Shown here: in pieces, positions 1-64,000 of the stretch
Layout: each line of letters starts with the position of its first letter
Position numbering within the stretch: the stretch's first letter is position 1
The notes under the pieces: model-generated
The model's database searches: none
What the model was told of the DNA's origin: nothing
What the model saw: only the letters and a program-made list of their open reading frames with translations
Source: Candidatus Latescibacterota bacterium
Lineage (GTDB): Bacteria; Latescibacterota; UBA2968; UBA8231
DNA: 64,000 nt
Assembly: GCA_965215195.1 (NCBI GenBank)
Contig: CBDCDC010000002.1
Location: forward strand, 3,328,001-3,392,000
Reading direction: 5' to 3'
Made by a program: the position numbers and the translations under genes

Positions 1-130
1 ACCGAGACAGCCGCCGGTGTTCCGGTGCCATCTTGCCCGTCCGGTTGTGGAACTGCCACGGCGGATCGGCGAGAATGGTCGAAAATTTCCTTTTGCCGAC
101 TGCGTTGAGCAAATCGTTCGCTGCGGTCAT
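1..130 (-). CDS. MT-A70 family adenine methyltransferase, 5' part (runs off window)
   Basis: Not in the ORF track. Manual translation from ATG at 130 gives MTAANDLLNAVGKRKFSTILADPPWQFHNRTGKMAPEHRRLSR, with the DPPW catalytic motif. Abuts the REase stop codon. Confidence 0.8.
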   Translation of the reverse strand, partial: MTAANDLLNAVGKRKFSTILADPPWQFHNRTGKMAPEHRRLSR

Positions 131-736
131 TCACTCATCCTCTACGTACAGCTTTTTCGAGATACCAAATACCAAGAGGGGACAGCCGCCACCTCCGCCT
201 CCTTCGATTCGCGGGAGCAACTTGCTCATGTGCGTTGTCGATGCCCCGTAAGACGGCCCTTTGTTCAGGGCATTGAAGAGGTACTGGAGTTCATCGCATC
301 GGGTGATGATGACGCCGACGCTGATAGCGCGAAGGTCGAAAAGCAGCCTGAAGTTATTCAAGTCCCGGTCGTAGAATGGATCCTTGTTGTTCCATTCTAT
401 TTCGAGAGCCACTCGATTGCGGAAACAATCGATTTTGTGAGTTGGCGCGTCGCGGATAGCTCCGTCTATTACGACCCTCGTCGAGAATTCCTTTTCTTGC
501 CAGTTTCTTTCGTATAGATATTTGTCAATGAAAGCTGAAATCGCAGACTTCCGGCCACCGGGATTTACTATCCAGCTCTTTTTAAGGCGAAATTCCTGCA
601 AAACCGAAAGGATGTCGTTCCACTCATCGGGAAAGTCCTCGTTCAGTATCGCGCAGGCGTGCTTCCACTCGTGGACTTCGTAGTGCTCGCGGATGAAATA
701 GGGCAGTAAATCCGTAGTCATTGCGAATTTGCGCAA
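131..736 (-). CDS. BglII/BstYI family type II restriction endonuclease
   Basis: THKID...VALEIEWNNKDPFYDRDLNNFR motif; GGGGGCP C-terminal motif; adjacent MT-A70 MTase. Start may be ATG 721. Confidence 0.85.
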   Translation of the reverse strand: MRKFAMTTDLLPYFIREHYEVHEWKHACAILNEDFPDEWNDILSVLQEFRLKKSWIVNPGGRKSAISAFIDKYLYERNWQEKEFSTRVVIDGAIRDAPTHKIDCFRNRVALEIEWNNKDPFYDRDLNNFRLLFDLRAISVGVIITRCDELQYLFNALNKGPSYGASTTHMSKLLPRIEGGGGGGCPLLVFGISKKLYVEDE

Positions 737-766
737 CCTCTATAAAGGCAAATTTTGGCTATAGAT

Positions 767-1117
767 TTACGCTGATTTGCGCTGGTGCCGTATCTGCACA
801 GTCCTGATGCCAGCAGGCCAAGCGTCCCAACTTGTAATGGTGCTGACGACAAACTGCGTTTTCACTTTTTTAGGTACATCGTTGTGTATGCGGAACAGGA
901 TTACGCCATAGGGTGCCGGCGCGTTGTCGCGGCAGATTAATTCCCCAAAATCCGTGTCGTAGGTTATCAGTGTGCGTTGTTCCTGCGTTCCCAACTCCAG
1001 TAGATTGGCATCTTCTTCACTTCTGTTGGTTGCTGTGGCCCAAAGTATGTCGTAGCCACAAGCACGGAGGCCATCTACGACATCCTTATCCACATCCTCG
1101 TCAACTAGTATTCTCAT
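767..1117 (-). CDS. DUF5615 family PIN-like protein (putative toxin)
   Basis: MRILVDEDV...D..LL......R.LITYDTDFGEL pattern; ATG at 1117 overlaps the DUF433 stop. Confidence 0.8.
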   Translation of the reverse strand: MRILVDEDVDKDVVDGLRACGYDILWATATNRSEEDANLLELGTQEQRTLITYDTDFGELICRDNAPAPYGVILFRIHNDVPKKVKTQFVVSTITSWDAWPAGIRTVQIRHQRKSA

Positions 1118-1470
1118 GCCCTTTCGCCGTCCATAATGGCGTCGAGGTCTTCCCAAGTAACATTGGACAACTTGGCACCGGTGGCCTTGTACTGTCGGCA
1201 AGCCTCAATATCTTTCTCGTCTATGAGCGGGTAGCTATGCATAATGTCATCTACGGTACTGCCGCTTTCCAACAGGTCGGTTATCAGTTCCACAGAGATG
1301 CGAGTACCTCTCACCGTGGGCTTGCCCGCCAGTATCTGCGGGTTGCAGATGATGCGATCCTTATAGAGTGTAGGCGAGATTTGCTCTTTATCGGCCCTAG
1401 CGCGTCTTTGCGAACGGGCCTGACGTGTAGCTTGTGCTTTCTCGCGCTTTCTCGCGATGCCCCTATCAAT
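1114..1470 (-). CDS. DUF433 domain protein (putative antitoxin), start uncertain
   Basis: Frame is open upstream of the GTG at 1314 and reads KDRIICNPQILAGKPTVRGTRISVELI (DUF433 signature). No in-frame ATG/GTG/TTG upstream of the signature before a stop near 1507; ATT at 1470 used provisionally. Confidence 0.7.
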   Translation of the reverse strand: MDRGIARKREKAQATRQARSQRRARADKEQISPTLYKDRIICNPQILAGKPTVRGTRISVELITDLLESGSTVDDIMHSYPLIDEKDIEACRQYKATGAKLSNVTWEDLDAIMDGERA

Positions 1471-1615
1471 CGCTCCTTGATATGGACGTAGAAATCGGCA
1501 GACATTTCAATCCGTCCTTTATTCGATTAAAAATCTGGAATCCAAATTGCTCCCCTATGGGGCTTCTGAATACAAGCTGTCTGGCGCCGTGGCTCTTACC
1601 GCCCGATGCAAGCGG

Positions 1616-2107
1616 TTAAAGCCTTAAATATAGGAGGAGCAGGAGGAGCGCGATCACAGTGGTAAAGCCGGCCTTGAGCAAAAGCTGGCCGCAGCGCTCC
1701 CAATCATAGCTCGGATCGGCCTTGAACTTGGGACGCACCACTTCCTTGAAAGCTACCTGAAAGCGCTGCTCATTGATGAGGCGGACGAGGTGGGGGTCGT
1801 AGTCGGCAATGGCCTTTAGGACCATGCGCTTGCGGCGCGCTGCTTTTTCGGCGCAGGCCCGCTGGGAGTCCTTGGCCGCGATCTCGCCCAGCGCGGTGGA
1901 GTCATCGGCGCTGCGAGTACTGGTCTTCTCCCGCGCCAAATTCTCGGCCAAGCAGCTAAGAGCTTCGCGGCTTTTTACGTTGTCTTGGATAACCGTATAA
2001 CAGGTATCGATAAAGCGGCTGAAATCCGCGAGGATCTCCTCTTCCGAAAGCCCCAGCAAGTAGGACTCTTCGATCATTTCTTCAATGGCGTCTTTGACGT
2101 CGGCCAT
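1616..2107 (-). CDS. hypothetical protein with C-terminal transmembrane anchor
   Basis: ATG at 2107 (MADVKDAIEE...); helical body; hydrophobic tail TVIALLLLLLYLRL. Confidence 0.55.
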   Translation of the reverse strand: MADVKDAIEEMIEESYLLGLSEEEILADFSRFIDTCYTVIQDNVKSREALSCLAENLAREKTSTRSADDSTALGEIAAKDSQRACAEKAARRKRMVLKAIADYDPHLVRLINEQRFQVAFKEVVRPKFKADPSYDWERCGQLLLKAGFTTVIALLLLLLYLRL

Positions 2108-2208
2108 AGCGCAAGCCCTGTAAATTAAAGGTGCAAAAGCCAAGAAGCGCCCACACCGGCACCCCGTTTCCATTTCCATTTTCACAGTACAGCATCGCCC
2201 CAAACATG

Positions 2209-3771
2209 TCAAGCAGACCGCGCCGCATCCACCATGGCCAAGGCGATTTCGTCGGCTATATCGCCCGCCCGCATTCCCCATTCCCCCAGCCGCTCAACCG
2301 CCCGATCCCCGGCCCGGCCGTGGACATAGACCCCGAGGCAGGCCGCAGCCTCTGCATCCAACCCTTGGGCCAGCAGCCCGGCGATGATCCCGGTCAGCAC
2401 GTCGCCCGACCCGGCCGTGGCCATGCCCGCATTGCCCGTGGAGTTGACCGCCACGCGCCCATCGCTCGAGGCCACGACGGTCGGCGCACCCTTCAACACG
2501 AGCGTCGCGCCGAATTCGCCGGCAAAGTCGCGGGCCACCGCTATGGGCGCGGCGGCAATCCGCCGCTTGTCCAACCCGCTCAAGCGGGCAAACTCGCCCA
2601 CGTGGGGCGTGAGGACCAGCGGTGCCGAGCGGCCCTTTAGCACATCGGCTTGCCCGGCGCAAGCACTAAGCCCGTCCGCATCCAAAACGAGGGGCAGTTC
2701 GGTTTGCAACACCAGCCGCCGCACCAGCTCCGCAGTCTCTCGATAGCGGCCCAAACCCGGCCCCAACGCCAAGACATCGGCCCGCGTCAACATAGCGCGC
2801 ACTTCGCCCAAGGCCCGCAGCGACAAACAGCGCCGCTTGCGCACTTCGGGCAACGGCCGGGTCATCACCTCAGAGAGCTTGACTTCGAGAATGTCGTTGA
2901 GACTTGCGGGCACCCCTAGATGGACGCGACCGGCCCCGCTCCTGAGCGCGGCATCTGCCGTCAGCGCGGCCGCCCCGGTCATGCCCACCGAGCCCGCTAC
3001 CACGGCCACCGCCCCGCAGCTTCCCTTGTGCTCATCGCCGCGGCGGCGCGGCACGAGCGGCCCCAGCCCCTCGGCGGAAAGCAGCAGGGCCTCGGCCACC
3101 GCAGTGCGCAGGATGGGCTCGGGGAAGCCGATATTGGCCAAGTGCAGCGCACCGCAATGGGACCGGCCGGGATAGAATAGCTGCCCGACTTTGACCAATC
3201 CGAAGGTCACCGTCAGTGCGGCTTGGACGACCGCGCCGTGAACCCTTCCGGTGTCGGCTTCGACCCCCGAGGGAATATCCACGGCCACTACCGGCCGCGA
3301 GCAATTGGCAATGCGCTCAATGACGCGCGCCACGGCCGGGCGGGGTGCCCCGCGCAATCCGGTTCCCAAAAGCGCGTCAATCACCAAGTCAGCTTCGCCG
3401 AGGGCGTCGTCGAGCCGGGCCAAGTCCTCGCCGAGCACTTCGACGGCACAGCCCGCCTGTTCGCAGCACCGCAAGTGCTCGGCCGCGGCCCCTTGCACGG
3501 CCGCACGATCGGCCGCGAGGAAGACGCGCACCGAGCCACCGCCAGCACACAAGAGCCGGGCCGCGGCAAACCCGTCGCCGCCATTGTTGCCCTTGCCGCA
3601 CAGAACCACGGCCTGCAAACCGGCCAAGCCATCCCAGCGCGCCGCAATGGCCGCAACTACCTCTGCGCCCGCCCGCTCTATGAGTTCGGCGCTAGATATG
3701 CCCGCCTCGGCGATGGTGCGCCGATCGACCGCCGCCATTTCGCGGCCCGTTACCAGTTTGGGCAAGTCCAA
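2209..3771 (-). CDS. nnr: bifunctional NAD(P)H-hydrate epimerase/dehydratase (YjeF/Nnr)
   Basis: GKGNNGGDG, DALLGTG, DIPSG (epimerase); HKG, GPGLG, LDADGL, TPHVGE, ATAGSGDVLTG (dehydratase). Confidence 0.95.
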   Translation of the reverse strand: MDLPKLVTGREMAAVDRRTIAEAGISSAELIERAGAEVVAAIAARWDGLAGLQAVVLCGKGNNGGDGFAAARLLCAGGGSVRVFLAADRAAVQGAAAEHLRCCEQAGCAVEVLGEDLARLDDALGEADLVIDALLGTGLRGAPRPAVARVIERIANCSRPVVAVDIPSGVEADTGRVHGAVVQAALTVTFGLVKVGQLFYPGRSHCGALHLANIGFPEPILRTAVAEALLLSAEGLGPLVPRRRGDEHKGSCGAVAVVAGSVGMTGAAALTADAALRSGAGRVHLGVPASLNDILEVKLSEVMTRPLPEVRKRRCLSLRALGEVRAMLTRADVLALGPGLGRYRETAELVRRLVLQTELPLVLDADGLSACAGQADVLKGRSAPLVLTPHVGEFARLSGLDKRRIAAAPIAVARDFAGEFGATLVLKGAPTVVASSDGRVAVNSTGNAGMATAGSGDVLTGIIAGLLAQGLDAEAAACLGVYVHGRAGDRAVERLGEWGMRAGDIADEIALAMVDAARSA

Positions 3772-3774
3772 TGC

Positions 3775-4515
3775 TCAAGCCTCCCAAGGGCGGATCAGTT
3801 CGCGCAGCCGGCGCGGAGCTTCGCGGGGCAGGGGCTGGCCCGTGTACTTGGGCAAGAGCGCGCGAAAGCCGACGCTGACCCACAAGGCCCAAGCGGCCAA
3901 ACCGCCGCAGAACAACCCCAACCCAGAAGCGACGCCAAGGCCCAAGGCCAAGCCTGCGCTCAGTAGAAAGACCAGCGAGAGCTTTACATTATCGACCGAC
4001 AGGAGAAAGCTGTGGCGCACGGTGGCCCACACCGACCCCTCCTGAGTGACCAGCACTGGAAAAACATAGACCGCAACCATGCCTATCAGCAGCAGGAACC
4101 AGACCATTAGCCCGCCCAAAAACACCCCCAGCCAGCCGCCGATCTGCTGGTAAAAGACCACGTTGGCCAGCACCAGCGCGACCGCCGCGACCATTAGCAA
4201 CCCCAGCGCGAGGGCGCGCCAAAAAAGCGCGCGGCCAACCGCCCAGAACTCCCGCAGGCCGAAGTCCCGGCCCCGCGCCCAAGCCGCCCCAGCGGCGAAT
4301 AGAACGGCCGTGGCCGGTGCGCCCAACAGCAGGGCACCGGCTAAGACAGCGGCCCCCACCAAGCCCAAGCCGCCGAGCCCAAATCCCAGTTGCAAAAGCG
4401 CGTAAGCCCCTCCGATCCAAGGCAGACTCAACGCGCTCCACAGCAGGTTGTAGCCCACCAGCCCGCCCAAGCGATCGTACGCCGTCCACAAGAAGCGTTG
4501 CAGGTTTTCGCTCAC
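3775..4515 (-). CDS. DUF624/YesL-like integral membrane protein
   Basis: Several hydrophobic helices, NLLW...PATA motif, YVFP motif. Confidence 0.6.
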   Translation of the reverse strand: MSENLQRFLWTAYDRLGGLVGYNLLWSALSLPWIGGAYALLQLGFGLGGLGLVGAAVLAGALLLGAPATAVLFAAGAAWARGRDFGLREFWAVGRALFWRALALGLLMVAAVALVLANVVFYQQIGGWLGVFLGGLMVWFLLLIGMVAVYVFPVLVTQEGSVWATVRHSFLLSVDNVKLSLVFLLSAGLALGLGVASGLGLFCGGLAAWALWVSVGFRALLPKYTGQPLPREAPRRLRELIRPWEA

Positions 4516-5750
4516 TGGACCTCCAAGCCGCGCAGCATAAACTCGGCGTACGTGCGGGCCGTCAACACCAAGTCGCGCACCCGTACGCGCTCATCCACTC
4601 CGTGAATGCGCTCGCCTTTTACGCCATAGCCAATGCCGGGCAGGCCGCCGGCAACCGCAAAGTAGTGCAAATCCGTAAAACCAGAGCTGAGCCGATAGCC
4701 AGCGGCGCGGCGGCGCACGGCTTGCACGGCCCGCGCAAAGGCCCGGGGCAGCGCGTGATCGGCATCGACGACGCAAGGCTCGATCCGCAAAGGCGCTGCC
4801 ACTTGGCAGGGTGAACCAGCGGCTTGCACCACCGCGCGTCTCAGCTCGCGCTCGACTGCCGCGAGCTGCTCGCCGGGCACTAAGCGGCGGTCGAGCGAAA
4901 AGCGGGCGCGGGCGGGCACGGTGTTGATTTTATCGCCCGCCCCGCCCGAGAACGTGCCGCCGATGTTGAGCGTAGGGTTGCGCACCTCGCCGTCAAAATC
5001 CACATAGCGGAGCTCGGCCGCGTTGAGTTGCGCCTTGTAGGCTTGTAGCTTTTGCACCACATCCGCCATGGCTTCAAACGCATTGACCCCCTGCTCGGGC
5101 CTAGAGGCGTGAGCGGCCTTGCCCGTCAGCTCGACCTCTAACCAGAGTACGCCGTTGTGGCCGCAGCCGACCTGCGTCCCGGCTGCCCCCTCGCAGACGA
5201 CCGCGAAGTCGGCGTTTACCAGCCCCTTGTTTACAATCCATCCCGCGCCCAATTGGCCGCCGGTTTCTTCGTCGGCCGTGAAAGAACATTCGATGTTGAA
5301 AGCCGGCTCAGCCCCCGTTGCCTTGAGCGCCTCCACGGCCATCAGCAACGCGGCGATCGCGCCTTTCATATCGCCAGCACCGCGGCCGTAGAGCGCACCA
5401 GCGGACAGGCCCGGCTCGAAAGGGTCGCCGAATTTCCACTGCCCGGCGCAGGGCACCACGTCGTAGTGGGCATTGAAATGCGCGGTCTGCGGCCGGCCGA
5501 CGTCCCAGCGAGCGATCAGGTTGTAGCGCGGGAACTCGACCGAGCCGAGCACGCGGCGCACCTCTTGGTCGGGGACGCGGTGGACTTTGGCCCGCAGGCC
5601 CAAGCCCTGACAGCACTCCAAGAGCGCGTCGGCCATCGCTCGGTAGTTCCGTCCCGGCGGATTGACCGTATTCACGCGCACTAGCGCCTGCGCACTGTCG
5701 AGCAATTGCTCTTGGTGCTCTTCGACGTATTGGTGGACCCTAGACTTCAC
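4512..5750 (-). CDS. M20 family metallopeptidase (ArgE/DapE-like)
   Basis: NAHYDVVP, GRGAGDMKG, ADEETGG, GKAAHAS, HGVDE motifs; GTG start at 5750 after GAGGAG. Confidence 0.9.
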   Translation of the reverse strand: MKSRVHQYVEEHQEQLLDSAQALVRVNTVNPPGRNYRAMADALLECCQGLGLRAKVHRVPDQEVRRVLGSVEFPRYNLIARWDVGRPQTAHFNAHYDVVPCAGQWKFGDPFEPGLSAGALYGRGAGDMKGAIAALLMAVEALKATGAEPAFNIECSFTADEETGGQLGAGWIVNKGLVNADFAVVCEGAAGTQVGCGHNGVLWLEVELTGKAAHASRPEQGVNAFEAMADVVQKLQAYKAQLNAAELRYVDFDGEVRNPTLNIGGTFSGGAGDKINTVPARARFSLDRRLVPGEQLAAVERELRRAVVQAAGSPCQVAAPLRIEPCVVDADHALPRAFARAVQAVRRRAAGYRLSSGFTDLHYFAVAGGLPGIGYGVKGERIHGVDERVRVRDLVLTARTYAEFMLRGLEVQ

Positions 5751-5761
5751 AAGCGCTCCTC

Positions 5762-7243
5762 TCAGAACGTGGTCTCCTTGGTCGTTATGGGGCACCAACG
5801 CGCCGCCGTCAAATGGTGCAGCAATACGCCTTGGGCCTCGGGCGTACCAATCTGTTGCAGGGCGGCCGTGCTGTGCCCTTGGACGTAGCGATTCTCGTCG
5901 CTGAGGGCCGCGGCCAACGCGTCTGTGGCGGCCGCAGCCGCCGGACCAAAGTGGGCCAGCGCATAGGCGGCGTTGAAGCGCACCTGCTCGTCCTCGTCCG
6001 CCAGCAGCGCGGCCAGCGCGGGCACGGCTTCCTCTCGATGCAGTTCAATGGTTCCGAGGGCCTCGGCTGCGTTGCGCCGCACCCATGCATCCGGGTCGCT
6101 GCATAGCGCACACAGGGCGGCCGCAGCCGCAGCACCCGCCCGCGCCCCCATGTCGCCCAGCGCGTATGCGGCAAAACCCCGCACGTGGGTGCGCTCATCG
6201 CCGAGGGCCGCGATCAAGGCGGGCACGGCCACCTCCCCGACCACACCGAGCGCATAGGCCGCGTGTTCGCGCACGGGTTCGCGCTCGTCGTCGAGGGCTG
6301 CAAGCAACGGACCTACTGCGGCCGCCCCCACAGCACCGAGTGCATAGGCGGCGTTGAGGCACACCGGCTCGGCCTCGTCGCCTAGCGCACCGAGCAGCGC
6401 GTCCAGTGCAGGAGCGGCCTTTTCCCTCAACGCGCCAAGGGCATTGGTCGCGGCGAGGCGTTGTGCCAATGTCCCTTTCAGCGACTCGATCAGTTGCTCG
6501 ATTTGCCCGTTGGCCTCGGCGCGACTTTGGCTGCCCGCGTGCCAATCCCATATCCGCGACCACACGACTCGGTGCTTGGTGGAGGGCAGCGAGCCGTTGG
6601 CCGGCCACTCTGCGCTCTGGATATTCCAACTGGGCCGACTCGGCTCGCCGAGGCGGGTGAACTGGAACTTCATCATGTAGCGATTGGCGTCCGTGCTATT
6701 GGCCATGGCCCGGTGCCACAAGTCAAAATGCACCAAGGTACAGGTGCCGGCTTCGCCGCAGACTGGCAAGTGGCGCTCGTCCTTCTCGTCGGCTGCGCGG
6801 TCGTTGTAGTAATGCGTACCGGGCATGACCGCGGTGGGGCCGTTTTCCAAGGTGACGTCTTGTGGGTAGTAGAAGATCATCACCCAGCGATTGCGGTGGT
6901 AGCGCACCTTGCGATAGCCCCAATAGCTGTCCTTGTGCCAGCCGCCGCCTTGGCTGCCGGGCCGATTGATGTGGCAGTGGCGGTGGACGTGCATGATGGA
7001 ATCCGGCCCTACCACCGACGCGAGCGCACCGCGTATAACTGGATCGTCAAAGACCTGTTGCAAGGCCGGGATGCGAGGCAGGATGTTGTTGCCGGGATTG
7101 CCCTCCTTGGCAAAGACCTCTTCGGTGCGCTGGTAGATGTCTTGGTGGAGGGAAACGGGCAAAGAGGATTTGAGCGTGAGATAGCCCTCGGCAATGAACT
7201 GCTGCATCTCCTCGTCGCCGAGGAGGTACTGAGGGTCTAACAT
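5762..7243 (-). CDS. PhyH-family Fe(II)/2-oxoglutarate dioxygenase fused to HEAT repeats
   Basis: WHKD (HxD), NGPT.VMPGTH, LWHRA motifs; C-terminal repeats of D....VR..AAYALG; ATG 7243 after AGGAG. Confidence 0.85.
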   Translation of the reverse strand: MLDPQYLLGDEEMQQFIAEGYLTLKSSLPVSLHQDIYQRTEEVFAKEGNPGNNILPRIPALQQVFDDPVIRGALASVVGPDSIMHVHRHCHINRPGSQGGGWHKDSYWGYRKVRYHRNRWVMIFYYPQDVTLENGPTAVMPGTHYYNDRAADEKDERHLPVCGEAGTCTLVHFDLWHRAMANSTDANRYMMKFQFTRLGEPSRPSWNIQSAEWPANGSLPSTKHRVVWSRIWDWHAGSQSRAEANGQIEQLIESLKGTLAQRLAATNALGALREKAAPALDALLGALGDEAEPVCLNAAYALGAVGAAAVGPLLAALDDEREPVREHAAYALGVVGEVAVPALIAALGDERTHVRGFAAYALGDMGARAGAAAAAALCALCSDPDAWVRRNAAEALGTIELHREEAVPALAALLADEDEQVRFNAAYALAHFGPAAAAATDALAAALSDENRYVQGHSTAALQQIGTPEAQGVLLHHLTAARWCPITTKETTF

Positions 7244-7317
7244 GAGAAGTCTCCTGAGATAGGGAACAAGGGCGAGTTCGGCCCAGAAAGTATCGCTGGA
7301 GGCCGGGTAGGGCAATC

Positions 7318-7896
7318 CTAAGCTAAGGGCCGCGCGGTCCCCCATTGGGGCAGCTTATTCAACAGGTGGCGCAGGGCCGCCTCTAAGGTCATCTCGTCCA
7401 TGTCCAGCGTCACGTGGGCTTGGTCAAAGCCGCCTTGGCGCTCGGCCAACAGCGGCCTCAGTTGCGCCGTACTTGCGGGCGGTTGCCGCAGCAGCGGATG
7501 CGGCCCTAGGGCTTGGTGGCGCAGCTTCCAATAGGTGCTGGCCAGCGACGATTTGAGGTACACCAAGGTCGCTTTGGCCAGTACCTGCCGGAGGTTGGCT
7601 TTTCTGAGCAGCGCCCCATCGCCCAAGACGACGATCCCGGGCGGACGAGCGGCCAGTGCTTGGGCGAGAAAGCGATCCTCCAATTGGCGCAGAGCGGCTA
7701 TGCCTTGCGTCTGCACGAGGGCGACCAAGGACTGGCCGGCCTCGTGTTCGATCCAGCGATCCACTTCAATGAGAGGCAGGCCGCTCAAGGCGGCCAAGTC
7801 GCGGCCCAAGCCGTGTTGGTCAACGCCTAAGAAGCCAATGAGGGCCACCGGACGCGGCAACAGGACCAGCGGCATAGGCTCGTAGTAATTGGACAA
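7318..7896 (-). CDS. shikimate kinase-like protein with degenerate P-loop
   Basis: D.WIE..AGQS, G...R.LE, LGDG, R...Y/F layout of AroK; Walker A position reads GFLGVDQH, without GKS/T. Confidence 0.7.
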   Translation of the reverse strand: MSNYYEPMPLVLLPRPVALIGFLGVDQHGLGRDLAALSGLPLIEVDRWIEHEAGQSLVALVQTQGIAALRQLEDRFLAQALAARPPGIVVLGDGALLRKANLRQVLAKATLVYLKSSLASTYWKLRHQALGPHPLLRQPPASTAQLRPLLAERQGGFDQAHVTLDMDEMTLEAALRHLLNKLPQWGTARPLA

Positions 7897-7901
7897 GGCG
7901 T

Positions 7902-7994
7902 TCAGCGGCTGTCTGGGCTGTGCCTGATACTACAGGCATCATCGGCGTGGCTTTGAGCCAAGGCGTCTTGGACAATTGAGGTCGGATCGCTCAT
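7902..7994 (-). CDS. 30 aa small ORF or gene stub
   Basis: MSDPTSIVQDALAQSHADDACSIRHSPDSR preceded by AGGAGA; stops 5 nt before the shikimate kinase-like start. Confidence 0.3.
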   Translation of the reverse strand: MSDPTSIVQDALAQSHADDACSIRHSPDSR

Positions 7995-8368
7995 GGCCTA
8001 TCTCCTAAACCTAAAATAGCTAAGTACCCGACCCCTCCTGTGGGTGCGTTCGTGCTTGATGGTAAGACGCCCTTGAATGCGAATGCGTTATCAATTCTTT
8101 TAATCATACTATTAATTTTATTGAGTTATATAGCCGTAAAATTGGCGGGCAGACTGCCCGCGCACCCGGCGGAAACCCTTTGGCTGAGCTCAGGTCGAAG
8201 CCTTAGTGTCGTGTACTAAGCTAAATAGTTAAAAGTCAAGCAGTTCCCGCTCTCGCCGGCACGTTCCAAATTAAACCGAGAATCTTTGCTGTATCAAGGC
8301 CGGATCGGGCGGATCGGCGTTGTCGCGGCAACGGCTAGATACAAGCTGTTTTCTTTGTATTTTTCTTC

Positions 8369-8397
8369 TTGACAACTAAACATTTGTTCAGTATTAT
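8369..8397 (+). promoter_or_regulatory. sigma70-type promoter with palindromic operator in the spacer
   Basis: TTGACA-17nt-TATTAT; the spacer holds the near-palindrome CTAAACATTTGTTCAG. Confidence 0.7.
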
Positions 8398-8430
8398 TGT
8401 TCGGGAAAGGAACCGGCTGAGGCAAACGCC

Positions 8431-8458
8431 TATTGCCGATATTGCCGAGTATTGCCGA
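8431..8458. repeat. 3x TATTGCCGA tandem repeat
   Basis: Copies at 8431, 8440 and 8450. Confidence 0.8.
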
Positions 8459-8656
8459 GCCGGCATGGGAGAGAGAACTTATCCCCTAGCCCCCTTCCTG
8501 CCTCGGCGCGTCAGGCGTTGGAGGCGGCCATGAAACAGGGGCCCTTTAAGAAGCCCGCTTGGATTTAAAGTATCGTCCGCCTTGGGTGAGGCAAAATCGC
8601 TAACTTGCCCAACTTTCCGTTCACTTCAATCATTATTATAAATAAAAAAAAATCCT

Positions 8657-9532
8657 GTGCTCAACCGCCAGAAAGTCCTCTTATTCATGATCGATAGACT
8701 CGGTGGCTCAGTTGACCGATTGCAGCTCACCAAGCTGTGTTTTCTGCTCTCTCGAGAAGCTCCCCATTGCGGTGGAGGCTCCTTCTACCAGTTCGTTCCT
8801 TATAAGTACGGTCCCTTTTCATTTACGCTCTACTACGAAGTAGGATCTCTAGTGCGAGATGGACTGCTCAGCGAACCTGACCCTCGTCGATGGATGCTCA
8901 CGCCAATGGCCAGAAAGACGCTCGCAGGGCTACCCAATCTTCTTGGGACAGACGTCTTGTGGACTGTGGAACAGTATGGAAGGATCTCCTCTTGTGATCT
9001 ACCTGATTTGGTCTATTGGAAATATCCTTGGTTTACCATAAATAGCCAAGATGTTTCAAAGCGTCTTGAGGAACAACCTGTTGTTGATCCCGCCGTGTAC
9101 ACCATCGGATACGAAAAATTGCTCGTCGATGGTTTTTTGAACCATCTCCTGAGAGCCGGAATCCAGACTCTCATAGACGTTCGAGAGAACGCTGTCTCTC
9201 GGCAATACGGCTATCATAGATCTACTCTGAGCAGACTGTGCAGTGGGCTCGCTATCGAGTATCGTCATTACCCAGAACTGGGTGTGCCCAGCAATCATCG
9301 GGCGAACCTGCAGACGCTAGAGGACTATGAGGATCTTTTTCATCTCTATAAGGAAGAAATGCTGCTCCAGCGAATCATCACCTTGAAGGAGGTGACTACG
9401 CTTATAAAAAGAAAGCCGGGTGCATTGATGTGCATGGAGGCGAATCCTACTTTATGCCACAGGTCCATACTGGCGGAGAGGATTGCTCAACAAAACTCTC
9501 TGCCTACCGTCCATCTGGGATGGCCGCGCTGA
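8657..9532 (+). CDS. DUF488 domain protein with N-terminal SocA/Panacea(DUF4065)-like region
   Basis: N-terminal LTKLCFL...FVPYKYGPFS; C-terminal YTIGYE, LIDVR, LMCME...CHRS (DUF488). Confidence 0.8.
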   Translation: MLNRQKVLLFMIDRLGGSVDRLQLTKLCFLLSREAPHCGGGSFYQFVPYKYGPFSFTLYYEVGSLVRDGLLSEPDPRRWMLTPMARKTLAGLPNLLGTDVLWTVEQYGRISSCDLPDLVYWKYPWFTINSQDVSKRLEEQPVVDPAVYTIGYEKLLVDGFLNHLLRAGIQTLIDVRENAVSRQYGYHRSTLSRLCSGLAIEYRHYPELGVPSNHRANLQTLEDYEDLFHLYKEEMLLQRIITLKEVTTLIKRKPGALMCMEANPTLCHRSILAERIAQQNSLPTVHLGWPR

Positions 9533-9541
9533 AGGTCCATC

Positions 9542-10306
9542 ATGGAGCGGACTAAAGAGTACAGAGAAATCGTCTGTACCGCCGGTCTCACGAAAACAGG
9601 AGAGTGGGTACGCCTCTATCCCATCAACCATAGAGACCTTCCGCAATACCAGAAGTTCAGAAAATTTCAATGGATTGAGGTGGGCTTAGATGCACAAGGC
9701 AGTGGAAATGACAGCCGCAGAGAAAGCCGAAGGCCAGATGTGAATTCGATTCGGATCTGTGGATTGCCTCTCCGTCCGGAAAGTAGATGGAAGGAGAGGC
9801 GGAAGATAATCGACTCGCTCCCCCACCATACCCTGAATCAGTTGATGGATCTGTATGAGAAAGATAAAACTTCGCTGGGAATAGTCAGACCTACCCGAGT
9901 GATTGATATCGAAATCGAAGACGACAGTACAGACTGGGATCCGAAATACCAAGCGACATTCGATCAGCTCAATCTATTCGCCGAAGATGATCGAAAACTG
10001 ACTCTGAGAAAAATTCCCTACAAATTCAGCTATGTTTTCGAGTGCGAAGACACCGATAAACCTCATCGTGCGAAGATCACTGATTGGGAGTTGGGGGTAC
10101 TCTGGCTAAAAGAGGCAAAACGGCTAGGCGAAGACGGCAAAGCTGCTGAAAGTGTTCGAGATAAATTCCTGAAGGAACTCTGCTCTCCAGTGAAAGATAC
10201 GCGCTTTTTCATGGGCACAGTTTTTCCATATAATAGTTGGATCGTGGTAGGAGTTTTCTGGCCGCCGAAAGAAGACGCATCCCAATTAGAGTTCGCACTG
10301 AATTAG
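9542..10306 (+). CDS. conserved hypothetical partner of DUF488 (dual-OB-fold-like)
   Basis: VCTAG...GEWVRLYP, D.RRES.RP, SLGIVRP, KIPYKFSYVFEC, DWELG, FFMGT motifs; family recalled as a DUF488 neighbour. Confidence 0.55.
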   Translation: MERTKEYREIVCTAGLTKTGEWVRLYPINHRDLPQYQKFRKFQWIEVGLDAQGSGNDSRRESRRPDVNSIRICGLPLRPESRWKERRKIIDSLPHHTLNQLMDLYEKDKTSLGIVRPTRVIDIEIEDDSTDWDPKYQATFDQLNLFAEDDRKLTLRKIPYKFSYVFECEDTDKPHRAKITDWELGVLWLKEAKRLGEDGKAAESVRDKFLKELCSPVKDTRFFMGTVFPYNSWIVVGVFWPPKEDASQLEFALN

Positions 10307-10321
10307 GACTGAAATGTAACC

Positions 10322-12265
10322 ATGGCTACAAAACCGACAAAATCCAAAGAATCCGTGGCAGCAACCTCCCCGAACTTCGTGGAAGATCGCATCGAGCGAC
10401 TCAGAGCCTTGTTTCCAGAGGCCGTCAGCGAGGGTGAGGTCGATTTTGAAAAACTCCGCCAGTCCTTGGGCGAGATCGCAGACGACCGGCTCGAGCGATA
10501 CGCATTCACTTGGGCAGGTAAGAAAGACGCGATTCGACTCCTGCAGACCCCGAGCCGTGCGACGTTGATTCCGGCACCAGAGGAATCCGTCGACTTCGCC
10601 GCGACCCAGCACCTCTTTCTCGAGGGCGACAACCTCGAAGTCCTCAAACTCCTGTACAAGTGCTATGCCGGCCGGGTGAAGATGATCTACATTGACCCAC
10701 CATACAACACAGGCAAGGACTTCGTATATCCCGACAACTTCGCCGATCCGCTGGACACCTATCTCAAGATCACGGGCCAGAAGGACGATAATGGCAATCA
10801 CCTTTCGAGCAACTTGGAGACCAATGGGCACTATCATTCGGCATGGCTCAATATGATGTATCCCCGGCTTTTCGTCGCCCGTCAGTTGCTCAGTGAAGAG
10901 GGTGTTATATTCGTATCGATTGATGATCGTGAACTAGCAAACTTACGACTGTTAATGAACGAAATTTTTGGAGAAGAGAATTTCGTATCGGAACTGGTGT
11001 GGAATCTTGGCACGGGGACAGAGGCCGGTCACTTTACTAGATCACATGAATACATCCTTGTATATGCAAGAAGTAAGCCTGCTTTACCCTATTTTCCGAC
11101 AATTGACCGTACGCCAATTAAACATGGTGCACTTAAAAAGATCTCTCGTGCAAACCCTGCAAGCGAGATCACTTTTCCAGCAGGAATGGGCTTCGAAGGC
11201 AAAGATGCTACATTTTTTGGGGAACTTGGAGGGTCTGAGAAACAGATAATCGTAAGTGATAAGATGATATTTGAAAACGGAAAGCTCAAGATGCCTGTGA
11301 CTTTAAGAGCTGGTTGGGCCATGAAGAACCAGATACTATCGTGGCTCTCGGATGAGGAAACCTTTGATAGCAAAGGGCAAAAAGTCAAACAATTCTACTT
11401 CAATTCTCAGGGAATTCTTTGGTACGAAAAAGAAAGAGGGACCAAGCATCCCAAAACAGTTATAAACAACATTGCGAAAACAAAGGATGGGACAAATGAA
11501 ATGAAGTCATTTTTTGGGCAGAGCTTGGTCGATTATCCTAAACCGGTTGAATTGGTCAAGTTTTTAATTAGCCTAAATACTCAAAGCAATGATATCGTCT
11601 TCGACTTCTTTGCTGGTTCGAGCACGACCGCTCAAGCCGTACTCGATCTCAACCGCGAGGATGGCGGCAATCGGCGTTTTATTATGGTGCAACTTCCAGA
11701 GCCAACTAAAGAGAAGTCGTCCGCCAAAAAGGCCGGCTTTGACACCATTGCTGATATCGGCAAAGAGCGCATTCGCCGCGTCATCAACAGGATGAATGAC
11801 GAGAAGAATGGCGAACTTCCGCTCCAAGACCACCCAACTCCGGAGGATCTCGGCTTCAAGGTCTTTAAGCTAGCCGAAAGCAACTACCGTCAGTGGACCG
11901 GGGTGGAAGAGAAAGACCCTAAAAAATACATCCAGACGTTGGAACTATTCGAGGATCCGCTTCTGCCGGGCTGGGAGGCAGAAAATGTGCGGTACGAAGT
12001 CGCCCTCAAGGAAGGCTACAGCCTCAACGCCGGGATTGAGGAACTCACGGAAATCAAGACCAATACCATTCACCGCGTTATGGATGCAGAAAAAGATCAG
12101 TTCTTCTATATTTGTCTCGATCCCAAGTTCGAACTCCAAACCGTCAAGACGCTGGAAGTGAAACTGGGATTGGAACTTGACGACCTGCTCATTGTCCGCG
12201 ATGTTGCCCTCACGGATGAACTGGCGAACAATATCGTGCAGTACTGTCGGCTCAAGGTCATATGA
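10322..12265 (+). CDS. mod: Type III R-M methyltransferase (Mod)
   Basis: EGDNLEVLK, IYIDPPYNTG, HSAWLNMMYPRL, YPKP, DFFAGSSTT; AT-rich central TRD; ATGA overlap with res. Confidence 0.93.
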   Translation: MATKPTKSKESVAATSPNFVEDRIERLRALFPEAVSEGEVDFEKLRQSLGEIADDRLERYAFTWAGKKDAIRLLQTPSRATLIPAPEESVDFAATQHLFLEGDNLEVLKLLYKCYAGRVKMIYIDPPYNTGKDFVYPDNFADPLDTYLKITGQKDDNGNHLSSNLETNGHYHSAWLNMMYPRLFVARQLLSEEGVIFVSIDDRELANLRLLMNEIFGEENFVSELVWNLGTGTEAGHFTRSHEYILVYARSKPALPYFPTIDRTPIKHGALKKISRANPASEITFPAGMGFEGKDATFFGELGGSEKQIIVSDKMIFENGKLKMPVTLRAGWAMKNQILSWLSDEETFDSKGQKVKQFYFNSQGILWYEKERGTKHPKTVINNIAKTKDGTNEMKSFFGQSLVDYPKPVELVKFLISLNTQSNDIVFDFFAGSSTTAQAVLDLNREDGGNRRFIMVQLPEPTKEKSSAKKAGFDTIADIGKERIRRVINRMNDEKNGELPLQDHPTPEDLGFKVFKLAESNYRQWTGVEEKDPKKYIQTLELFEDPLLPGWEAENVRYEVALKEGYSLNAGIEELTEIKTNTIHRVMDAEKDQFFYICLDPKFELQTVKTLEVKLGLELDDLLIVRDVALTDELANNIVQYCRLKVI

Positions 12266-15081
12266 AATTTAAGTTCGACCCCAATCAAGCATACCAAGTC
12301 CAAGCTGTTGAGGCGGCGGTGGAGCTCCTGCGAGGCCAACCTCGCTTTGAGGCCGCAGTGCCATTCCAATTCGGCACTCTCTCGGCCGTGGCCAATCACC
12401 TCGATTTAACCCAAGTAGCTCTGCTCAAAAATCTCCAGCGCGTCCAAGCCCGTAACCACATCACCCCGGACCAAGCACTCCAGCGCATCGAGGCGGAAAT
12501 CGAGACCGCAAGGGGAAACCACACTGTCCGATTCCCTAATTTCTCCATTGAGATGGAGACCGGTACGGGCAAGACGTATGTATACTTACGCACCATCTTG
12601 GAACTCCATAAACGCTACGGCCTGCGCAAGTTCATTGTGGTAGTGCCTTCGGTAGCGGTGCGCGAGGGAGTACTCAAAACCCTGAGCATTACCCAAGACC
12701 ACTTTGTTCGCTACTATGGCAACCCGATCCTGCGCTATTACCAGTACGACTCCGCGAATCTGTCCCAAGTGCGCCAGTTTGCCCTGTCGGATGCCATTGA
12801 AATCATGGTTATGACCATTGGTTCTTTCAATAGGTCCGCCAATGTCATCCGTCAGAGCATGGACCGGCTCCAAGGCGAGACCCCGCTCCATCTCATTCAG
12901 ACTGCCCGCCCCATCCTCATTCTCGACGAACCCCAGAACATGGAGAGCGAAAAGAGTATCGCGGCCCTCTCTTCGCTCAATCCCTTATTCGCCTTACGCT
13001 ACAGCGCCACTCACCGCAATCCCTACAACCTCGTCAACCGGCTCACGCCGTACGAGGCCTATCGCCAAGGCTTGGTTAAGCGCATTGAGGTGGACGCTGT
13101 CGTCGCTGAAAACGACGCCAACCAAGTCTTTATTCGAGTCGAGGATATCCAGACGCGAAAACGCACACTGATGACGCGTCTGGCCGTGCATCGGCTCCTG
13201 AAAAGCGGGCAGGTCAAAGAAGTGGTGGTCACGGTCAAGCCTGGCGACTCGCTGGAACAGAAGACCAGCCGCCCCGAATACCAAGGCTTTGAGATCGACG
13301 AAATCAACTTCGGCTTGGGTTTTGTCCGCTTTGCCAACAATGTCGAGTTGCAACTGGGCGAGGAGCAGGGCACGGACAAAGAAGCCATCTTCAAAGCGCA
13401 AATTTACCATACCATTGAGGAACACTTCAGAAAACAGGCCCGCCTTAGAGCGCGGGGTATCAAGGTGCTCTCGCTTTTCTTTATTGACCGGGTCGGCAAC
13501 TATATCGAGGAGGATGGCCTCGTCCGCCGCCTCTTCAACCAGTCCTTCGCCGCGCTCAAGGGACGCTATCCAGATTGGCAAGATGTAGAGCCGGAGGATG
13601 TGCAGACGGGGTATTTTGCACAGAAGCAGCGCAAAGGTGGAGTAGTCGAGATCTTGGACTCGAGATCGGGCGAAACGCGGGAGGATGAGGCGGCCTACGA
13701 TCTGATTATGAAGGACAAGGAAGCCCTGCTCTCATTTCCAGCGGCCAGTGACGATGAGGAAACCAAACGCAAAAAGCAGGTGAGTTTTATCTTTTCGCAC
13801 TCGGCCTTGCGCGAGGGATGGGACAATCCCAATGTCTTCCAGATATGCACCTTGAATCAATCCGTCTCATCCGTCAAAAAGCGCCAAGAGGTCGGCCGCG
13901 GCGTGCGGCTGGCCGTAGATCAGACCGGCGAACGAATCCACGACGAGCAGGTCAATATTCTCACCGTGATAGCCAATGAGAGCTATCGCCGGTACGTGGA
14001 AACCCTCCAGAGCGAGATTGCCTTTGAGTATCAAGAGGAGATTGAGGCCCGCTTTGGTAAGTCCCTAACGGATTTGAGCGCAGAGGAACGGCGAAGGGTC
14101 GAAGAGGAATACGGCCAAGAGATTCTGCCGCCCCCGCCTCGGCAGGCCGGTGCCTCCAAAGCCAAGTTGCAAAGGGCACGGGTGTTGAATCCCGGATTTG
14201 AGGAACTGTGGGAGCGGATTAAGCAGAAAACCCGCTACACCCTTTCCATAAATGCCGAACAGCTTTTAGACGAGGTAGTGGCTGAGATCAATAAAGGCGA
14301 CATTTCGGCACCGCGCGTAACCATTACTAGGGCGTCTGTGCAGGTGGATGATCGGGCCAGCGCGTTTGAGGCTCTCCAGAGGAGCGCAGTCAAGACGGTG
14401 GCCTACCTAGCGGGCCGTTTTCCCTTGCCCAATCTCATCGACGTCATGGCGAATCTACTGGAGTACACGGCTCCACCCATCCGGCTCACGCGCCGCATAT
14501 TGCTCGAAATCCTCCGTCGCGTCGAGGATCGACAGGCGGCCGTGGAGAATCCGCATGAGTTTGCCACCCTAGCCATCGCTACCCTCAAGGAGAAATTGGC
14601 CGATCACTTGATGCACGGCATTCGCTACGAAAAGATCGGTCAGTGGTACGAGATGTCGCAGATCTTGGACGAGGATGAAATCGAACTCTTCAGCAAGCAC
14701 ACCCAGAGTAGCCAGAAAGCACCTTATGACTTCATTCCCTGCGATTCAGAGGTGGAACGTCAATTCGTTGAGGAGTTGGAGGGTAGGAGCGATGTGAAAC
14801 TCTATGCAAAACTGCCGGCATGGTTCACGGTGCCCACCCCCATAGGCGACTACAACCCGGACTGGGCTGTGGTTATTGCGGACGGAGACGGTAAGGACAC
14901 CCTGTACTTGGTCGCCGAAACCAAATCCACCCTCCACTTCGACGACCTCCGGCCCGATGAGCGCCGCAAAATCTACTGCGGTGCCGCCCATTTCGGCTCT
15001 ACCCAACCCCCAATCGTCCGCGACGGTGCCCTGGAGGGGATCAGCTACAAGGTCGTAACTTCTGCCAGCGAACTGCCGTGA
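12262..15081 (+). CDS. res: Type III R-M restriction subunit (Res)
   Basis: EMETGTGKT, LDEPQ, RYSATH, LREGWDNPNVFQIC, QEVGRG.RL; C-terminal YNPDWA...ETK nuclease. Confidence 0.93.
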   Translation: MKFKFDPNQAYQVQAVEAAVELLRGQPRFEAAVPFQFGTLSAVANHLDLTQVALLKNLQRVQARNHITPDQALQRIEAEIETARGNHTVRFPNFSIEMETGTGKTYVYLRTILELHKRYGLRKFIVVVPSVAVREGVLKTLSITQDHFVRYYGNPILRYYQYDSANLSQVRQFALSDAIEIMVMTIGSFNRSANVIRQSMDRLQGETPLHLIQTARPILILDEPQNMESEKSIAALSSLNPLFALRYSATHRNPYNLVNRLTPYEAYRQGLVKRIEVDAVVAENDANQVFIRVEDIQTRKRTLMTRLAVHRLLKSGQVKEVVVTVKPGDSLEQKTSRPEYQGFEIDEINFGLGFVRFANNVELQLGEEQGTDKEAIFKAQIYHTIEEHFRKQARLRARGIKVLSLFFIDRVGNYIEEDGLVRRLFNQSFAALKGRYPDWQDVEPEDVQTGYFAQKQRKGGVVEILDSRSGETREDEAAYDLIMKDKEALLSFPAASDDEETKRKKQVSFIFSHSALREGWDNPNVFQICTLNQSVSSVKKRQEVGRGVRLAVDQTGERIHDEQVNILTVIANESYRRYVETLQSEIAFEYQEEIEARFGKSLTDLSAEERRRVEEEYGQEILPPPPRQAGASKAKLQRARVLNPGFEELWERIKQKTRYTLSINAEQLLDEVVAEINKGDISAPRVTITRASVQVDDRASAFEALQRSAVKTVAYLAGRFPLPNLIDVMANLLEYTAPPIRLTRRILLEILRRVEDRQAAVENPHEFATLAIATLKEKLADHLMHGIRYEKIGQWYEMSQILDEDEIELFSKHTQSSQKAPYDFIPCDSEVERQFVEELEGRSDVKLYAKLPAWFTVPTPIGDYNPDWAVVIADGDGKDTLYLVAETKSTLHFDDLRPDERRKIYCGAAHFGSTQPPIVRDGALEGISYKVVTSASELP

Positions 15082-15100
15082 TGTTGGATGAATGGGACGC

Positions 15101-15120
15101 AACGTATATAAACGTATATA
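15101..15120. repeat. 2x AACGTATATA direct repeat upstream of the Rieske gene
   Basis: Perfect 10 bp tandem duplication about 30 nt before the RBS GAGGAGG. Confidence 0.7.
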
Positions 15121-15152
15121 TATGAAATCTACTACTGTAAAGAGGAGGTGCC

Positions 15153-16883
15153 ATGTCCGCACAGAAAACCCAGTGGGTAAACGCCGCTCCGCTCGAATCC
15201 GTGCCGCCGGGCCAAGCCCGGGCCGTGCGATTGGGCCGCGAGCGCAGCATTGCTTTGTTCAACGAGGGAAAAAATATCTACGCCACCGACAACCAGTGCC
15301 CCCACATGGGGTATCCGCTAGTGCGCGGCGTGGTGCGGCACGGGGTGCTCACCTGCGACTGGCACGGCCGCAGTTTCGACTTGGAGGGCGGCGGTTGTTT
15401 CAACCGCGAGTGCGACGATCTGCAGACTTTTGCCGTGGAGGTGCGCGGGCCCGATATCTGGGTTGAGGTGCCCGAGCCGAGCTATCGGCGGCGCGAAGAA
15501 CACCTGAGTCTCCTGTGGGAGGGCCTGTTGAGTTGCGACCGCTGGACCCAGTCCAAGGCCATCGCCCTGCTGTTGCGCGGAGACGTGCCCCAAGACGATA
15601 TCGTGGAGTTGGTCGTGCGCCACTTGGGCCGCCACATCGCCAGTTCCCACGGGGCCGAGGGAGGCCAAGACGTGGTCCTCCTGCTGTCCGGCCTCCAAGT
15701 GGGGAGGCACTACGAGGGAGCAGATCGCCTGATCGCCTTGACCACGGCGGCCGGAGCCGCGGCCGGGGGAGCGGCCGAGCGCTTGGATGTGGTCCCCCTG
15801 CCCGATCCGGTCGATTGGGCCTCCATTGCGCGTTGGGTGCGCGCTTTTTCCCGCGACAGCCAAGCCGGGCGCATTGAACGCTGTCTGTTCACCGCTGGCC
15901 ACGCCGGGCATCAGGAGAAAATTCTCCCCCTGCTCTTCGGCTGCGCGACGGCCCCCTACTTTCTCGGCTTTGCCGACCACGTCATCTATCTGCACCACTT
16001 GGCCCGAGTACAGGAGGAATTCGGCTGGGATCGGGCCGGGGAGTTGGTTTTCAACTTAGGGGCCAAGCTGGTGGGTCGGGGTCGGGGCGAGCCTGAGCGC
16101 TTTCGCCGGGACGCCATTGCCCTCATGGGCGATATGGAGCCGATCTTGGCCCAAGCCCGAGCCGGCGACCCGGAGGTCCCCTACGACGAAGACAGCTTGG
16201 CCAAGGCCCTATTGAGCGCCGATTTGGAGACCGCTTTTGGTGCCTTGACCCAGCAGCTAGAGGCCGGAGTTAGTCTCGACCGCCTCATCGACACCTGCCT
16301 GCTGCTGGCGGCCGACCGCATGGCCCGGGTGCCGGTGAACGTGGAGGCGAGCTGGCCCTGCCTCACCCGGGAATTCAACTTGGCCGCGGCCCTGCGCACC
16401 GTGCGGTGCTACGGAGGCCCTGCGGCCGCGGCCCGGGGGCTGGTCCACGCGGCTTGGCAGTTTTTCGACGACCGCTGGCTCAACATTCCCTTCCGCCCTC
16501 TGAGCGAGCCTTTGACCACCTCGGCGACCGCAGAGGATCCAGCGTCCATTGTGGAGGCCATTCAGACGCTCAATGTCCAAGAGGTAGGGGGCCGCGTCTT
16601 GGCCTATGGACTGTCCGGCCACCCGGGAGAACCCCTGCTAGAAGCCATGGGCCGGGCCATCCTGTGGGACGACACGGCCCATCAGTTACTCCCCACGCTG
16701 GGGACCGTCTTTGCGGAGTGGGAGCATTTTGCCAACAGCGACCACCCGGCCCGGCTGCAAATTTTGGCGGGACTAGCCCGCTTTGCCACGGATGTGTGCA
16801 CCAACAAAGACAGCGGCTCGGCCGCCCGCGCCGCCCTGCGCTTTGCCCAAGGCCACACGGCCGTAGATATCTTTGACGACTAA
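15153..16883 (+). CDS. Rieske [2Fe-2S] ferredoxin domain plus long alpha-helical domain, paralogue 1
   Basis: NQCPHMGYPL...LTCDWHG Rieske ligands; ~470 aa helical C-terminus; strong RBS. Confidence 0.85.
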   Translation: MSAQKTQWVNAAPLESVPPGQARAVRLGRERSIALFNEGKNIYATDNQCPHMGYPLVRGVVRHGVLTCDWHGRSFDLEGGGCFNRECDDLQTFAVEVRGPDIWVEVPEPSYRRREEHLSLLWEGLLSCDRWTQSKAIALLLRGDVPQDDIVELVVRHLGRHIASSHGAEGGQDVVLLLSGLQVGRHYEGADRLIALTTAAGAAAGGAAERLDVVPLPDPVDWASIARWVRAFSRDSQAGRIERCLFTAGHAGHQEKILPLLFGCATAPYFLGFADHVIYLHHLARVQEEFGWDRAGELVFNLGAKLVGRGRGEPERFRRDAIALMGDMEPILAQARAGDPEVPYDEDSLAKALLSADLETAFGALTQQLEAGVSLDRLIDTCLLLAADRMARVPVNVEASWPCLTREFNLAAALRTVRCYGGPAAAARGLVHAAWQFFDDRWLNIPFRPLSEPLTTSATAEDPASIVEAIQTLNVQEVGGRVLAYGLSGHPGEPLLEAMGRAILWDDTAHQLLPTLGTVFAEWEHFANSDHPARLQILAGLARFATDVCTNKDSGSAARAALRFAQGHTAVDIFDD

Positions 16884-16893
16884 GGAGAAAAAT

Positions 16894-18621
16894 ATGTCCG
16901 AACAAGCGAGTACTTTTGTACCGGTGGCCCGCGCCGACGAGGTAGAGGAGGGGCGGCCCAAGGCCGTGCGGATCGAGGGCCGCAGCGTGGCACTCTTTCG
17001 CCACCAAGGCACCTTGTACGCCACGGACAACCAATGTCCGCACATGGGCTACCCCCTCACCCGGGGGCGGGTGCGCAATGGCGTACTCACCTGCGACTGG
17101 CACGGCTGGAGCTACGACATGCGGGGCGGTGGCTGTTTCACCGGGGGCTGCGACGATCTGGACACTTATCCGGTGGAAGAGCGCAACGGCCAAGTATTCG
17201 TCGATGTGGCCGCGGCCAACTCCAAGCGCAAAGACGCCCACTTCCTGCTCCTGAAGGAAGGCCTGCTCAGCGGCGACAACTGGACCTTGTCCAAAGCCAT
17301 CGCCATTCTGCTGGCCCGGGGGGTCTCCGAGGATGAGACGCTGAACCTGCTGATGGAGCACATGGGCCGCTTTATCGCCACCGAGCGCGGCCCCGACGGA
17401 GGCCGCGACGTGGCCCTGCTGGTCAACGGCGTAAAGGTGGCCCGCCTGTACGAGCCGGCTGACCGCCTCATCCCGCTCATGATGGCGGCCTCCGGGGCCG
17501 CGGGCCGGGCCGGGGACCGCCCCCAGATCCACCCGCTACCGCAACCAATAACTTGGGACAAACTGGCCCGCTGGATCCGCGTCTTCAGCACCGACAAGAC
17601 TTGGGAAGGCATTGAGAAGTGCTTGGTGACCGCTCGGCATTTGGGCGACTGCGACGACCGCATTGTGCCGCTGTTGTACGAGTGCGCGGTCGAGTCTTAT
17701 TTGCTGGGCATGACCGACAATCTGATCCACTTGGGCTATCTGGCCGAGTTGCTGGAGGAATTCGGCTGGGACCGGGCCCAACTCTTGGTGTGCAATCTGG
17801 CCGCCAAAATGCTGGGCCGCAATCGGCCAGCTCCTCACGAGGCCCGCCGAGAGGCCATAGACTTGTTCGCCGAGGTGGAGCCGGTGGTCGCCCAGTACGC
17901 GTCCGGTTCCGGGGATTTCGACGCGGATCGGCTGGCCGCCGGCTTGGTCAGCGGCGATTTGGAAGAGACCTTTGGGGCGGTGACGCGGGTGCTAAAAGCG
18001 GGTGCCGATATCGAGCAGGTGGTTTCCACCATGGTGCTGTTGGCGGCCGACCGCATGGCCCGCACGCCGGTGAATATGAGCCCCGGCTGGGGCGATTTGA
18101 ACCGCGAATTGATCCTGTCGGCGTCCGTGCGCACGGCTCGGCGTTGCGCCGGCGATCAGGTGGCAGCCCGCGCCTTGTACCACGCGGCTTGGCAATTCTT
18201 CGACAACCGCTGGCTCAACATCGCGCCCCGGCCCTTGAGGGCGCACCCGGCCCCGCAAGAGGCTTCTACTGGCCAAGACGAGGCCCTGGCCGCGGTGATC
18301 GAGGCGATTGAGACCATCCAGATCCGCGAGGTGGGCCGCTTGGTGCGCGAGTACTTGCAGCGCGGCTTTGACGGGGGCTACCTGCTGCGCGAATTGGGCC
18401 AGACCATCCTCAGGGACGACAATGGCTGGAATTTGCTGCACGCCTTGCGCACGGTCAGCGAGGAGTGGAGCCGTTGCGCTGGTCATCCTGCCCGGGGGCA
18501 GTTGCTGGTGGGGCTGGCCCGGTGGGCTACGGATGTGCGGCGCAATACCGGGAGTCAGTCGGCCGTGCAGACGGCGCAGCGCTTTGCCCGGGGCGAGACC
18601 GCAGTGGAGCTGTACGAGTAG
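16894..18621 (+). CDS. Rieske [2Fe-2S] ferredoxin domain plus long alpha-helical domain, paralogue 2
   Basis: Same NQCPHMGYPL/CDWHG/CDDL motifs; shares WT.SKAIA, LLAADRMAR, HAAWQFFD.RWLNI with paralogue 1; ATG 16894 after AAGGAG. Confidence 0.85.
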   Translation: MSEQASTFVPVARADEVEEGRPKAVRIEGRSVALFRHQGTLYATDNQCPHMGYPLTRGRVRNGVLTCDWHGWSYDMRGGGCFTGGCDDLDTYPVEERNGQVFVDVAAANSKRKDAHFLLLKEGLLSGDNWTLSKAIAILLARGVSEDETLNLLMEHMGRFIATERGPDGGRDVALLVNGVKVARLYEPADRLIPLMMAASGAAGRAGDRPQIHPLPQPITWDKLARWIRVFSTDKTWEGIEKCLVTARHLGDCDDRIVPLLYECAVESYLLGMTDNLIHLGYLAELLEEFGWDRAQLLVCNLAAKMLGRNRPAPHEARREAIDLFAEVEPVVAQYASGSGDFDADRLAAGLVSGDLEETFGAVTRVLKAGADIEQVVSTMVLLAADRMARTPVNMSPGWGDLNRELILSASVRTARRCAGDQVAARALYHAAWQFFDNRWLNIAPRPLRAHPAPQEASTGQDEALAAVIEAIETIQIREVGRLVREYLQRGFDGGYLLRELGQTILRDDNGWNLLHALRTVSEEWSRCAGHPARGQLLVGLARWATDVRRNTGSQSAVQTAQRFARGETAVELYE

Positions 18622-18678
18622 GGAGCGGTGGGGAACGAGGAACAGACTTGGTCCAAAACCCTCGGCGGACCGCGTTTT

Positions 18679-18699
18679 TCGAGGGCGAGACGCCCTCGA
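18679..18699. repeat. REP-like palindrome between convergent genes
   Basis: TCGAGGGCG-AGA-CGCCCTCGA perfect 9 bp stem, no clear U-tract. Confidence 0.55.
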
Positions 18700-18776
18700 T
18701 CCTAGATTTTCTGCACACAAGGGACGATACCCGGAATTTTCAGACAGATTGTGCGGCCGGTGACGGAGCGCAAAAC

Positions 18777-20501
18777 TCAATACGCCACCCCCACTAGGCG
18801 GGCAGCCGAGTTGTCAGCCCTCGCGTCGTCATCTACCTCAATACGGGCGAGGTAAAGGCCCGGGGATACTAAAATTCCCCCTGCATCTCGTCCGTCCCAG
18901 ACGAGGCGATACAGCCCGTTTGCCATGTTGCGCCTCTCAGAAAGACGCCTCACTTTCCTGCCTGCCAAGTCGTAGAATTCCACCGCTACTTGCCGGGCTA
19001 CATTGACTTTGAGCACGGCAAACGAAAAGACAGCCGCGTCGTTGATGCCGTCGCCATTTGGGGTAAAAGTGGTGGGATCCACCTCGATCATCCCGATCTG
19101 CCCGCGGCGGTCGGTCGTCAACACTGTCAACCCCTCACCTGCAGCCAATTCGTCGCCTACCGGGTTCGCTGGATCCACCCGTTGCCAGTTGTCCGCTTGC
19201 GTCGAACGCCCAACCTCGGCCGCAAAAGTGGCACCGCTCAGGAAAACGCGCGACGAAAAAGAGAGCCGCACAATATCCGCACTGCCTCGCCGCAGTATCC
19301 TTGGCAAGCCAAGTTGCAGCGTGTCGCTTGTCGCCCTAACCAACTCCAGCCTCTCCCCCACCCCATTCTCAAAACGTCCTTTTGCCACCTCGGCAAATAC
19401 TTCCTCGTTTCCGGCTGCAAATTCGCTTTCGTCTCCCAAGCTCACTTGGCGCAGTTCGATAGTCGCTTGCGAAGGAGCGATGAGACGGATGCGGTCAAAT
19501 CCCGGGTCTCGAGCGGCAAAGGAGGGGCGGATGAAGAGGTCGAAATCGATGAGTTCGCCGAGGGAGACATTCCGCTTGGGCTCTATTTCTCCGCCGATGC
19601 GCTCTACCAGCGGGGCCGTGAAGTGGACTTGGATCGACTGCAAGCTGGCGGCCGCGGCCGCGTCTTCACTGAGCAGTCTCGTCTGGAGCATCATATAGCG
19701 CCGGGGATTGGGGGAACGTATGACTTCGCCCGGTTTGACGTAGGCTTGACTCCAGTTGCTCCAGCCCGCTCCCGGCAGAAACTCGGTAAGGATCTCCCCT
19801 CTGTAGAAGGACGGCTGAGCTTCGTATTCTTCTTTGTTGGCTACTTCTGTGCCGTCTTTCTTGAAATAGCGGTTTACCTCGCGCAGATCGTTTCCCGTGC
19901 GGGTGCGGATTTCCACCGCTGTGCCCGGGGGGGTGTTAGCTTCCCATTCGATGGTAGAAAGCGTCTTGGAACTCTCCAGATCGATGAGGTCGGAAGTCAT
20001 CTCGAGGATCGGCAAGTGCCCGTTGGCGAAGACTTGGATTTCGGTCACCGTGCTCAGTATCCGGTGCCCTTCATGGGCCCTAGTGCGGCGGGCAATATCT
20101 AGGTTGCGGAATTCTAGAAAGCGCATCGGGCGCGGTGCAAAGCGATCCTCGAACAGGCGCGTATTCTGGTTTAGCTGCCGCGTCTCACCACTCAATTCCT
20201 CCCAGATTAAACTGCCATCGGATGCTAGCGAGCCGTCCGAACCGCGCAATAGATAACCAATCAGGTTTCTTCCTCCGACGCGGGTAATGATGCGCACGGC
20301 GTGGACTAGGAAGTGGGTGCCCAGATCCACGTTCAACAGACCCCATTCGGCGGTCTCCCCAGTGGGAAAATAGACCATGCCCTGCCACTCGGTACGCACG
20401 TTGCCGTCAACGGCAAGTTCGGGCGAAGAATTGGGATTGACGTCGTGCAGACTGCCGCCGCGCTCTACGATCCCCAAGGCAATGTTCTCGCCCACACTCA
20501 C
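18777..20501 (-). CDS. discoidin-like/FlgD-Ig C-terminal domain protein, C-terminal part of a frameshifted gene
   Basis: VDLG..F.V, SPNPRRY, FTPNGDGIND, YDLAGRKVR, WDGRD..G..V.PGLY; no signal peptide of its own. Confidence 0.75.
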   Translation of the reverse strand: MSVGENIALGIVERGGSLHDVNPNSSPELAVDGNVRTEWQGMVYFPTGETAEWGLLNVDLGTHFLVHAVRIITRVGGRNLIGYLLRGSDGSLASDGSLIWEELSGETRQLNQNTRLFEDRFAPRPMRFLEFRNLDIARRTRAHEGHRILSTVTEIQVFANGHLPILEMTSDLIDLESSKTLSTIEWEANTPPGTAVEIRTRTGNDLREVNRYFKKDGTEVANKEEYEAQPSFYRGEILTEFLPGAGWSNWSQAYVKPGEVIRSPNPRRYMMLQTRLLSEDAAAAASLQSIQVHFTAPLVERIGGEIEPKRNVSLGELIDFDLFIRPSFAARDPGFDRIRLIAPSQATIELRQVSLGDESEFAAGNEEVFAEVAKGRFENGVGERLELVRATSDTLQLGLPRILRRGSADIVRLSFSSRVFLSGATFAAEVGRSTQADNWQRVDPANPVGDELAAGEGLTVLTTDRRGQIGMIEVDPTTFTPNGDGINDAAVFSFAVLKVNVARQVAVEFYDLAGRKVRRLSERRNMANGLYRLVWDGRDAGGILVSPGLYLARIEVDDDARADNSAARLVGVAY

Positions 20502-21472
20502 ACCTCCACCTCGGCGAGTTGAGGCCGTTCGCGGCGGTAATAGCGCACCCCGCCCTGCTGCTCAAATGGCAACTGGTCGTAGCGCTCGGCCGTTACTAGA
20601 CGCTCTTCGCTGGCGATTTTCCAGACGTATTCCACAGCACCTTGGTCCTCTGCTGCCAGCGCCTGATACTCCTCGGCCGAGAGCTGTTGCGCCCGCTCGC
20701 CGTTGGTGGCCGTGACCGCGATGCGCAGGTACTGCATAATGCGGCCGGCCCACTCCTCTGCATAGGTGCCCAGCGGTGCGAGATCGAACTCAAAGACCCG
20801 CTGGGCGCGATTGGGCTGGGTAGTGCTGCCGACCAAGGCGTAGTCCAAGGCGCCGCTGCGGTCGGCCGTGCCAAAGGGATTTTGCCCCCCTGCCGAATGC
20901 ACCCTGAATTGCAGGAACGGATCCCCTTCTTCGGCAAAGCGCACGACGACCTTGGTGGCCGACACCAGACGGCCCAGATCGATCTCCAACACCCAGTCCT
21001 GTAGGGGGTCCGCCGGATCCGGCTCCCAAGCTGTCGCCGGATCTGCGTCAATGGCCCACTCTGCGAGTTGCGGATTTGAACCGGCCCTTTTGATACCGCC
21101 GTGCGCCAGCAGCGCGTTGTTTTCGTCTTGGAACGAATTGGCGTACTGATCCCGCAAGCTGCCATCAATGGGATAGCTAAAGTCGGCCGCATTCAATATG
21201 GCGTTGTGCGGTACTTGTACAAATCTGGACTGCACTGAGCCAGATGGCGTTATCGCCACCATGTCCCGCGGAAAATCCCAAGCCTGCCAGTGCGCCTCGG
21301 TTCGCACCTCCACCTGACCCGCGCCCATACTGTAACCCCTCGACTGGGCCCATACCCCGTTTAGAGCCATAGGGAGAAGGGCTACACAATAGAGAGCCGC
21401 GGACAAAAGACCCAATCGCCGCACGGCGGTCGCCAAAATCATCGAGTACTGTGCAAGCAAGCAGCGTTTCAT
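20498..21472 (-). CDS. secreted discoidin-like protein, N-terminal part of the same frameshifted gene
   Basis: Signal peptide, AIDADPATAW, EIDLGRLV; ends LAEVEV-TGA, and one extra G gives EVEVWSVGENIAL in frame with the next ORF. Confidence 0.7.
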   Translation of the reverse strand: MKRCLLAQYSMILATAVRRLGLLSAALYCVALLPMALNGVWAQSRGYSMGAGQVEVRTEAHWQAWDFPRDMVAITPSGSVQSRFVQVPHNAILNAADFSYPIDGSLRDQYANSFQDENNALLAHGGIKRAGSNPQLAEWAIDADPATAWEPDPADPLQDWVLEIDLGRLVSATKVVVRFAEEGDPFLQFRVHSAGGQNPFGTADRSGALDYALVGSTTQPNRAQRVFEFDLAPLGTYAEEWAGRIMQYLRIAVTATNGERAQQLSAEEYQALAAEDQGAVEYVWKIASEERLVTAERYDQLPFEQQGGVRYYRRERPQLAEVEV

Positions 21473-21502
21473 AACCTGTTGTCCCGGATAAGACGCATCT
21501 GT

Positions 21503-23248
21503 TTATCGCGAATCATCGCCCTTGGTTGGGGCTTCCCATGTATGGCGTTGCAGGAACGCATCGGGCAGGGCCGCCTCCAACGCGCTGTCAGATACGGCGA
21601 GCCGCTCTTTGTACTTGTCCAGCAGATCGTCGATCAGTTCCTCAAAAAGCTGCTCTCGCTTCTGTCCGCGCACCAAAGCCCGCGCCTTTTTCTCGACTTG
21701 AAAAAAGGGCGCTAACTCTCCCCCCTCGCGGTTGAGAACCTTAAAAATGCTGTATCCGCCTTTGACGCGCTCCGGGCCGGTTATTTCGTCGAGAGCGGCC
21801 GCCTTTACTGCTTTGAAGAGCCGCGGCTGGGTCAAACGCTCGTACTCGCCCAGAGGCATCAAGCCATCCTCTTCCTTCATACCCGGGCGAATAGTGTGCT
21901 TTTGCGCGAGCATTCCGAGGGTCGCACCTCGTTCAATGGTGCGCAGCAAACCAGCGGCTTCCACCTCGGTCTCGACCAGTACTTCAACGACGATGTATTG
22001 GGCCGGCTCCCTGAACAACCCCTCATTGTTCTCGTAAAAATCCCTCGCTTCCTCCCGGCTCGCCGCGGATTGGTCGATGATCTCTTCCTCGCGTAGCTGT
22101 TTGATCATGAATTCCGCGTGCATTTCCTCCAATCGCTGTTGTCCACCCGCCATCTCCGCCAATCCGGCCCGCTGCGCCGCCTCTGCCAACAAGGCCGGTA
22201 TCAGTACCAGTTCCCTCGCTGTATTGACTACTTCAGCACTGTCCCGCACACCCCAGCCGGACATGGCCCGCATATCCTTCCACAGGGCATTGAGGTAATC
22301 GCCCAGCGTGATCTGCCCCCCCTCATAGGTAAAGAGGGGCTGGTCCGCCTCCTCGGCGGCCAGATGGGCGCGTCGCACCCGGGGGTGGAGGGCCGCTTTA
22401 TTCAACAGGAGCTCCACGCCCTCTGGCACTAGCTGCACGTCCAGCTTGCGGGTGAGGGCCGCGATTTCCGCCCTCTCCTGCTCTAGTCGCTTGCGTTCGT
22501 AAAGTATATCGCGGATCTGCTGTCGTCTCTCCTCGAGCGCAACGGGCTGGTCTTGGAGAAAACGCACGATCTGGTAGCGCGTACCCATGGGCATGATCGG
22601 GGATAGCTGTCCACTCGGCAGACTGCGGAACACCTCGTCTGGAATCTGCAACCTGCGAGCCTGCTCCAGATCGATAAATCCCAGTACGCCCCCCTGAGAA
22701 GCCGACCGTTCGTCTATGGTGTATTCGGCGGCCAGCCGGGCAAAATCCCCGCCCGCTTCGAGTTGCTCATAGATTTGCTTTGCAGTGCTGTCTTCTTCCA
22801 CCAGAATGCCCGCCATCTGGCGCTTGCGGTCCAAGCCGCTGTGGGCGAAATAGGCGCGTACCTCCTCCTCGGAAACCTGTACGTTGGGTGCCAGTGCGAG
22901 CCGGCGATAGGTGTTGACCAAGTGCTGGCGCCAGTAGGGCATCACCTTAGTCTGTACCACCTCGGCGGTATCCAATCCCCGCTCTTTGGCCTCCAATACG
23001 AGCAGGTGCTTGGCCAGCAGACTGCGCAGGTAGTGCTTCCGCACCGGGTCGCCCTGCCCTTTGAGGCGCAAGGGCTGGGGCATCTGGACGACGAAATCGC
23101 GCATCTCGGCAGCCGAGATGGACGTGGAATCAATGCGCGCCACCACCCCGGGTTCGAGTACGACCTCCGCACCCGGAGAACACGCCGCGAGGCTCCATAC
23201 GAGTGCCAGTTCGCATCCTTGCCAAGTCCATGGTTTTCTGTGTCCCAT
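21503..23248 (-). CDS. SurA/PrsA-like peptidyl-prolyl isomerase with two parvulin domains, probable lipoprotein
   Basis: LAAC lipobox; GGDFARLAAEYTID..S...GG.LG; second degenerate parvulin domain (GYSIFKV). Confidence 0.8.
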   Translation of the reverse strand: MGHRKPWTWQGCELALVWSLAACSPGAEVVLEPGVVARIDSTSISAAEMRDFVVQMPQPLRLKGQGDPVRKHYLRSLLAKHLLVLEAKERGLDTAEVVQTKVMPYWRQHLVNTYRRLALAPNVQVSEEEVRAYFAHSGLDRKRQMAGILVEEDSTAKQIYEQLEAGGDFARLAAEYTIDERSASQGGVLGFIDLEQARRLQIPDEVFRSLPSGQLSPIMPMGTRYQIVRFLQDQPVALEERRQQIRDILYERKRLEQERAEIAALTRKLDVQLVPEGVELLLNKAALHPRVRRAHLAAEEADQPLFTYEGGQITLGDYLNALWKDMRAMSGWGVRDSAEVVNTARELVLIPALLAEAAQRAGLAEMAGGQQRLEEMHAEFMIKQLREEEIIDQSAASREEARDFYENNEGLFREPAQYIVVEVLVETEVEAAGLLRTIERGATLGMLAQKHTIRPGMKEEDGLMPLGEYERLTQPRLFKAVKAAALDEITGPERVKGGYSIFKVLNREGGELAPFFQVEKKARALVRGQKREQLFEELIDDLLDKYKERLAVSDSALEAALPDAFLQRHTWEAPTKGDDSR

Positions 23249-23256
23249 GTCTTCTA

Positions 23257-25107
23257 TCAGTACGCCAGAGCGATAGACCCCAAGCGCTCCTCCCGCCCGC
23301 TGCCTGCTTCTACCGCGACGCGGTAAATGTACAGTCCTGGAGCTACCAATTCGCCTTGGTCATCCCGCCCGTCCCAAGCAGTTTTATAGAGTGCGCTACC
23401 CCCCTCCCTGCCGCCCAAGGTGCGCACTCGGTTTCCCGCCAGCGCGTAGATTTCCGTCGCGAGAGGCACGACATCGGTCAGACGCAGTAAAGTATAGGAG
23501 AACTGCACTCGGTCGTTGACCCCGTCTCCATTGGGTGAGAATGGGTTGGGAACCACCTGCACGGCGCTGAGCAGACGGCCCTTGAGCGGCGTGCGGACGT
23601 TCAAGGCGTCGCTCAACAACTCGCTCATAGCATCTCCGGGAATCACGCTCTGGGGTACTTCGTCGCGGTCCGCATCCGACACCGCGCCGCTGAAGGTCGT
23701 TCCATAGCTGAAGACTCGGGCGTCGAAATCTACTTCTAACAGCGTCTGGTCTTGGTCGATGCGGTCAAATTGGATGGCGAATTGGTGGGGATCTGCCGGA
23801 GCGAAACTCGGGGTAAAATCTTCTACTTCGCGGTCGATGCGCACCTCGTGGATGGCCTCCAGACGAGCGGGCGTATGCACCTCGAGAACATTGAAACCCG
23901 ATTGCCCGGCCTCTAGTCGAGTCCGCACTGCATAAGTAAACCGAACCGGGTCGGATGACTCAACAAAAGAAGGGTAGATCTCGCCAATCGCCTCGGCGAC
24001 TACCGGGGGTTGGGAAAATTCAAAAAACAGCGAGTCAATCTGTCCTCCCGCCAAGCTAGCAGAAAAAAAAGCGATGCGTAGCTGCACGTACTGCCGGGGG
24101 CTGGGAGAAAGCATCCGGGTGCCGGCGAGTCCGTCCGCATACTCATAGGTGTGCCATACGCTCCAGTTTTCCAGATCCGGGGTAATGCGCCCCTGCACGT
24201 TCTGGGGCATAGCCTCATACGCTTGGCGGCTCATGGGCCGACCGTTGATCCCGAGTGGCACTTCCTCTGCCCCCACGCCGGTCTTGCGCCAGTAGATTTC
24301 GGGCTGGTCATCGCGGCCGCTGCGGCTCTGGATGACTGTTTTCGCTCCTATATCGAGTTGGCCGCTCCACCAGATGCGTCCCAAACTCGATGCTCGTCCT
24401 AGATCGATCGGGTCGGACAGAAATGAGGCATGGGGAACAAACCCCTGACCGTACACCTCGAACTCGGCCACTTCCCAAGTCTCCCCCACTTCCACAGGGT
24501 GGAGATAGACGTGGCGTGCTATCTGGGGTTCGATATCCAGTTCGACCGCCGGGTTCAAGTTGTCTTTCTCGTCGCGGACTAAGGTCCAGATGAGATTCCC
24601 TTTTTCGTTTTTGCTCTCTTCCCTGCCGTCGTTGATATAAAGCCTAAACTGGCGGATCTTGTGCCCCGGATGATCGGCGCGGGTTGCAAAGCGGACCCCT
24701 TCAATGGGGAATGGGGCCCCCAGATCGAAGAACAGCGGCGTGGTATAGAAGAACCCGGGGCCGCGAAAGAAATTGATGCGCGGCGGATGTACAAAAGCCG
24801 TAGTCGAATCGCCATCTACTATCAGTACGCGGTCGTCTAGCCAATTGGCCGGCAGGGTGTAAATGCTCACCAAGCTGGTAATATCGCCATTCCGCTCGCC
24901 CATCGAGGCAATCAGATTCTCGCCGCTTTCGGCGCTGAATGGGCGGATGGCACCCGGCACTTTTTTCACGTCGATAGAACTCAGGGCACCGCTTCCACTC
25001 CAAGGGTTTCCGGCGCGGCCCCCCAGTTGGTAAAATTGGCGCGCCTCGGCCCGATAGCCCGCTCCCGCCATCAACCCTGTCAGGACTACAATCAGGACCT
25101 GTCTCAC
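23257..25107 (-). CDS. secreted discoidin-like/FlgD-Ig C-terminal domain protein
   Basis: GTG 25107 after AAGGAG; signal peptide; FDLGAPF, EFEVYGQGF, SPSPRQY, FSPNGDGVND, WDGRDDQG.LVAPGLY. Confidence 0.8.
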   Translation of the reverse strand: MRQVLIVVLTGLMAGAGYRAEARQFYQLGGRAGNPWSGSGALSSIDVKKVPGAIRPFSAESGENLIASMGERNGDITSLVSIYTLPANWLDDRVLIVDGDSTTAFVHPPRINFFRGPGFFYTTPLFFDLGAPFPIEGVRFATRADHPGHKIRQFRLYINDGREESKNEKGNLIWTLVRDEKDNLNPAVELDIEPQIARHVYLHPVEVGETWEVAEFEVYGQGFVPHASFLSDPIDLGRASSLGRIWWSGQLDIGAKTVIQSRSGRDDQPEIYWRKTGVGAEEVPLGINGRPMSRQAYEAMPQNVQGRITPDLENWSVWHTYEYADGLAGTRMLSPSPRQYVQLRIAFFSASLAGGQIDSLFFEFSQPPVVAEAIGEIYPSFVESSDPVRFTYAVRTRLEAGQSGFNVLEVHTPARLEAIHEVRIDREVEDFTPSFAPADPHQFAIQFDRIDQDQTLLEVDFDARVFSYGTTFSGAVSDADRDEVPQSVIPGDAMSELLSDALNVRTPLKGRLLSAVQVVPNPFSPNGDGVNDRVQFSYTLLRLTDVVPLATEIYALAGNRVRTLGGREGGSALYKTAWDGRDDQGELVAPGLYIYRVAVEAGSGREERLGSIALAY

Positions 25108-25144
25108 CGAGTGCCTCCTTTGCTTGGTTGCCAACCAAGAGAAC

Positions 25145-25176
25145 GGCGGGGTTCACAGTCGCCCGCGAACCCCGCC
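25145..25176 (-). terminator. intergenic hairpin (weak terminator or mRNA stabiliser)
   Basis: GGCGGGGTTC/GAACCCCGCC perfect 10 bp stem, followed on the minus strand by GTTCTCTT. Confidence 0.55.
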
Positions 25177-25220
25177 TAAAACGATCCTTCGACCTCTGTG
25201 GTGCAGACAGTCGGGTCGGC

Positions 25221-26096
25221 CTATTTGAAGGTGGACTTGATCTGGCCCCAAGTGTTGGCCTCGACCGCGGTAGCTCTAGCCTCGGGCAATCCCTCTTCGA
25301 TTGGTGCCAACAAATAGTCGCCGAACTGGTCGGCATCCCTAGAAGCGCCTATGCCACCGAAACCGGACCAATAGGCATCGTCGTAGGAGCCGGGATCGGC
25401 ATCCTTGTCGCCCCAGTTGACCTCTATGCCGACGACTGTGCCTTCGACCCAATTGTGTCTGACACTCTGGTCGGGGCCGTCGGGATGGATGTCGTCAAAG
25501 GGCACAATGGAGTACTCGCCGAACATTTCGGCCGGCTCTTGGGTATTGACGTCGCCGCGGAGAAACTTGCCGGCCCACTCTACGTAAGGGGACTGGCCCG
25601 CCCACGCTTTGGAGCCATCGATAATCCGGGTATAATAGCCGGAAGAGCTGAAAATCGGGCCGGCCAGATCGTAGCGCTGGGCTTGGGCACTGGCCCAACG
25701 GGTCTCGAAGTCATCCCCTTGGTCAAAGCCGCGAAAGATGCCGCCGGTGTGATCCCAATCCGTGGTCGTCGACCACTTCTCGGTGTCGTTGATAAAGTCG
25801 TCGGCGATCCAAGCGCCAAAATAGGCCTTGCCGTCGTTGATGTTGTAGCCCCAGACGAGCCAGGCGTTGAAATCGCTCAAATCCATGGGCGCACCGAACT
25901 GGTTGAACATGGTTTCGGCTTTGATCTTGTACACATCGCCGACAATGTCCCAGTCCGACATATCGCCGTCCAACTCCGGCGTCAGGTGATCCGGGAACTG
26001 GAACATGAACCTGATCTCGCCTTGGTGGCCAAAAGCCGCGCCGACCACGAGGGCCGAGACCAATAAAGCAATGGACACCTGATTGATTCTCTTCAT
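25221..26096 (-). CDS. secreted CBM9/DOMON-like protein with C-terminal TAVE..TWGQIK tail
   Basis: Signal peptide, PELDGDMSDW motif, Asp/Trp-rich beta body, ends ATAVEANTWGQIKSTFK. Confidence 0.7.
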   Translation of the reverse strand: MKRINQVSIALLVSALVVGAAFGHQGEIRFMFQFPDHLTPELDGDMSDWDIVGDVYKIKAETMFNQFGAPMDLSDFNAWLVWGYNINDGKAYFGAWIADDFINDTEKWSTTTDWDHTGGIFRGFDQGDDFETRWASAQAQRYDLAGPIFSSSGYYTRIIDGSKAWAGQSPYVEWAGKFLRGDVNTQEPAEMFGEYSIVPFDDIHPDGPDQSVRHNWVEGTVVGIEVNWGDKDADPGSYDDAYWSGFGGIGASRDADQFGDYLLAPIEEGLPEARATAVEANTWGQIKSTFK

Positions 26097-26253
26097 TGTA
26101 ATACCTCTTTTTCAGTTAGTGTGTGGACATTGCGCCCTTTGCTGCTCCAAGCGGGCCTGAAACGACGCCTGTTTCTTTCTCCTCCTTTCAGTTGCCAACA
26201 GATCGTCTGTTAAAAATATATCTTGAATTCAACTTTGAGGCAGGTCAAATCCA

Positions 26254-28923
26254 CTAGCGTTCCAGCCCTGCATAGGCCGTCATGAATATCTTGCTGGTCG
26301 TGCTAGAGGGCAAATTTTCAAACGTCAGCTTCTGTAGGCGAAATCCCGTCTGTAGATGGAGCCTGTAGCCGAGGTAATCCGAGGCGTTATTAAATTGCAG
26401 CGCGACGATGCGACTGAAGGAATCCGGCTCTAGGTCGCGCTTGACTGGCACCCCCTCGTCGTCGTCGCGGAACTGCTCAAAGTGGGATAGTTCTAGTCCC
26501 AATTCGATGAGCGTATGGGAGAGCAGGGGAATGCGGGCAATGAGAAAAAGCGTCTCGGTCAACTCGCGGCGCTCCGGGTCGCGCTTGCGAACGGGACGCT
26601 CGCGCAAAAATTCGCTCTTGAAGCGCGGTTCAAGTTCGATGTTTCCCACCGGGAAGGTGTAATCGACTTTGTTGATGAGACCGACAAAGCTGGCCGTGCT
26701 GCGTAGGTCGCGCTGATCCCGGCGCTGGTTGTAGGTTTCAGTCTTGAGCTTGTTGATTACGTTGAGGTTTCCTATGCGCGTGAAGTCGAACTGTACATAG
26801 GACGTGTTGACCCAAGTGTCGCGGGCCGGGAGCAAATCGAAAACGCGCTGTTGAGTGCCGCGGGAATTAGACGGCTGCACCCACTGGAAGAGGTTGTCGG
26901 GAATATCGTCCTCGACCAGCTTGAAGTTGTCGAACACCCGCAAGCGGCCCAACCGGGCAAAATCCCTTTCGTAGGTGAAGAGCAGGTACGTGGATTCGTT
27001 TTTGCGATCCCCGGCCAGCAGTTTTTCGCGCAAATGCCCGACGGTCAGCCGGGCCTCGGGGCCGATGTGGGTTCCCGCGTACATATTGTAGCCGCGGTGG
27101 TCGCGCCCGTAGGGATAATCGGGTTCTTCGTCGTTTTCAAAGCGGTCGATCCAGCCGTTGTTGTTCATGTCAACGCCAAAGAGGTATTCGGGTCTATCGG
27201 AGTGATAGCGCAGGAAGGGCTCTTCGTAATCGGGAATGAAGTTCTGTCGATCCTCGGTATCGTTCTGGTTGAAATCCGAGACGAAATCGTTGTTCTCGTC
27301 AAAACCTGGAAAGACCGCATTGTCCGACAGCATACTATAGCGGTTCCAGTCCGGCCGGCGGTCTTGGTCATCGTTGTCCTCGACGAACTCGTAGATATAG
27401 GATATTTCGTCTTCGTAATCGATTTCGTCCTGTCCCCGAGTACCCGCCAAAAAGGTGCGGGTAGAATAGTCGTCGTCCATGCTGTAGCCTTCGAGAAAGA
27501 CAAACCAAGGATAGGACGCCTTGGACAGGTTGAACATCCATGCCTCGGCGTCGTCAACCGCCTTGCGATGATCCTTTAGGTTGAGATTGGGATACTGGCG
27601 GTACTGCTTGTTGAAATCGTACTCCCCGTAAAAGTCAAAACCCCAGATCTTATTGGTCTCTAAGGTAACGCCGAGGATGGTATTGGCCGTGGGCAGGCCG
27701 TAGTCGAATTGCAACAGGCGCTGGTTGGAGTTGTCGCGGATATTATCCTCGGCCCGTTCGATCAGCAAAAAGACGGGCTGCGAGTCCCGGTTGGTCTGCC
27801 GGTCGGACGTGATTTCCACCTTGTAGTCGTTGGAGATCACCAATTCAAAGGATACTCTCTCAATAACCGTAGGATCGGGTCCTATGTACAAAGGGTCCGT
27901 AAAATCGTAGGTGAGGGTAATGCGCTCGTCCCCGTCGGCGGCTAAAAACCCCACCCGTTGGAATCCCCCTTCGCGTATGGGCTCGAATCCTATGGCACTG
28001 CCTCTGAAAACGTTGCCATCGACATCCTCGATGATGATTTCGTCGTCGAACAGGGCCGCCCCACCCACCCCGTCGGCAGGCGAGTCGTCCGACAGCCGGA
28101 TAATGATGCGGGATATGGGCAGCGCATTCTGGTCGGTGGTCAAGGCCCCGCCCGTGAAAGGGTTGCCGGTGAAATCGTCGAACAGCGTCTGGCCTTGGAA
28201 GGCGGTCACATAGGTCGCCCCGACCTCGACGAAGTCGCCAACCTGAACGATGCCCCGCCCACCAAGCAAGTTGGTGACACTGGTCTTCTGATCGGGAATA
28301 TCCAGCGAAGTGGCCACGGCCGGCCGACTGGGCCGGGCCAACAGGAGAGTACCCTGGTACTTATCGGCAGCAAAGTCCCACTGAATGCCGTTGAATGTGG
28401 GTTTAGAAAAGGTCATCGGTGTCAAAGTGGTGCGGATCTCATCGCCAATCGTGATGCTATAGTAGTATTGTCCCTTGTGGTCCGAGGAGACGACTACTCG
28501 GTTGAACCACTGGTTGAACCTGTTGGTCTTGAGGATGCTACTGCCGAATTGCTGGGGACGATCTTGCTGCCAATCGTAGATCAACCAGCCCCGGGCGACT
28601 AGATTGCCGAAGAAATCGTAGAAGTAATCGCCCTCTAACGCGGTGTCCACATAGCGCTGATAGGGCTCGCGGGCGTAGTTGGAGTACTCCCACTGTCTCC
28701 ATTGGTACTCCCTATACAGTTCTTGGGGGACGTACCATTTGCGCACTGCCGGATCCAGCGCATCGAATAATACCCCCGGTCCCTGCGGGGAAAAATCCAC
28801 CTCTCCACCTTGCTTCACTCTACCGAGGCGCGAGCCGTATGCTTGGGCACCAACCGGAGTCGGCGCACTCCAGCCTAGCGCGCAAAAAACAGCACCTACC
28901 ACAATCAGATAGCACTTGCTCAA
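26254..28923 (-). CDS. large secreted protein, probable outer-membrane beta-barrel
   Basis: TTG 28923 after GAGGAGGAGG; signal peptide; aromatic-rich alternating strands in the C-terminal third; DxNxN/DxDxD Ca-loop-like segments. Confidence 0.65.
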   Translation of the reverse strand: MSKCYLIVVGAVFCALGWSAPTPVGAQAYGSRLGRVKQGGEVDFSPQGPGVLFDALDPAVRKWYVPQELYREYQWRQWEYSNYAREPYQRYVDTALEGDYFYDFFGNLVARGWLIYDWQQDRPQQFGSSILKTNRFNQWFNRVVVSSDHKGQYYYSITIGDEIRTTLTPMTFSKPTFNGIQWDFAADKYQGTLLLARPSRPAVATSLDIPDQKTSVTNLLGGRGIVQVGDFVEVGATYVTAFQGQTLFDDFTGNPFTGGALTTDQNALPISRIIIRLSDDSPADGVGGAALFDDEIIIEDVDGNVFRGSAIGFEPIREGGFQRVGFLAADGDERITLTYDFTDPLYIGPDPTVIERVSFELVISNDYKVEITSDRQTNRDSQPVFLLIERAEDNIRDNSNQRLLQFDYGLPTANTILGVTLETNKIWGFDFYGEYDFNKQYRQYPNLNLKDHRKAVDDAEAWMFNLSKASYPWFVFLEGYSMDDDYSTRTFLAGTRGQDEIDYEDEISYIYEFVEDNDDQDRRPDWNRYSMLSDNAVFPGFDENNDFVSDFNQNDTEDRQNFIPDYEEPFLRYHSDRPEYLFGVDMNNNGWIDRFENDEEPDYPYGRDHRGYNMYAGTHIGPEARLTVGHLREKLLAGDRKNESTYLLFTYERDFARLGRLRVFDNFKLVEDDIPDNLFQWVQPSNSRGTQQRVFDLLPARDTWVNTSYVQFDFTRIGNLNVINKLKTETYNQRRDQRDLRSTASFVGLINKVDYTFPVGNIELEPRFKSEFLRERPVRKRDPERRELTETLFLIARIPLLSHTLIELGLELSHFEQFRDDDEGVPVKRDLEPDSFSRIVALQFNNASDYLGYRLHLQTGFRLQKLTFENLPSSTTSKIFMTAYAGLER

Positions 28924-28948
28924 AATCCTCCTCCTCGCTTGGCTGGCA

Positions 28949-30982
28949 CTAGTATACCACGGACACACTGTTGGAACGCCGCTCAATCTCCCGGTCGGAG
29001 CGGATTTCCACTACTGCTAGGTAGATGCCCGGCGGTACTAGGCGGTCGTCGTCGCCGCGACCGTCCCACTGTAGCTCAATGCGGCCGTTTTGCACCTCAA
29101 CAGAGCTGAGCCGCCGCACGCGGCCACCGGCCAAATCGTAAATAGTTACCTCGGCCGGCGATGGTTCGAGCAAGTGCAAAACCGCATAGCTTATTTCCAC
29201 TACGTCGTTGGCCCCATCTCCGTTGGGGGTGAAGGTCCGCGGCTGGATTGCCAGCGGACCAGCCACCTGCGAGCCCACGGGAATTCGCACCAGCAACTCG
29301 TCGGTATCCTGTTCGGCTGAAGCATCCCCGCCCTCGGTCTGCAGCGGCACTTGTACGCTGGCATCGGCAAAAGCCCGCCCTTGGAAACGCGTACCATAGC
29401 GGAACACGGCCGCATCAAAGACAATTTTCAAAAGAGTGCCATCGGCGTCGATCAGAGGTAAGCCTAGGGCAAAGTGGTCTTTTTCCACCGCCTCAATGGA
29501 GAACGATCCGACGCGCAGGGGCAAAGACACACCGGCCAGATCGCCGCCGAACTCGGCTCCAGCTAGGCGATTGCCCGCCCCATCTTGGATTTCTACCGAA
29601 TGGATGGCCGCGATGCGGGCCGGGGTTTCGATTTCAAAGCGCGTAAATCCCGGCCGGCCCGTAGTATTGGCGATGCGGGCGAAGTACGTAAAAGTCGTCT
29701 GTTCGCCGACCTCGGTCCGCGGCGGTCCCACCTCGGCGATGATGCGGTCAACCGGGGGCTGTGCGGACTGGAAGCCCAAGTCGGCGACAGCGCGGCCGGC
29801 ATCCAAGCTCAGATTGGTGAAATCGATGCGGAACTGGAAGTAGCGCCGCGGTGCCGGCACAGTCAGGGGAGTGCCGTTATCGACTAGTTGCCACTGGACC
29901 CAGCCGTTGTCGGTGTCGGCTTTGATGGGGCCCCGCTGATTTTTCGCCAGTTTCTCGAAGGTTTCCTCGGTCAGCGCATTGCCCTCGCTGTCAGTGGACA
30001 CATATTCGGATTGTCGGCCTCCTACATTGGCATTGCGGAAAAAGATATCAGGCGTCGTATCCTGCCCGCTGCGCACGCGAACTTCCATCTTGGAATCCGC
30101 GCTATTGCCGGCGGCCACTTCGCTCCAAGCGATTCGGCCCCAGACCACCTCCTCGCCCAGATCCAGCACATTGGACACATAGCTGGCCGTTGGTACGAAT
30201 CCCCTGCCGTACACCTCTATCTCGTCAATTTCAAATCCGAGGGTGGAAATCGACTTGAGTTGCAGAAAGCGGACAAATTGGGGGCTGATCTGTGCTTCTA
30301 CTCTGGCCTCGCGGTTGTCCGGCTCGCGCCGCACCGGCGAGGTGAAAATGGGCTGCCCACTGGCAAAGAGGTTTTGCGGCAAGCCATCGTTGAGGAACAA
30401 CTCATATCCCCGCATGAATTCGTTCCCAAAGGGAAACGACGCCGTCATCCGCGGATAGAACGCAATCCGGTCCACGCCAAAGCGCGCACCAAGGTCAATG
30501 CGAATGGTGACGCCGTTGTTGCGCACGATGCGGCCGGCCACGAACTTGCGGTCAAAAGCTACCCGGTGGTCGCCATTGAGCATGCCCGCCAATTGCTCTG
30601 GATCTTTCTGGCTGGCATCCAGCCCTGGAACATCTATAGTGCCCCCTCGCTCGAGAATACCGAGCGAAATGTTGAAGTCGGAGCGCAAGCGCAGCGGCGT
30701 GATCCAGTTCCGCAGAGAATCCGCGCCAACGGCGAACACTCTTCCGCCGTTGGCATCCTCGATAGTTCCGAGTTGCTCGACAAAATCGATCACGCCCCCG
30801 GGTGTTGTGCCAGAATTGCGCCAAGGACGTTCGTCGCCGCCGACCGTAAAAACATCCTGTGCGCTGGTTGGGCACACGGACAGCAGTAGCAGTAGGTGAA
30901 GAAAAATTGGCGCAGGAGGGACGCGTTTTTCACGTAGCGATTGCAGCAGCTTGAAAAGGGGACCGATGGGATGATATTCCAT
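28949..30982 (-). CDS. secreted discoidin-like/FlgD-Ig C-terminal domain protein
   Basis: IDLGARFGV, EIEVYGRGF, PAPRRYFQ, FTPNGDGAND, YDLAG..VR, WDGR....LVPPGIY. Confidence 0.8.
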   Translation of the reverse strand: MEYHPIGPLFKLLQSLREKRVPPAPIFLHLLLLLSVCPTSAQDVFTVGGDERPWRNSGTTPGGVIDFVEQLGTIEDANGGRVFAVGADSLRNWITPLRLRSDFNISLGILERGGTIDVPGLDASQKDPEQLAGMLNGDHRVAFDRKFVAGRIVRNNGVTIRIDLGARFGVDRIAFYPRMTASFPFGNEFMRGYELFLNDGLPQNLFASGQPIFTSPVRREPDNREARVEAQISPQFVRFLQLKSISTLGFEIDEIEVYGRGFVPTASYVSNVLDLGEEVVWGRIAWSEVAAGNSADSKMEVRVRSGQDTTPDIFFRNANVGGRQSEYVSTDSEGNALTEETFEKLAKNQRGPIKADTDNGWVQWQLVDNGTPLTVPAPRRYFQFRIDFTNLSLDAGRAVADLGFQSAQPPVDRIIAEVGPPRTEVGEQTTFTYFARIANTTGRPGFTRFEIETPARIAAIHSVEIQDGAGNRLAGAEFGGDLAGVSLPLRVGSFSIEAVEKDHFALGLPLIDADGTLLKIVFDAAVFRYGTRFQGRAFADASVQVPLQTEGGDASAEQDTDELLVRIPVGSQVAGPLAIQPRTFTPNGDGANDVVEISYAVLHLLEPSPAEVTIYDLAGGRVRRLSSVEVQNGRIELQWDGRGDDDRLVPPGIYLAVVEIRSDREIERRSNSVSVVY

Positions 30983-31124
30983 GGTGAGAGTCGGCTCCTT
31001 AGTAGATTTCAGCCTTAGGCACCGAAGGCTGCCCTTCCCTAAAGCGCGACGTTCGTTGCAGGTTGTAGGACGCTATATATATGATGAATCAAGTATGATA
31101 AATCAAGGCGTCTGGAAACTCTAG

Positions 31125-31289
31125 GTGGAGAGCGCATATACGCTGCCTTTTCCGGCCGGGATTGACGTGTTTTTTATGTCCCATGTAATCCACGATTGGG
31201 ATGCTGAACACTGCATCAAATTGCTGCGTCGGTGTCCCTAAGCCTTGCCAGAAGGCTCGCCGGCGCTCGTGCAGGAATGCCTATGGTAG
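31125..31289 (+). pseudogene. O-methyltransferase C-terminal fragment
   Basis: Manual translation: PFPAGIDVFFMSHVIHDWDAEHCIKLLRRCP*ALPEGSPALVQE (HDW motif, internal TAA). Confidence 0.7.
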
Positions 31290-31412
31290 CGGTGTTTCAA
31301 CGGAACGACTGGGGACCAGCGCACCGGGCCAGAAATCGAAGTGCTGAGGCCGGCTTTCGCGAAACGGAGTGCCGCCCTCTCGACCACGAGCAGGGGATCG
31401 CTATCGGCTCCG

Positions 31413-31715
31413 TTAGCTGTCCTTCTGCGGTGCCAACCAAACCAAGGTCGCCCCCCAACCGCCGCCCCCTTCGCCGGCCAAGCGGAAAGTCTCCACTTCG
31501 GGCAAGCGGCCCAAAATGGCGTGGACCGAGCGCCGCAACTGGCCCGTGCCCTTGCCGTGGATGACGCGCACCTGCAAAATGCCCGCCTGGCGACAGGCAT
31601 CCAAATAGTCGGGCAAAAGCTCTTTGAGGTCGCGTGGATGAAAGGTGTGCAGGTCCAGCGTGCCGTCGATGGGCACTTCCACCGCTTCGGGCTCTTCCCA
31701 TTTTTCTTCGCTCAT
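31413..31715 (-). CDS. Smr/MutS2 C-terminal domain protein
   Basis: LDLH, VIHGKGTGQLR, GGWGAT. Confidence 0.9.
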   Translation of the reverse strand: MSEEKWEEPEAVEVPIDGTLDLHTFHPRDLKELLPDYLDACRQAGILQVRVIHGKGTGQLRRSVHAILGRLPEVETFRLAGEGGGGWGATLVWLAPQKDS

Positions 31716-31772
31716 CGTCCTAACTCTGGCCCAAAAGCCTGCGCCCGTGAAAACGGGTTTGGTCGTCAGTGG

Positions 31773-32930
31773 TCAGTAATTTGGGTCCGTAGGGCGTGGG
31801 GTCTGGGCGCGAAGCTCCGTAGAGCTGATATCCATCCTAAAGGGCACCGGCGCGAAAAGGTCCGCGTATTGTGCCGGTACATCTATATCCGCTAAGGTGC
31901 GGTACGCATCTCCATCTACTCGACCAGCAACCCAAAAGCGACAGCCCCCAGCGGCAAACTCCTTTAGGGCCGCAACCACGCCCCGCTCCTTTTCATTATA
32001 ATATCGGCCCTGCAAGAGCCGCACGGCCGTATCGTACCCAATTGCAAAATGGCAACCGCCGAAAAGTCGGGCCTTCTGCACAAAGGTCGGTGCCCGCGTC
32101 ACCACCACTGGGAAGCGACCGCGCATTTGCGCCAAGCGCTGCTCAACCTCGCTCCTTTGCAGGGGCGGCTTATCGACGTTTTCAATGGACAGCTCCAAGC
32201 TCGGCCGCCGGCCACTTAGCTGTCCCGTCGCAGCCGCGAGCCGCTCGTGTCCCTCGTGCAGCGGGTTGAAAGACCCGGACAAGAGCAGGCGCTGCCCGCG
32301 CTCAACCTCGGGCGCGAGCACCCCATCGGGACGCATCTCGACGACGTCCAACTCGCCCGCAAACAGCAAGCGCAGCGGATCGTCTAACGACAGCGTCCGC
32401 CGCGAAAGACGCGCGCAGTGCGGCAGCGCTGCACCAGCGACCGGGCCGCCGCAGACCTCCACTATGGCCTCCAAGGCCAAGCGGCTCAAGACCTCCTCTT
32501 GCTCCAAGCGGGCGGCAGCACCCTTCTCAAAATGCAGGGTGTACAAGCGATAGGCCCCCTCCAAGCGCAGCGCGATGCAGCCCCGATCCGCGCCGCGCCG
32601 CAGCCTGCTCGTCGCCAGAGCCGCACTGCAACCCACGCCGAGGCAGCCCGGCCCCGGCTCGGCAAGAGAAGCGGCCCGCACAAAGGCCCGGCCCGCCATA
32701 TCCCGCGCCGTTTGCTCGTTTGCCCGATGCGGCCCTAGCGAGGCCAAATACGCCGCGAGCGCTCGCTCGCTATAGGGCACTTGGGCTTCGACGATTGCGT
32801 GCGAGGCCCCGGGGTGATTCAAGAGCCAGCTAATGAGTTCGCTGCCCCCGCCGGTGGTCGCGATGGCCAGCCGGAGGCCGCTGTGCAATACGGCTTCGAC
32901 CTGCGCCCAGATGTCGCCGGAGACGCGCAA
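31773..32930 (-). CDS. CinA-like domain fused to HxGH nucleotidyltransferase (NadD-like)
   Basis: TGGG...PGAS N-terminal domain; GSFNPLHEGH, GYDT, DISSTELR. Confidence 0.75.
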   Translation of the reverse strand: MRVSGDIWAQVEAVLHSGLRLAIATTGGGSELISWLLNHPGASHAIVEAQVPYSERALAAYLASLGPHRANEQTARDMAGRAFVRAASLAEPGPGCLGVGCSAALATSRLRRGADRGCIALRLEGAYRLYTLHFEKGAAARLEQEEVLSRLALEAIVEVCGGPVAGAALPHCARLSRRTLSLDDPLRLLFAGELDVVEMRPDGVLAPEVERGQRLLLSGSFNPLHEGHERLAAATGQLSGRRPSLELSIENVDKPPLQRSEVEQRLAQMRGRFPVVVTRAPTFVQKARLFGGCHFAIGYDTAVRLLQGRYYNEKERGVVAALKEFAAGGCRFWVAGRVDGDAYRTLADIDVPAQYADLFAPVPFRMDISSTELRAQTPRPTDPNY

Positions 32931-32936
32931 GCCGCT

Positions 32937-34352
32937 CTACCCCGCGAAGAAGTCGAAGGCACTGCGGAGGCCCCAGCCCGTGAGGAAGAGGCCGCTGACC
33001 AAGTTGAGCACTCGCAGCGGCCACCCCATGCGCAGCGGTGCTGGCAGGAAGCGGCGATCGGTCCATACCATCAGCAAGCACCACAGACCGCAGGTGAGGA
33101 CCCCGCCGAAGATCGCCGCTGGCGTCACGATCGCCACCGGGTTGCCACCCATCCACATAATGGCGACGCCGCCCACGCCGCAGTAGGCCACCACCCACGG
33201 CCGCAGCCGGGCAACGGGCACCTCGCGCAGCCGCCGGACAATGGGCCGGAAGCACTCGTACGTGGTGCGCGTATAGAGCTCGTACGCGGCCATAATGGTG
33301 CCAAAAAACGCGGTAAACACGCCCAATTGGTACAGATAGACCAAGGCTGGATGCAGGAGCGTGAGGAAATCGGCCTGTACCGACAGCAGCTGCATCCCCT
33401 CCGGCACGATGTGCTGGGGGCGGAGCACGGCCGCGCCGAGCACCACAAAGGCCATGGTAAAAATCACCACGCAGACAAAGGACACTCCTGAGTCCACCAG
33501 TGGACCCCGCAGCCAAGCTCGGCCCCGGGCCATATTTTTATCGTCGGGCGCAATGGCCACGCCCTCCTCGGCGGCCTCCACGTTGCGGCCCAGCAGGCCC
33601 CAAGCCTTCTCCCGCAACATGCCGATGTAGCCGAAGTAGTCCTGTGTGCCGCCGCCGATTGCACCTAAGTAGGTGCCCAGCTCCACCCAGGCCGAGCGCG
33701 CCGCCACGGCCGGATACTTGCTAATCAGCCAGGGATCATAAGCGGGCATGGTCGGCACGACCGAACCTAGCAACACCGCCAGCCAGTCGGGCTGGGCGGC
33801 CGCAGCGGCCGTCAGGATCGAGAGCAGCAGGACGCCGACGACCACAGTCTGAAATTTCTCGAGCGCACCATAGCTCTGCACCATGGTAATGGCGATGGCC
33901 AAGGCGACAAAGGCCGTGCCCCACACGCGGGGGTCGCCCCATATCGCCAGCCCCTCACAGCCCAAGATCCACACCATCAGCCCGCCGAGCATCTTGGGCA
34001 ACCCCGACAGCCACAGCGGGAAGCAAAGCGCGGTCAGCACCGCCATAACCCACACCACCCAGCCCTGCGGCCCAGGCAAAAACTTCCAGCGTTCGAGCGG
34101 GTGTTCTCCCGTCAGGGTCATGTAGCGCGCCGCCGTATAGACTTGCACGAACTTCATCAAGCCGCCGCCGATAAAGCACCACAGCAGGGCGTAGCCGAAC
34201 ACCGCTCCGCCCCGCGAGGCAAAGACCGTCTCACCGCTGCCGATCGTCACCGAGGCGATGATGGCGCCCGGGCCAAAAATGCGCAGCATAGCCCCCACAC
34301 CGCGCGCCTGCATGTCTTCGCTGAGCGCGGGATAGCGCCGCACCTCACTCAT
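32937..34352 (-). CDS. NRAMP/YcsG-like (APC superfamily) transporter
   Basis: FGPG.I......GSGE, GA.FGY.LLW; about 11 hydrophobic segments. Confidence 0.75.
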   Translation of the reverse strand: MSEVRRYPALSEDMQARGVGAMLRIFGPGAIIASVTIGSGETVFASRGGAVFGYALLWCFIGGGLMKFVQVYTAARYMTLTGEHPLERWKFLPGPQGWVVWVMAVLTALCFPLWLSGLPKMLGGLMVWILGCEGLAIWGDPRVWGTAFVALAIAITMVQSYGALEKFQTVVVGVLLLSILTAAAAAQPDWLAVLLGSVVPTMPAYDPWLISKYPAVAARSAWVELGTYLGAIGGGTQDYFGYIGMLREKAWGLLGRNVEAAEEGVAIAPDDKNMARGRAWLRGPLVDSGVSFVCVVIFTMAFVVLGAAVLRPQHIVPEGMQLLSVQADFLTLLHPALVYLYQLGVFTAFFGTIMAAYELYTRTTYECFRPIVRRLREVPVARLRPWVVAYCGVGGVAIMWMGGNPVAIVTPAAIFGGVLTCGLWCLLMVWTDRRFLPAPLRMGWPLRVLNLVSGLFLTGWGLRSAFDFFAG

Positions 34353-34681
34353 GGAAGCATCTCCTCTTTTACCGGTGGATCGCCCATAGAGAACCTTTCA
34401 GAGGACTGCCGTCTGGACGACGGGAAGCGAGGCGGCAGTCACCAGTATTGGCGACACATGGAAGCGTCCCTGAGTACAGGCCGATACAGGAGAGAATGTC
34501 ATAATGCGACGCTCTTATCAGTGGCTCGGTGCGGGCCGTTGGCCGTCAACGTGGACGCAGTAAGGTCGTGCGTAGGCCAAGAAGCTATCCGCCTTTAGGC
34601 GATAGTAGTTCACAATATCGCTCTGGCTATTGTTTGTCAAACACCCGCAGCACAACCATATTTTTTGCGAGAGCTCATCCG

Positions 34682-35518
34682 ATGAACATCGCCAAAGCCA
34701 TCGTGCCGGTAGCCGGCCTCGGCACCCGACTCCTGCCCACGACCAAAGCCGTGCCCAAGGAAATGCTGCCAGTGGGCCGCCGGCCGGTCATCCACCACGT
34801 CGTCGAAGAACTAGCGGCTGCTGGCATCCGCCAAATCCTCTTCGTCACCGGGCGCGGCAAGAGCGCGATTGAGGACCACTTCGACGACAGCGACGCGGGC
34901 TACCGCGAGCGCGGCATTGAGTTTTTCTCCGTGCGCCAACCCCAGCCTCCCGGCACCGGTACTGCGGTCGCCGCCGGGGAGGCCTTTGTGGCCGGCGAGC
35001 CTTTTGTCGTGGCCTTTGGCGACAGCATCGTGCGCACCAGCAGCGATCGCCCCCTGTTGCAGCGGATGATCGACTCGCACCTGCGCCATCGCTCGTCCGG
35101 CACCATCGGCGCGTACGAAGTGCCCGCAGAGCAGATGCACCACTACGGCATCTTGGTGCCCGAAGTGGCGACGACCGGAGATGCCAAGCTGACCGCGATC
35201 TTAGAAAAACCAACGCCCGCGCAAACCTTTAGTCGCTTGGCCGTTAGTGCGCGCTACGTGTTTTCTCCGGCCATTTTCGCCCACATCCGCGCCACCGCGC
35301 CCGCTGCGAGCGGGGAGGTATTTCTCACCGACGCAATCGCCGCCCTCATCGCCGCCGGTGCCCCGGTGCGCGCCGTGCGCTTGAGTACCGACGAGCAGCG
35401 CTGCGACATTGGCAACCACCTGTCTTATTTTTTGAGCTTTATCGATTACGCGCTCGACGACCCAGAATGGGGGGCGCAAATCCGCGCCTATCTGCGAGCA
35501 AAACTAGCCAACGGGTAG
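34682..35518 (+). CDS. galU: UTP--glucose-1-phosphate uridylyltransferase
   Basis: KAIVPVAGLGTRLLP.TKA.PKEMLP, EKP, LTDAI; stop codon lies inside the IS TIR. Confidence 0.85.
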   Translation: MNIAKAIVPVAGLGTRLLPTTKAVPKEMLPVGRRPVIHHVVEELAAAGIRQILFVTGRGKSAIEDHFDDSDAGYRERGIEFFSVRQPQPPGTGTAVAAGEAFVAGEPFVVAFGDSIVRTSSDRPLLQRMIDSHLRHRSSGTIGAYEVPAEQMHHYGILVPEVATTGDAKLTAILEKPTPAQTFSRLAVSARYVFSPAIFAHIRATAPAASGEVFLTDAIAALIAAGAPVRAVRLSTDEQRCDIGNHLSYFLSFIDYALDDPEWGAQIRAYLRAKLANG

Positions 35519-35546
35519 TGGTCTATTTTGAAGTCTGCCTGCCCGA

Positions 35547-35924
35547 TTAGCCGTCATCTTCAAGCTGTTTTATCCCGGCTGACAAATAGTTTCTGAACAC
35601 TTTTTTGGCTTCATGTCGAAACGCTTTACAACGGATTTCGTTCTGGAGCACGGGGAAATTTTTGTGGGGATCGCCTTCCAGCGACTTTATATAGTTCGGC
35701 GCACTAGGGGTTACGTTCACAATCGTTGCCGGACCTTTATAATACTGGCGAATTTCCCCTACATCTTCCCAGCCCCACTGTCTTCGGAAATTGCCCGATC
35801 CCGAGGGGCTATTGTCTAATAGTCGATATATTTGAAGTATTGTTTTTCCCCTCTTGTATTTCCTCTTGCAATCAAATCGACGGACTTGCTCGCTCAAGTC
35901 TTGGATAATAGCTTGGTAGTCCAT
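35547..35924 (-). CDS. hypothetical passenger protein (basic, low GC)
   Basis: 125 aa ORF with AAGGAG RBS, inside the IS1-family element. Confidence 0.55.
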   Translation of the reverse strand: MDYQAIIQDLSEQVRRFDCKRKYKRGKTILQIYRLLDNSPSGSGNFRRQWGWEDVGEIRQYYKGPATIVNVTPSAPNYIKSLEGDPHKNFPVLQNEIRCKAFRHEAKKVFRNYLSAGIKQLEDDG

Positions 35925-36047
35925 TTGAACTCTCCTTGTGTGCCTGAAGTATAGCCACAGGTCTACTCCTTTTTGAAATTCGTTCGAGGATCGACTAATC
36001 GCGTTGCGGTCTCCTTTTTTGTATCGTTGTGATATGCCTCAGTCTAA

Positions 36048-36890
36048 GAGCCTATACGAAAATTGATTTTCTGTTGATACAAAGGTCTTGGCGACCTACG
36101 CTTTCCGTACCATTTACCCTCAACCAAGAGGCGGAAAGCCATGGCCACCAAGACCGATTCGCCGGACACAATCTGGCGTATCCCGGATGCCTTGTGGCAT
36201 CGAATCACCCCGATTCTGGGTCCGGAAAAACAACCCGGCACTGTCGGACGCCCGTCCACGCCCCACCGCGTCCTCTTCGACGCGATTTCCGACAATGGGT
36301 GAAACAAGGCGTGTTTCTCCGAGCTTGGCAGACGCTGCTGCACTACTATGATACGGAAGTGGGTATTGCTTGGGAATGGCAAGCCCTCGATGGGGTGATC
36401 ACCAAAGCGCCGTTGGGCGGCCAAGCGACGGGTCCGTCGCCGGTCGATCGGAGTAAACAGGGCACCAAACGGTCGGTGTTGACCGACCAGCGAGGGGCAC
36501 CACTGGCGGTGGAAATAACCGGAGCCCATACACACGACAAAACGGTGGCACGGGCGACGCTGGATGGCCTTGTCGTGGAAAGACCCAAGCAAGTCGTCTA
36601 TCGGCTGCATCCTCGGTGTCTGGACACAGGCTATGATTACGCCGATGTGATCGAAGGAGTTGAGCAACGCGACTATCACCTACACTTAGCCAAAAGGGGA
36701 GCCGACAAGACCACTCGGCGCGGCCAAAAGAACCATTCGGCGCGTCGATGGGTGGTTGAACGAACCCATGCTTGGCATAATCGGTTCCGTCGGCTGTTGA
36801 TCCGATGGGAGAAGAAGAGTACCCATTACGAAGCATTCATTCAGGTCGCTTCGGTGCTTATCATTTTTCAAATCTTCGAACGGTTGAAAG
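36048..36890 (+). mobile_element. IS5-family element remnant (left TIR plus deleted transposase)
   Basis: TAA then TIR GAGCCTATACGAAAATT; ATG 36141 MATKTDSPDTIWRIPDALW; QALDG, DRSKQGTKRS.LTD..G.PL, LDTGYD, RWVVERTHAW..RFRRL; internal deletion and frameshift. Confidence 0.85.
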
Positions 36891-37480
36891 TGCACCAGCG
36901 GGTGTCAATTCCCTTGGAATACGTGGCTCTCGGGCGAGCGGGCAACTCGGCCACGTCCGATCAGATGCACCTGTTGGATCAAGCGTTGGGCTATCTGCCC
37001 GCAGGGCACTATTGTCTGTTGGCCGACCACGAGTTTATCGGTGGGGCGTGGCTTGGGTATCTGCTCAAGCGCGAGGTGGATTTTGTCATTTGTTTGCGTT
37101 CTAATCACACCCTTAAACGGGCTGACGGGCGTACCCTATCCTTGGAGCGGAGCACCCGCCGCCAAGCCCGAGGCATCACGCGGGTCTATCAACAGGTGCA
37201 GTTGTATGAAGGCTCCAATGCCGTCTCCGTTCATCTCATCTTATATGTCATCGAGCGGCCAACGGCTGTTTCTGGCCACCACTTTCGACGATGTGGTCGC
37301 GTTGTATAAACAGCGGTGGGCTGCCGAGACAGCGTTTGGGTTCCTTAAGTCCAAAGGCTTTGATTTGGAAGCCACGCATTTACGCACATCCAAGCGGGTC
37401 GTACGCTTGGTCGGCCTGCTCGCCCTCGGCGTACTATGGACCCTGTGCGTCGGAGAGCACCTACATCAACAAAAAAGCCT
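36890..37480 (+). pseudogene. IS4-family (DDE_Tnp_1) transposase fragment
   Basis: IPL...L...GNS, LADHEFIG..W, then after a frameshift YKQRWAAETAFGFLKSKGFDLE.THL. Confidence 0.75.
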
Positions 37481-37508
37481 TGACGTAAACACAATAGTCC
37501 TGTATTAT
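37480..37508 (+). promoter_or_regulatory. sigma70-type promoter for the passenger lipoprotein
   Basis: TTGACG-17nt-TATTAT. Confidence 0.6.
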
Positions 37509-37554
37509 CTCCGTATGTAGATTTGATGGTGAGTGGACAGATATTTATAACAAT

Positions 37555-37588
37555 TATTCTAACATTCTAACTATTCTAACATTCTAAC
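37555..37588. repeat. 2x 17 bp repeat (four ATTCTAAC octamers)
   Basis: TATTCTAACATTCTAAC at 37555 and 37572, followed by a T-tract and the RBS. Confidence 0.85.
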
Positions 37589-37622
37589 TATTTTTTTTGC
37601 CAAGTAGAGAAGGAGAAACGAC

Positions 37623-38342
37623 ATGCTGATGCTCTTGATTATGGGCCTGATGACCCTTTTTCTGGCTTGCTCCGAACAGAATAACCCCGTCAAGCAGTCT
37701 GGCCTGGCGGGCAAGGCTATGCAAGGCGATTGCGACACCAATGGCGACGGCAACGTTGACTTATTTGAGTTCGCGGCCTGTAACGAAATCGAGGTCGGCA
37801 GCAGCGGTCAAGCTGCGCCAGCGCACTGCGATACCGTCGCGCAAACTACGCCAGCGGATACCGTCCCATGGCGGTCGAGCTTTGGCTTAGAGTTAAGCAA
37901 TTTTACCATACACGACAGCCTTATTTGGACTAGCTGGGGAGGTAAATATGTCGAATTCAGCTTGACCTTAGCCAACCGTAGTAATCAACTACTCCTAAAC
38001 AACGTAGTTGATATTGAGGTGTACAAAAACGGCGAAAGAATGGGGGATGGTAGCGTTAAAGTAGAGTGGGGAGACGGAAAGTATGCCCGAAGATATGGCT
38101 ACTTAAAACCGGGGCAGACATTTGACTACGTAGGAGCCCGTCTTTGGCTTAGATATGGACTAGATGAACTACATTGGGATTGCTACCGCATTGAATTGTC
38201 GGCATGGCCCATAAGGGAAGAAATCAATTGGTCAAAAGTAGAAGAAGAAATCGATTGGTCAAAACAGGAAGCGGAAACAGTGCGCGAGATTTTGCCGGCT
38301 TCCACGTGTAACAAATGGGACCTACCTAAAGACACTCGTTAG
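37623..38342 (+). CDS. putative lipoprotein with EF-hand/dockerin-like loop
   Basis: AAGGAG RBS, FLAC lipobox, DTNGDGNVDLFEF, beta-rich C-terminal domain. Confidence 0.65.
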   Translation: MLMLLIMGLMTLFLACSEQNNPVKQSGLAGKAMQGDCDTNGDGNVDLFEFAACNEIEVGSSGQAAPAHCDTVAQTTPADTVPWRSSFGLELSNFTIHDSLIWTSWGGKYVEFSLTLANRSNQLLLNNVVDIEVYKNGERMGDGSVKVEWGDGKYARRYGYLKPGQTFDYVGARLWLRYGLDELHWDCYRIELSAWPIREEINWSKVEEEIDWSKQEAETVREILPASTCNKWDLPKDTR

Positions 38343-38567
38343 AACTTGCGCCCGTCCAGCGCAGGCTCGAGACCAACATTGATTCACTGTAACCAACATG
38401 CACATCTGGACGGCCTTTGATGTGCATGTGCCTGCGCTGAAACGCCCTGTAACCCCCATTAACGCATTGGGGTCGTTCAGACACCCGACCCCCAGACTAA
38501 CCAGCTACTTTTCCGCGGATCAATGCTATATAGGAGATTGGCGCAATATGTTACTGGCTTCGACTAA

Positions 38568-38690
38568 GAGCCTATACGAAAATTATGTCAAACGGTCGAC
38601 AATTCGGACTTGATTGAGGCGCAATAGGTAAGGAAAACGTAGATTGCCAAGACCTTTTTATTATTAGGAAATCAATTTTCGTATAGGCTC
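38568..38690 (-). mobile_element. 123 bp MITE derived from the IS5-family element
   Basis: 17 bp TIRs GAGCCTATACGAAAATT, TAA on both flanks; reverse complement resembles the first ~80 nt of the element at 36048. Confidence 0.9.
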
Positions 38691-38939
38691 TAAGCCCAAA
38701 CGACCACGCGACACCAACCAACTGGCTCACACGGTTGTCCACGAGGCGATAGACCGTGTGGAACAGCGATCAATCTGCCCACCTCCACGCCAACCACGCC
38801 AACCACTCAAGTCCCGTCCAAAAAATCGGGGACTATCCTTCTGACTGGATCGCCCCCTTACCGCGTGTGATACGACAATACAAACTATCTTTCCCGCACG
38901 GGTCGCCTCCCTACATAATCACCGCATTAAGTCAACTTA

Positions 38940-39446
38940 TCAATGATTTTTTTCGCCCCTCTCGTAGGCTTTTTTGATGGCTTTATCAAAGACTTCAAAG
39001 ACAGTAAAGTAGGTGTCGCCGGCTTCATCATAGGCATCGAGGGCTTCATCGGCGACACGATGGGCTTCGGTGCCGGCTCGTCGGCCAGCACGATGGGCTT
39101 CATCGATGACATGGTTGGCTTCATCGAGGGTACGCTCGGCTTCCTCCCAAGCGGCAAAGGCTAGTCGGACTTCTTCAATCGCATGCACGGCTTTATCGTA
39201 GCCGTAGGCGGTTATCCTAAAAATCGCATAGGCACCTTTGACTTTTTTATTTGCGTCCCTGGCTTCCTCCCAAGCGGCCTCGGCTTTCTTATGGGCTTCG
39301 TCGTCGGCGCGATCTGCGGCCCAATAAGCATCCCAGGCCAGCCTAGTTTCCTCGTGGGCGTCAATGGCTTCAAAATAGGCGGCCTGGGCTTTCTTATAGG
39401 TCCGATATGCCTCTACAGCTCTGTCAAAGGCGGTCTCTCCGGCCAA
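38940..39446 (-). CDS. Ala/Glu-rich helical hypothetical protein
   Basis: Repeated AAWEEA / DEAH segments; TTG start after GAGG. Confidence 0.45.
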   Translation of the reverse strand: MAGETAFDRAVEAYRTYKKAQAAYFEAIDAHEETRLAWDAYWAADRADDEAHKKAEAAWEEARDANKKVKGAYAIFRITAYGYDKAVHAIEEVRLAFAAWEEAERTLDEANHVIDEAHRAGRRAGTEAHRVADEALDAYDEAGDTYFTVFEVFDKAIKKAYERGEKNH

Positions 39447-39647
39447 AACCTCAACGCAAGAAAAAGGCCCAACAGGACATAACTGGCGATCTTCATTGCA
39501 TTACCTCCGGTTCGAGATGGTTGACCCAGTTAGGCTTGTTCATGCAGGGAAAGGTACTACGGAAGAAGCACAGGTTCTCTGCAAAAGTGTGAACACCTCG
39601 ATGATATGCAGACCAAGCAGAAAGGTCAATTTCAAAATCCCCCTTCT

Positions 39648-40118
39648 TTAACGTCTGGCGTAGACGCTGATAACGCGATTTCCCTCCTTTGTGACTTGTT
39701 TCAACAGGAATTTTTGCTTGACCAATTCTCGCAAGATTTTATTCGTCTTATCGGAATCGAACAGCTTTACCTTTGTCTCAATCTGCCCCTCCTGACGCAT
39801 ATCCTCTAGGAGATCTCGCACCTCAGCCGCGGTCAATTGTGTATCCGGTGGGGCAAATATTTGACGAACCGCCTCGGTCGGCCCCACGCACGGCCCTTGC
39901 TCCGCCCCTTCAATAACCAAAGTAAATTCCTTAGCCCAGAAGTTCACAACGAACTCAAGCATGGGGTCTGAGTGCTTCTCCACCAGAGCCGCCTCGACCT
40001 TTTCCATTTGCTGAAGCTTTACTTTTAGCTCGGCAATTTCGATTTTCGTCTCCTTTATTCTCTCCCGCAGTCGGTTGAAGAGGAGGTGCATCGGAGTCAG
40101 ATCCGTATTTTTTGTCAT
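39648..40118 (-). CDS. hypothetical protein, N-terminal coiled coil and possible C-terminal winged helix
   Basis: AAAGGA RBS; heptad pattern IKETKIEIAELKVKLQQM; LTAAEVRDLL...ILRELVKQKFL. Confidence 0.55.
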   Translation of the reverse strand: MTKNTDLTPMHLLFNRLRERIKETKIEIAELKVKLQQMEKVEAALVEKHSDPMLEFVVNFWAKEFTLVIEGAEQGPCVGPTEAVRQIFAPPDTQLTAAEVRDLLEDMRQEGQIETKVKLFDSDKTNKILRELVKQKFLLKQVTKEGNRVISVYARR

Positions 40119-40204
40119 CGGGATTTCCTTTCTTCGGGCTTGACAATAACAGCGACTCGCTCCACTTTATATAAATATGGTGGGCTTCTTATTCGGGGTT
40201 CCAC
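40115..40204 (-). CDS. 29 aa small ORF coupled to the downstream gene
   Basis: AAAGGAGG RBS, GTG start, MEPRIRSPPYLYKVERVAVIVKPEERKSR, ATGA overlap. Confidence 0.4.
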   Translation of the reverse strand: MEPRIRSPPYLYKVERVAVIVKPEERKSR

Positions 40205-40286
40205 TAAAAAAACCTCCTTTCTTTGGTTAGACGGGATGGTTTTCTTGGGCCGAGCGGTGGCAGCCGTTTCGGCCCTCTTTATTAGA

Positions 40287-40315
40287 ACGATAGATGTGTT
40301 GCTTCATCCTGTCAA
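40287..40315 (-). promoter_or_regulatory. possible sigma70 promoter for passenger genes
   Basis: TTGACA-17nt-TATCGT on the minus strand. Confidence 0.45.
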
Positions 40316-40412
40316 GCCCCCTGTAAAAATAGTCTTAAATTCAGACCCCCCAACACAAAGTATCTATAAAGTATCTGTTGAGTAAGTGTCTTAATTCAAT
40401 TACACTTAAGGA

Positions 40413-41266
40413 ATGTTCAACAGGGTCCAAAAAGACAAGCTGATTACGATCTTGAACTGCTTGGTAGAGGGTATGGGCGTCCGTCCGACAGCCTGAGTTG
40501 TCGGCTACCACCACCAGACCATCCTCAAGCTACTGTGCTCGGCGGGGACCTGGGCCTCCCAGTATTGCGACAGGCACTTACGCAATCTGGCCTGTCGCCG
40601 CCTAGAAGTGGACGAGGCGTGGAGGCTTTGTCTATGCGAAGGAGCGCAATCTGGGACAGGCCAAGAGCGCACCCCATCAGGCGGGCGATGTGTGGTTGTG
40701 GGTTGCCTTCGACCCTGAAACCAAGCTAATCCCTCTTAGCGGATCGGCGATCAAACACTAGAGACAGCTATCGACTTCATGGCTGACTTGAAGGGACGCC
40801 TTACTCACCGCGTCCAGTTGACCTCGGATGATCTCAGGGCCTATGTAGTGTAGAAGCGGTCGAACAGGCTTTCGGCTGTTATATGCACTACGCAATGCTG
40901 TCGAAGATATACGCCTCGGACGAATTGGCGCTGAACATGGAGAATGTCATGGGCAACCCCGACATGGAGAAGGTGAGCACGTCCGGCGTCGGGCGGCAGA
41001 ACTTGACCATGCGCATGTCCATGCAGCGATTCATGCGGCGCACTAACGGCTTCTCCAAGAAGATTATCAACTACGCCCATACCGTCGCGCTGCACTTTCT
41101 CCATTACAACTTCTGCCGCATCCACCAGAGCATCGACATAACGTCGGCGATGGCGGCCAATATCACGGACACCTTCTACGACATGGAGTGGATCGTTGAT
41201 CGCGTTGCCGAAACCGAACCCAAGCCGCGCCGTCCCAAGACCTATCGCAAAAGGTCTGCGGCTTGA
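40413..41266 (+). pseudogene. IS1-family transposase, disrupted
   Basis: MFNRVQKDKLITILNCLVEGMGVRPTA*...; RQNLTMRMSMQRF.R.TNGFSKK, LHFLHYNFCRIH, AMAA; stops and frameshifts; ends at the right TIR. Confidence 0.85.
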
Positions 41267-41376
41267 ATTTCAAAATAGACCACTACCGGCCAACGACTCA
41301 TCTTGACAGTCTCTTGCAAATCCATAATGTTAGTAAGGTTCAATTGGACGCCAACCACATAGAGGCGGTTTTAGGC

Positions 41377-43617
<2,241 letters not shown>

Positions 43618-43623
43618 GTCCCC

Positions 43624-44202
43624 ATGGAAGCCCTACAGCGCATCAACATCAAGTTCTATCTCGAAGATCCCGAGTCCCTATCGGCCCAAGAGGCCTTCCG
43701 CATCTTCAATAGTTGGATCCCGACGACTCCAGACGAAGTCCTCATCGACGTGGCCGACTACAGCCACCTAGCCGAGGGACCGCTGACCCTGCTCGTCGGC
43801 CACGAAGCCAACTATAGCCTCGACAACCACAGCGCCGAGTTGGGCTTGCTCTACTCGCGCAAACAACCCGCAGACGGCGACCTGAGCGAGCGGCTTGCCA
43901 GTGCCTTAAAAGCGGCACTCACCGCCTGCCGACGCCTCGAAGAAGAGCCTAGCCTAGCGGGCAAAGTCAAATTTCGCCGCGGCGATGTGCTCCTAGTAGC
44001 CAACGACCGCCTCAGCGCAACCAACGACCAAGCCGGCGAAAAGGCCCTGCGGGCCGCCCTCGGCCCGGTACTCGCCCAGCTCTTCGCCGGCACCGAGTAC
44101 GCAGTGGAGCGCGACCCAGCTCCTCAATTGCGCCTCAACCTGAGAATACGCTGCCAAACCAACGCCGACACGGCGACCCTGCTGGGCAATCTCGCCGCTT
44201 GA
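43624..44202 (+). CDS. conserved hypothetical protein in the reductase operon
   Basis: LIDVADYSH..GP..LLVGHEANY, NDRL motifs; 6 nt after the reductase stop. Confidence 0.65.
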   Translation: MEALQRINIKFYLEDPESLSAQEAFRIFNSWIPTTPDEVLIDVADYSHLAEGPLTLLVGHEANYSLDNHSAELGLLYSRKQPADGDLSERLASALKAALTACRRLEEEPSLAGKVKFRRGDVLLVANDRLSATNDQAGEKALRAALGPVLAQLFAGTEYAVERDPAPQLRLNLRIRCQTNADTATLLGNLAA

Positions 44203-44284
44203 CAGAGGTAAACAGGCCCGTATTTTTGCGATAGTTCCCGATTCAAAGAGCAAAGAAGCAATAGCACCTTATTGGGAGGAACCC

Positions 44285-44599
44285 ATGGCTTACTACATCA
44301 CCGAAACCTGCATCGACGTCAAAGACAAGGCCTGCGTCGAGGTTTGCCCCGTTGACTGCATCCATCCGATCGACGGCGAAGGCGAACCCATGCTCTATAT
44401 CGACCCGGACGAGTGCATCGATTGCGGTGCCTGCGAGCCGGAGTGCCCGGTTGAGGCGATCTTCGCCGAAGAGGACGTGCCCGAGGAGCAAGACCGCTTC
44501 GTCGAGATTAACACCAAGTACTTTGAGCTGCGCGACGACCCCGAAGAATGGGACCAGTGGAAGCAGGAACACGCAGCCGAATTCGAAAAAACCAGCTAG
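44285..44599 (+). CDS. 7Fe/dicluster ferredoxin (FdxA-like)
   Basis: C...KDKACVEVCPVDCI...CIDCGACEPECPVEAI; GGAGGA RBS. Confidence 0.93.
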   Translation: MAYYITETCIDVKDKACVEVCPVDCIHPIDGEGEPMLYIDPDECIDCGACEPECPVEAIFAEEDVPEEQDRFVEINTKYFELRDDPEEWDQWKQEHAAEFEKTS

Positions 44600-44618
44600 G
44601 ACGCCGCCTTTCGCGCAG

Positions 44619-44654
44619 AAAAGCCGGGACGCCCCATGGGTTTCCCGGCTTTTT
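44619..44654 (+). terminator. rho-independent terminator
   Basis: AAAAGCCGGGA...TCCCGGCTTTTT. Confidence 0.75.
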
Positions 44655-44722
44655 CGCGCTTGACGATATCAGACCCACCCCGCTTATTTTTTTGCCTAAC
44701 AAAATTGCCGGAGATGGTGTAC

Positions 44723-45733
44723 ATGGCGAAGACAACCCCCCGAAAAAAACCTAAAGCAAAGAAAGCCAAGCTCCGGGCCGCGCCCGACAAACTGTGGTTC
44801 ATGTACCGCAAGATGTCCGAGATCCGCCTCTTTGAAGAGCACGTCTGGGACGTCTATACCCGCGGCCTGATGCCCGGCCTAGCCCACCTCTACATTGGCG
44901 AGGAAGGCGTGGCCGTAGGCACTTGCGCGGCCCTGCGCGACTCCGACTACATCACCAGCACGCATCGCGGCCACGGGCACTGTCTGGCCAAGGGCGGCCA
45001 ACTCGACCGCATGATGGCCGAAATCATGGGCAAGGAGGCCGGCTATTGCCGCGGCAAGGGCGGGTCCATGCACATCGCCGATATGTCGGTGGGCATCCTC
45101 GGGGCCAACGGCATTGTCGGCGGCGGCTTCGGCATCTGCACCGGTGCCGGCCTCTCGGCCAAGCTGCGCGGCACCGATCAAGTGGGCGTCTGCTTCTTCG
45201 GCGATGGCGCTGCCAACCAAGGCATCATGCTCGAAACAATTAACATGGCCGTGATCTGGAACCTGCCGGTCATCTACATCTGCGAAAACAACCAGTACGG
45301 CGAGCACACCCCCTACGAGGCCGTCACCGGCGTCACCGACATCGCCGACCGCGCCAAGGGGCTTGGCCTCGAAGGGATCATCGCCGACGGTGCCGATGTG
45401 CTGGAGATGTACGAAAAAGTAACCGCTGCCGTAGCCAAGGCGCGCCAAGGCCACGGTCCGAGCCTGATCGAAGCCAAAACCTACCGCTACCACGGGCACC
45501 ACGTCGGCGACGCCCAGACCTACCGCACTCGCGATGAGGTCGGCTGGTGGTCTGAGAACAAGGACCCCATTCGCCTGTTGGGCCAGTACATGGTCGCCAA
45601 CCGGGTCGCCAAACAGGCCGAACTCGACGCCCTGTACGCGCAAGTGGAGCGCGAGGTCCTCGACGCCATCGAATTTGGCAAAGAAGCCGCCTTTCCCCCG
45701 CCAGAACAAGCTTTTGAGGATATATATGCCTGA
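44723..45733 (+). CDS. TPP-dependent 2-oxoacid/acetoin dehydrogenase E1 alpha
   Basis: HLYIGEE, STHRGHGH, GKGGSMH, FGDGA...ENNQY, YRYHGH. Confidence 0.92.
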   Translation: MAKTTPRKKPKAKKAKLRAAPDKLWFMYRKMSEIRLFEEHVWDVYTRGLMPGLAHLYIGEEGVAVGTCAALRDSDYITSTHRGHGHCLAKGGQLDRMMAEIMGKEAGYCRGKGGSMHIADMSVGILGANGIVGGGFGICTGAGLSAKLRGTDQVGVCFFGDGAANQGIMLETINMAVIWNLPVIYICENNQYGEHTPYEAVTGVTDIADRAKGLGLEGIIADGADVLEMYEKVTAAVAKARQGHGPSLIEAKTYRYHGHHVGDAQTYRTRDEVGWWSENKDPIRLLGQYMVANRVAKQAELDALYAQVEREVLDAIEFGKEAAFPPPEQAFEDIYA

Positions 45734-46709
45734 TCGGGACATGCTGTTTAGAGAGGCCATCGGCCTAGCTACGGCCGAAGAGATGCGCCGCGACGAGACC
45801 GTCTTTGTCATGGGCGAGGACGTGGGGCCCTCCGGCGGCATCTTCAAATGCTGCGAGGGCCTCTTCGAGGAATTTGGGACTGAGCGCGTCATCGACACTC
45901 CCATTGCCGAGGCGGGTTATATCGGTCTTGGCGTCGGTGCCGCCATGACCGGCATGCGCCCGCTGTGCGAGCTGATGTTCGGCGACTTTTCGCTGTTGAC
46001 CATGGACCAGATCGTCAATCAGGCGGCCAAGATCCGCTACATGTCGGGCGGCCAGTGCAAAGTTCCCCTGACGATCCGGCTGTCGATGGGGGCCGGGCGC
46101 TCTTCCGCCGCCCAGCACTCCCAGAGCTTGCACGCGATCTTCGCCCATGTCCCCGGGCTCAAAGTTGCCATCCCTGCTACACCCCGCGACGCCAAGGGCT
46201 TGCTCAAGACCGCGATCCGCGACGACAATCCCGTGCTCTTCTTTGAAGACAAGATGATGTACAACGACTCCGGCCCCGTGCCCGAAGACGACGACTTTCT
46301 CATCCCCTTTGGCGCAGCCGAGATCAAACGCGCCGGCACCGACCTGACCCTCGTCGCCACCTCCAGCATGGTCGGCGTCGCCTTGGCCGCCGCAGAAGAG
46401 CTCGCCGCCCAAGGGCTAGAAGCCGAGGTCGTCGATCCGCGTACCCTAGTACCTCTAGATAAGGAGACCCTGCTCGCCTCGGTGCGCAAAACTGGCTATG
46501 CTGTGGTGATTGACGAAGGCGTTGAGCGCTACGGTGCCACGGCCGAGCTCGCTTCCATCCTCAACGCCGAGGCATTCGATTGGCTCGACGCGCCCGTCTT
46601 GCGCATTGGCGCGGCCGACGTGCCCATTCCCTTCAGCCCAACCCTCGAGATGCCGACCATCCCCAGCCAAGAGCGCATCGTCGAGACCGTACTTTCACAG
46701 CGAGGGTAG
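45726..46709 (+). CDS. 2-oxoacid/acetoin dehydrogenase E1 beta
   Basis: MGEDV, DTPIAE, MDQIVNQAAK, QHSQS, DAKGLLK.AIRDDNPV. Confidence 0.92.
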   Translation: MPDRDMLFREAIGLATAEEMRRDETVFVMGEDVGPSGGIFKCCEGLFEEFGTERVIDTPIAEAGYIGLGVGAAMTGMRPLCELMFGDFSLLTMDQIVNQAAKIRYMSGGQCKVPLTIRLSMGAGRSSAAQHSQSLHAIFAHVPGLKVAIPATPRDAKGLLKTAIRDDNPVLFFEDKMMYNDSGPVPEDDDFLIPFGAAEIKRAGTDLTLVATSSMVGVALAAAEELAAQGLEAEVVDPRTLVPLDKETLLASVRKTGYAVVIDEGVERYGATAELASILNAEAFDWLDAPVLRIGAADVPIPFSPTLEMPTIPSQERIVETVLSQRG

Positions 46710-46713
46710 GCTT

Positions 46714-47622
46714 TTGTCGCGTCCGGTCTGCCTCGTCACGGGGTCTTCGAGCGGGATTGGCGCGGCCATCGTCCGCCAATTCGCGGCCCAAGGCTACGAC
46801 GTGGTGGTCCACTACAACGCCGGCGAGGAGCGCGCCGCCCAGATCGCCGCCGCCATTCGCGCCGAGTACGCAGTCGAAGTCCTAGTCCTCGGTGCCGATC
46901 TCTCGCAGCGAGAGGCCCCTTTCGACCTAGTCGACCGCACCTTCGCGCACTTTAGCCGCCTCGACGTGGCGGTCAGCAACAGCGGCGTGGCCAACTACGT
47001 GGCCGACGAGCAGGGCCAGCTCGTGCGCTACCGCTTCAGCGACACTCCGGTCGAGCACCTCGACAAGGAGATGGCCCGCGTCCTCAGCCTCAACCTCATG
47101 GGGGCCTACCGGCTAGTCCAACGCGCCCTCAAGCGCATGGTGGAACAAGCCGCAAAAGAGACCGATCCCGCGCACCGCAGCATCCTCTTGATTACCTCCA
47201 TCTCGGATATCGCCCCCGAGAGCACCCGCATTCCCTACGGCGTCAGCAAGGCCGGTCTCAATCACGTAGTTGCGGGGGCAGCCTTCGACGGCGGGCCTTA
47301 CAACATCACGGTCAACGCCCTGCGCCCCGGGGTCGTGGATACGCCGCTGACGAGCCGCCCTTCGGGGGTGGAAGATCCGCAATCGGGCCGCGAATTCACC
47401 GTGGCCGAGATCTACGGTCTGATGGCCGCAGGAGGGTCCCAACCCATTCGCCGCATCGGACGCCCTGAGGACATCGCCTTCGCCGCCTACGCCTTCACCC
47501 AGATCCCCTACATGACCGGCCAGCTCATCGCCGTTGATGGCGGCTTTACCCTGCCCGGCAATTTTCCCAACCGCGAGGTCTTTCTCCAAGAGGGCTTGCG
47601 GAAGCGGCAAGCCAGTTCTTGA
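46714..47622 (+). CDS. short-chain dehydrogenase/reductase
   Basis: TGSSSGIG, YGVSK, VNALRPG, GQLIAVDGG. Confidence 0.88.
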   Translation: MSRPVCLVTGSSSGIGAAIVRQFAAQGYDVVVHYNAGEERAAQIAAAIRAEYAVEVLVLGADLSQREAPFDLVDRTFAHFSRLDVAVSNSGVANYVADEQGQLVRYRFSDTPVEHLDKEMARVLSLNLMGAYRLVQRALKRMVEQAAKETDPAHRSILLITSISDIAPESTRIPYGVSKAGLNHVVAGAAFDGGPYNITVNALRPGVVDTPLTSRPSGVEDPQSGREFTVAEIYGLMAAGGSQPIRRIGRPEDIAFAAYAFTQIPYMTGQLIAVDGGFTLPGNFPNREVFLQEGLRKRQASS

Positions 47623-47682
47623 TACAGACAACGGGCTGCTTTCGCTGCTTTGCGGCGAGGATCCTCTGCGGTCTCAAGTCCT

Positions 47683-48207
47683 ATGGAAGAACTGTTTCAC
47701 GTCAGCGACCGGCCCGGCATAACCCGCTTTGAGCCTCGTCCCCCACCTCTGAGCAATACCACCTTTACCGGCCGCATGGTCTGGGCCGTGGGCCAGCGCC
47801 TGCTGCACAATTACTTGGTGCCGCGCGACTGTCCCCGAGTCGCTTTCTACGCCGGCCCCCGGACTACTGCCGAGGACGCCGAGCGCTTTTTAGGCATCAC
47901 GACCGCCCGCCACGTGGTGGCCATTGAGACCGCTTGGTTACAGGCTTTGTGCACCGAGTGCCTCTATATTTATGCTCTGCCTAATGAAACTTTCCAACCG
48001 GTGAATAAAGGCGCTGGCTACTATATCTCCCGCCAAGGGGTGACGCCCCGTTCGATGGAAACCATTGAAGATATTCTCGCCTGTTTGGCCGCGAGCGACG
48101 TGGAGGTTCGCATCACCCCTTCCCTGTGGCCCCTGCGCGACGCCGTGTTTCAATCCACCATGCGGTTTTCCTTCATCCGCATGCGCAACGCCGCGCCTCG
48201 GCCCTAG
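47683..48207 (+). CDS. DUF6886-like hypothetical protein
   Basis: LFHVS...I.RFEPRP, VWA, NYL.PRDCPR, FSFIRMRNA. Confidence 0.65.
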   Translation: MEELFHVSDRPGITRFEPRPPPLSNTTFTGRMVWAVGQRLLHNYLVPRDCPRVAFYAGPRTTAEDAERFLGITTARHVVAIETAWLQALCTECLYIYALPNETFQPVNKGAGYYISRQGVTPRSMETIEDILACLAASDVEVRITPSLWPLRDAVFQSTMRFSFIRMRNAAPRP

Positions 48208-48455
48208 CCGCTTTAATGTTGCTCTGCTGAGGCGGTGCCCGGCCTGCGCCCGGCCCACTACCGGCGCGGGCGACGGTCACTCCAATGGTGCGTCAAGTTT
48301 TATTCTGGTGCCCGGCATGGTATGTTTGATTAAAACACACTCGGAGGGCATTGGATTTTGAGATCCCCAAACCTCGTTACGCACAACGCAAAAGAACTTG
48401 GGTGCGTTTCCACGTTAAACGTCGAAAATTGGGCAACCGAATAAGGGGCCTCCTC

Positions 48456-49403
48456 ATGCGCCCGGCGATCCTGCGATCTGGAATGATTCTAGTAATGGCA
48501 GCATTCGGGGCCTCTGCGGCGGCAGCGCAGACCGAGTTCTCCTTTGCCGCTGGCGTCGATAGCACCGGCTGGGCGCAGGCGCAGAGCAATGCCGACGGCC
48601 ATGTGCTGATTGAGTCGCCGCAGTATCCGCTCGGTCTGTGGCTGCACTTGGTCGATAAAGCGGGAGATGCGCTGGCCGGCCTTCAGGTCGAATACCAAGG
48701 CCGACCCGACAGTTTGGCGGCGATTCGCTGCGTCGATCCGGGCGGAAGGGTGCGGGAGACGCTGGTCTTGTCGTTTGAGGATCCGAATCTGGAGAAGTGG
48801 GTATTGAAGGCTTTGGGCCGACAGGAGGGGCCTATTACCTTGCCGGAAGCCGCTTCTCTGACCAGCCTCTCTGTCTCCGATAGTAGTGTTCACAGTTTGG
48901 CGGGTCTCGAGCATTTTGTGGCCTTGGAAACTTTGAGTCTAGCCATCGACTATTCTATTACTGACGTGAGTCCACTTGCTGCTTTGACCAACCTTAAAAA
49001 ACTGAGTCTGTATTTCAATCAGCTAGCCGATGTGAGTCCACTTGCTGCTTTGACCAACCTTAAAAAACTGAGTCTGTGGAATAACCGGATCGCCGATGTG
49101 AACCCGCTCGCTACCTTAACCAACCTTGAATCGCTGAACCTAGGTGCCAACCAGCTAGCCGATGTGAACCCACTCGCCGCCTTGACCAACCTTGAACGAC
49201 TATATCTGGAGGACAATCAGATTACCGATGTGAGCCCACTCGCCGCCTTGACCAATCTTGAGTCGCTGAACCTAAAGGACAACCAGATCGAAGACATAAG
49301 TCCCTTGACCGCCAACACTGGCTTAGGGGACGGCGATTTCGTAAACTTGCTCAACAACCCCCTCAGCGACCAGTCCCGCACCAAACACATCCCCGCCCTG
49401 TAA
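48456..49403 (+). CDS. secreted internalin-like leucine-rich repeat protein (premature stop near C-terminus)
   Basis: Signal peptide; FEDPNLE cap; five full 22 aa LAALTNL..L.L..NQ..DVSP repeats; HIPAL*ARGVAVHY*. Confidence 0.85.
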   Translation: MRPAILRSGMILVMAAFGASAAAAQTEFSFAAGVDSTGWAQAQSNADGHVLIESPQYPLGLWLHLVDKAGDALAGLQVEYQGRPDSLAAIRCVDPGGRVRETLVLSFEDPNLEKWVLKALGRQEGPITLPEAASLTSLSVSDSSVHSLAGLEHFVALETLSLAIDYSITDVSPLAALTNLKKLSLYFNQLADVSPLAALTNLKKLSLWNNRIADVNPLATLTNLESLNLGANQLADVNPLAALTNLERLYLEDNQITDVSPLAALTNLESLNLKDNQIEDISPLTANTGLGDGDFVNLLNNPLSDQSRTKHIPAL

Positions 49404-49470
49404 GCGAGAGGCGTCGCCGTTCACTACTAAACCCCCCGCATCCGTCCCTCTTCAGCGAAAGGACCCCGCC

Positions 49471-51786
49471 ATGAAAGCCCAACTCACCCTCCTCCTCGCC
49501 CTGCTAGTCCCCCTCCCCGCCCTCGGCATCGGCTACGTGTACACCGGCGTGGGCGACGACGGCCGCCAGCACCTCGAACTGACCTCGGTCACTGTGGCTG
49601 TGCAGATCGACGAGCGCATCGCCCGCACGCGCACCGACCAGATCTTCACCAACCACGCCGAATGGGAGGTAGAGGGCATCTACGAATTCACCCTGCCCGA
49701 CGGGGCGATCATCACCGATCTGGTGCTGTGGATCGGCGACAAGCGGATACAGGGTATGGTCCTCGAAAAGGAAGAGGCGCGCCGAACGTACGACGATATT
49801 GTAGGCCGCCGCATCGACCCGGCCCTGATCGAGCAGGTGACCCCCAACCAATTTCGCCTGAGCATCTTCCCCTTTCCGGCCAAGGGCAGCCGCCGCGTCG
49901 AATTCGAGTACATGCAGCTCCTCGAATCCCGCAACGGCCGCCTCGACTACACCTTCCCGCTGGCCCCCGAAACCGACCAGCCCCTGCAAATGGAGCTGTT
50001 CGTGCTGCGCGCCCAAGTGCGCAGCCAGCACACCTTTGAGGCCACGACCTCGGGGCTGCCGCGGCTCACCGAGATAAACCGGCCCGACGCGCACCGCGCC
50101 AATATCTTCTTCGGCGACGAGCAGATAAGGCCCCGGGAGGACTTTACCCTGACCATCCGCCAGACCGACGACCGGCCCAAGCCGACCGTGCTCAGCTTTG
50201 CGCCGCAGGAGAACGACGACTTAGGGTACTACGCCCTGTGGCTGCCGCCCCTGCCCGAGTTGACGCAAGGCGAACCCCTGTCGCGCAGCCTGACCTTTGT
50301 CATCGACATTTCGTCGAGCATGCAGCAGGGCAAGCTCCAAGCCGTCAAAGGCGCACTCGCCGCAGCGATTGACGCGCTGGATCCAGCGGACCTGTTCAAC
50401 ATTGTCGTCTTCACCCACCGGGCCGACTCCTTTGCCGCCGCCCCGGTGCCCGCCGATCCGGCCAACAAGAAGGCGGCCACGGCCTTCATCAACCGGCAGG
50501 ACGCGCTCGGCGTGAGCAATTTTGAGGCGGGATTGGGCCACGCCATGCAGCAGGCCTTTCCCGTCGGCCGGGTCAACCACGTCGTCTTCCTCACCGACGG
50601 CCTGCCCACCCTCGGCGAAGTCGGACTGGAGCCTTTGAGCGAGTTGGTCGGCCAGTGGTCCGCTGACCAAGTGCGTCTCTTCACCATCGGCGTGGGTCGG
50701 GACGTGGACCAAGGTTTTTTGAGCGGCTTAGCCGAAGAGCACCGCGGCGAGGCGTACTTCCTCTCGGACGAAGGCGATATCGAGGCGGCGCTCCAAGAAC
50801 TGTTTGAGTCCTTCACCTTTCCCGTCTTGCTGCTCGACGAGCTGAGCTTCGACCAAGTGGAAATCCACGACATCCACCCACGCGGGGTGGAAGCCCTCGC
50901 GGCCGGCCGCGAACTGTTCCAAGTGGGCCGCTACCGGGACGGTGGGATTTTCACGTTGAGCGTGACCGGCCGCGTGGGGGAAGAAAATGTAAGCGTGGAC
51001 TTCCCGCTGGAGTTTACCCAGACCGATGTCTCGGGCAACTTGATTCCCCGGCTGTGGGCTTACCAGAAGATCCAAGCCCTCGAAGAGCAGATCGCCCGCT
51101 TTGGCGAGCAACAGGAACTGCTCAACGACATTCTTGCGCTGGGCTTAGACTACCAGCTAGTGACGCGGCGCACCTCCCTGTTTGCCCCGGACGACGGCGT
51201 CGAGGTCAATCCCCAACCGCGCGATGGGGAGGTGGCGTTAAACTTCGGCGATTTCGGCGACTTATTTGGCACTACAGACATCAACGACGCCCGCCCGACG
51301 ACCCACTGGTTGGGCCGCGACTTCGTGCTACAGGACGAAGTGTGGATTGATACAGCTTACCAGCCGGGTATGCTCAAGGAGCTGTACGAAGGCCGCACCT
51401 ATCAGCCCGCCGAGCTAGCCAACTTTGCCCGGTTGGGCCAAGCCATGCTCGTGGTGGTGGAAGAGCAAGCCTACGAGATCCGCGCGGACGCCCAAGGCAG
51501 CCGGCCGGTGCTCCTGCAGAACGCCCCCAACCCCTTCAACGCCTCCACGGCAATCTCCTTCCTGATACCGTTCCGCCTCGCGGAAGAGGCGACTCGCCTG
51601 AGCATCTACAACTTGGCGGGCCAGCTCGTGCGCGTCCTGCAGCTCGATACGCAACAGGCCGGCGAACACACCCTGAGTTGGGATGGCCGCGACGACTACG
51701 GCCGCGCAGTGGCCAGCGGGGTGTACATCTATCGACTCGATGTGGGCGAGTGGGCCGTGCAGCGGCGCATGTTGCTGCTGCGCTGA
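49471..51786 (+). CDS. VIT + vWA domain secreted protein with FlgD-Ig C-terminal domain
   Basis: EGIYEFTLP/DPALIE (VIT), DISSSM and LTDGLPT (MIDAS), LLQNAPNPFN...IYNLAGQLVR...WDGRD..G..VASGVY. Confidence 0.88.
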   Translation: MKAQLTLLLALLVPLPALGIGYVYTGVGDDGRQHLELTSVTVAVQIDERIARTRTDQIFTNHAEWEVEGIYEFTLPDGAIITDLVLWIGDKRIQGMVLEKEEARRTYDDIVGRRIDPALIEQVTPNQFRLSIFPFPAKGSRRVEFEYMQLLESRNGRLDYTFPLAPETDQPLQMELFVLRAQVRSQHTFEATTSGLPRLTEINRPDAHRANIFFGDEQIRPREDFTLTIRQTDDRPKPTVLSFAPQENDDLGYYALWLPPLPELTQGEPLSRSLTFVIDISSSMQQGKLQAVKGALAAAIDALDPADLFNIVVFTHRADSFAAAPVPADPANKKAATAFINRQDALGVSNFEAGLGHAMQQAFPVGRVNHVVFLTDGLPTLGEVGLEPLSELVGQWSADQVRLFTIGVGRDVDQGFLSGLAEEHRGEAYFLSDEGDIEAALQELFESFTFPVLLLDELSFDQVEIHDIHPRGVEALAAGRELFQVGRYRDGGIFTLSVTGRVGEENVSVDFPLEFTQTDVSGNLIPRLWAYQKIQALEEQIARFGEQQELLNDILALGLDYQLVTRRTSLFAPDDGVEVNPQPRDGEVALNFGDFGDLFGTTDINDARPTTHWLGRDFVLQDEVWIDTAYQPGMLKELYEGRTYQPAELANFARLGQAMLVVVEEQAYEIRADAQGSRPVLLQNAPNPFNASTAISFLIPFRLAEEATRLSIYNLAGQLVRVLQLDTQQAGEHTLSWDGRDDYGRAVASGVYIYRLDVGEWAVQRRMLLLR

Positions 51787-51882
51787 GGGCCGAACCTAGC
51801 GATCTCAAAGCAAACGCGAAAAAGCGCCCGATGCTGGTGGAGCATCGGGCGCTTTGCTGGATTCGGTCTTGGGCAGCGGTGT

Positions 51883-52635
51883 TTAGTGCTCGCTGATGCT
51901 GCCCATGTGGATTTCGATGTCCTCGCGGTTGGCTACCCGCTCTAACCGCCCATCGCGGATCCAAGCCATGCGATCGGCCGCGGTGAGCATTTTGTCGTCG
52001 TGGGTCACGGTAATGATCGTCGTCCCCATCTCCTGCTGCAGGCTTTTCATGTAGTTGATGATCTCCTGCCCGGTGTTGCTGTCGAGGTTGCCGGTCGGCT
52101 CGTCGGCGAGGATGATGCGCGGCTTGTTGACGAAGGCGCGGGCAATGGCTACGCGCTGCTGCTGGCCGCCCGACAGCTCGGAGGGAATGTGGTGCGCCCT
52201 ATCGCCTAGGCCGACGATCTTCAAACATTCCATGGCCCGCCTTTCGCCCTCGGCCGTGGTCATGCCGGCAAACACCGTGGGCAGCGACACGTTCATTAGC
52301 GCACTCATCACCGGCAAAAGATTGTAGGTCTGAAAAATGTAACCCAACTCAAAACAGCGCACGGCCGCTAGCTGCTGCGCGTTGAGCATGGCCAGATTGA
52401 CGCCCTCGATGAGCACCTCGCCGTCGGTGGGCGTCTGCAGAGCGCCGATCATGTTAAAAAGCGTGCTCTTCCCCGACCCAGAAGGCCCCATAATGGCAAA
52501 AAACTCGTTTTCGTACACCTTCACGCTCAAACCGCGCAGCGCGTGAACATGAGTCGATTCGTCGCGGTTTTTGGCATTGTAAACCATCTTGACGTCTTGG
52601 ACGTCGACGATTACATCGCGGCCATTTCCCTGCAT
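51883..52635 (-). CDS. ABC transporter ATP-binding protein (LolD/MacB-like)
   Basis: [35 protein letters not shown]. Confidence 0.92.
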
Positions 52636-52722
52636 AATGTACTCCTAATTTGATGTTGTTCTTCCAAGAACGGATCAATCTAAAATGGACAGCACCGCAG
52701 GTCAAATTTGGCGGCGCACCTT

Positions 52723-54717
52723 TCAACTCACTTGCTGCTCCTTGATCCGGGTGATTTCATCGCGCAAATGCGCGGCCTTTTCAAACTCCAAGTTGGTCGC
52801 CGCGGCCTTCATCTGCTGCTCCAAGTCGGCGAGCAGCTCCTCTTGGTCTTCTATCTCTTGGTAGTTGACCGTCGGCTCGGCTACCAATTCGGGCGCAACG
52901 CCGCGCACACTTTCGAGCACTGAGGTCGCCTGAATGATCTCTTCCCGACTGCGGTATATGGTCTCCGGCACGATGGCGTGTTCGGCGTTGTACGCCTCCT
53001 GCTTGTGGCGGCGGCGATAGGTCTCGTCTATGGCCTTCTGCATCGAATTGGTGACGCGATCGGCGTAGAAGATGACCTTGCCGGCCGCGTTGCGGGCCGC
53101 GCGACCAATGGTTTGGATCAGGGCGATCTCCGAGCGCAGAAAGCCCTCCTTGCTGGCGTCGAGCACGGCCACCAGCGAGACCTCGGGCAAATCCAAGCCT
53201 TCGCGCAGCAGGTTGATCCCCACCAGCACGTCAAACTCCCCTAAGCGCAAGTCGCGGAGGATCTCGACGCGGTCCAACGTCTCGATATCCGAATGCAGGT
53301 AGCGCACTCGGATGTCGAGCTGTTCAAAGTAGTCGGCGAGATTTTCGGCCATGCGCTTGGTCATGGTTGTGACCAAGATCCGCTCGCTCCTTTCGGCCCG
53401 CTGCCGTATCTCCTCGACGAGGTCGTCGATCTGCCCCTCTTGGGGCTTCACCTCAATGGAGGGATCGACCAACCCCGTGGGCCGGATCACCTGCTCAACC
53501 ACCACCCCGCCCGACTGCTTGAGTTCGTACTCGGCTGGCGTGGCCGACACGAAGACCGTCCATCCCATCCGCTCCTCAAATTCTCCGAATACCAGCGGTC
53601 GATTGTCGTAGGCCGACGGCAGGCGGAAGCCGTGCTCAACCAAGGTCTCCTTGCGCGAGCGGTCGCCGCGAAACATGCCGCGGATCTGCGGCACAGTAAC
53701 GTGCGACTCGTCGATAAAAAGCAGGTAATCCTCCGGGAAGTAATCGAGCAACACATACGGAGCGGATCCCGGCTGGCGGCCATCCATATAGCGCGAGTAG
53801 TTCTCGATCCCCGGACAGAAGCCGACCTCGCGGATGAGTTCCACGTCGTATTTGGTGCGCGTCTCGAGGCGATGCGCCTCCACTAGCTTGTTTTCGGTGC
53901 GCAGGTCGAGGAGGTGATGCTCCAGCTCAACGAGAATTTGCTCGCAGGCTTGCTCCGTCCGCTCCTCGTCGGTCACGTAGGCTTTGGCCGGGAAGAGGCT
54001 GACGTGTTCGCGCGGCTCCAACATGTGGCCGGTGAGTGCGTCGATCAGGTAAATGCCCTCGATCTCGTCGCCAAACATCTCGATGCGCACGGCGCGCTCT
54101 TCCGACCCAGGCACGATCTCGACGATATCGCCCCGCACCCGAAAGCAGCCGCGTTGCAGCTCGAAATCATTGCGGCTGTAATAGATGTCTATCAAGGCGC
54201 GCAAAATATCGTCGCGCTCGATCTGCTCGCCCCGCCGCAGGGAGACCTTTTGCTCGTCGTATTCGCGGGGCGAGCCAATGCCGTAAATGCACGAGACTGT
54301 GGCGACGACGATCACATCGCGGCGCTGCAACAGCGAGGTGATGGCCTTGAGCCGCAAGCGGTCTATCTCCTCATTGCGCTCGACCTCCTTCTCGATGTAC
54401 GTGTCCGTACTCGGCTTGTAGGCTTCGGGCTGATAGTAGTCGTAGTAGCTGACGAAATACTCGACCGCATTGTCGGGGAAATATCCCTTGAGTTCGCCGT
54501 AGAGCTGGGCGGCCAGCGTCTTGTTGTGCGAGATGACCAAAGCCGGCATCTGCAATTCCTCGATGACGTTGGCCATGGTGAAGGTTTTGCCGCTGCCCGT
54601 CACGCCCAAAAGCGTCTGGTGGGCGTGCTGCTGCCGCACGCCCTCGACCAGCTCGGCGATGGCTTGGGGTTGGTCGCCCGCAGGCGCGTATTCGGAAATT
54701 AGCTTGAACTGCTCCAT
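52723..54717 (-). CDS. uvrB: excinuclease ABC subunit B
   Basis: [30 protein letters not shown]-terminal UVR domain. Confidence 0.98.
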
Positions 54718-54900
54718 GAACCCTCCTTGCTAGGCGGCCAATCTAGCCGAGTGGCAGCACCCTGTCAATGCGCCTCCGGCTTCTGCTGACAAGATAACAC
54801 ACTTTTGCTGCCATCATATCACTATTAGCTGATTTGCAAATTGCTCATTTATTGCCGTATTTTATTATAAAACAAGATGTTATTTCCATTTGGCAAATCG

Positions 54901-54916
54901 CGGCACCTATATTGCT
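54901..54916 (+). promoter_or_regulatory. sigma54-type (-24/-12) promoter with upstream IHF-like site
   Basis: CGGCACCTATATTGCT fits GG-N10-GC; AAACAAGATGTTA at 54870-54882 resembles WATCAA-N4-TTR in an AT-rich tract. Confidence 0.55.
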
Positions 54917-54930
54917 TATGTATCTTGCTT

Positions 54931-54983
54931 ATGAAAAGGGCAATAGCGTTTCACGTCGCGGATCTGAACAGCAGGATTCCCTG
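54931..54983 (+). pseudogene. degenerate hicB 3' fragment
   Basis: ATGAAAAGGGCAATAGCGTTTCACGTCG...GGATTCCCTG resembles 55592-55646 of the intact hicB. Confidence 0.6.
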
Positions 54984-55024
54984 ACCCACGCGATATGAAG
55001 GGATAGAGATAAAAGAAACTTACT

Positions 55025-55282
55025 ATGAAAGTGCATGAATTCACGGTCATTTTAACAGCCGATCCCAACGAAGAAGAATCGGATCGGCTCTACAGCATCT
55101 TCAATGACGGTACGCTTGTCACGATGGCTGGTATGCCGCGGATCCACTTTCACCGGGAAGCACTGTCGTTGGAGGACGCCATCGGTTCGGCGCTGGCACA
55201 CGTCAGAAAAGCAGGCTTTGATGCGGTCCGAGTGGAAATCGAACCGCTAAACGTTACCGCGAAATCAAGCGCGATCACGTAG
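55025..55282 (+). CDS. small hypothetical protein, possibly HicB-fold antitoxin-like
   Basis: F.REA.SLEDAI.SA...V..AG pattern; TA context. Confidence 0.5.
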   Translation: MKVHEFTVILTADPNEEESDRLYSIFNDGTLVTMAGMPRIHFHREALSLEDAIGSALAHVRKAGFDAVRVEIEPLNVTAKSSAIT

Positions 55283-55295
55283 TGATTCTTGATTT

Positions 55296-55484
55296 ATGAA
55301 GGTCCGAGAGGTGGTGCGAATGCTCGAAAGGGACGGCTGGCACCAAGTCAGAATGCGTGGAAGTCATCGGCAATTCAAACACTCTGCCAAGTGAGAGCTG
55401 GTGACGGTGCCCGGACATTTAGGCGACGATCTGGCTATTGGCACTCTTAACAGCATATTGAAGAAAGCAGGGCTAAAAGAATGA
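55296..55484 (+). pseudogene. hicA: HicA toxin with in-frame TGA
   Basis: MKVREVVRMLERDGWHQVRMRGSHRQFKHSAK*ELVTVPGH..DDLAIGTLNSILKKAGL; TGA at 55392. Confidence 0.88.
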
Positions 55485-55693
55485 AGTACCTAATCGTCGT
55501 GGAAAAGACCGAGACGGGATTCTCGGCGTACTCGCCGGATCTCTTAGGTTGCGTGGCTACAGGTGCCACCGAAGAAGAAACCGAAGCGAATATGAAGGAA
55601 GCGATCGCGTTTCACGTCGAGGGCCTGAAGCAGGAGGGATTCCCTGTGCCGCAGCCCTCGGCGAAGTCCGCTTACGTTGAAGTCGCAGCATAA
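55481..55693 (+). CDS. hicB: HicB antitoxin
   Basis: SAYSPDL.GCVATG.T.EE...NMKEAI.FH.EGL; ATGA overlap with hicA. Confidence 0.9.
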   Translation: MKYLIVVEKTETGFSAYSPDLLGCVATGATEEETEANMKEAIAFHVEGLKQEGFPVPQPSAKSAYVEVAA

Positions 55694-55749
55694 GGTCGGC
55701 TAGCAGCAAATTCTCTAACCAACAATCCAATCCTCTAAAGGAATACATC

Positions 55750-55872
55750 ATGAGCCCCCTACTCAAATACAAAGAAGAACTGAAAGAATTCTTAGAATAC
55801 TGTGAGTTAGCTGTCGAGAAGACGGGAAACACCCTCATCAAGCGCGATCACGTAGTAATAACCCCAACCTAA
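55750..55872 (+). CDS. 40 aa small ORF or gene stub
   Basis: AAAGGA RBS; [40 protein letters not shown]; runs through the second 20 bp repeat. Confidence 0.3.
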
Positions 55873-55886
55873 GAAAGGACAACACA

Positions 55887-57806
55887 ATGGCTAAAGTCAT
55901 CGGCATCGACTTGGGCACCACCAACTCGTGCGTGGCCGTCATCGAGGGCCAAGACCCCGAGGTCATCGCCAACTCCGAAGGGGGCCGCACCACGCCCTCC
56001 ATGGTGGCCTTCACCAAAGACGGCGAGCGCCTCGTCGGCCAGACCGCCAAGCGCCAAGCCGTCACCAACCCGCAGAACACGATCTATTCGATCAAGCGCT
56101 TCATGGGCCGCCGCTACGGCGAAGTCGCCAACGAAATCAGCGAAGTCCCCTACGAAGTGGCCCCCGGTGGCCGCGACATGGCCGTGGCCGAAATCGACGG
56201 CGAGGAATACACGCCGCCGGAAATCTCGGCCATGATCTTGCAAAAGATGAAGCAGACAGCCGAAGACTATCTAGGCGAGGAAGTGCAACAAGCCGTCGTC
56301 ACCGTCCCGGCGTACTTCAACGATGCCCAACGCCAAGCCACCAAGGATGCGGGCACCATCGCCGGCTTGGAGGTCTTGCGCATCGTCAACGAGCCGACCG
56401 CCGCGGCCCTCGCCTACGGCTTGGACAAGGGCGGCACCAACGAGCAGATCGCCGTGTACGACCTCGGCGGCGGCACCTTCGACATTTCGATTTTAGAATT
56501 GGGCGACGGAGTCTTCGAGGTCAAATCCACCAACGGCGATACGCATCTGGGGGGCGACGATTTCGACCAGGAGATCATCAACTGGCTCGCCGAGGAATTC
56601 CAGCGCAACGAAGGCATCGACCTGCGCCGCGACCCCATGGCCCTGCAACGGCTCAAAGAGGCGGCCGAAAAGGCCAAGATCGAGCTGTCTTCCTCCACTT
56701 CGACCGAAATCAACCTGCCCTTTATCACCGCCGATCAGACCGGGCCCAAGCACTTGCAAACCACCTTGTCCCGCGCCCAGTTCGAGCGCTTGGTCGACGA
56801 CCTAATTGAGCGCACCAAGGCCCCCTGTCAGCAGGCTCTCGCAGACGCCGAGTTGCAAGCCAGCGACATCGACCAAGTGATTTTGGTCGGCGGCTCAACG
56901 CGCATCCCCAAAATCCAAGAGACCATCCAAGCCCTCTTCAACCAAGAGCCGAATCGCGGCGTCAATCCCGACGAGGTGGTGGCCTTGGGTGCGGCCATCC
57001 AAGCCGGCGTGCTCGCCGGCGACGTCGACGACGTGCTGCTCCTCGACGTCACCCCGCTCTCGCTGGGGATCGAAACCATGGGCGGGGTGATGACGCGGCT
57101 GATCGACCGCAACACCACCATCCCCACCAAGAAGAGCCAGATCTTTTCCACGGCCTCGGACAACCAGCCCTCGGTTGAGGTCCACGTGCTGCAAGGCGAG
57201 CGCGAGTTTGCCAACGACAACCGCACCCTCGGCCGCTTCCACCTCGACGGCATCCCCGTAGCCCCGCGCGGCATGCCCCAGATCGAGGTGACCTTCGACA
57301 TCGACGCCAACGGCATCCTCAATGTCGCGGCCAAGGACAAGGGCACCAACAAAGAGCAATCCATCCACATTGAGTCGTCCTCGGGCCTGAGTCAAGACGA
57401 GATCGACAAGATGCAGCAGGACGCCGAGTCCCATGCCGACGAGGACAAAAAGCGTCGCGAGTCCGTAGATCGCCGCAACGAGGCCGACCAGCTCATTTAC
57501 GCGGCGGAAAAATCGCTCGCCGAACACGGCGACAAGCTAGCTGACGCCGACAAGAAAGGCGTTGAGGACGCGGTCGTCGCGCTCAAGGAAGCACTCGAAG
57601 GCACGGACGACGAGGCCATCAAGCAGGCCATGGCCGCGCTGCAACAAGCGTCGCACAAGCTAGCCGAGGAAATGTACAAGGACGCCCAAGCCCAGCAGGC
57701 GCAGGGCGGGCCAGCGCCCGAAGGCGACGCCGGTCAGCCGCAAGGAAGCAGCGACACGGGTCCAGTCGATGCCGACTTCAAGGTCGTTGACGACGACAAG
57801 AAGTAG
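55887..57806 (+). CDS. dnaK: chaperone DnaK
   Basis: [49 protein letters not shown]. Confidence 0.99.
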
Positions 57807-57831
57807 GGGACGTTAAATACGCGACGCCATC

Positions 57832-57899
57832 GTAGGGGCACCCCCTTGTGGCATTTGTTCCAACTATTGGTCTAGAACAGATGCCCTTGTGGGTGCCCT
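57832..57899. repeat. GTAG-type REP-like palindrome interrupted by a 32 bp insert
   Basis: GTAGGGGCACC-CCCTTGTGG-[CATTTGTTC...GAACAGATG]-CCCTTGTGG-GTGCCC. Confidence 0.6.
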
Positions 57900-57916
57900 T
57901 ATTGTATCAGGGGTGG

Positions 57917-58399
57917 TCAGTGCGGCCTGAATTTGAACAGAACGTAGATTGCAAACGCACGCCGGTCCCTAGTGGCTGCATTCTCGAACTGGGTTATCGC
58001 TCTCTCGGTTTCGTCAATGAGTTGCAGGACGTCGGAGCGGGAAAAGTTTGCTTCGGGGTCATAGTCGGCAGCGTGGCGTTGACGCTGCATAACGGCGAAT
58101 GATTCCCCAAATTTTCGGATTTCCGCCGGAAATCTGCTCATCATAGGCCGGTCGCATTGATTTTTGGCGTGTCCGTGTTCCAAAGCGCGATAGATCTGAC
58201 GCCACGCGGGCTGGCTTCGGGTGGCGCGGGTGGCACCGCCTAGCAGATCGGCACCACAGCGAGCGAGGGTATGGAACAGCGCGTAATAAGCCGTGCTTAC
58301 GGCGCGGCGCAGTTCGGCTTGCCGGGGCCGCCCTCGGTTCCCGCCGACGGCCCCGGACGCTAATTGCTTGGCGATTCTAATCAGGTCGTGCGAATTCAC
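57917..58399 (-). CDS. HEPN-like domain protein (putative toxin)
   Basis: RRAVSTAYYALFH and QRHAADYD motifs; GTG 58399. Confidence 0.7.
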   Translation of the reverse strand: MNSHDLIRIAKQLASGAVGGNRGRPRQAELRRAVSTAYYALFHTLARCGADLLGGATRATRSQPAWRQIYRALEHGHAKNQCDRPMMSRFPAEIRKFGESFAVMQRQRHAADYDPEANFSRSDVLQLIDETERAITQFENAATRDRRAFAIYVLFKFRPH

Positions 58400-58709
58400 T
58401 GTACTTGCTCCCGTAGATTTCCTCCCATTCCGATTTTTCCACAAACGATTTGGAGGGAAGATGGGGCAATTCCTCTCTCGTCACGTTTTGAAGTATGAGA
58501 TCAACGAGACCCAACGTCCAATCGGGGTCCAGTCGTTTCTGGTCGCCATCGAATACGATGTAAATGTGCAGATATTCGTCGCCATCGTGATCGACTTTGG
58601 GTACTACGACAATTGGATCAAATACGAATTCTTCTTTGAATCGGTCAGCCAGCGCTTTTCTGACGATATTGGCGACTTTTTGACTAACGGCTTCTGTGGT
58701 CATGCTCAT
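58377..58709 (-). CDS. minimal nucleotidyltransferase-like partner of HEPN
   Basis: Small acidic protein with DHDGDEYL.I.IVF; overlaps the HEPN gene start. Confidence 0.5.
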   Translation of the reverse strand: MSMTTEAVSQKVANIVRKALADRFKEEFVFDPIVVVPKVDHDGDEYLHIYIVFDGDQKRLDPDWTLGLVDLILQNVTREELPHLPSKSFVEKSEWEEIYGSKYSEFARPD

Positions 58710-58760
58710 GTTCTCCTTTTTAGGGAGGGTAGGTGCTGGTCTGAGCTAGATCGAGAAATG

Positions 58761-58812
58761 CGAAACCCCTTCATCACCTCGTCCCCCAAGTGGTTGATGA
58801 CCTTCACGGCGA
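58761..58812 (-). repeat. 52 bp duplicate of the MTase 3' end
   Basis: Matches 59256-59307 with 2 mismatches (encodes AVKVINHLGDEVMK). Confidence 0.9.
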
Positions 58813-58825
58813 AATCCTTTTGTGG

Positions 58826-58975
58826 CTACCGTCGCTCAAAGCGAAGTCTGACTCGCAAATTTATTCGTTCCGGTGTGAGAATTTCTTCAACGTAGCGCTC
58901 AACATAGACATTTCGACAGTGAAGAATGGCCTGCTCTACCTTCTCCAAATAGGCGACCAGTACCTCATGCAACAT
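58826..58975 (-). pseudogene. truncated DUF6516/TumE-like toxin, N-terminus only
   Basis: MLHEVLVAYLEKVEQAILHCRNVYVERYVEEILTPERINLRVRLRF then stop; overlaps the antitoxin stop. Confidence 0.6.
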
Positions 58976-59195
58976 CGGGTAGACTCTCCGCTAGTTTTCG
59001 ACGGAGTTGCAAATAGTGGCGGTAGTCATTGGCCCAATCAACGAATACTGCGTCGTCGGCTAGTTGGCCCCGGCTGTACTGGTCAAAGAATTCTTCTGAA
59101 TCCATCTGTTGCTGGTTTTCGTAGGTACTCAACCGCTTGGTCACTGCAATGAGCGCGTCGATAGGCGAAGTGTATTGGATGGTTTGTTTTTTCAT
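58965..59195 (-). CDS. TumA-like antitoxin
   Basis: YTSP.DAL....KRL..YE....M.SEEFF..Y..G.L.DD..FV.W..DY.HYL; GAGG RBS. Confidence 0.65.
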   Translation of the reverse strand: MKKQTIQYTSPIDALIAVTKRLSTYENQQQMDSEEFFDQYSRGQLADDAVFVDWANDYRHYLQLRRKLAESLPDVA

Positions 59196-59248
59196 GGGAA
59201 CCTCTTCTCGCTAGTCAATGAGTAATGGTGATCGTCGTTATCCGACCC

Positions 59249-61990
59249 TCACACCCGAAACACCTTCATCACCTCGTCCCCCAAGTGGTTGATCACCTTC
59301 ACGGCGATGCGGCCCGACGTCGGCTTGTCGAAAGGCCGCGAGATGTCGCTGTGCAGCGTTTCCCACGCTCCTTGGTTGATCTCGGCTTTGAGCGTCGTCC
59401 TTAGCGCCTTGTACGGGTCGTTGGCGCCGAGGAAATAGGCGTGGCGCACAAAAAAGCTCTCCTCGTTGTAGTCGGTATCGACGAACCAGCAGGCAATGCC
59501 GTCGGCGTTGTCGCTGCGGATTTGGCCGGTGTTGGGGTGGAACACGTCGACGCCGTTGACCTTGACTTGGATTTGACCGTCGTCCATGTCGAGGATGTCG
59601 ATGTCCGGTTCGCCGAAGATGACGAACAGGTTGCCTTTGCCGGTATTTTTGAGGTCGTCGGCCATGTGCAAGTCGGCGTTCATGCGGGCCTTGAGGACTG
59701 GGACGCGGCCTAACTTGTTGAACTCTGCGGCGTGGGCGTCGTAGTTGAAGGCGCAGGCGACCAACACGTCGAAGTCGGCGTCCGCGGCCTCGCGCACCGC
59801 TGATACGAGATCGGGGCGGGAGACGGTGCCGAATTCCGGGCCGACGAAGATGCCGGCGCGTTTCTCAGCGCCCGAGTCGCTGGTGCCTTCGACGTAGGTT
59901 CCTTCGGCGCAGACGAGGTCGCCGGGCCAAGGTCTGATCCCGGAGAAGGCGATGTGGTCTTCTTTGTGTGCCTGTTGGACGCCGGAGGTTTTGAGATTGT
60001 CGAGGATCATCTCGGCGAAGTCCTGCTTTTCGCCGTATCCTAACTTGGCTTCGGCGACGTTGTCGATGAGTTCGTCGTTTTCATCAACGCCTAACAGGCG
60101 GTGCGGCGACAGGCTTTCTACGGTAAATGGGCCGGCGACGCGGACTTTCTTGTTGTCTTGGTAGGGCTTGTCGTAGAGGTATTCGTAGTCGGCCTTGGCC
60201 GCGATGGAGGCGTCAATTTCCTTCTGCCGGGCGATGCGCTGTTTCCACCAGCCTGCGTGTATTCTTTTGACTTCCTCGGGCCAAGCGGCGTCGGCGTCGC
60301 GGGGGATTTCCCATTCTTCGTAGGATGTGCCGAGCGCGTCGTTCAACTCCACCCGCAGCGGCTCCAGCGTTTCTTGGAATTTCTCCCAGATTACGTCGAT
60401 CTCGGCGTTGTTGGCGATGGACTTGAGGGTGATGTGGGGGACGCGCTCGTACACGAAGCCTTGGCGGATGTCGCCGTAGGTCGGCGTTTCGGAGGGTGCT
60501 TTGCGGGCAAGTGCGGCTTCTTTGATTTGCCCGTCGCGGCTGTCGGCGAGTAGGTAGTAGGGATAGCGAGCGGCCATGACGCGGGCGCGGGCCAACGCGA
60601 GGGCGACGCGGGAAGTGTCGATGGTGATCCAGCGGCGACCCCACTGCTCGGCGACATAGGCGGTGGTGCCGGAGCCGCAGGTGGGGTCGAGGACGAGGTC
60701 GCCGGGGTCGGTGGTCATGAGGATGCAGCGTTGGATAACCTTATTAGTTGTTTGTACAACGTATATCTTCGGGTCACTTCTACTTTGTATTCCTCCCACA
60801 TCTGTCCAAACATTATTTCTTGGAATTACAGGAAAGTCGTCTATATACCTCTTGAAGCGAAGGGTATTTCCTTCAACTATTACCCTTCCAGCAGCAACAA
60901 TCCGCTCCATTCCTTGCTGGGTGGTTTTCCAAAAAAGTCGACCAGGTGCAAATGACCGTCCAAGGTACTGAAATGTAAAACTAATACTCTCACTGCCGCT
61001 TTGAGATCTTAAGTCTGTTGTCGCATATAATCTGTCATTACCATCTTCACTATGAGTATATCTACTGGCACCTGCGGTACCAGCTACCTTCTCAAAGAAA
61101 GATTGCCGGTATTTCACAACCCCGAGTTTCTTGGAATACCAGAGGACATAATCGTTGATACCGTTAAGTAATGCTTGCCCAAGACCTGTGGTCTTTGTAA
61201 AAATTATTTCTCGTACAAAATTCTCCTCCCCAAACACCTCGTCCATCAATGCCCTTACCCGATGCACATTCTCGTCCCCAATCTGCACAAATACGCTGCC
61301 ACTCTCCGTCAACAAATCCCGCGCCACCGTCAGCCGATCCCGCAAATACGTCAAATACGAATGGATCCCATCCCGCCATGTATCCCGAAACGCCTTCACC
61401 TGCTCCGGCTCTCGCGTGATGTGCTCGGCCTTGCCGTCCTTGACGTCGCGGCTGATGGTTGACCACTGGAAGTTGGAGTTGAACTTGATGCCGTAGGGCG
61501 GGTCGATGTAGATGCACTGCACCTTGCCACGCAGGCCCTCCCGCTCGGCCAGCGACGCCATCACCTGCAAGCTGTCGCCTAAGATCATCCGGTTCGACCA
61601 GTTAGCGTCGTGCTGGTAAAACTCCGTCTGCGCGTCCGCGCTCGGCAGCCCGTTGAAATCCGCGAACAAATCCGTCTGCACGCTCGATTCGCCGTCCCCG
61701 GTCTCCTTGCTCCGCTGCCGCAAATCATCGATCAGCACCTTCGGATGCACCTTCTCCTGAATGAACAGCGGCGGCGCTTGCACCACCAAGTCCGACCAGT
61801 TCTGCTCGTCCTTCCCTCGCCAAACGAGCTGCGGATCGAGGTCGCGGTTGCGCCGCTCGTACGCGATGCGGATGGGATTCCGGTCGTCGTCGGCCATGAC
61901 CGCCTGATACTCGGCCGTGGGGATGTTCTTCCGCGACGCATCCTGGTGCCGCAGGGTTTCGACGGTCTTGGTCGATTTTCGTTTCGCCAT
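59249..61990 (-). CDS. site-specific adenine DNA methyltransferase (long Type III-like Mod)
   Basis: ILGDSLQVM, IYIDPPYGIKF, LDPTCGSGTT, VAGPFTVESLSP, IAVKVINHLGDEV; AT-rich central TRD. Confidence 0.92.
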   Translation of the reverse strand: MAKRKSTKTVETLRHQDASRKNIPTAEYQAVMADDDRNPIRIAYERRNRDLDPQLVWRGKDEQNWSDLVVQAPPLFIQEKVHPKVLIDDLRQRSKETGDGESSVQTDLFADFNGLPSADAQTEFYQHDANWSNRMILGDSLQVMASLAEREGLRGKVQCIYIDPPYGIKFNSNFQWSTISRDVKDGKAEHITREPEQVKAFRDTWRDGIHSYLTYLRDRLTVARDLLTESGSVFVQIGDENVHRVRALMDEVFGEENFVREIIFTKTTGLGQALLNGINDYVLWYSKKLGVVKYRQSFFEKVAGTAGASRYTHSEDGNDRLYATTDLRSQSGSESISFTFQYLGRSFAPGRLFWKTTQQGMERIVAAGRVIVEGNTLRFKRYIDDFPVIPRNNVWTDVGGIQSRSDPKIYVVQTTNKVIQRCILMTTDPGDLVLDPTCGSGTTAYVAEQWGRRWITIDTSRVALALARARVMAARYPYYLLADSRDGQIKEAALARKAPSETPTYGDIRQGFVYERVPHITLKSIANNAEIDVIWEKFQETLEPLRVELNDALGTSYEEWEIPRDADAAWPEEVKRIHAGWWKQRIARQKEIDASIAAKADYEYLYDKPYQDNKKVRVAGPFTVESLSPHRLLGVDENDELIDNVAEAKLGYGEKQDFAEMILDNLKTSGVQQAHKEDHIAFSGIRPWPGDLVCAEGTYVEGTSDSGAEKRAGIFVGPEFGTVSRPDLVSAVREAADADFDVLVACAFNYDAHAAEFNKLGRVPVLKARMNADLHMADDLKNTGKGNLFVIFGEPDIDILDMDDGQIQVKVNGVDVFHPNTGQIRSDNADGIACWFVDTDYNEESFFVRHAYFLGANDPYKALRTTLKAEINQGAWETLHSDISRPFDKPTSGRIAVKVINHLGDEVMKVFRV

Positions 61991-62032
61991 CTATACGGAG
62001 TCCTCGTTTGTCGTATTCAACGGATTTTTTCG

Positions 62033-63226
62033 CTAAAGTCGATCATGTTCCTCTTGATTCTGTCCAATCGGTATTTCCATCTTTTTCGGCATGTTCTCAA
62101 AGGCTTCTCCCTTAAGACCGGTGAGATTGTACGCCTCGCGATAGGGCAAACGACCCTCTCCAACCGCACGAATTATGGCAGAGGCAAAGCGAGGACCAAT
62201 GCGCCATTTCTGACTATTCCAGAAGTGGCCTCCACTTCCCTGACGCTGCTGACCGCGACGCCACCTATCGACTCTTGGGTTGTAAAAAAGGAGAAACGCA
62301 TCCCTGTCGATCAAATCGAGATCGAGAGCCCGACGCGCGGCCACGAGGGAACTCACTTTGAACTTGCGGGCAATAGTCTGATAAGGATCATTTGCTCGTC
62401 GGGCACTAGGCCAGAAAGCCCGTAACTCTTCCTCCGGTATCAGGAATTCGGCAGCGGCCTTGTTGCAGAACTGCTCGGTTTCATCCGATGGCGGTTGTAA
62501 GTATTCTAAATTAGAGATACCGCTCTGGGCTATGAAGAGGTGTGCCAGTTCGTGAGCCAGAGTAAACATCTGCGCCGCCATAAAATCAGCGCTATTCACA
62601 AAGATGAGCGAGGCATACTCATCCACGAGGGCGAAGCCCTGAAATTCATCGGGATCCAACTTTCGATATGCGTTATTGCCCACCACTCCATTGAACGAAA
62701 CCAGCACCCCGGCGGCGTCAACCAAATGTCTCAGATGCCGTAACGCATCGCTCCAAGCATCTAACTGTTCCGCCCAATTTTCGGTAAGCTGCAACGCATC
62801 GCGCATGGCAGCTCCAACTTGCCGAGGATGGACATCCGTGCCGTAGGCCCCGATGAAATCCAGCGGTTCAGCACCACCTTCGATAAGCTCATCGCGCATC
62901 CATGCCTGACGTCGCTGCATAAGGTAAATGGTCTCAAGTAGATCGGAACTCGGAGGCGGCGCATCATCTCGAGTGCGAAAGTCGGGTATTGGCAAGCGTT
63001 CTTCGGGTGGCTCTGTCAAGTATAGAAATCCCAGAGCGGTATGAGTGCGTTGGGCGAGTCTGTCTGCCTGTGCAACACTGATCTTGCCATTGCGTTCCCA
63101 CTCCGACACGCGCTCTGGACTCACTCTCAGCTTGCGCGCCAGTTCTGGGCACTCAAGTCCTGCCCGTTCTCGCGCCCATTTCAGCACTTCAGGTTGTAAT
63201 GTTATCTGCAAACGTCGGCTGGTCAT
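62033..63226 (-). CDS. XRE-HTH + ImmA/IrrE family metallopeptidase
   Basis: LKWARER..L, WE.G HTH; DFR motif; FTLAHELAH (HExxH); E.FCN..AAEFL.P. Confidence 0.9.
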   Translation of the reverse strand: MTSRRLQITLQPEVLKWARERAGLECPELARKLRVSPERVSEWERNGKISVAQADRLAQRTHTALGFLYLTEPPEERLPIPDFRTRDDAPPPSSDLLETIYLMQRRQAWMRDELIEGGAEPLDFIGAYGTDVHPRQVGAAMRDALQLTENWAEQLDAWSDALRHLRHLVDAAGVLVSFNGVVGNNAYRKLDPDEFQGFALVDEYASLIFVNSADFMAAQMFTLAHELAHLFIAQSGISNLEYLQPPSDETEQFCNKAAAEFLIPEEELRAFWPSARRANDPYQTIARKFKVSSLVAARRALDLDLIDRDAFLLFYNPRVDRWRRGQQRQGSGGHFWNSQKWRIGPRFASAIIRAVGEGRLPYREAYNLTGLKGEAFENMPKKMEIPIGQNQEEHDRL

Positions 63227-63254
63227 GGTTCACGTAACCTCCGAAGCTCGGGGA

Positions 63255-63419
63255 TCAGGAAGGCTGCATCACATCAGCCATGGCTTGTTCGATCGTTTTC
63301 GTATCTACGCCATGGTTTTGCAGGCTCTCGACAAATAGTTCAAGTCCAAGGTTGTTTTCCAGTCGCATGAGATCCTGACGAAGCCCTTGGCCTATGTAGG
63401 CTCGAATGAGCGGTTGGTA
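63255..63419 (-). pseudogene. 5'-truncated CopG/BrnA-like antitoxin remnant
   Basis: YQPLIRAYIGQGLRQDLMRLE...LQNHGVD..TIEQAMADV with no start codon, directly after the res stop. Confidence 0.55.
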
Positions 63420-63424
63420 GCTCC

Positions 63425-64000
63425 CTACCCCTTCGCCCGAAACCCCTCAACCAACTGCGCGAACTCAGCTTCCATCCCGAACGCATCGGTAAACTCGGCA
63501 AAAGCCCAGCGCCCGTAATCTCCGTGATTATTCACACCAGGTACCCAATAGGTGTCCATGGTCGTCTTCTTGGCCTTGGCGTCTTCCCTTCGCTCTCCTT
63601 TGATCTCAACGATCAAATTCAGAAGATCATCATCGCCACGGCCATCATCAACGAGAACGATAAAGTCCGGGATATACGTCCGCATTTCCGACCCACGACG
63701 ATAGGGTACCTCCAAGCCTAAGTTGTGGTTCTTGACGTAGGCTTTGACGTGCGGATGGGATTCAGCAACGCGACAAAACTGTTCTTCCCAGCTACTGTCG
63801 AGAACGATCCAATTGATATGGCAACGGCTGGGATCAGCCTGCCAGCGGCTAGCCTTGGTCGTGTTGAAATTTACGTGGGCGGTCGAACCGACGGGATTGT
63901 ACGGATCGAGCACTGCTTTGACCGGACGACGGTCGATTCCCTCGCGCGTGATCGCGGTAAAGATGCGTTCACAGGCCGTGTCGGCCAGTTCCTGGTACAT
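63425..64000 (-). CDS. Type III-like restriction endonuclease subunit, C-terminal part (runs off window)
   Basis: DS.WE..F, YVKN..LG.EVPY, YIPDFIV, LIVEIKG (PD-ExK), WVPGVN..G.YGRW.F; upstream of the MTase. Confidence 0.85.
   Translation of the reverse strand: MYQELADTACERIFTAITREGIDRRPVKAVLDPYNPVGSTAHVNFNTTKASRWQADPSRCHINWIVLDSSWEEQFCRVAESHPHVKAYVKNHNLGLEVPYRRGSEMRTYIPDFIVLVDDGRGDDDLLNLIVEIKGERREDAKAKKTTMDTYWVPGVNNHGDYGRWAFAEFTDAFGMEAEFAQLVEGFRAKG

What the first reader, a model, noticed from the sequence alone, without database searches (positions are those of the whole stretch)
18777..30982. Candidate undescribed envelope/secretion locus: probable beta-barrel, three paralogous FxPNGDGxND-tailed proteins, TWGQIK protein and a dedicated double-parvulin chaperone
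Seen: six co-oriented genes, all with export signals. Three are paralogues with the same ordered motifs (NI...ERGG; DLG..F.V; E.EVYG.GF.P; R.RSG.D; SP.PR.Y; F...VF..G..F; F[TS]PNGDG.ND; YDLAG..VR.L; WDGR...G..V.PG.Y; terminal Tyr). Known: F[TS]PNGDG.ND is the hallmark of the gliding motility-associated type B C-terminal domain of Bacteroidota T9SS cargo, which relies on an adjacent cognate PorP/SprF-like barrel; SurA-type parvulins chaperone outer-membrane proteins. Inference: a self-contained module in which the ~890 aa protein is the outer-membrane anchor or pore, the paralogues form a heteromeric surface complex of discoidin-like binding domains, and the PPIase folds them. It could be an analogue of SusCD-type capture loci, but no TonB plug, SusD or glycoside hydrolase motif is visible.
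Basis: partly seen in the sequence, partly recalled or inferred. Interest (0 to 1): 0.85.

Follow-up and report, generated by a model that had tools for sequence, protein, structure and literature searches.

The report
Repeated barrel-plus-lectin envelope module
This locus is one of about 38 copies, in one uncultured Latescibacterota genome, of an undescribed gene set that pairs a giant outer-membrane barrel with secreted sugar-binding-type surface proteins and their own folding helper, probably a new way of capturing material at the cell surface.

Summary
Six co-oriented exported genes lie at 18777-30982 (minus strand). The apparent seventh ORF comes from a one-base assembly error that splits the third paralogue.

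- **Large protein:** it models as a roughly 30-strand outer-membrane beta-barrel. It matches no Pfam or NCBIfam family and shows no profile similarity to the genome's own TonB-dependent receptors.
- **Three paralogues:** each combines a CBM32/discoidin domain, Ig-like domains and a divergent type-B-like T9SS C-terminal domain.
- **TWGQIK protein:** it looks CBM9-like and carries a C-terminal tag shared by about 50 proteins.
- **PPIase:** a lipoprotein with two parvulin domains.

The gene order is kept in 13 orthologous loci. The barrel family was found in 72 of 121 genomes of the phylum. SprA, PorU and a PorV-like gene are present.

Best reading: T9SS-exported lectin-like proteins docked on a cognate barrel form a surface capture complex, possibly also an uptake complex. 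Binding and transport are inferred, not shown. My paper searches found no description of it.

The parts
28949..30982 (-). Paralogue A, 677 aa. Exported protein with a type-B-like T9SS C-terminal domain.
   Evidence: ORF. Pfam FlgD_ig 35.5 bits and CHU_C 33.2 bits, both above the cut-off of 27, at residues 581-665. TIGR04131 scores 24.1 bits against a cut-off of 35. 36% identical to B.
26254..28986 (-). Large outer-membrane beta-barrel protein. The ORF is 910 aa and homologues are 886-892 aa. The barrel has about 30 strands, plus a conserved N-terminal region (59-160) and a conserved D/N-rich insert (530-640).
   Evidence: No Pfam or NCBIfam hit, even at E 10. AF2 model has pLDDT 71 and pTM 0.69, with long antiparallel strands from residue 164 to 907. 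Foldseek and VIA-align return only outer-membrane barrels. Of 116 invariant columns, 52 lie in the two segments that were not modelled.
25221..26096 (-). TWGQIK protein, 291 aa. A CBM9-like exported protein with the C-terminal tag TAVE..[ST]WG[RQ][IV]K..F.
   Evidence: ESM Atlas nearest clusters score 0.97, 0.95 and 0.93, with CBM9_1 on 13%, 37% and 97% of members. Two of 9 paralogues hit CBM9_1, best E 0.0059. The best PDB profile hit is the CBM9 of xylanase 1i82, E 0.081. The tag is shown.
25145..25176 (-). Stem-loop of 14 pairs (10 G-C) in the gap between the TWGQIK gene and gene B. It may be an internal attenuator or an RNA end.
   Evidence: This is a consensus scan only. Terminator-like sites in the region were no more frequent than in shuffles (10 found, 13.4 expected).
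23257..25134 (-). Paralogue B, 625 aa. Signal peptide, CBM32/discoidin domain (about 70-232), two further beta-sandwich domains, and a C-terminal T9SS domain (about 519-625).
   Evidence: AF2 model has pLDDT 92.2 and pTM 0.80. CBM32 matches reach Z 15.7, rmsd 2.0, 123 aligned. The PorU C-terminal domain matches at Z 12.7, rmsd 2.6, 99 aligned. A YcnI-like domain matches residues 383-518 at Z 12.0. Pfam CHU_C scores 28.0 against a cut-off of 27.
21503..23248 (-). Lipoprotein peptidyl-prolyl isomerase with two parvulin domains, 581 aa.
   Evidence: Pfam Rotamase_2 56.8, Rotamase 54.5 and Rotamase_3 40.1 bits, all above their cut-offs, covering stretches 153-229 and 397-519. The LAAC lipobox was read by eye.
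18777..21472 (-). Paralogue C, about 898 aa as a single gene. It has an extra N-terminal domain, then the same core and tail as A and B. The window splits it into ORFs 20498-21472 and 18777-20501.
   Evidence: Weak F5_F8_type_C hits in both halves (E 0.057 and 0.12). TIGR04131 scores 22.2 bits.

Best explanation
The locus is one copy of a modular envelope system specific to Candidatus Latescibacterota.

Shown:
- It encodes a ~30-strand outer-membrane beta-barrel of an uncharacterised family.
- It encodes three paralogous exported proteins, each built from a CBM32/discoidin domain, Ig-like beta-sandwiches and a divergent type-B-like T9SS C-terminal domain.
- It encodes a CBM9-like exported protein ending in a conserved SWGxIK tag, and a lipoprotein with two parvulin domains.
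- The set is kept as a unit between genomes. Within this genome it has been duplicated as a unit about 38 times.

Inferred mechanism:
1. All products cross the inner membrane by Sec.
2. The parvulin lipoprotein holds or folds them in the periplasm.
3. A, B and C are exported through the SprA translocon by means of their C-terminal domains.
4. They then stay on the surface by docking onto the barrel encoded beside them. This mirrors Bacteroidota type-B cargo, which stay bound to cognate PorP/SprF-like barrels.
5. The result is a crown of lectin-like domains around a wide barrel that captures glycans or glycoconjugates.
6. Less certainly, captured material passes through the barrel into the periplasm.

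The many diverged copies would then give many ligand specificities.
For: Barrel:
- No family hit.
- Thirty of the 30 nearest ESM Atlas clusters have no Pfam family.

Cargo architecture:
- B model has pLDDT 92.
- CBM32 match at Z 15.7, and PorU C-terminal domain match at Z 12.7.

Two tail classes in one genome:
- Two of 2 non-family tails pass type A TIGR04183 (34.7 and 34.6 bits against a cut-off of 23).
- Six of 6 family tails hit type B TIGR04131, at 16-24 bits against a cut-off of 35.
- The PNGDGxND motif is found in 78 of 129 family proteins and 0 of 4948 others.
- An aromatic last residue is found in 124 of 129 family proteins and 0 of 23 other tail-bearing proteins.

Linkage to a barrel gene (within 12 kb):
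- 104 of 129 family proteins
- 29 of 36 PPIases
- 23 of 29 TWGQIK-type proteins

Co-duplication:
- Near the 38 close barrel genes, within 7 genes, there is a B-type gene in 36 cases, C in 34, PPIase in 32, A in 29 and TWGQIK in 27.
- Similarity matrices correlate at Spearman 0.41-0.75, with 0 of 500 permutations reaching the observed value.

Conservation:
- The order A-barrel-TWGQIK-B-PPIase-C holds in 13 loci at 48-95% protein identity.
- Flanking genes are kept only in the close relatives.

T9SS:
- SprA 499 bits and PorU 629 bits, both over their cut-offs.
- A PorV-like gene lies next to PorU.

Precedent:
- Type-B cargo bind PorP-like barrels (PMC9143113, abstract read).
- Type-B cargo depend on cognate, genetically linked shuttle barrels (PMC12618676, abstract read).
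Against: - No physical interaction was tested.
- The type-B assignment rests on matches below the NCBIfam cut-off.
- Searches with the GldM, GldL and PorP/SprF models found nothing in the genome. Their controls also found nothing anywhere, so these are uninformative. GldK gave only partial hits of the generic sulfatase-modifying type.
- For uptake: there is no plug, no detectable TonB-dependent-receptor similarity, and no inner-membrane sugar transporter in this locus.
- None of the 20 extra genes scanned inside or beside paralogous loci was a glycoside hydrolase.
- CBM32 and CBM9 folds also occur in proteins that bind ligands other than carbohydrate. One search lists DOC domains, IFT25 and muskelin at similar Z.
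- The barrel's two most conserved segments are unmodelled, so its lumen could be blocked.
Confidence: 0.5

Rival explanations
1. It is an adhesin or surface-coat module with no transport role. The barrel serves only as a membrane anchor. The many diverged copies give variable adhesive or protective surfaces, for attachment to particles, hosts or other cells, or for evading phages and grazers.
For: - The architecture and linkage evidence is the same as for the best explanation.
- No hydrolases, plug or TonB link were found in this class of loci.
- The known type-B cargo with cognate barrels include an adhesin, SprB (PMC9143113 abstract), and putative adhesins (PMC12618676 section heading).
- Fold matches of B include S-layer proteins and Ig-like adhesin domains.
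Against: - A 30-strand barrel is far larger than an anchor needs. The PorP/SprF model has 292 positions.
- Some paralogous loci lie beside sugar ABC permease genes. I identified these by eye from the sequences; the adjacency is.
- A related class of loci sits next to ExbB-ExbD-ExbD, which hints at energised traffic.
Confidence: 0.27
2. The barrel is a dedicated secretion or assembly pore for its neighbours, of the usher or two-partner-secretion type, and works independently of the T9SS.
For: FhaC, CdiB and the FimD/PapC ushers are among the top structural matches, at Z 13.7-14.3. A dedicated periplasmic chaperone lies in the same operon, as in chaperone-usher systems.
Against: - Those matches tie with porins, LptD, BamA and TonB-dependent receptors (Z 12-14, rmsd 5-12), so they show only a generic barrel.
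- No POTRA or usher family was hit.
- The cargo carry T9SS-type C-terminal domains, and the genome has SprA and PorU.
- The PPIase is a parvulin, not a PapD-like chaperone.
Confidence: 0.08
3. The barrel is a distant SlpA-like envelope protein, an outer-membrane tether or giant porin, and its neighbours are functionally unrelated surface proteins.
For: The best Foldseek hits are Deinococcus SlpA (7zgx and 8ae1, E 2e-8). Five of 20 distant family members give sub-threshold Pfam SlpA_C hits at the same profile region, 17-22 bits against a cut-off of 35.
Against: - The TM-score is only 0.24.
- The window protein itself gives no SlpA_C hit even at E 10.
- Only 1 place in the genome reaches E 0.01.
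- No SLH domain was hit.
- The tight co-duplication with neighbours argues against independence.
Confidence: 0.05

Closest known systems
Bacteroidota T9SS type-B cargo with cognate PorP/SprF-like outer-membrane barrels (SprB-SprF in Flavobacterium johnsoniae; PG1035-PorP-PorE in Porphyromonas gingivalis)
   Same: - Surface proteins with a C-terminal domain of the CHU_C / TIGR04131 kind are encoded next to an outer-membrane barrel gene.
- A second, type-A tail class exists in the same genome for other cargo.
- T9SS SprA and PorU are present.
- In the known systems, type-B cargo stay bound to their PorP-like barrel (abstracts read).
   Different: - The barrel here is about three times larger, with about 30 strands, and does not match the PorP/SprF model.
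- There are two to three cargo genes per barrel.
- A CBM9-like tagged protein and a parvulin lipoprotein belong to the unit.
- There are about 38 units per genome, against 12 type-B substrates in F. johnsoniae (abstract).
- The tails fall below the TIGR04131 cut-off.
- The phylum is different.
Bacteroidota polysaccharide utilisation loci (SusC/SusD with SusE/F-type surface glycan-binding proteins)
   Same: - Many paralogous loci per genome.
- Each combines an outer-membrane barrel with surface proteins that carry carbohydrate-binding-type beta-sandwich domains. A SusE-like protein is among the fold matches of B, at Z 11.8.
   Different: - No plug or TonB-dependent-receptor similarity.
- No SusD-family hit in the locus.
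- No glycoside hydrolase among the 20 extra genes scanned.
- Surface delivery is by T9SS tails rather than lipidation.
- The genome has about 15 ordinary TonB-dependent receptors as well.
Deinococcus/Thermus SlpA giant beta-barrel
   Same: It is the best Foldseek match. It is a very large barrel of similar length, and there are weak sub-threshold SlpA_C hits in distant family members.
   Different: The TM-score is 0.24, no SLH domain is present, and the window protein has no sequence hit. The statement that SlpA has 30 strands is from my own recall, not from a call.

Membership tests
T9SS type-B sorting domain (TIGR04131 / Pfam CHU_C PF13585) | Match to the family model above its curated cut-off, at the extreme C-terminus | tested here: inconclusive
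   Pfam CHU_C scores A 33.2 and B 28.0, which pass the cut-off of 27. C scores 23.0, which fails. TIGR04131 scores A 24.1, B 16.1 and C 22.2 against a cut-off of 35, so all fail. All the matches end within about 15 residues of the C-terminus.
T9SS type-B sorting domain (TIGR04131 / Pfam CHU_C PF13585) | Distinct from the type-A tails of the same genome | tested here: met
   Two of 2 non-family tails pass TIGR04183 and give no TIGR04131 hit. Six of 6 family tails hit TIGR04131, and none passes TIGR04183. The PNGDGxND motif occurs in 78 of 129 family proteins and 0 of 23 other tail-bearing proteins.
T9SS type-B sorting domain (TIGR04131 / Pfam CHU_C PF13585) | A T9SS is encoded in the genome | tested here: inconclusive
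   SprA (499 bits) and PorU (629 bits) are over their cut-offs. The PorV-like gene scores 148 bits, below its cut-off of 250, and lies beside PorU. GldM and GldL gave no match, but their controls rang nowhere either. GldK gave only partial hits below its cut-off.
PorP/SprF family (TIGR03519), for the large barrel | Match to the family model; a barrel of about 290 positions | tested here: not met
   No NCBIfam hit for the 910 aa protein at E 0.01. The genome-wide search with TIGR03519 found nothing, but its control also rang nowhere. The protein is about three times the model's length.
TonB-dependent transporter / SusC | Plug domain and TonB-dependent receptor barrel | tested here: not met
   No Pfam hit at E 10. 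hhalign of the barrel profile against a profile of 8 of the genome's own TonB-dependent receptors gave probability 0.2% and E 0.29.
SlpA beta-barrel (Pfam PF21620) | Match to the family model | tested here: inconclusive
   The window protein gives no hit at E 10. Five of 20 distant relatives score 17-22 bits against a cut-off of 35. The best Foldseek hit has a TM-score of 0.24.
CBM32 / F5_F8 type C (discoidin), for A, B and C | Discoidin beta-sandwich fold | tested here: met
   B residues 72-230 match CpGH89 CBM32-6 at Z 15.7, rmsd 2.0, with 123 of 126 residues aligned. More than 30 of the 50 listed rows are CBM32 or discoidin domains. Only B was modelled.
CBM32 / F5_F8 type C (discoidin), for A, B and C | Sequence match to PF00754 above its cut-off; sugar-binding residues | tested here: not met
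   E-values of 0.021-0.12 and scores of 13-15 bits, against a cut-off of 28.2. Ligand-binding residues were not examined.
CBM9 (Pfam PF06452), for the TWGQIK protein | Match to the family model or fold | tested here: inconclusive
   The window protein has no Pfam hit. Two of 9 paralogues hit, with best E 0.0059. ESM Atlas look-alike clusters carry CBM9_1 on 13-97% of members. The PDB profile hit to 1i82 has E 0.081. No structure was predicted.
Parvulin-type PPIase | PPIC-type rotamase domain above its cut-off | tested here: met
   Rotamase_2 56.8, Rotamase 54.5 and Rotamase_3 40.1 bits, in two stretches.
SurA (NF008038) | Equivalog model above its cut-off | tested here: not met
   20.4 bits against a cut-off of 394.
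Polysaccharide utilisation locus | SusC/SusD pair with linked carbohydrate-active enzymes | tested here: not met
   The locus has no SusD, plug or glycoside-hydrolase family. None of the 20 extra genes scanned in paralogous loci was a glycoside hydrolase.

The most novel reading that the evidence does not exclude
These modules are a previously unrecognised class of outer-membrane machine. A plug-less barrel of about 30 strands is loaded by the T9SS with a crown of cognate lectin-like proteins. A CBM9-like subunit is docked through a new C-terminal sorting tag (SWGxIK). Each module is serviced by its own parvulin chaperone. Together they serve Latescibacterota as the functional counterpart of SusCD-type glycan import. 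The barrel's invariant D/N-rich insert and N-terminal region would act as the gate or docking site.
Probability: 0.25. Interest if true: 0.9.

Novelty: new variant of a known kind. Interest (0 to 1): 0.78.

Why it matters
Latescibacterota are uncultured and widespread, and almost nothing is known about their cell envelope. This genome spends 8.6% of its DNA on one repeated module. The module's central protein has no known family, and every source that names it calls it hypothetical.

If the reading holds, it extends the type-B-cargo-plus-cognate-barrel principle beyond Bacteroidota, to a far larger barrel and a far larger scale. It also offers a new candidate route for capturing substrates or adhering to them. 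It identifies a candidate new C-terminal sorting tag. It gives about 1000 sequence clusters of barrels and well-folding lectin-like domains as direct targets for structural and binding studies.

Tried and rejected
- **Complex prediction of the barrel with the tail of B.** The job was counted but not folded, so there is no result either way.
- **Sequence links of the barrel to known families.** Pfam at E 10, NCBIfam, a PDB profile search, hhalign against TonB-dependent receptors and the ESM Atlas all came back empty. The Atlas's nearest named cluster, DUF6029, scored 0.89, which is only a lead.
- **Whole-library profile search.** It gave 1040 clusters at E 0.001. Only the best 150 are listed, so no bridge to a named family could be followed.
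- **SlpA link.** Only sub-threshold signals.
- **GldK-like / sulfatase-modifying-enzyme genes near the loci.** Seven of 17 lie within 10 kb, against a random mean of 4.7 (P 0.17). I rejected this as an association.
- **Promoter and terminator scan.** No more sites than in shuffles.
- **RNA evidence.** One DNA run with a small share carries a habitat label.
- **Parts of the window without contig cover.** None were relevant.
- **Literature.** The following searches found no description of these loci:
  - Latescibacteria + polysaccharide + outer membrane (listing and abstracts only)
  - Latescibacter + type IX secretion (0 papers)
  - Latescibacterota/genome/T9SS
  - DUF6785 (0 papers)
  - six spellings of the C-terminal motif (0 papers)
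  - Latescibacter/discoidin/CBM32/FlgD/beta-barrel/paralog
  
  In PMC12993501 I searched only for six terms; secretion, outer membrane, gliding, FlgD and discoidin each occurred 0 times.
- **The two ExbD/ExbB-linked triple-barrel loci.** These belong to a distant class at 25-29% identity. I do not use them as evidence for the window's class.

Full report
**What is in the window**

ORF listing shows a tight minus-strand block:

| Gene | Coordinates | Length |
|---|---|---|
| A | 28949-30982 | 677 aa |
| Large protein | 26254-28986 | 910 aa ORF |
| TWGQIK protein | 25221-26096 | 291 aa |
| B | 23257-25134 | 625 aa |
| PPIase | 21503-23248 | 581 aa |
| C, first ORF | 20498-21472 | 324 aa |
| C, second ORF | 18777-20501 | 574 aa |

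The last two ORFs overlap by 4 nt. All the products begin with signal-like sequences, and the PPIase has a lipobox-like LAAC; I read both by eye. A, B and the 574 aa ORF are paralogues, with E-values from 8.5e-83 to 4.7e-41.

The flanks are unrelated to the locus. On one side lie a type III restriction-modification set and two Rieske-domain proteins. On the other lie a 385 aa protein, an Nramp transporter and a transposase.

**The third paralogue is one gene**

In 46 paralogues of this genome, the 324 aa and 574 aa parts lie in one frame and abut. The same holds in all 13 orthologous loci that include that flank. An alignment with 6 orthologues shows a one-base gap in the window. Contigs from 4 of 4 public runs, from 3 studies, carry one extra base behind 20498. 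One of those contigs is otherwise identical to the window. The split is therefore most likely an assembly error. The locus has six genes, and C is about 898 aa.

**The large protein**

- It has no Pfam or NCBIfam hit, even at E 10, and no PDB hit by sequence profile.
- Of 8000 scored candidates, 1099 proteins are homologous. Every source name is 'hypothetical protein', from Latescibacteria/Latescibacterota MAGs and some MAGs labelled Gemmatimonadetes.
- A whole-library profile search finds 1040 clusters at E 0.001.
- With a 66-sequence alignment, AF2 gives pLDDT 71 and pTM 0.69, with about 30 long antiparallel strands between residues 164 and 907.
- Foldseek returns only outer-membrane barrels. 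SlpA is best at E 2e-8 but with TM 0.24, followed by MtrB, ushers, LptD and TonB-dependent receptors.
- VIA-align gives a flat list of barrels at Z 12-14.

It is therefore a very large barrel that is not assignable to a known family. hhalign against a profile of 8 of the genome's own TonB-dependent receptors gives probability 0.2%. A sub-threshold SlpA_C signal appears in 5 of 20 distant relatives but not in the window protein.

The two stretches AF2 could not model, 40-154 and roughly 546-617, coincide with the most conserved parts. Of 116 invariant columns, 52 lie in 59-160 and 530-640. The second stretch is rich in Asp and Asn and has calcium-loop-like spacing, which I read by eye.

**The paralogues**

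- B models with pLDDT 92 and pTM 0.80.
- Residues 72-230 form a CBM32/discoidin domain (Z 15.7, rmsd 2.0, 123 aligned).
- Residues 383-518 form an Ig-like domain (Z 12.0).
- Residues 519-625 match the C-terminal domain of P. gingivalis PorU (Z 12.7, rmsd 2.6, 99 aligned).
- Sequence hits to F5_F8_type_C are only weak.
- NCBI names homologues 'gliding motility-associated C-terminal domain-containing protein' or 'FlgD immunoglobulin-like domain containing protein'.

**Two tail classes**

The genome holds many proteins with a PorU-tail-like C-terminus. The tails of two such proteins from outside this family pass the type-A model TIGR04183 (34.7 and 34.6 bits against a cut-off of 23) and do not hit type B. 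Six of 6 family tails, three from the window and three from distant loci, hit the type-B model TIGR04131 at 16-24 bits, below its cut-off of 35. None of the six passes type A.

The PNGDGxND motif occurs in the last 130 residues of 78 of 129 family proteins and of none of 4948 other ORFs. An aromatic last residue occurs in 124 of 129 family proteins and in 0 of 23 other tail-bearing proteins.

**T9SS**

- SprA and PorU are present above their cut-offs.
- A PorV-like gene lies beside PorU, below its cut-off.
- The GldM, GldL and PorP/SprF models found nothing, but their controls found nothing anywhere, so these searches are uninformative.
- GldK gave only partial generic hits.

**The TWGQIK protein**

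Three weak leads agree on a CBM9-like fold. Its family ends in TAVE..[ST]WG[RQ][IV]K..F. Genome-wide, 55 of 78 matches to a loose pattern for this motif lie within 12 residues of a C-terminus. They sit on exported proteins of 147-420 aa from several families. This looks like a C-terminal tag. I found no paper containing the motif strings.

**The PPIase**

It has two parvulin domains above their cut-offs. It is not a SurA orthologue.

**Not one locus but a system**

BLAST of the locus proteins against all 22857 ORFs of the genome gave these hit counts: barrel 53, PPIase 36, TWGQIK 29, and 128-144 for A, B and the C-terminal part of C.

- Gene maps show 38 loci with a barrel gene.
- Near the 38 close-class barrel genes, within 7 genes, there is a B-type gene in 36 cases, C-type in 34, PPIase in 32, A-type in 29 and TWGQIK-type in 27.
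- Similarity between barrels tracks similarity between their partners (Spearman 0.41-0.75), with 0 of 500 permutations as high. Relatedness inflates such a test, so I read it only as showing that whole modules were duplicated.
- Within 12 kb of a barrel gene lie 104 of 129 family proteins, 29 of 36 PPIases and 23 of 29 TWGQIK proteins. So do 17 of 21 copies of a 250 aa protein of no family and 20 of 43 DUF6785/DUF6784 membrane proteins (random mean 7.6, maximum 17 in 1000 trials).
- Many loci also hold proteins that combine a PMT_2-like membrane glycosyltransferase region with TPR repeats. The window's locus has none of these extras.
- The four core families sum to 526,461 nt, or 8.6% of the genome.
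- Twenty extra genes scanned inside or beside loci include no glycoside hydrolase.

**Other genomes**

- The barrel profile matches 72 of 121 genomes sampled from the phylum. In two other families the counts are 0 of 29 and 0 of 13.
- A scan of species-representative genomes found 455 relatives. The 80 kept are almost all titled Candidatus Latescibacterota or Latescibacteria. Some are labelled Gemmatimonadota/Gemmatimonadetes, with one Planctomycetota and one Handelsmanbacteria among them.
- In 13 orthologous loci the order A-barrel-TWGQIK-B-PPIase-C is kept at 48-95% protein identity. Only the eight close relatives keep the flanking genes. The six genes are therefore the conserved unit.

**Mechanism**

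Shown:
- the parts and their folds
- the distinct tail class
- the presence of a T9SS translocon and sortase
- conservation and co-duplication of the module

Inferred:
- Sec export
- periplasmic handling by the parvulin lipoprotein
- T9SS export of A, B and C
- retention on the cognate barrel, by analogy with type-B cargo and PorP/SprF-like barrels in Bacteroidota (abstracts of PMC9143113 and PMC12618676)
- ligand capture by the CBM32 and CBM9-like domains
- passage of captured material through the barrel (the weakest step)

The main rival keeps the same assembly but sees it as an adhesin or surface coat with no transport. The usher-like and SlpA-like readings are less likely, for the reasons given under the rival explanations.

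**Verdict**

- Its most important omission is scale: this is one copy of a phylum-restricted, highly expanded, undescribed module.
- I class it as a new variant of a known kind, namely T9SS cargo with a cognate barrel.
- A bolder reading, a new class of capture-and-import machine, is not excluded.

Noticed in passing
genome-wide; in the window at 25221-25260 (C-terminus of the TWGQIK protein): A C-terminal motif, TAVE..[ST]WG[RQ][IV]K..F, ends about 50 exported proteins of 147-420 aa from several families. Of 78 pattern matches, 55 lie within 12 residues of a C-terminus. No transmembrane helix follows it, and no paper was found with the motif strings. It may be a new sorting or docking tag.
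   Followed up: partly
G000 C1:160000-186800 (L144, L040); also C2:3767890-3798744 and C2:2516533-2532747: A distant class of loci (25-29% identity to the window barrel) has three barrel genes in tandem. In the locus examined, these sit beside ExbB, two ExbD genes, a DUF4159 protein and a 1080 aa TPR protein.
   Followed up: partly
paralogous loci, e.g. L038:4887-6881, L029:8338-10665, L039:7965-9908: Proteins with a PMT_2-like membrane glycosyltransferase N-terminus and C-terminal TPR repeats lie inside many modules. They could glycosylate the beta-sandwich cargo in the periplasm. The window locus has none.
   Followed up: no
paralogous loci, e.g. L025:13851-15851: DUF6785+DUF6784 multi-pass membrane proteins have 43 copies in the genome. 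Twenty lie within 12 kb of a barrel gene, against a random mean of 7.6. No paper mentions DUF6785.
   Followed up: partly
window 25145-25176 (minus strand): A 14-pair G+C-rich stem-loop lies between the TWGQIK gene and gene B. It may be an internal transcript end or a stabiliser.
   Followed up: no
window 8657-15081: This stretch holds a DUF488 protein, a 254 aa ORF, an N6_N4 DNA methylase and a helicase-type restriction subunit with a C-terminal endonuclease domain, which together look like a type III-like restriction-modification set. G+C there is lower, 0.48-0.54 against about 0.60 for the genome, suggesting an acquired island.
   Followed up: no
window 15153-18621: Two tandem paralogous proteins of about 580 aa, each with an N-terminal Rieske 2Fe-2S domain. 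They are about 48-50% identical to each other (cross-hits), and the rest of each protein is unassigned.
   Followed up: no
window 36029-37309: A DDE transposase gene.
   Followed up: no
G000 C2:2146081-2169414: A run of eight consecutive genes, six of 696-742 aa and two of 255-268 aa. All matched only the tail region of the locus proteins, so they are probably T9SS cargo of another kind.
   Followed up: no
window 20498: The assembly lacks one base here relative to contigs of four public runs and to six orthologues. Other single-base indel errors may be present elsewhere in this assembly.
   Followed up: yes
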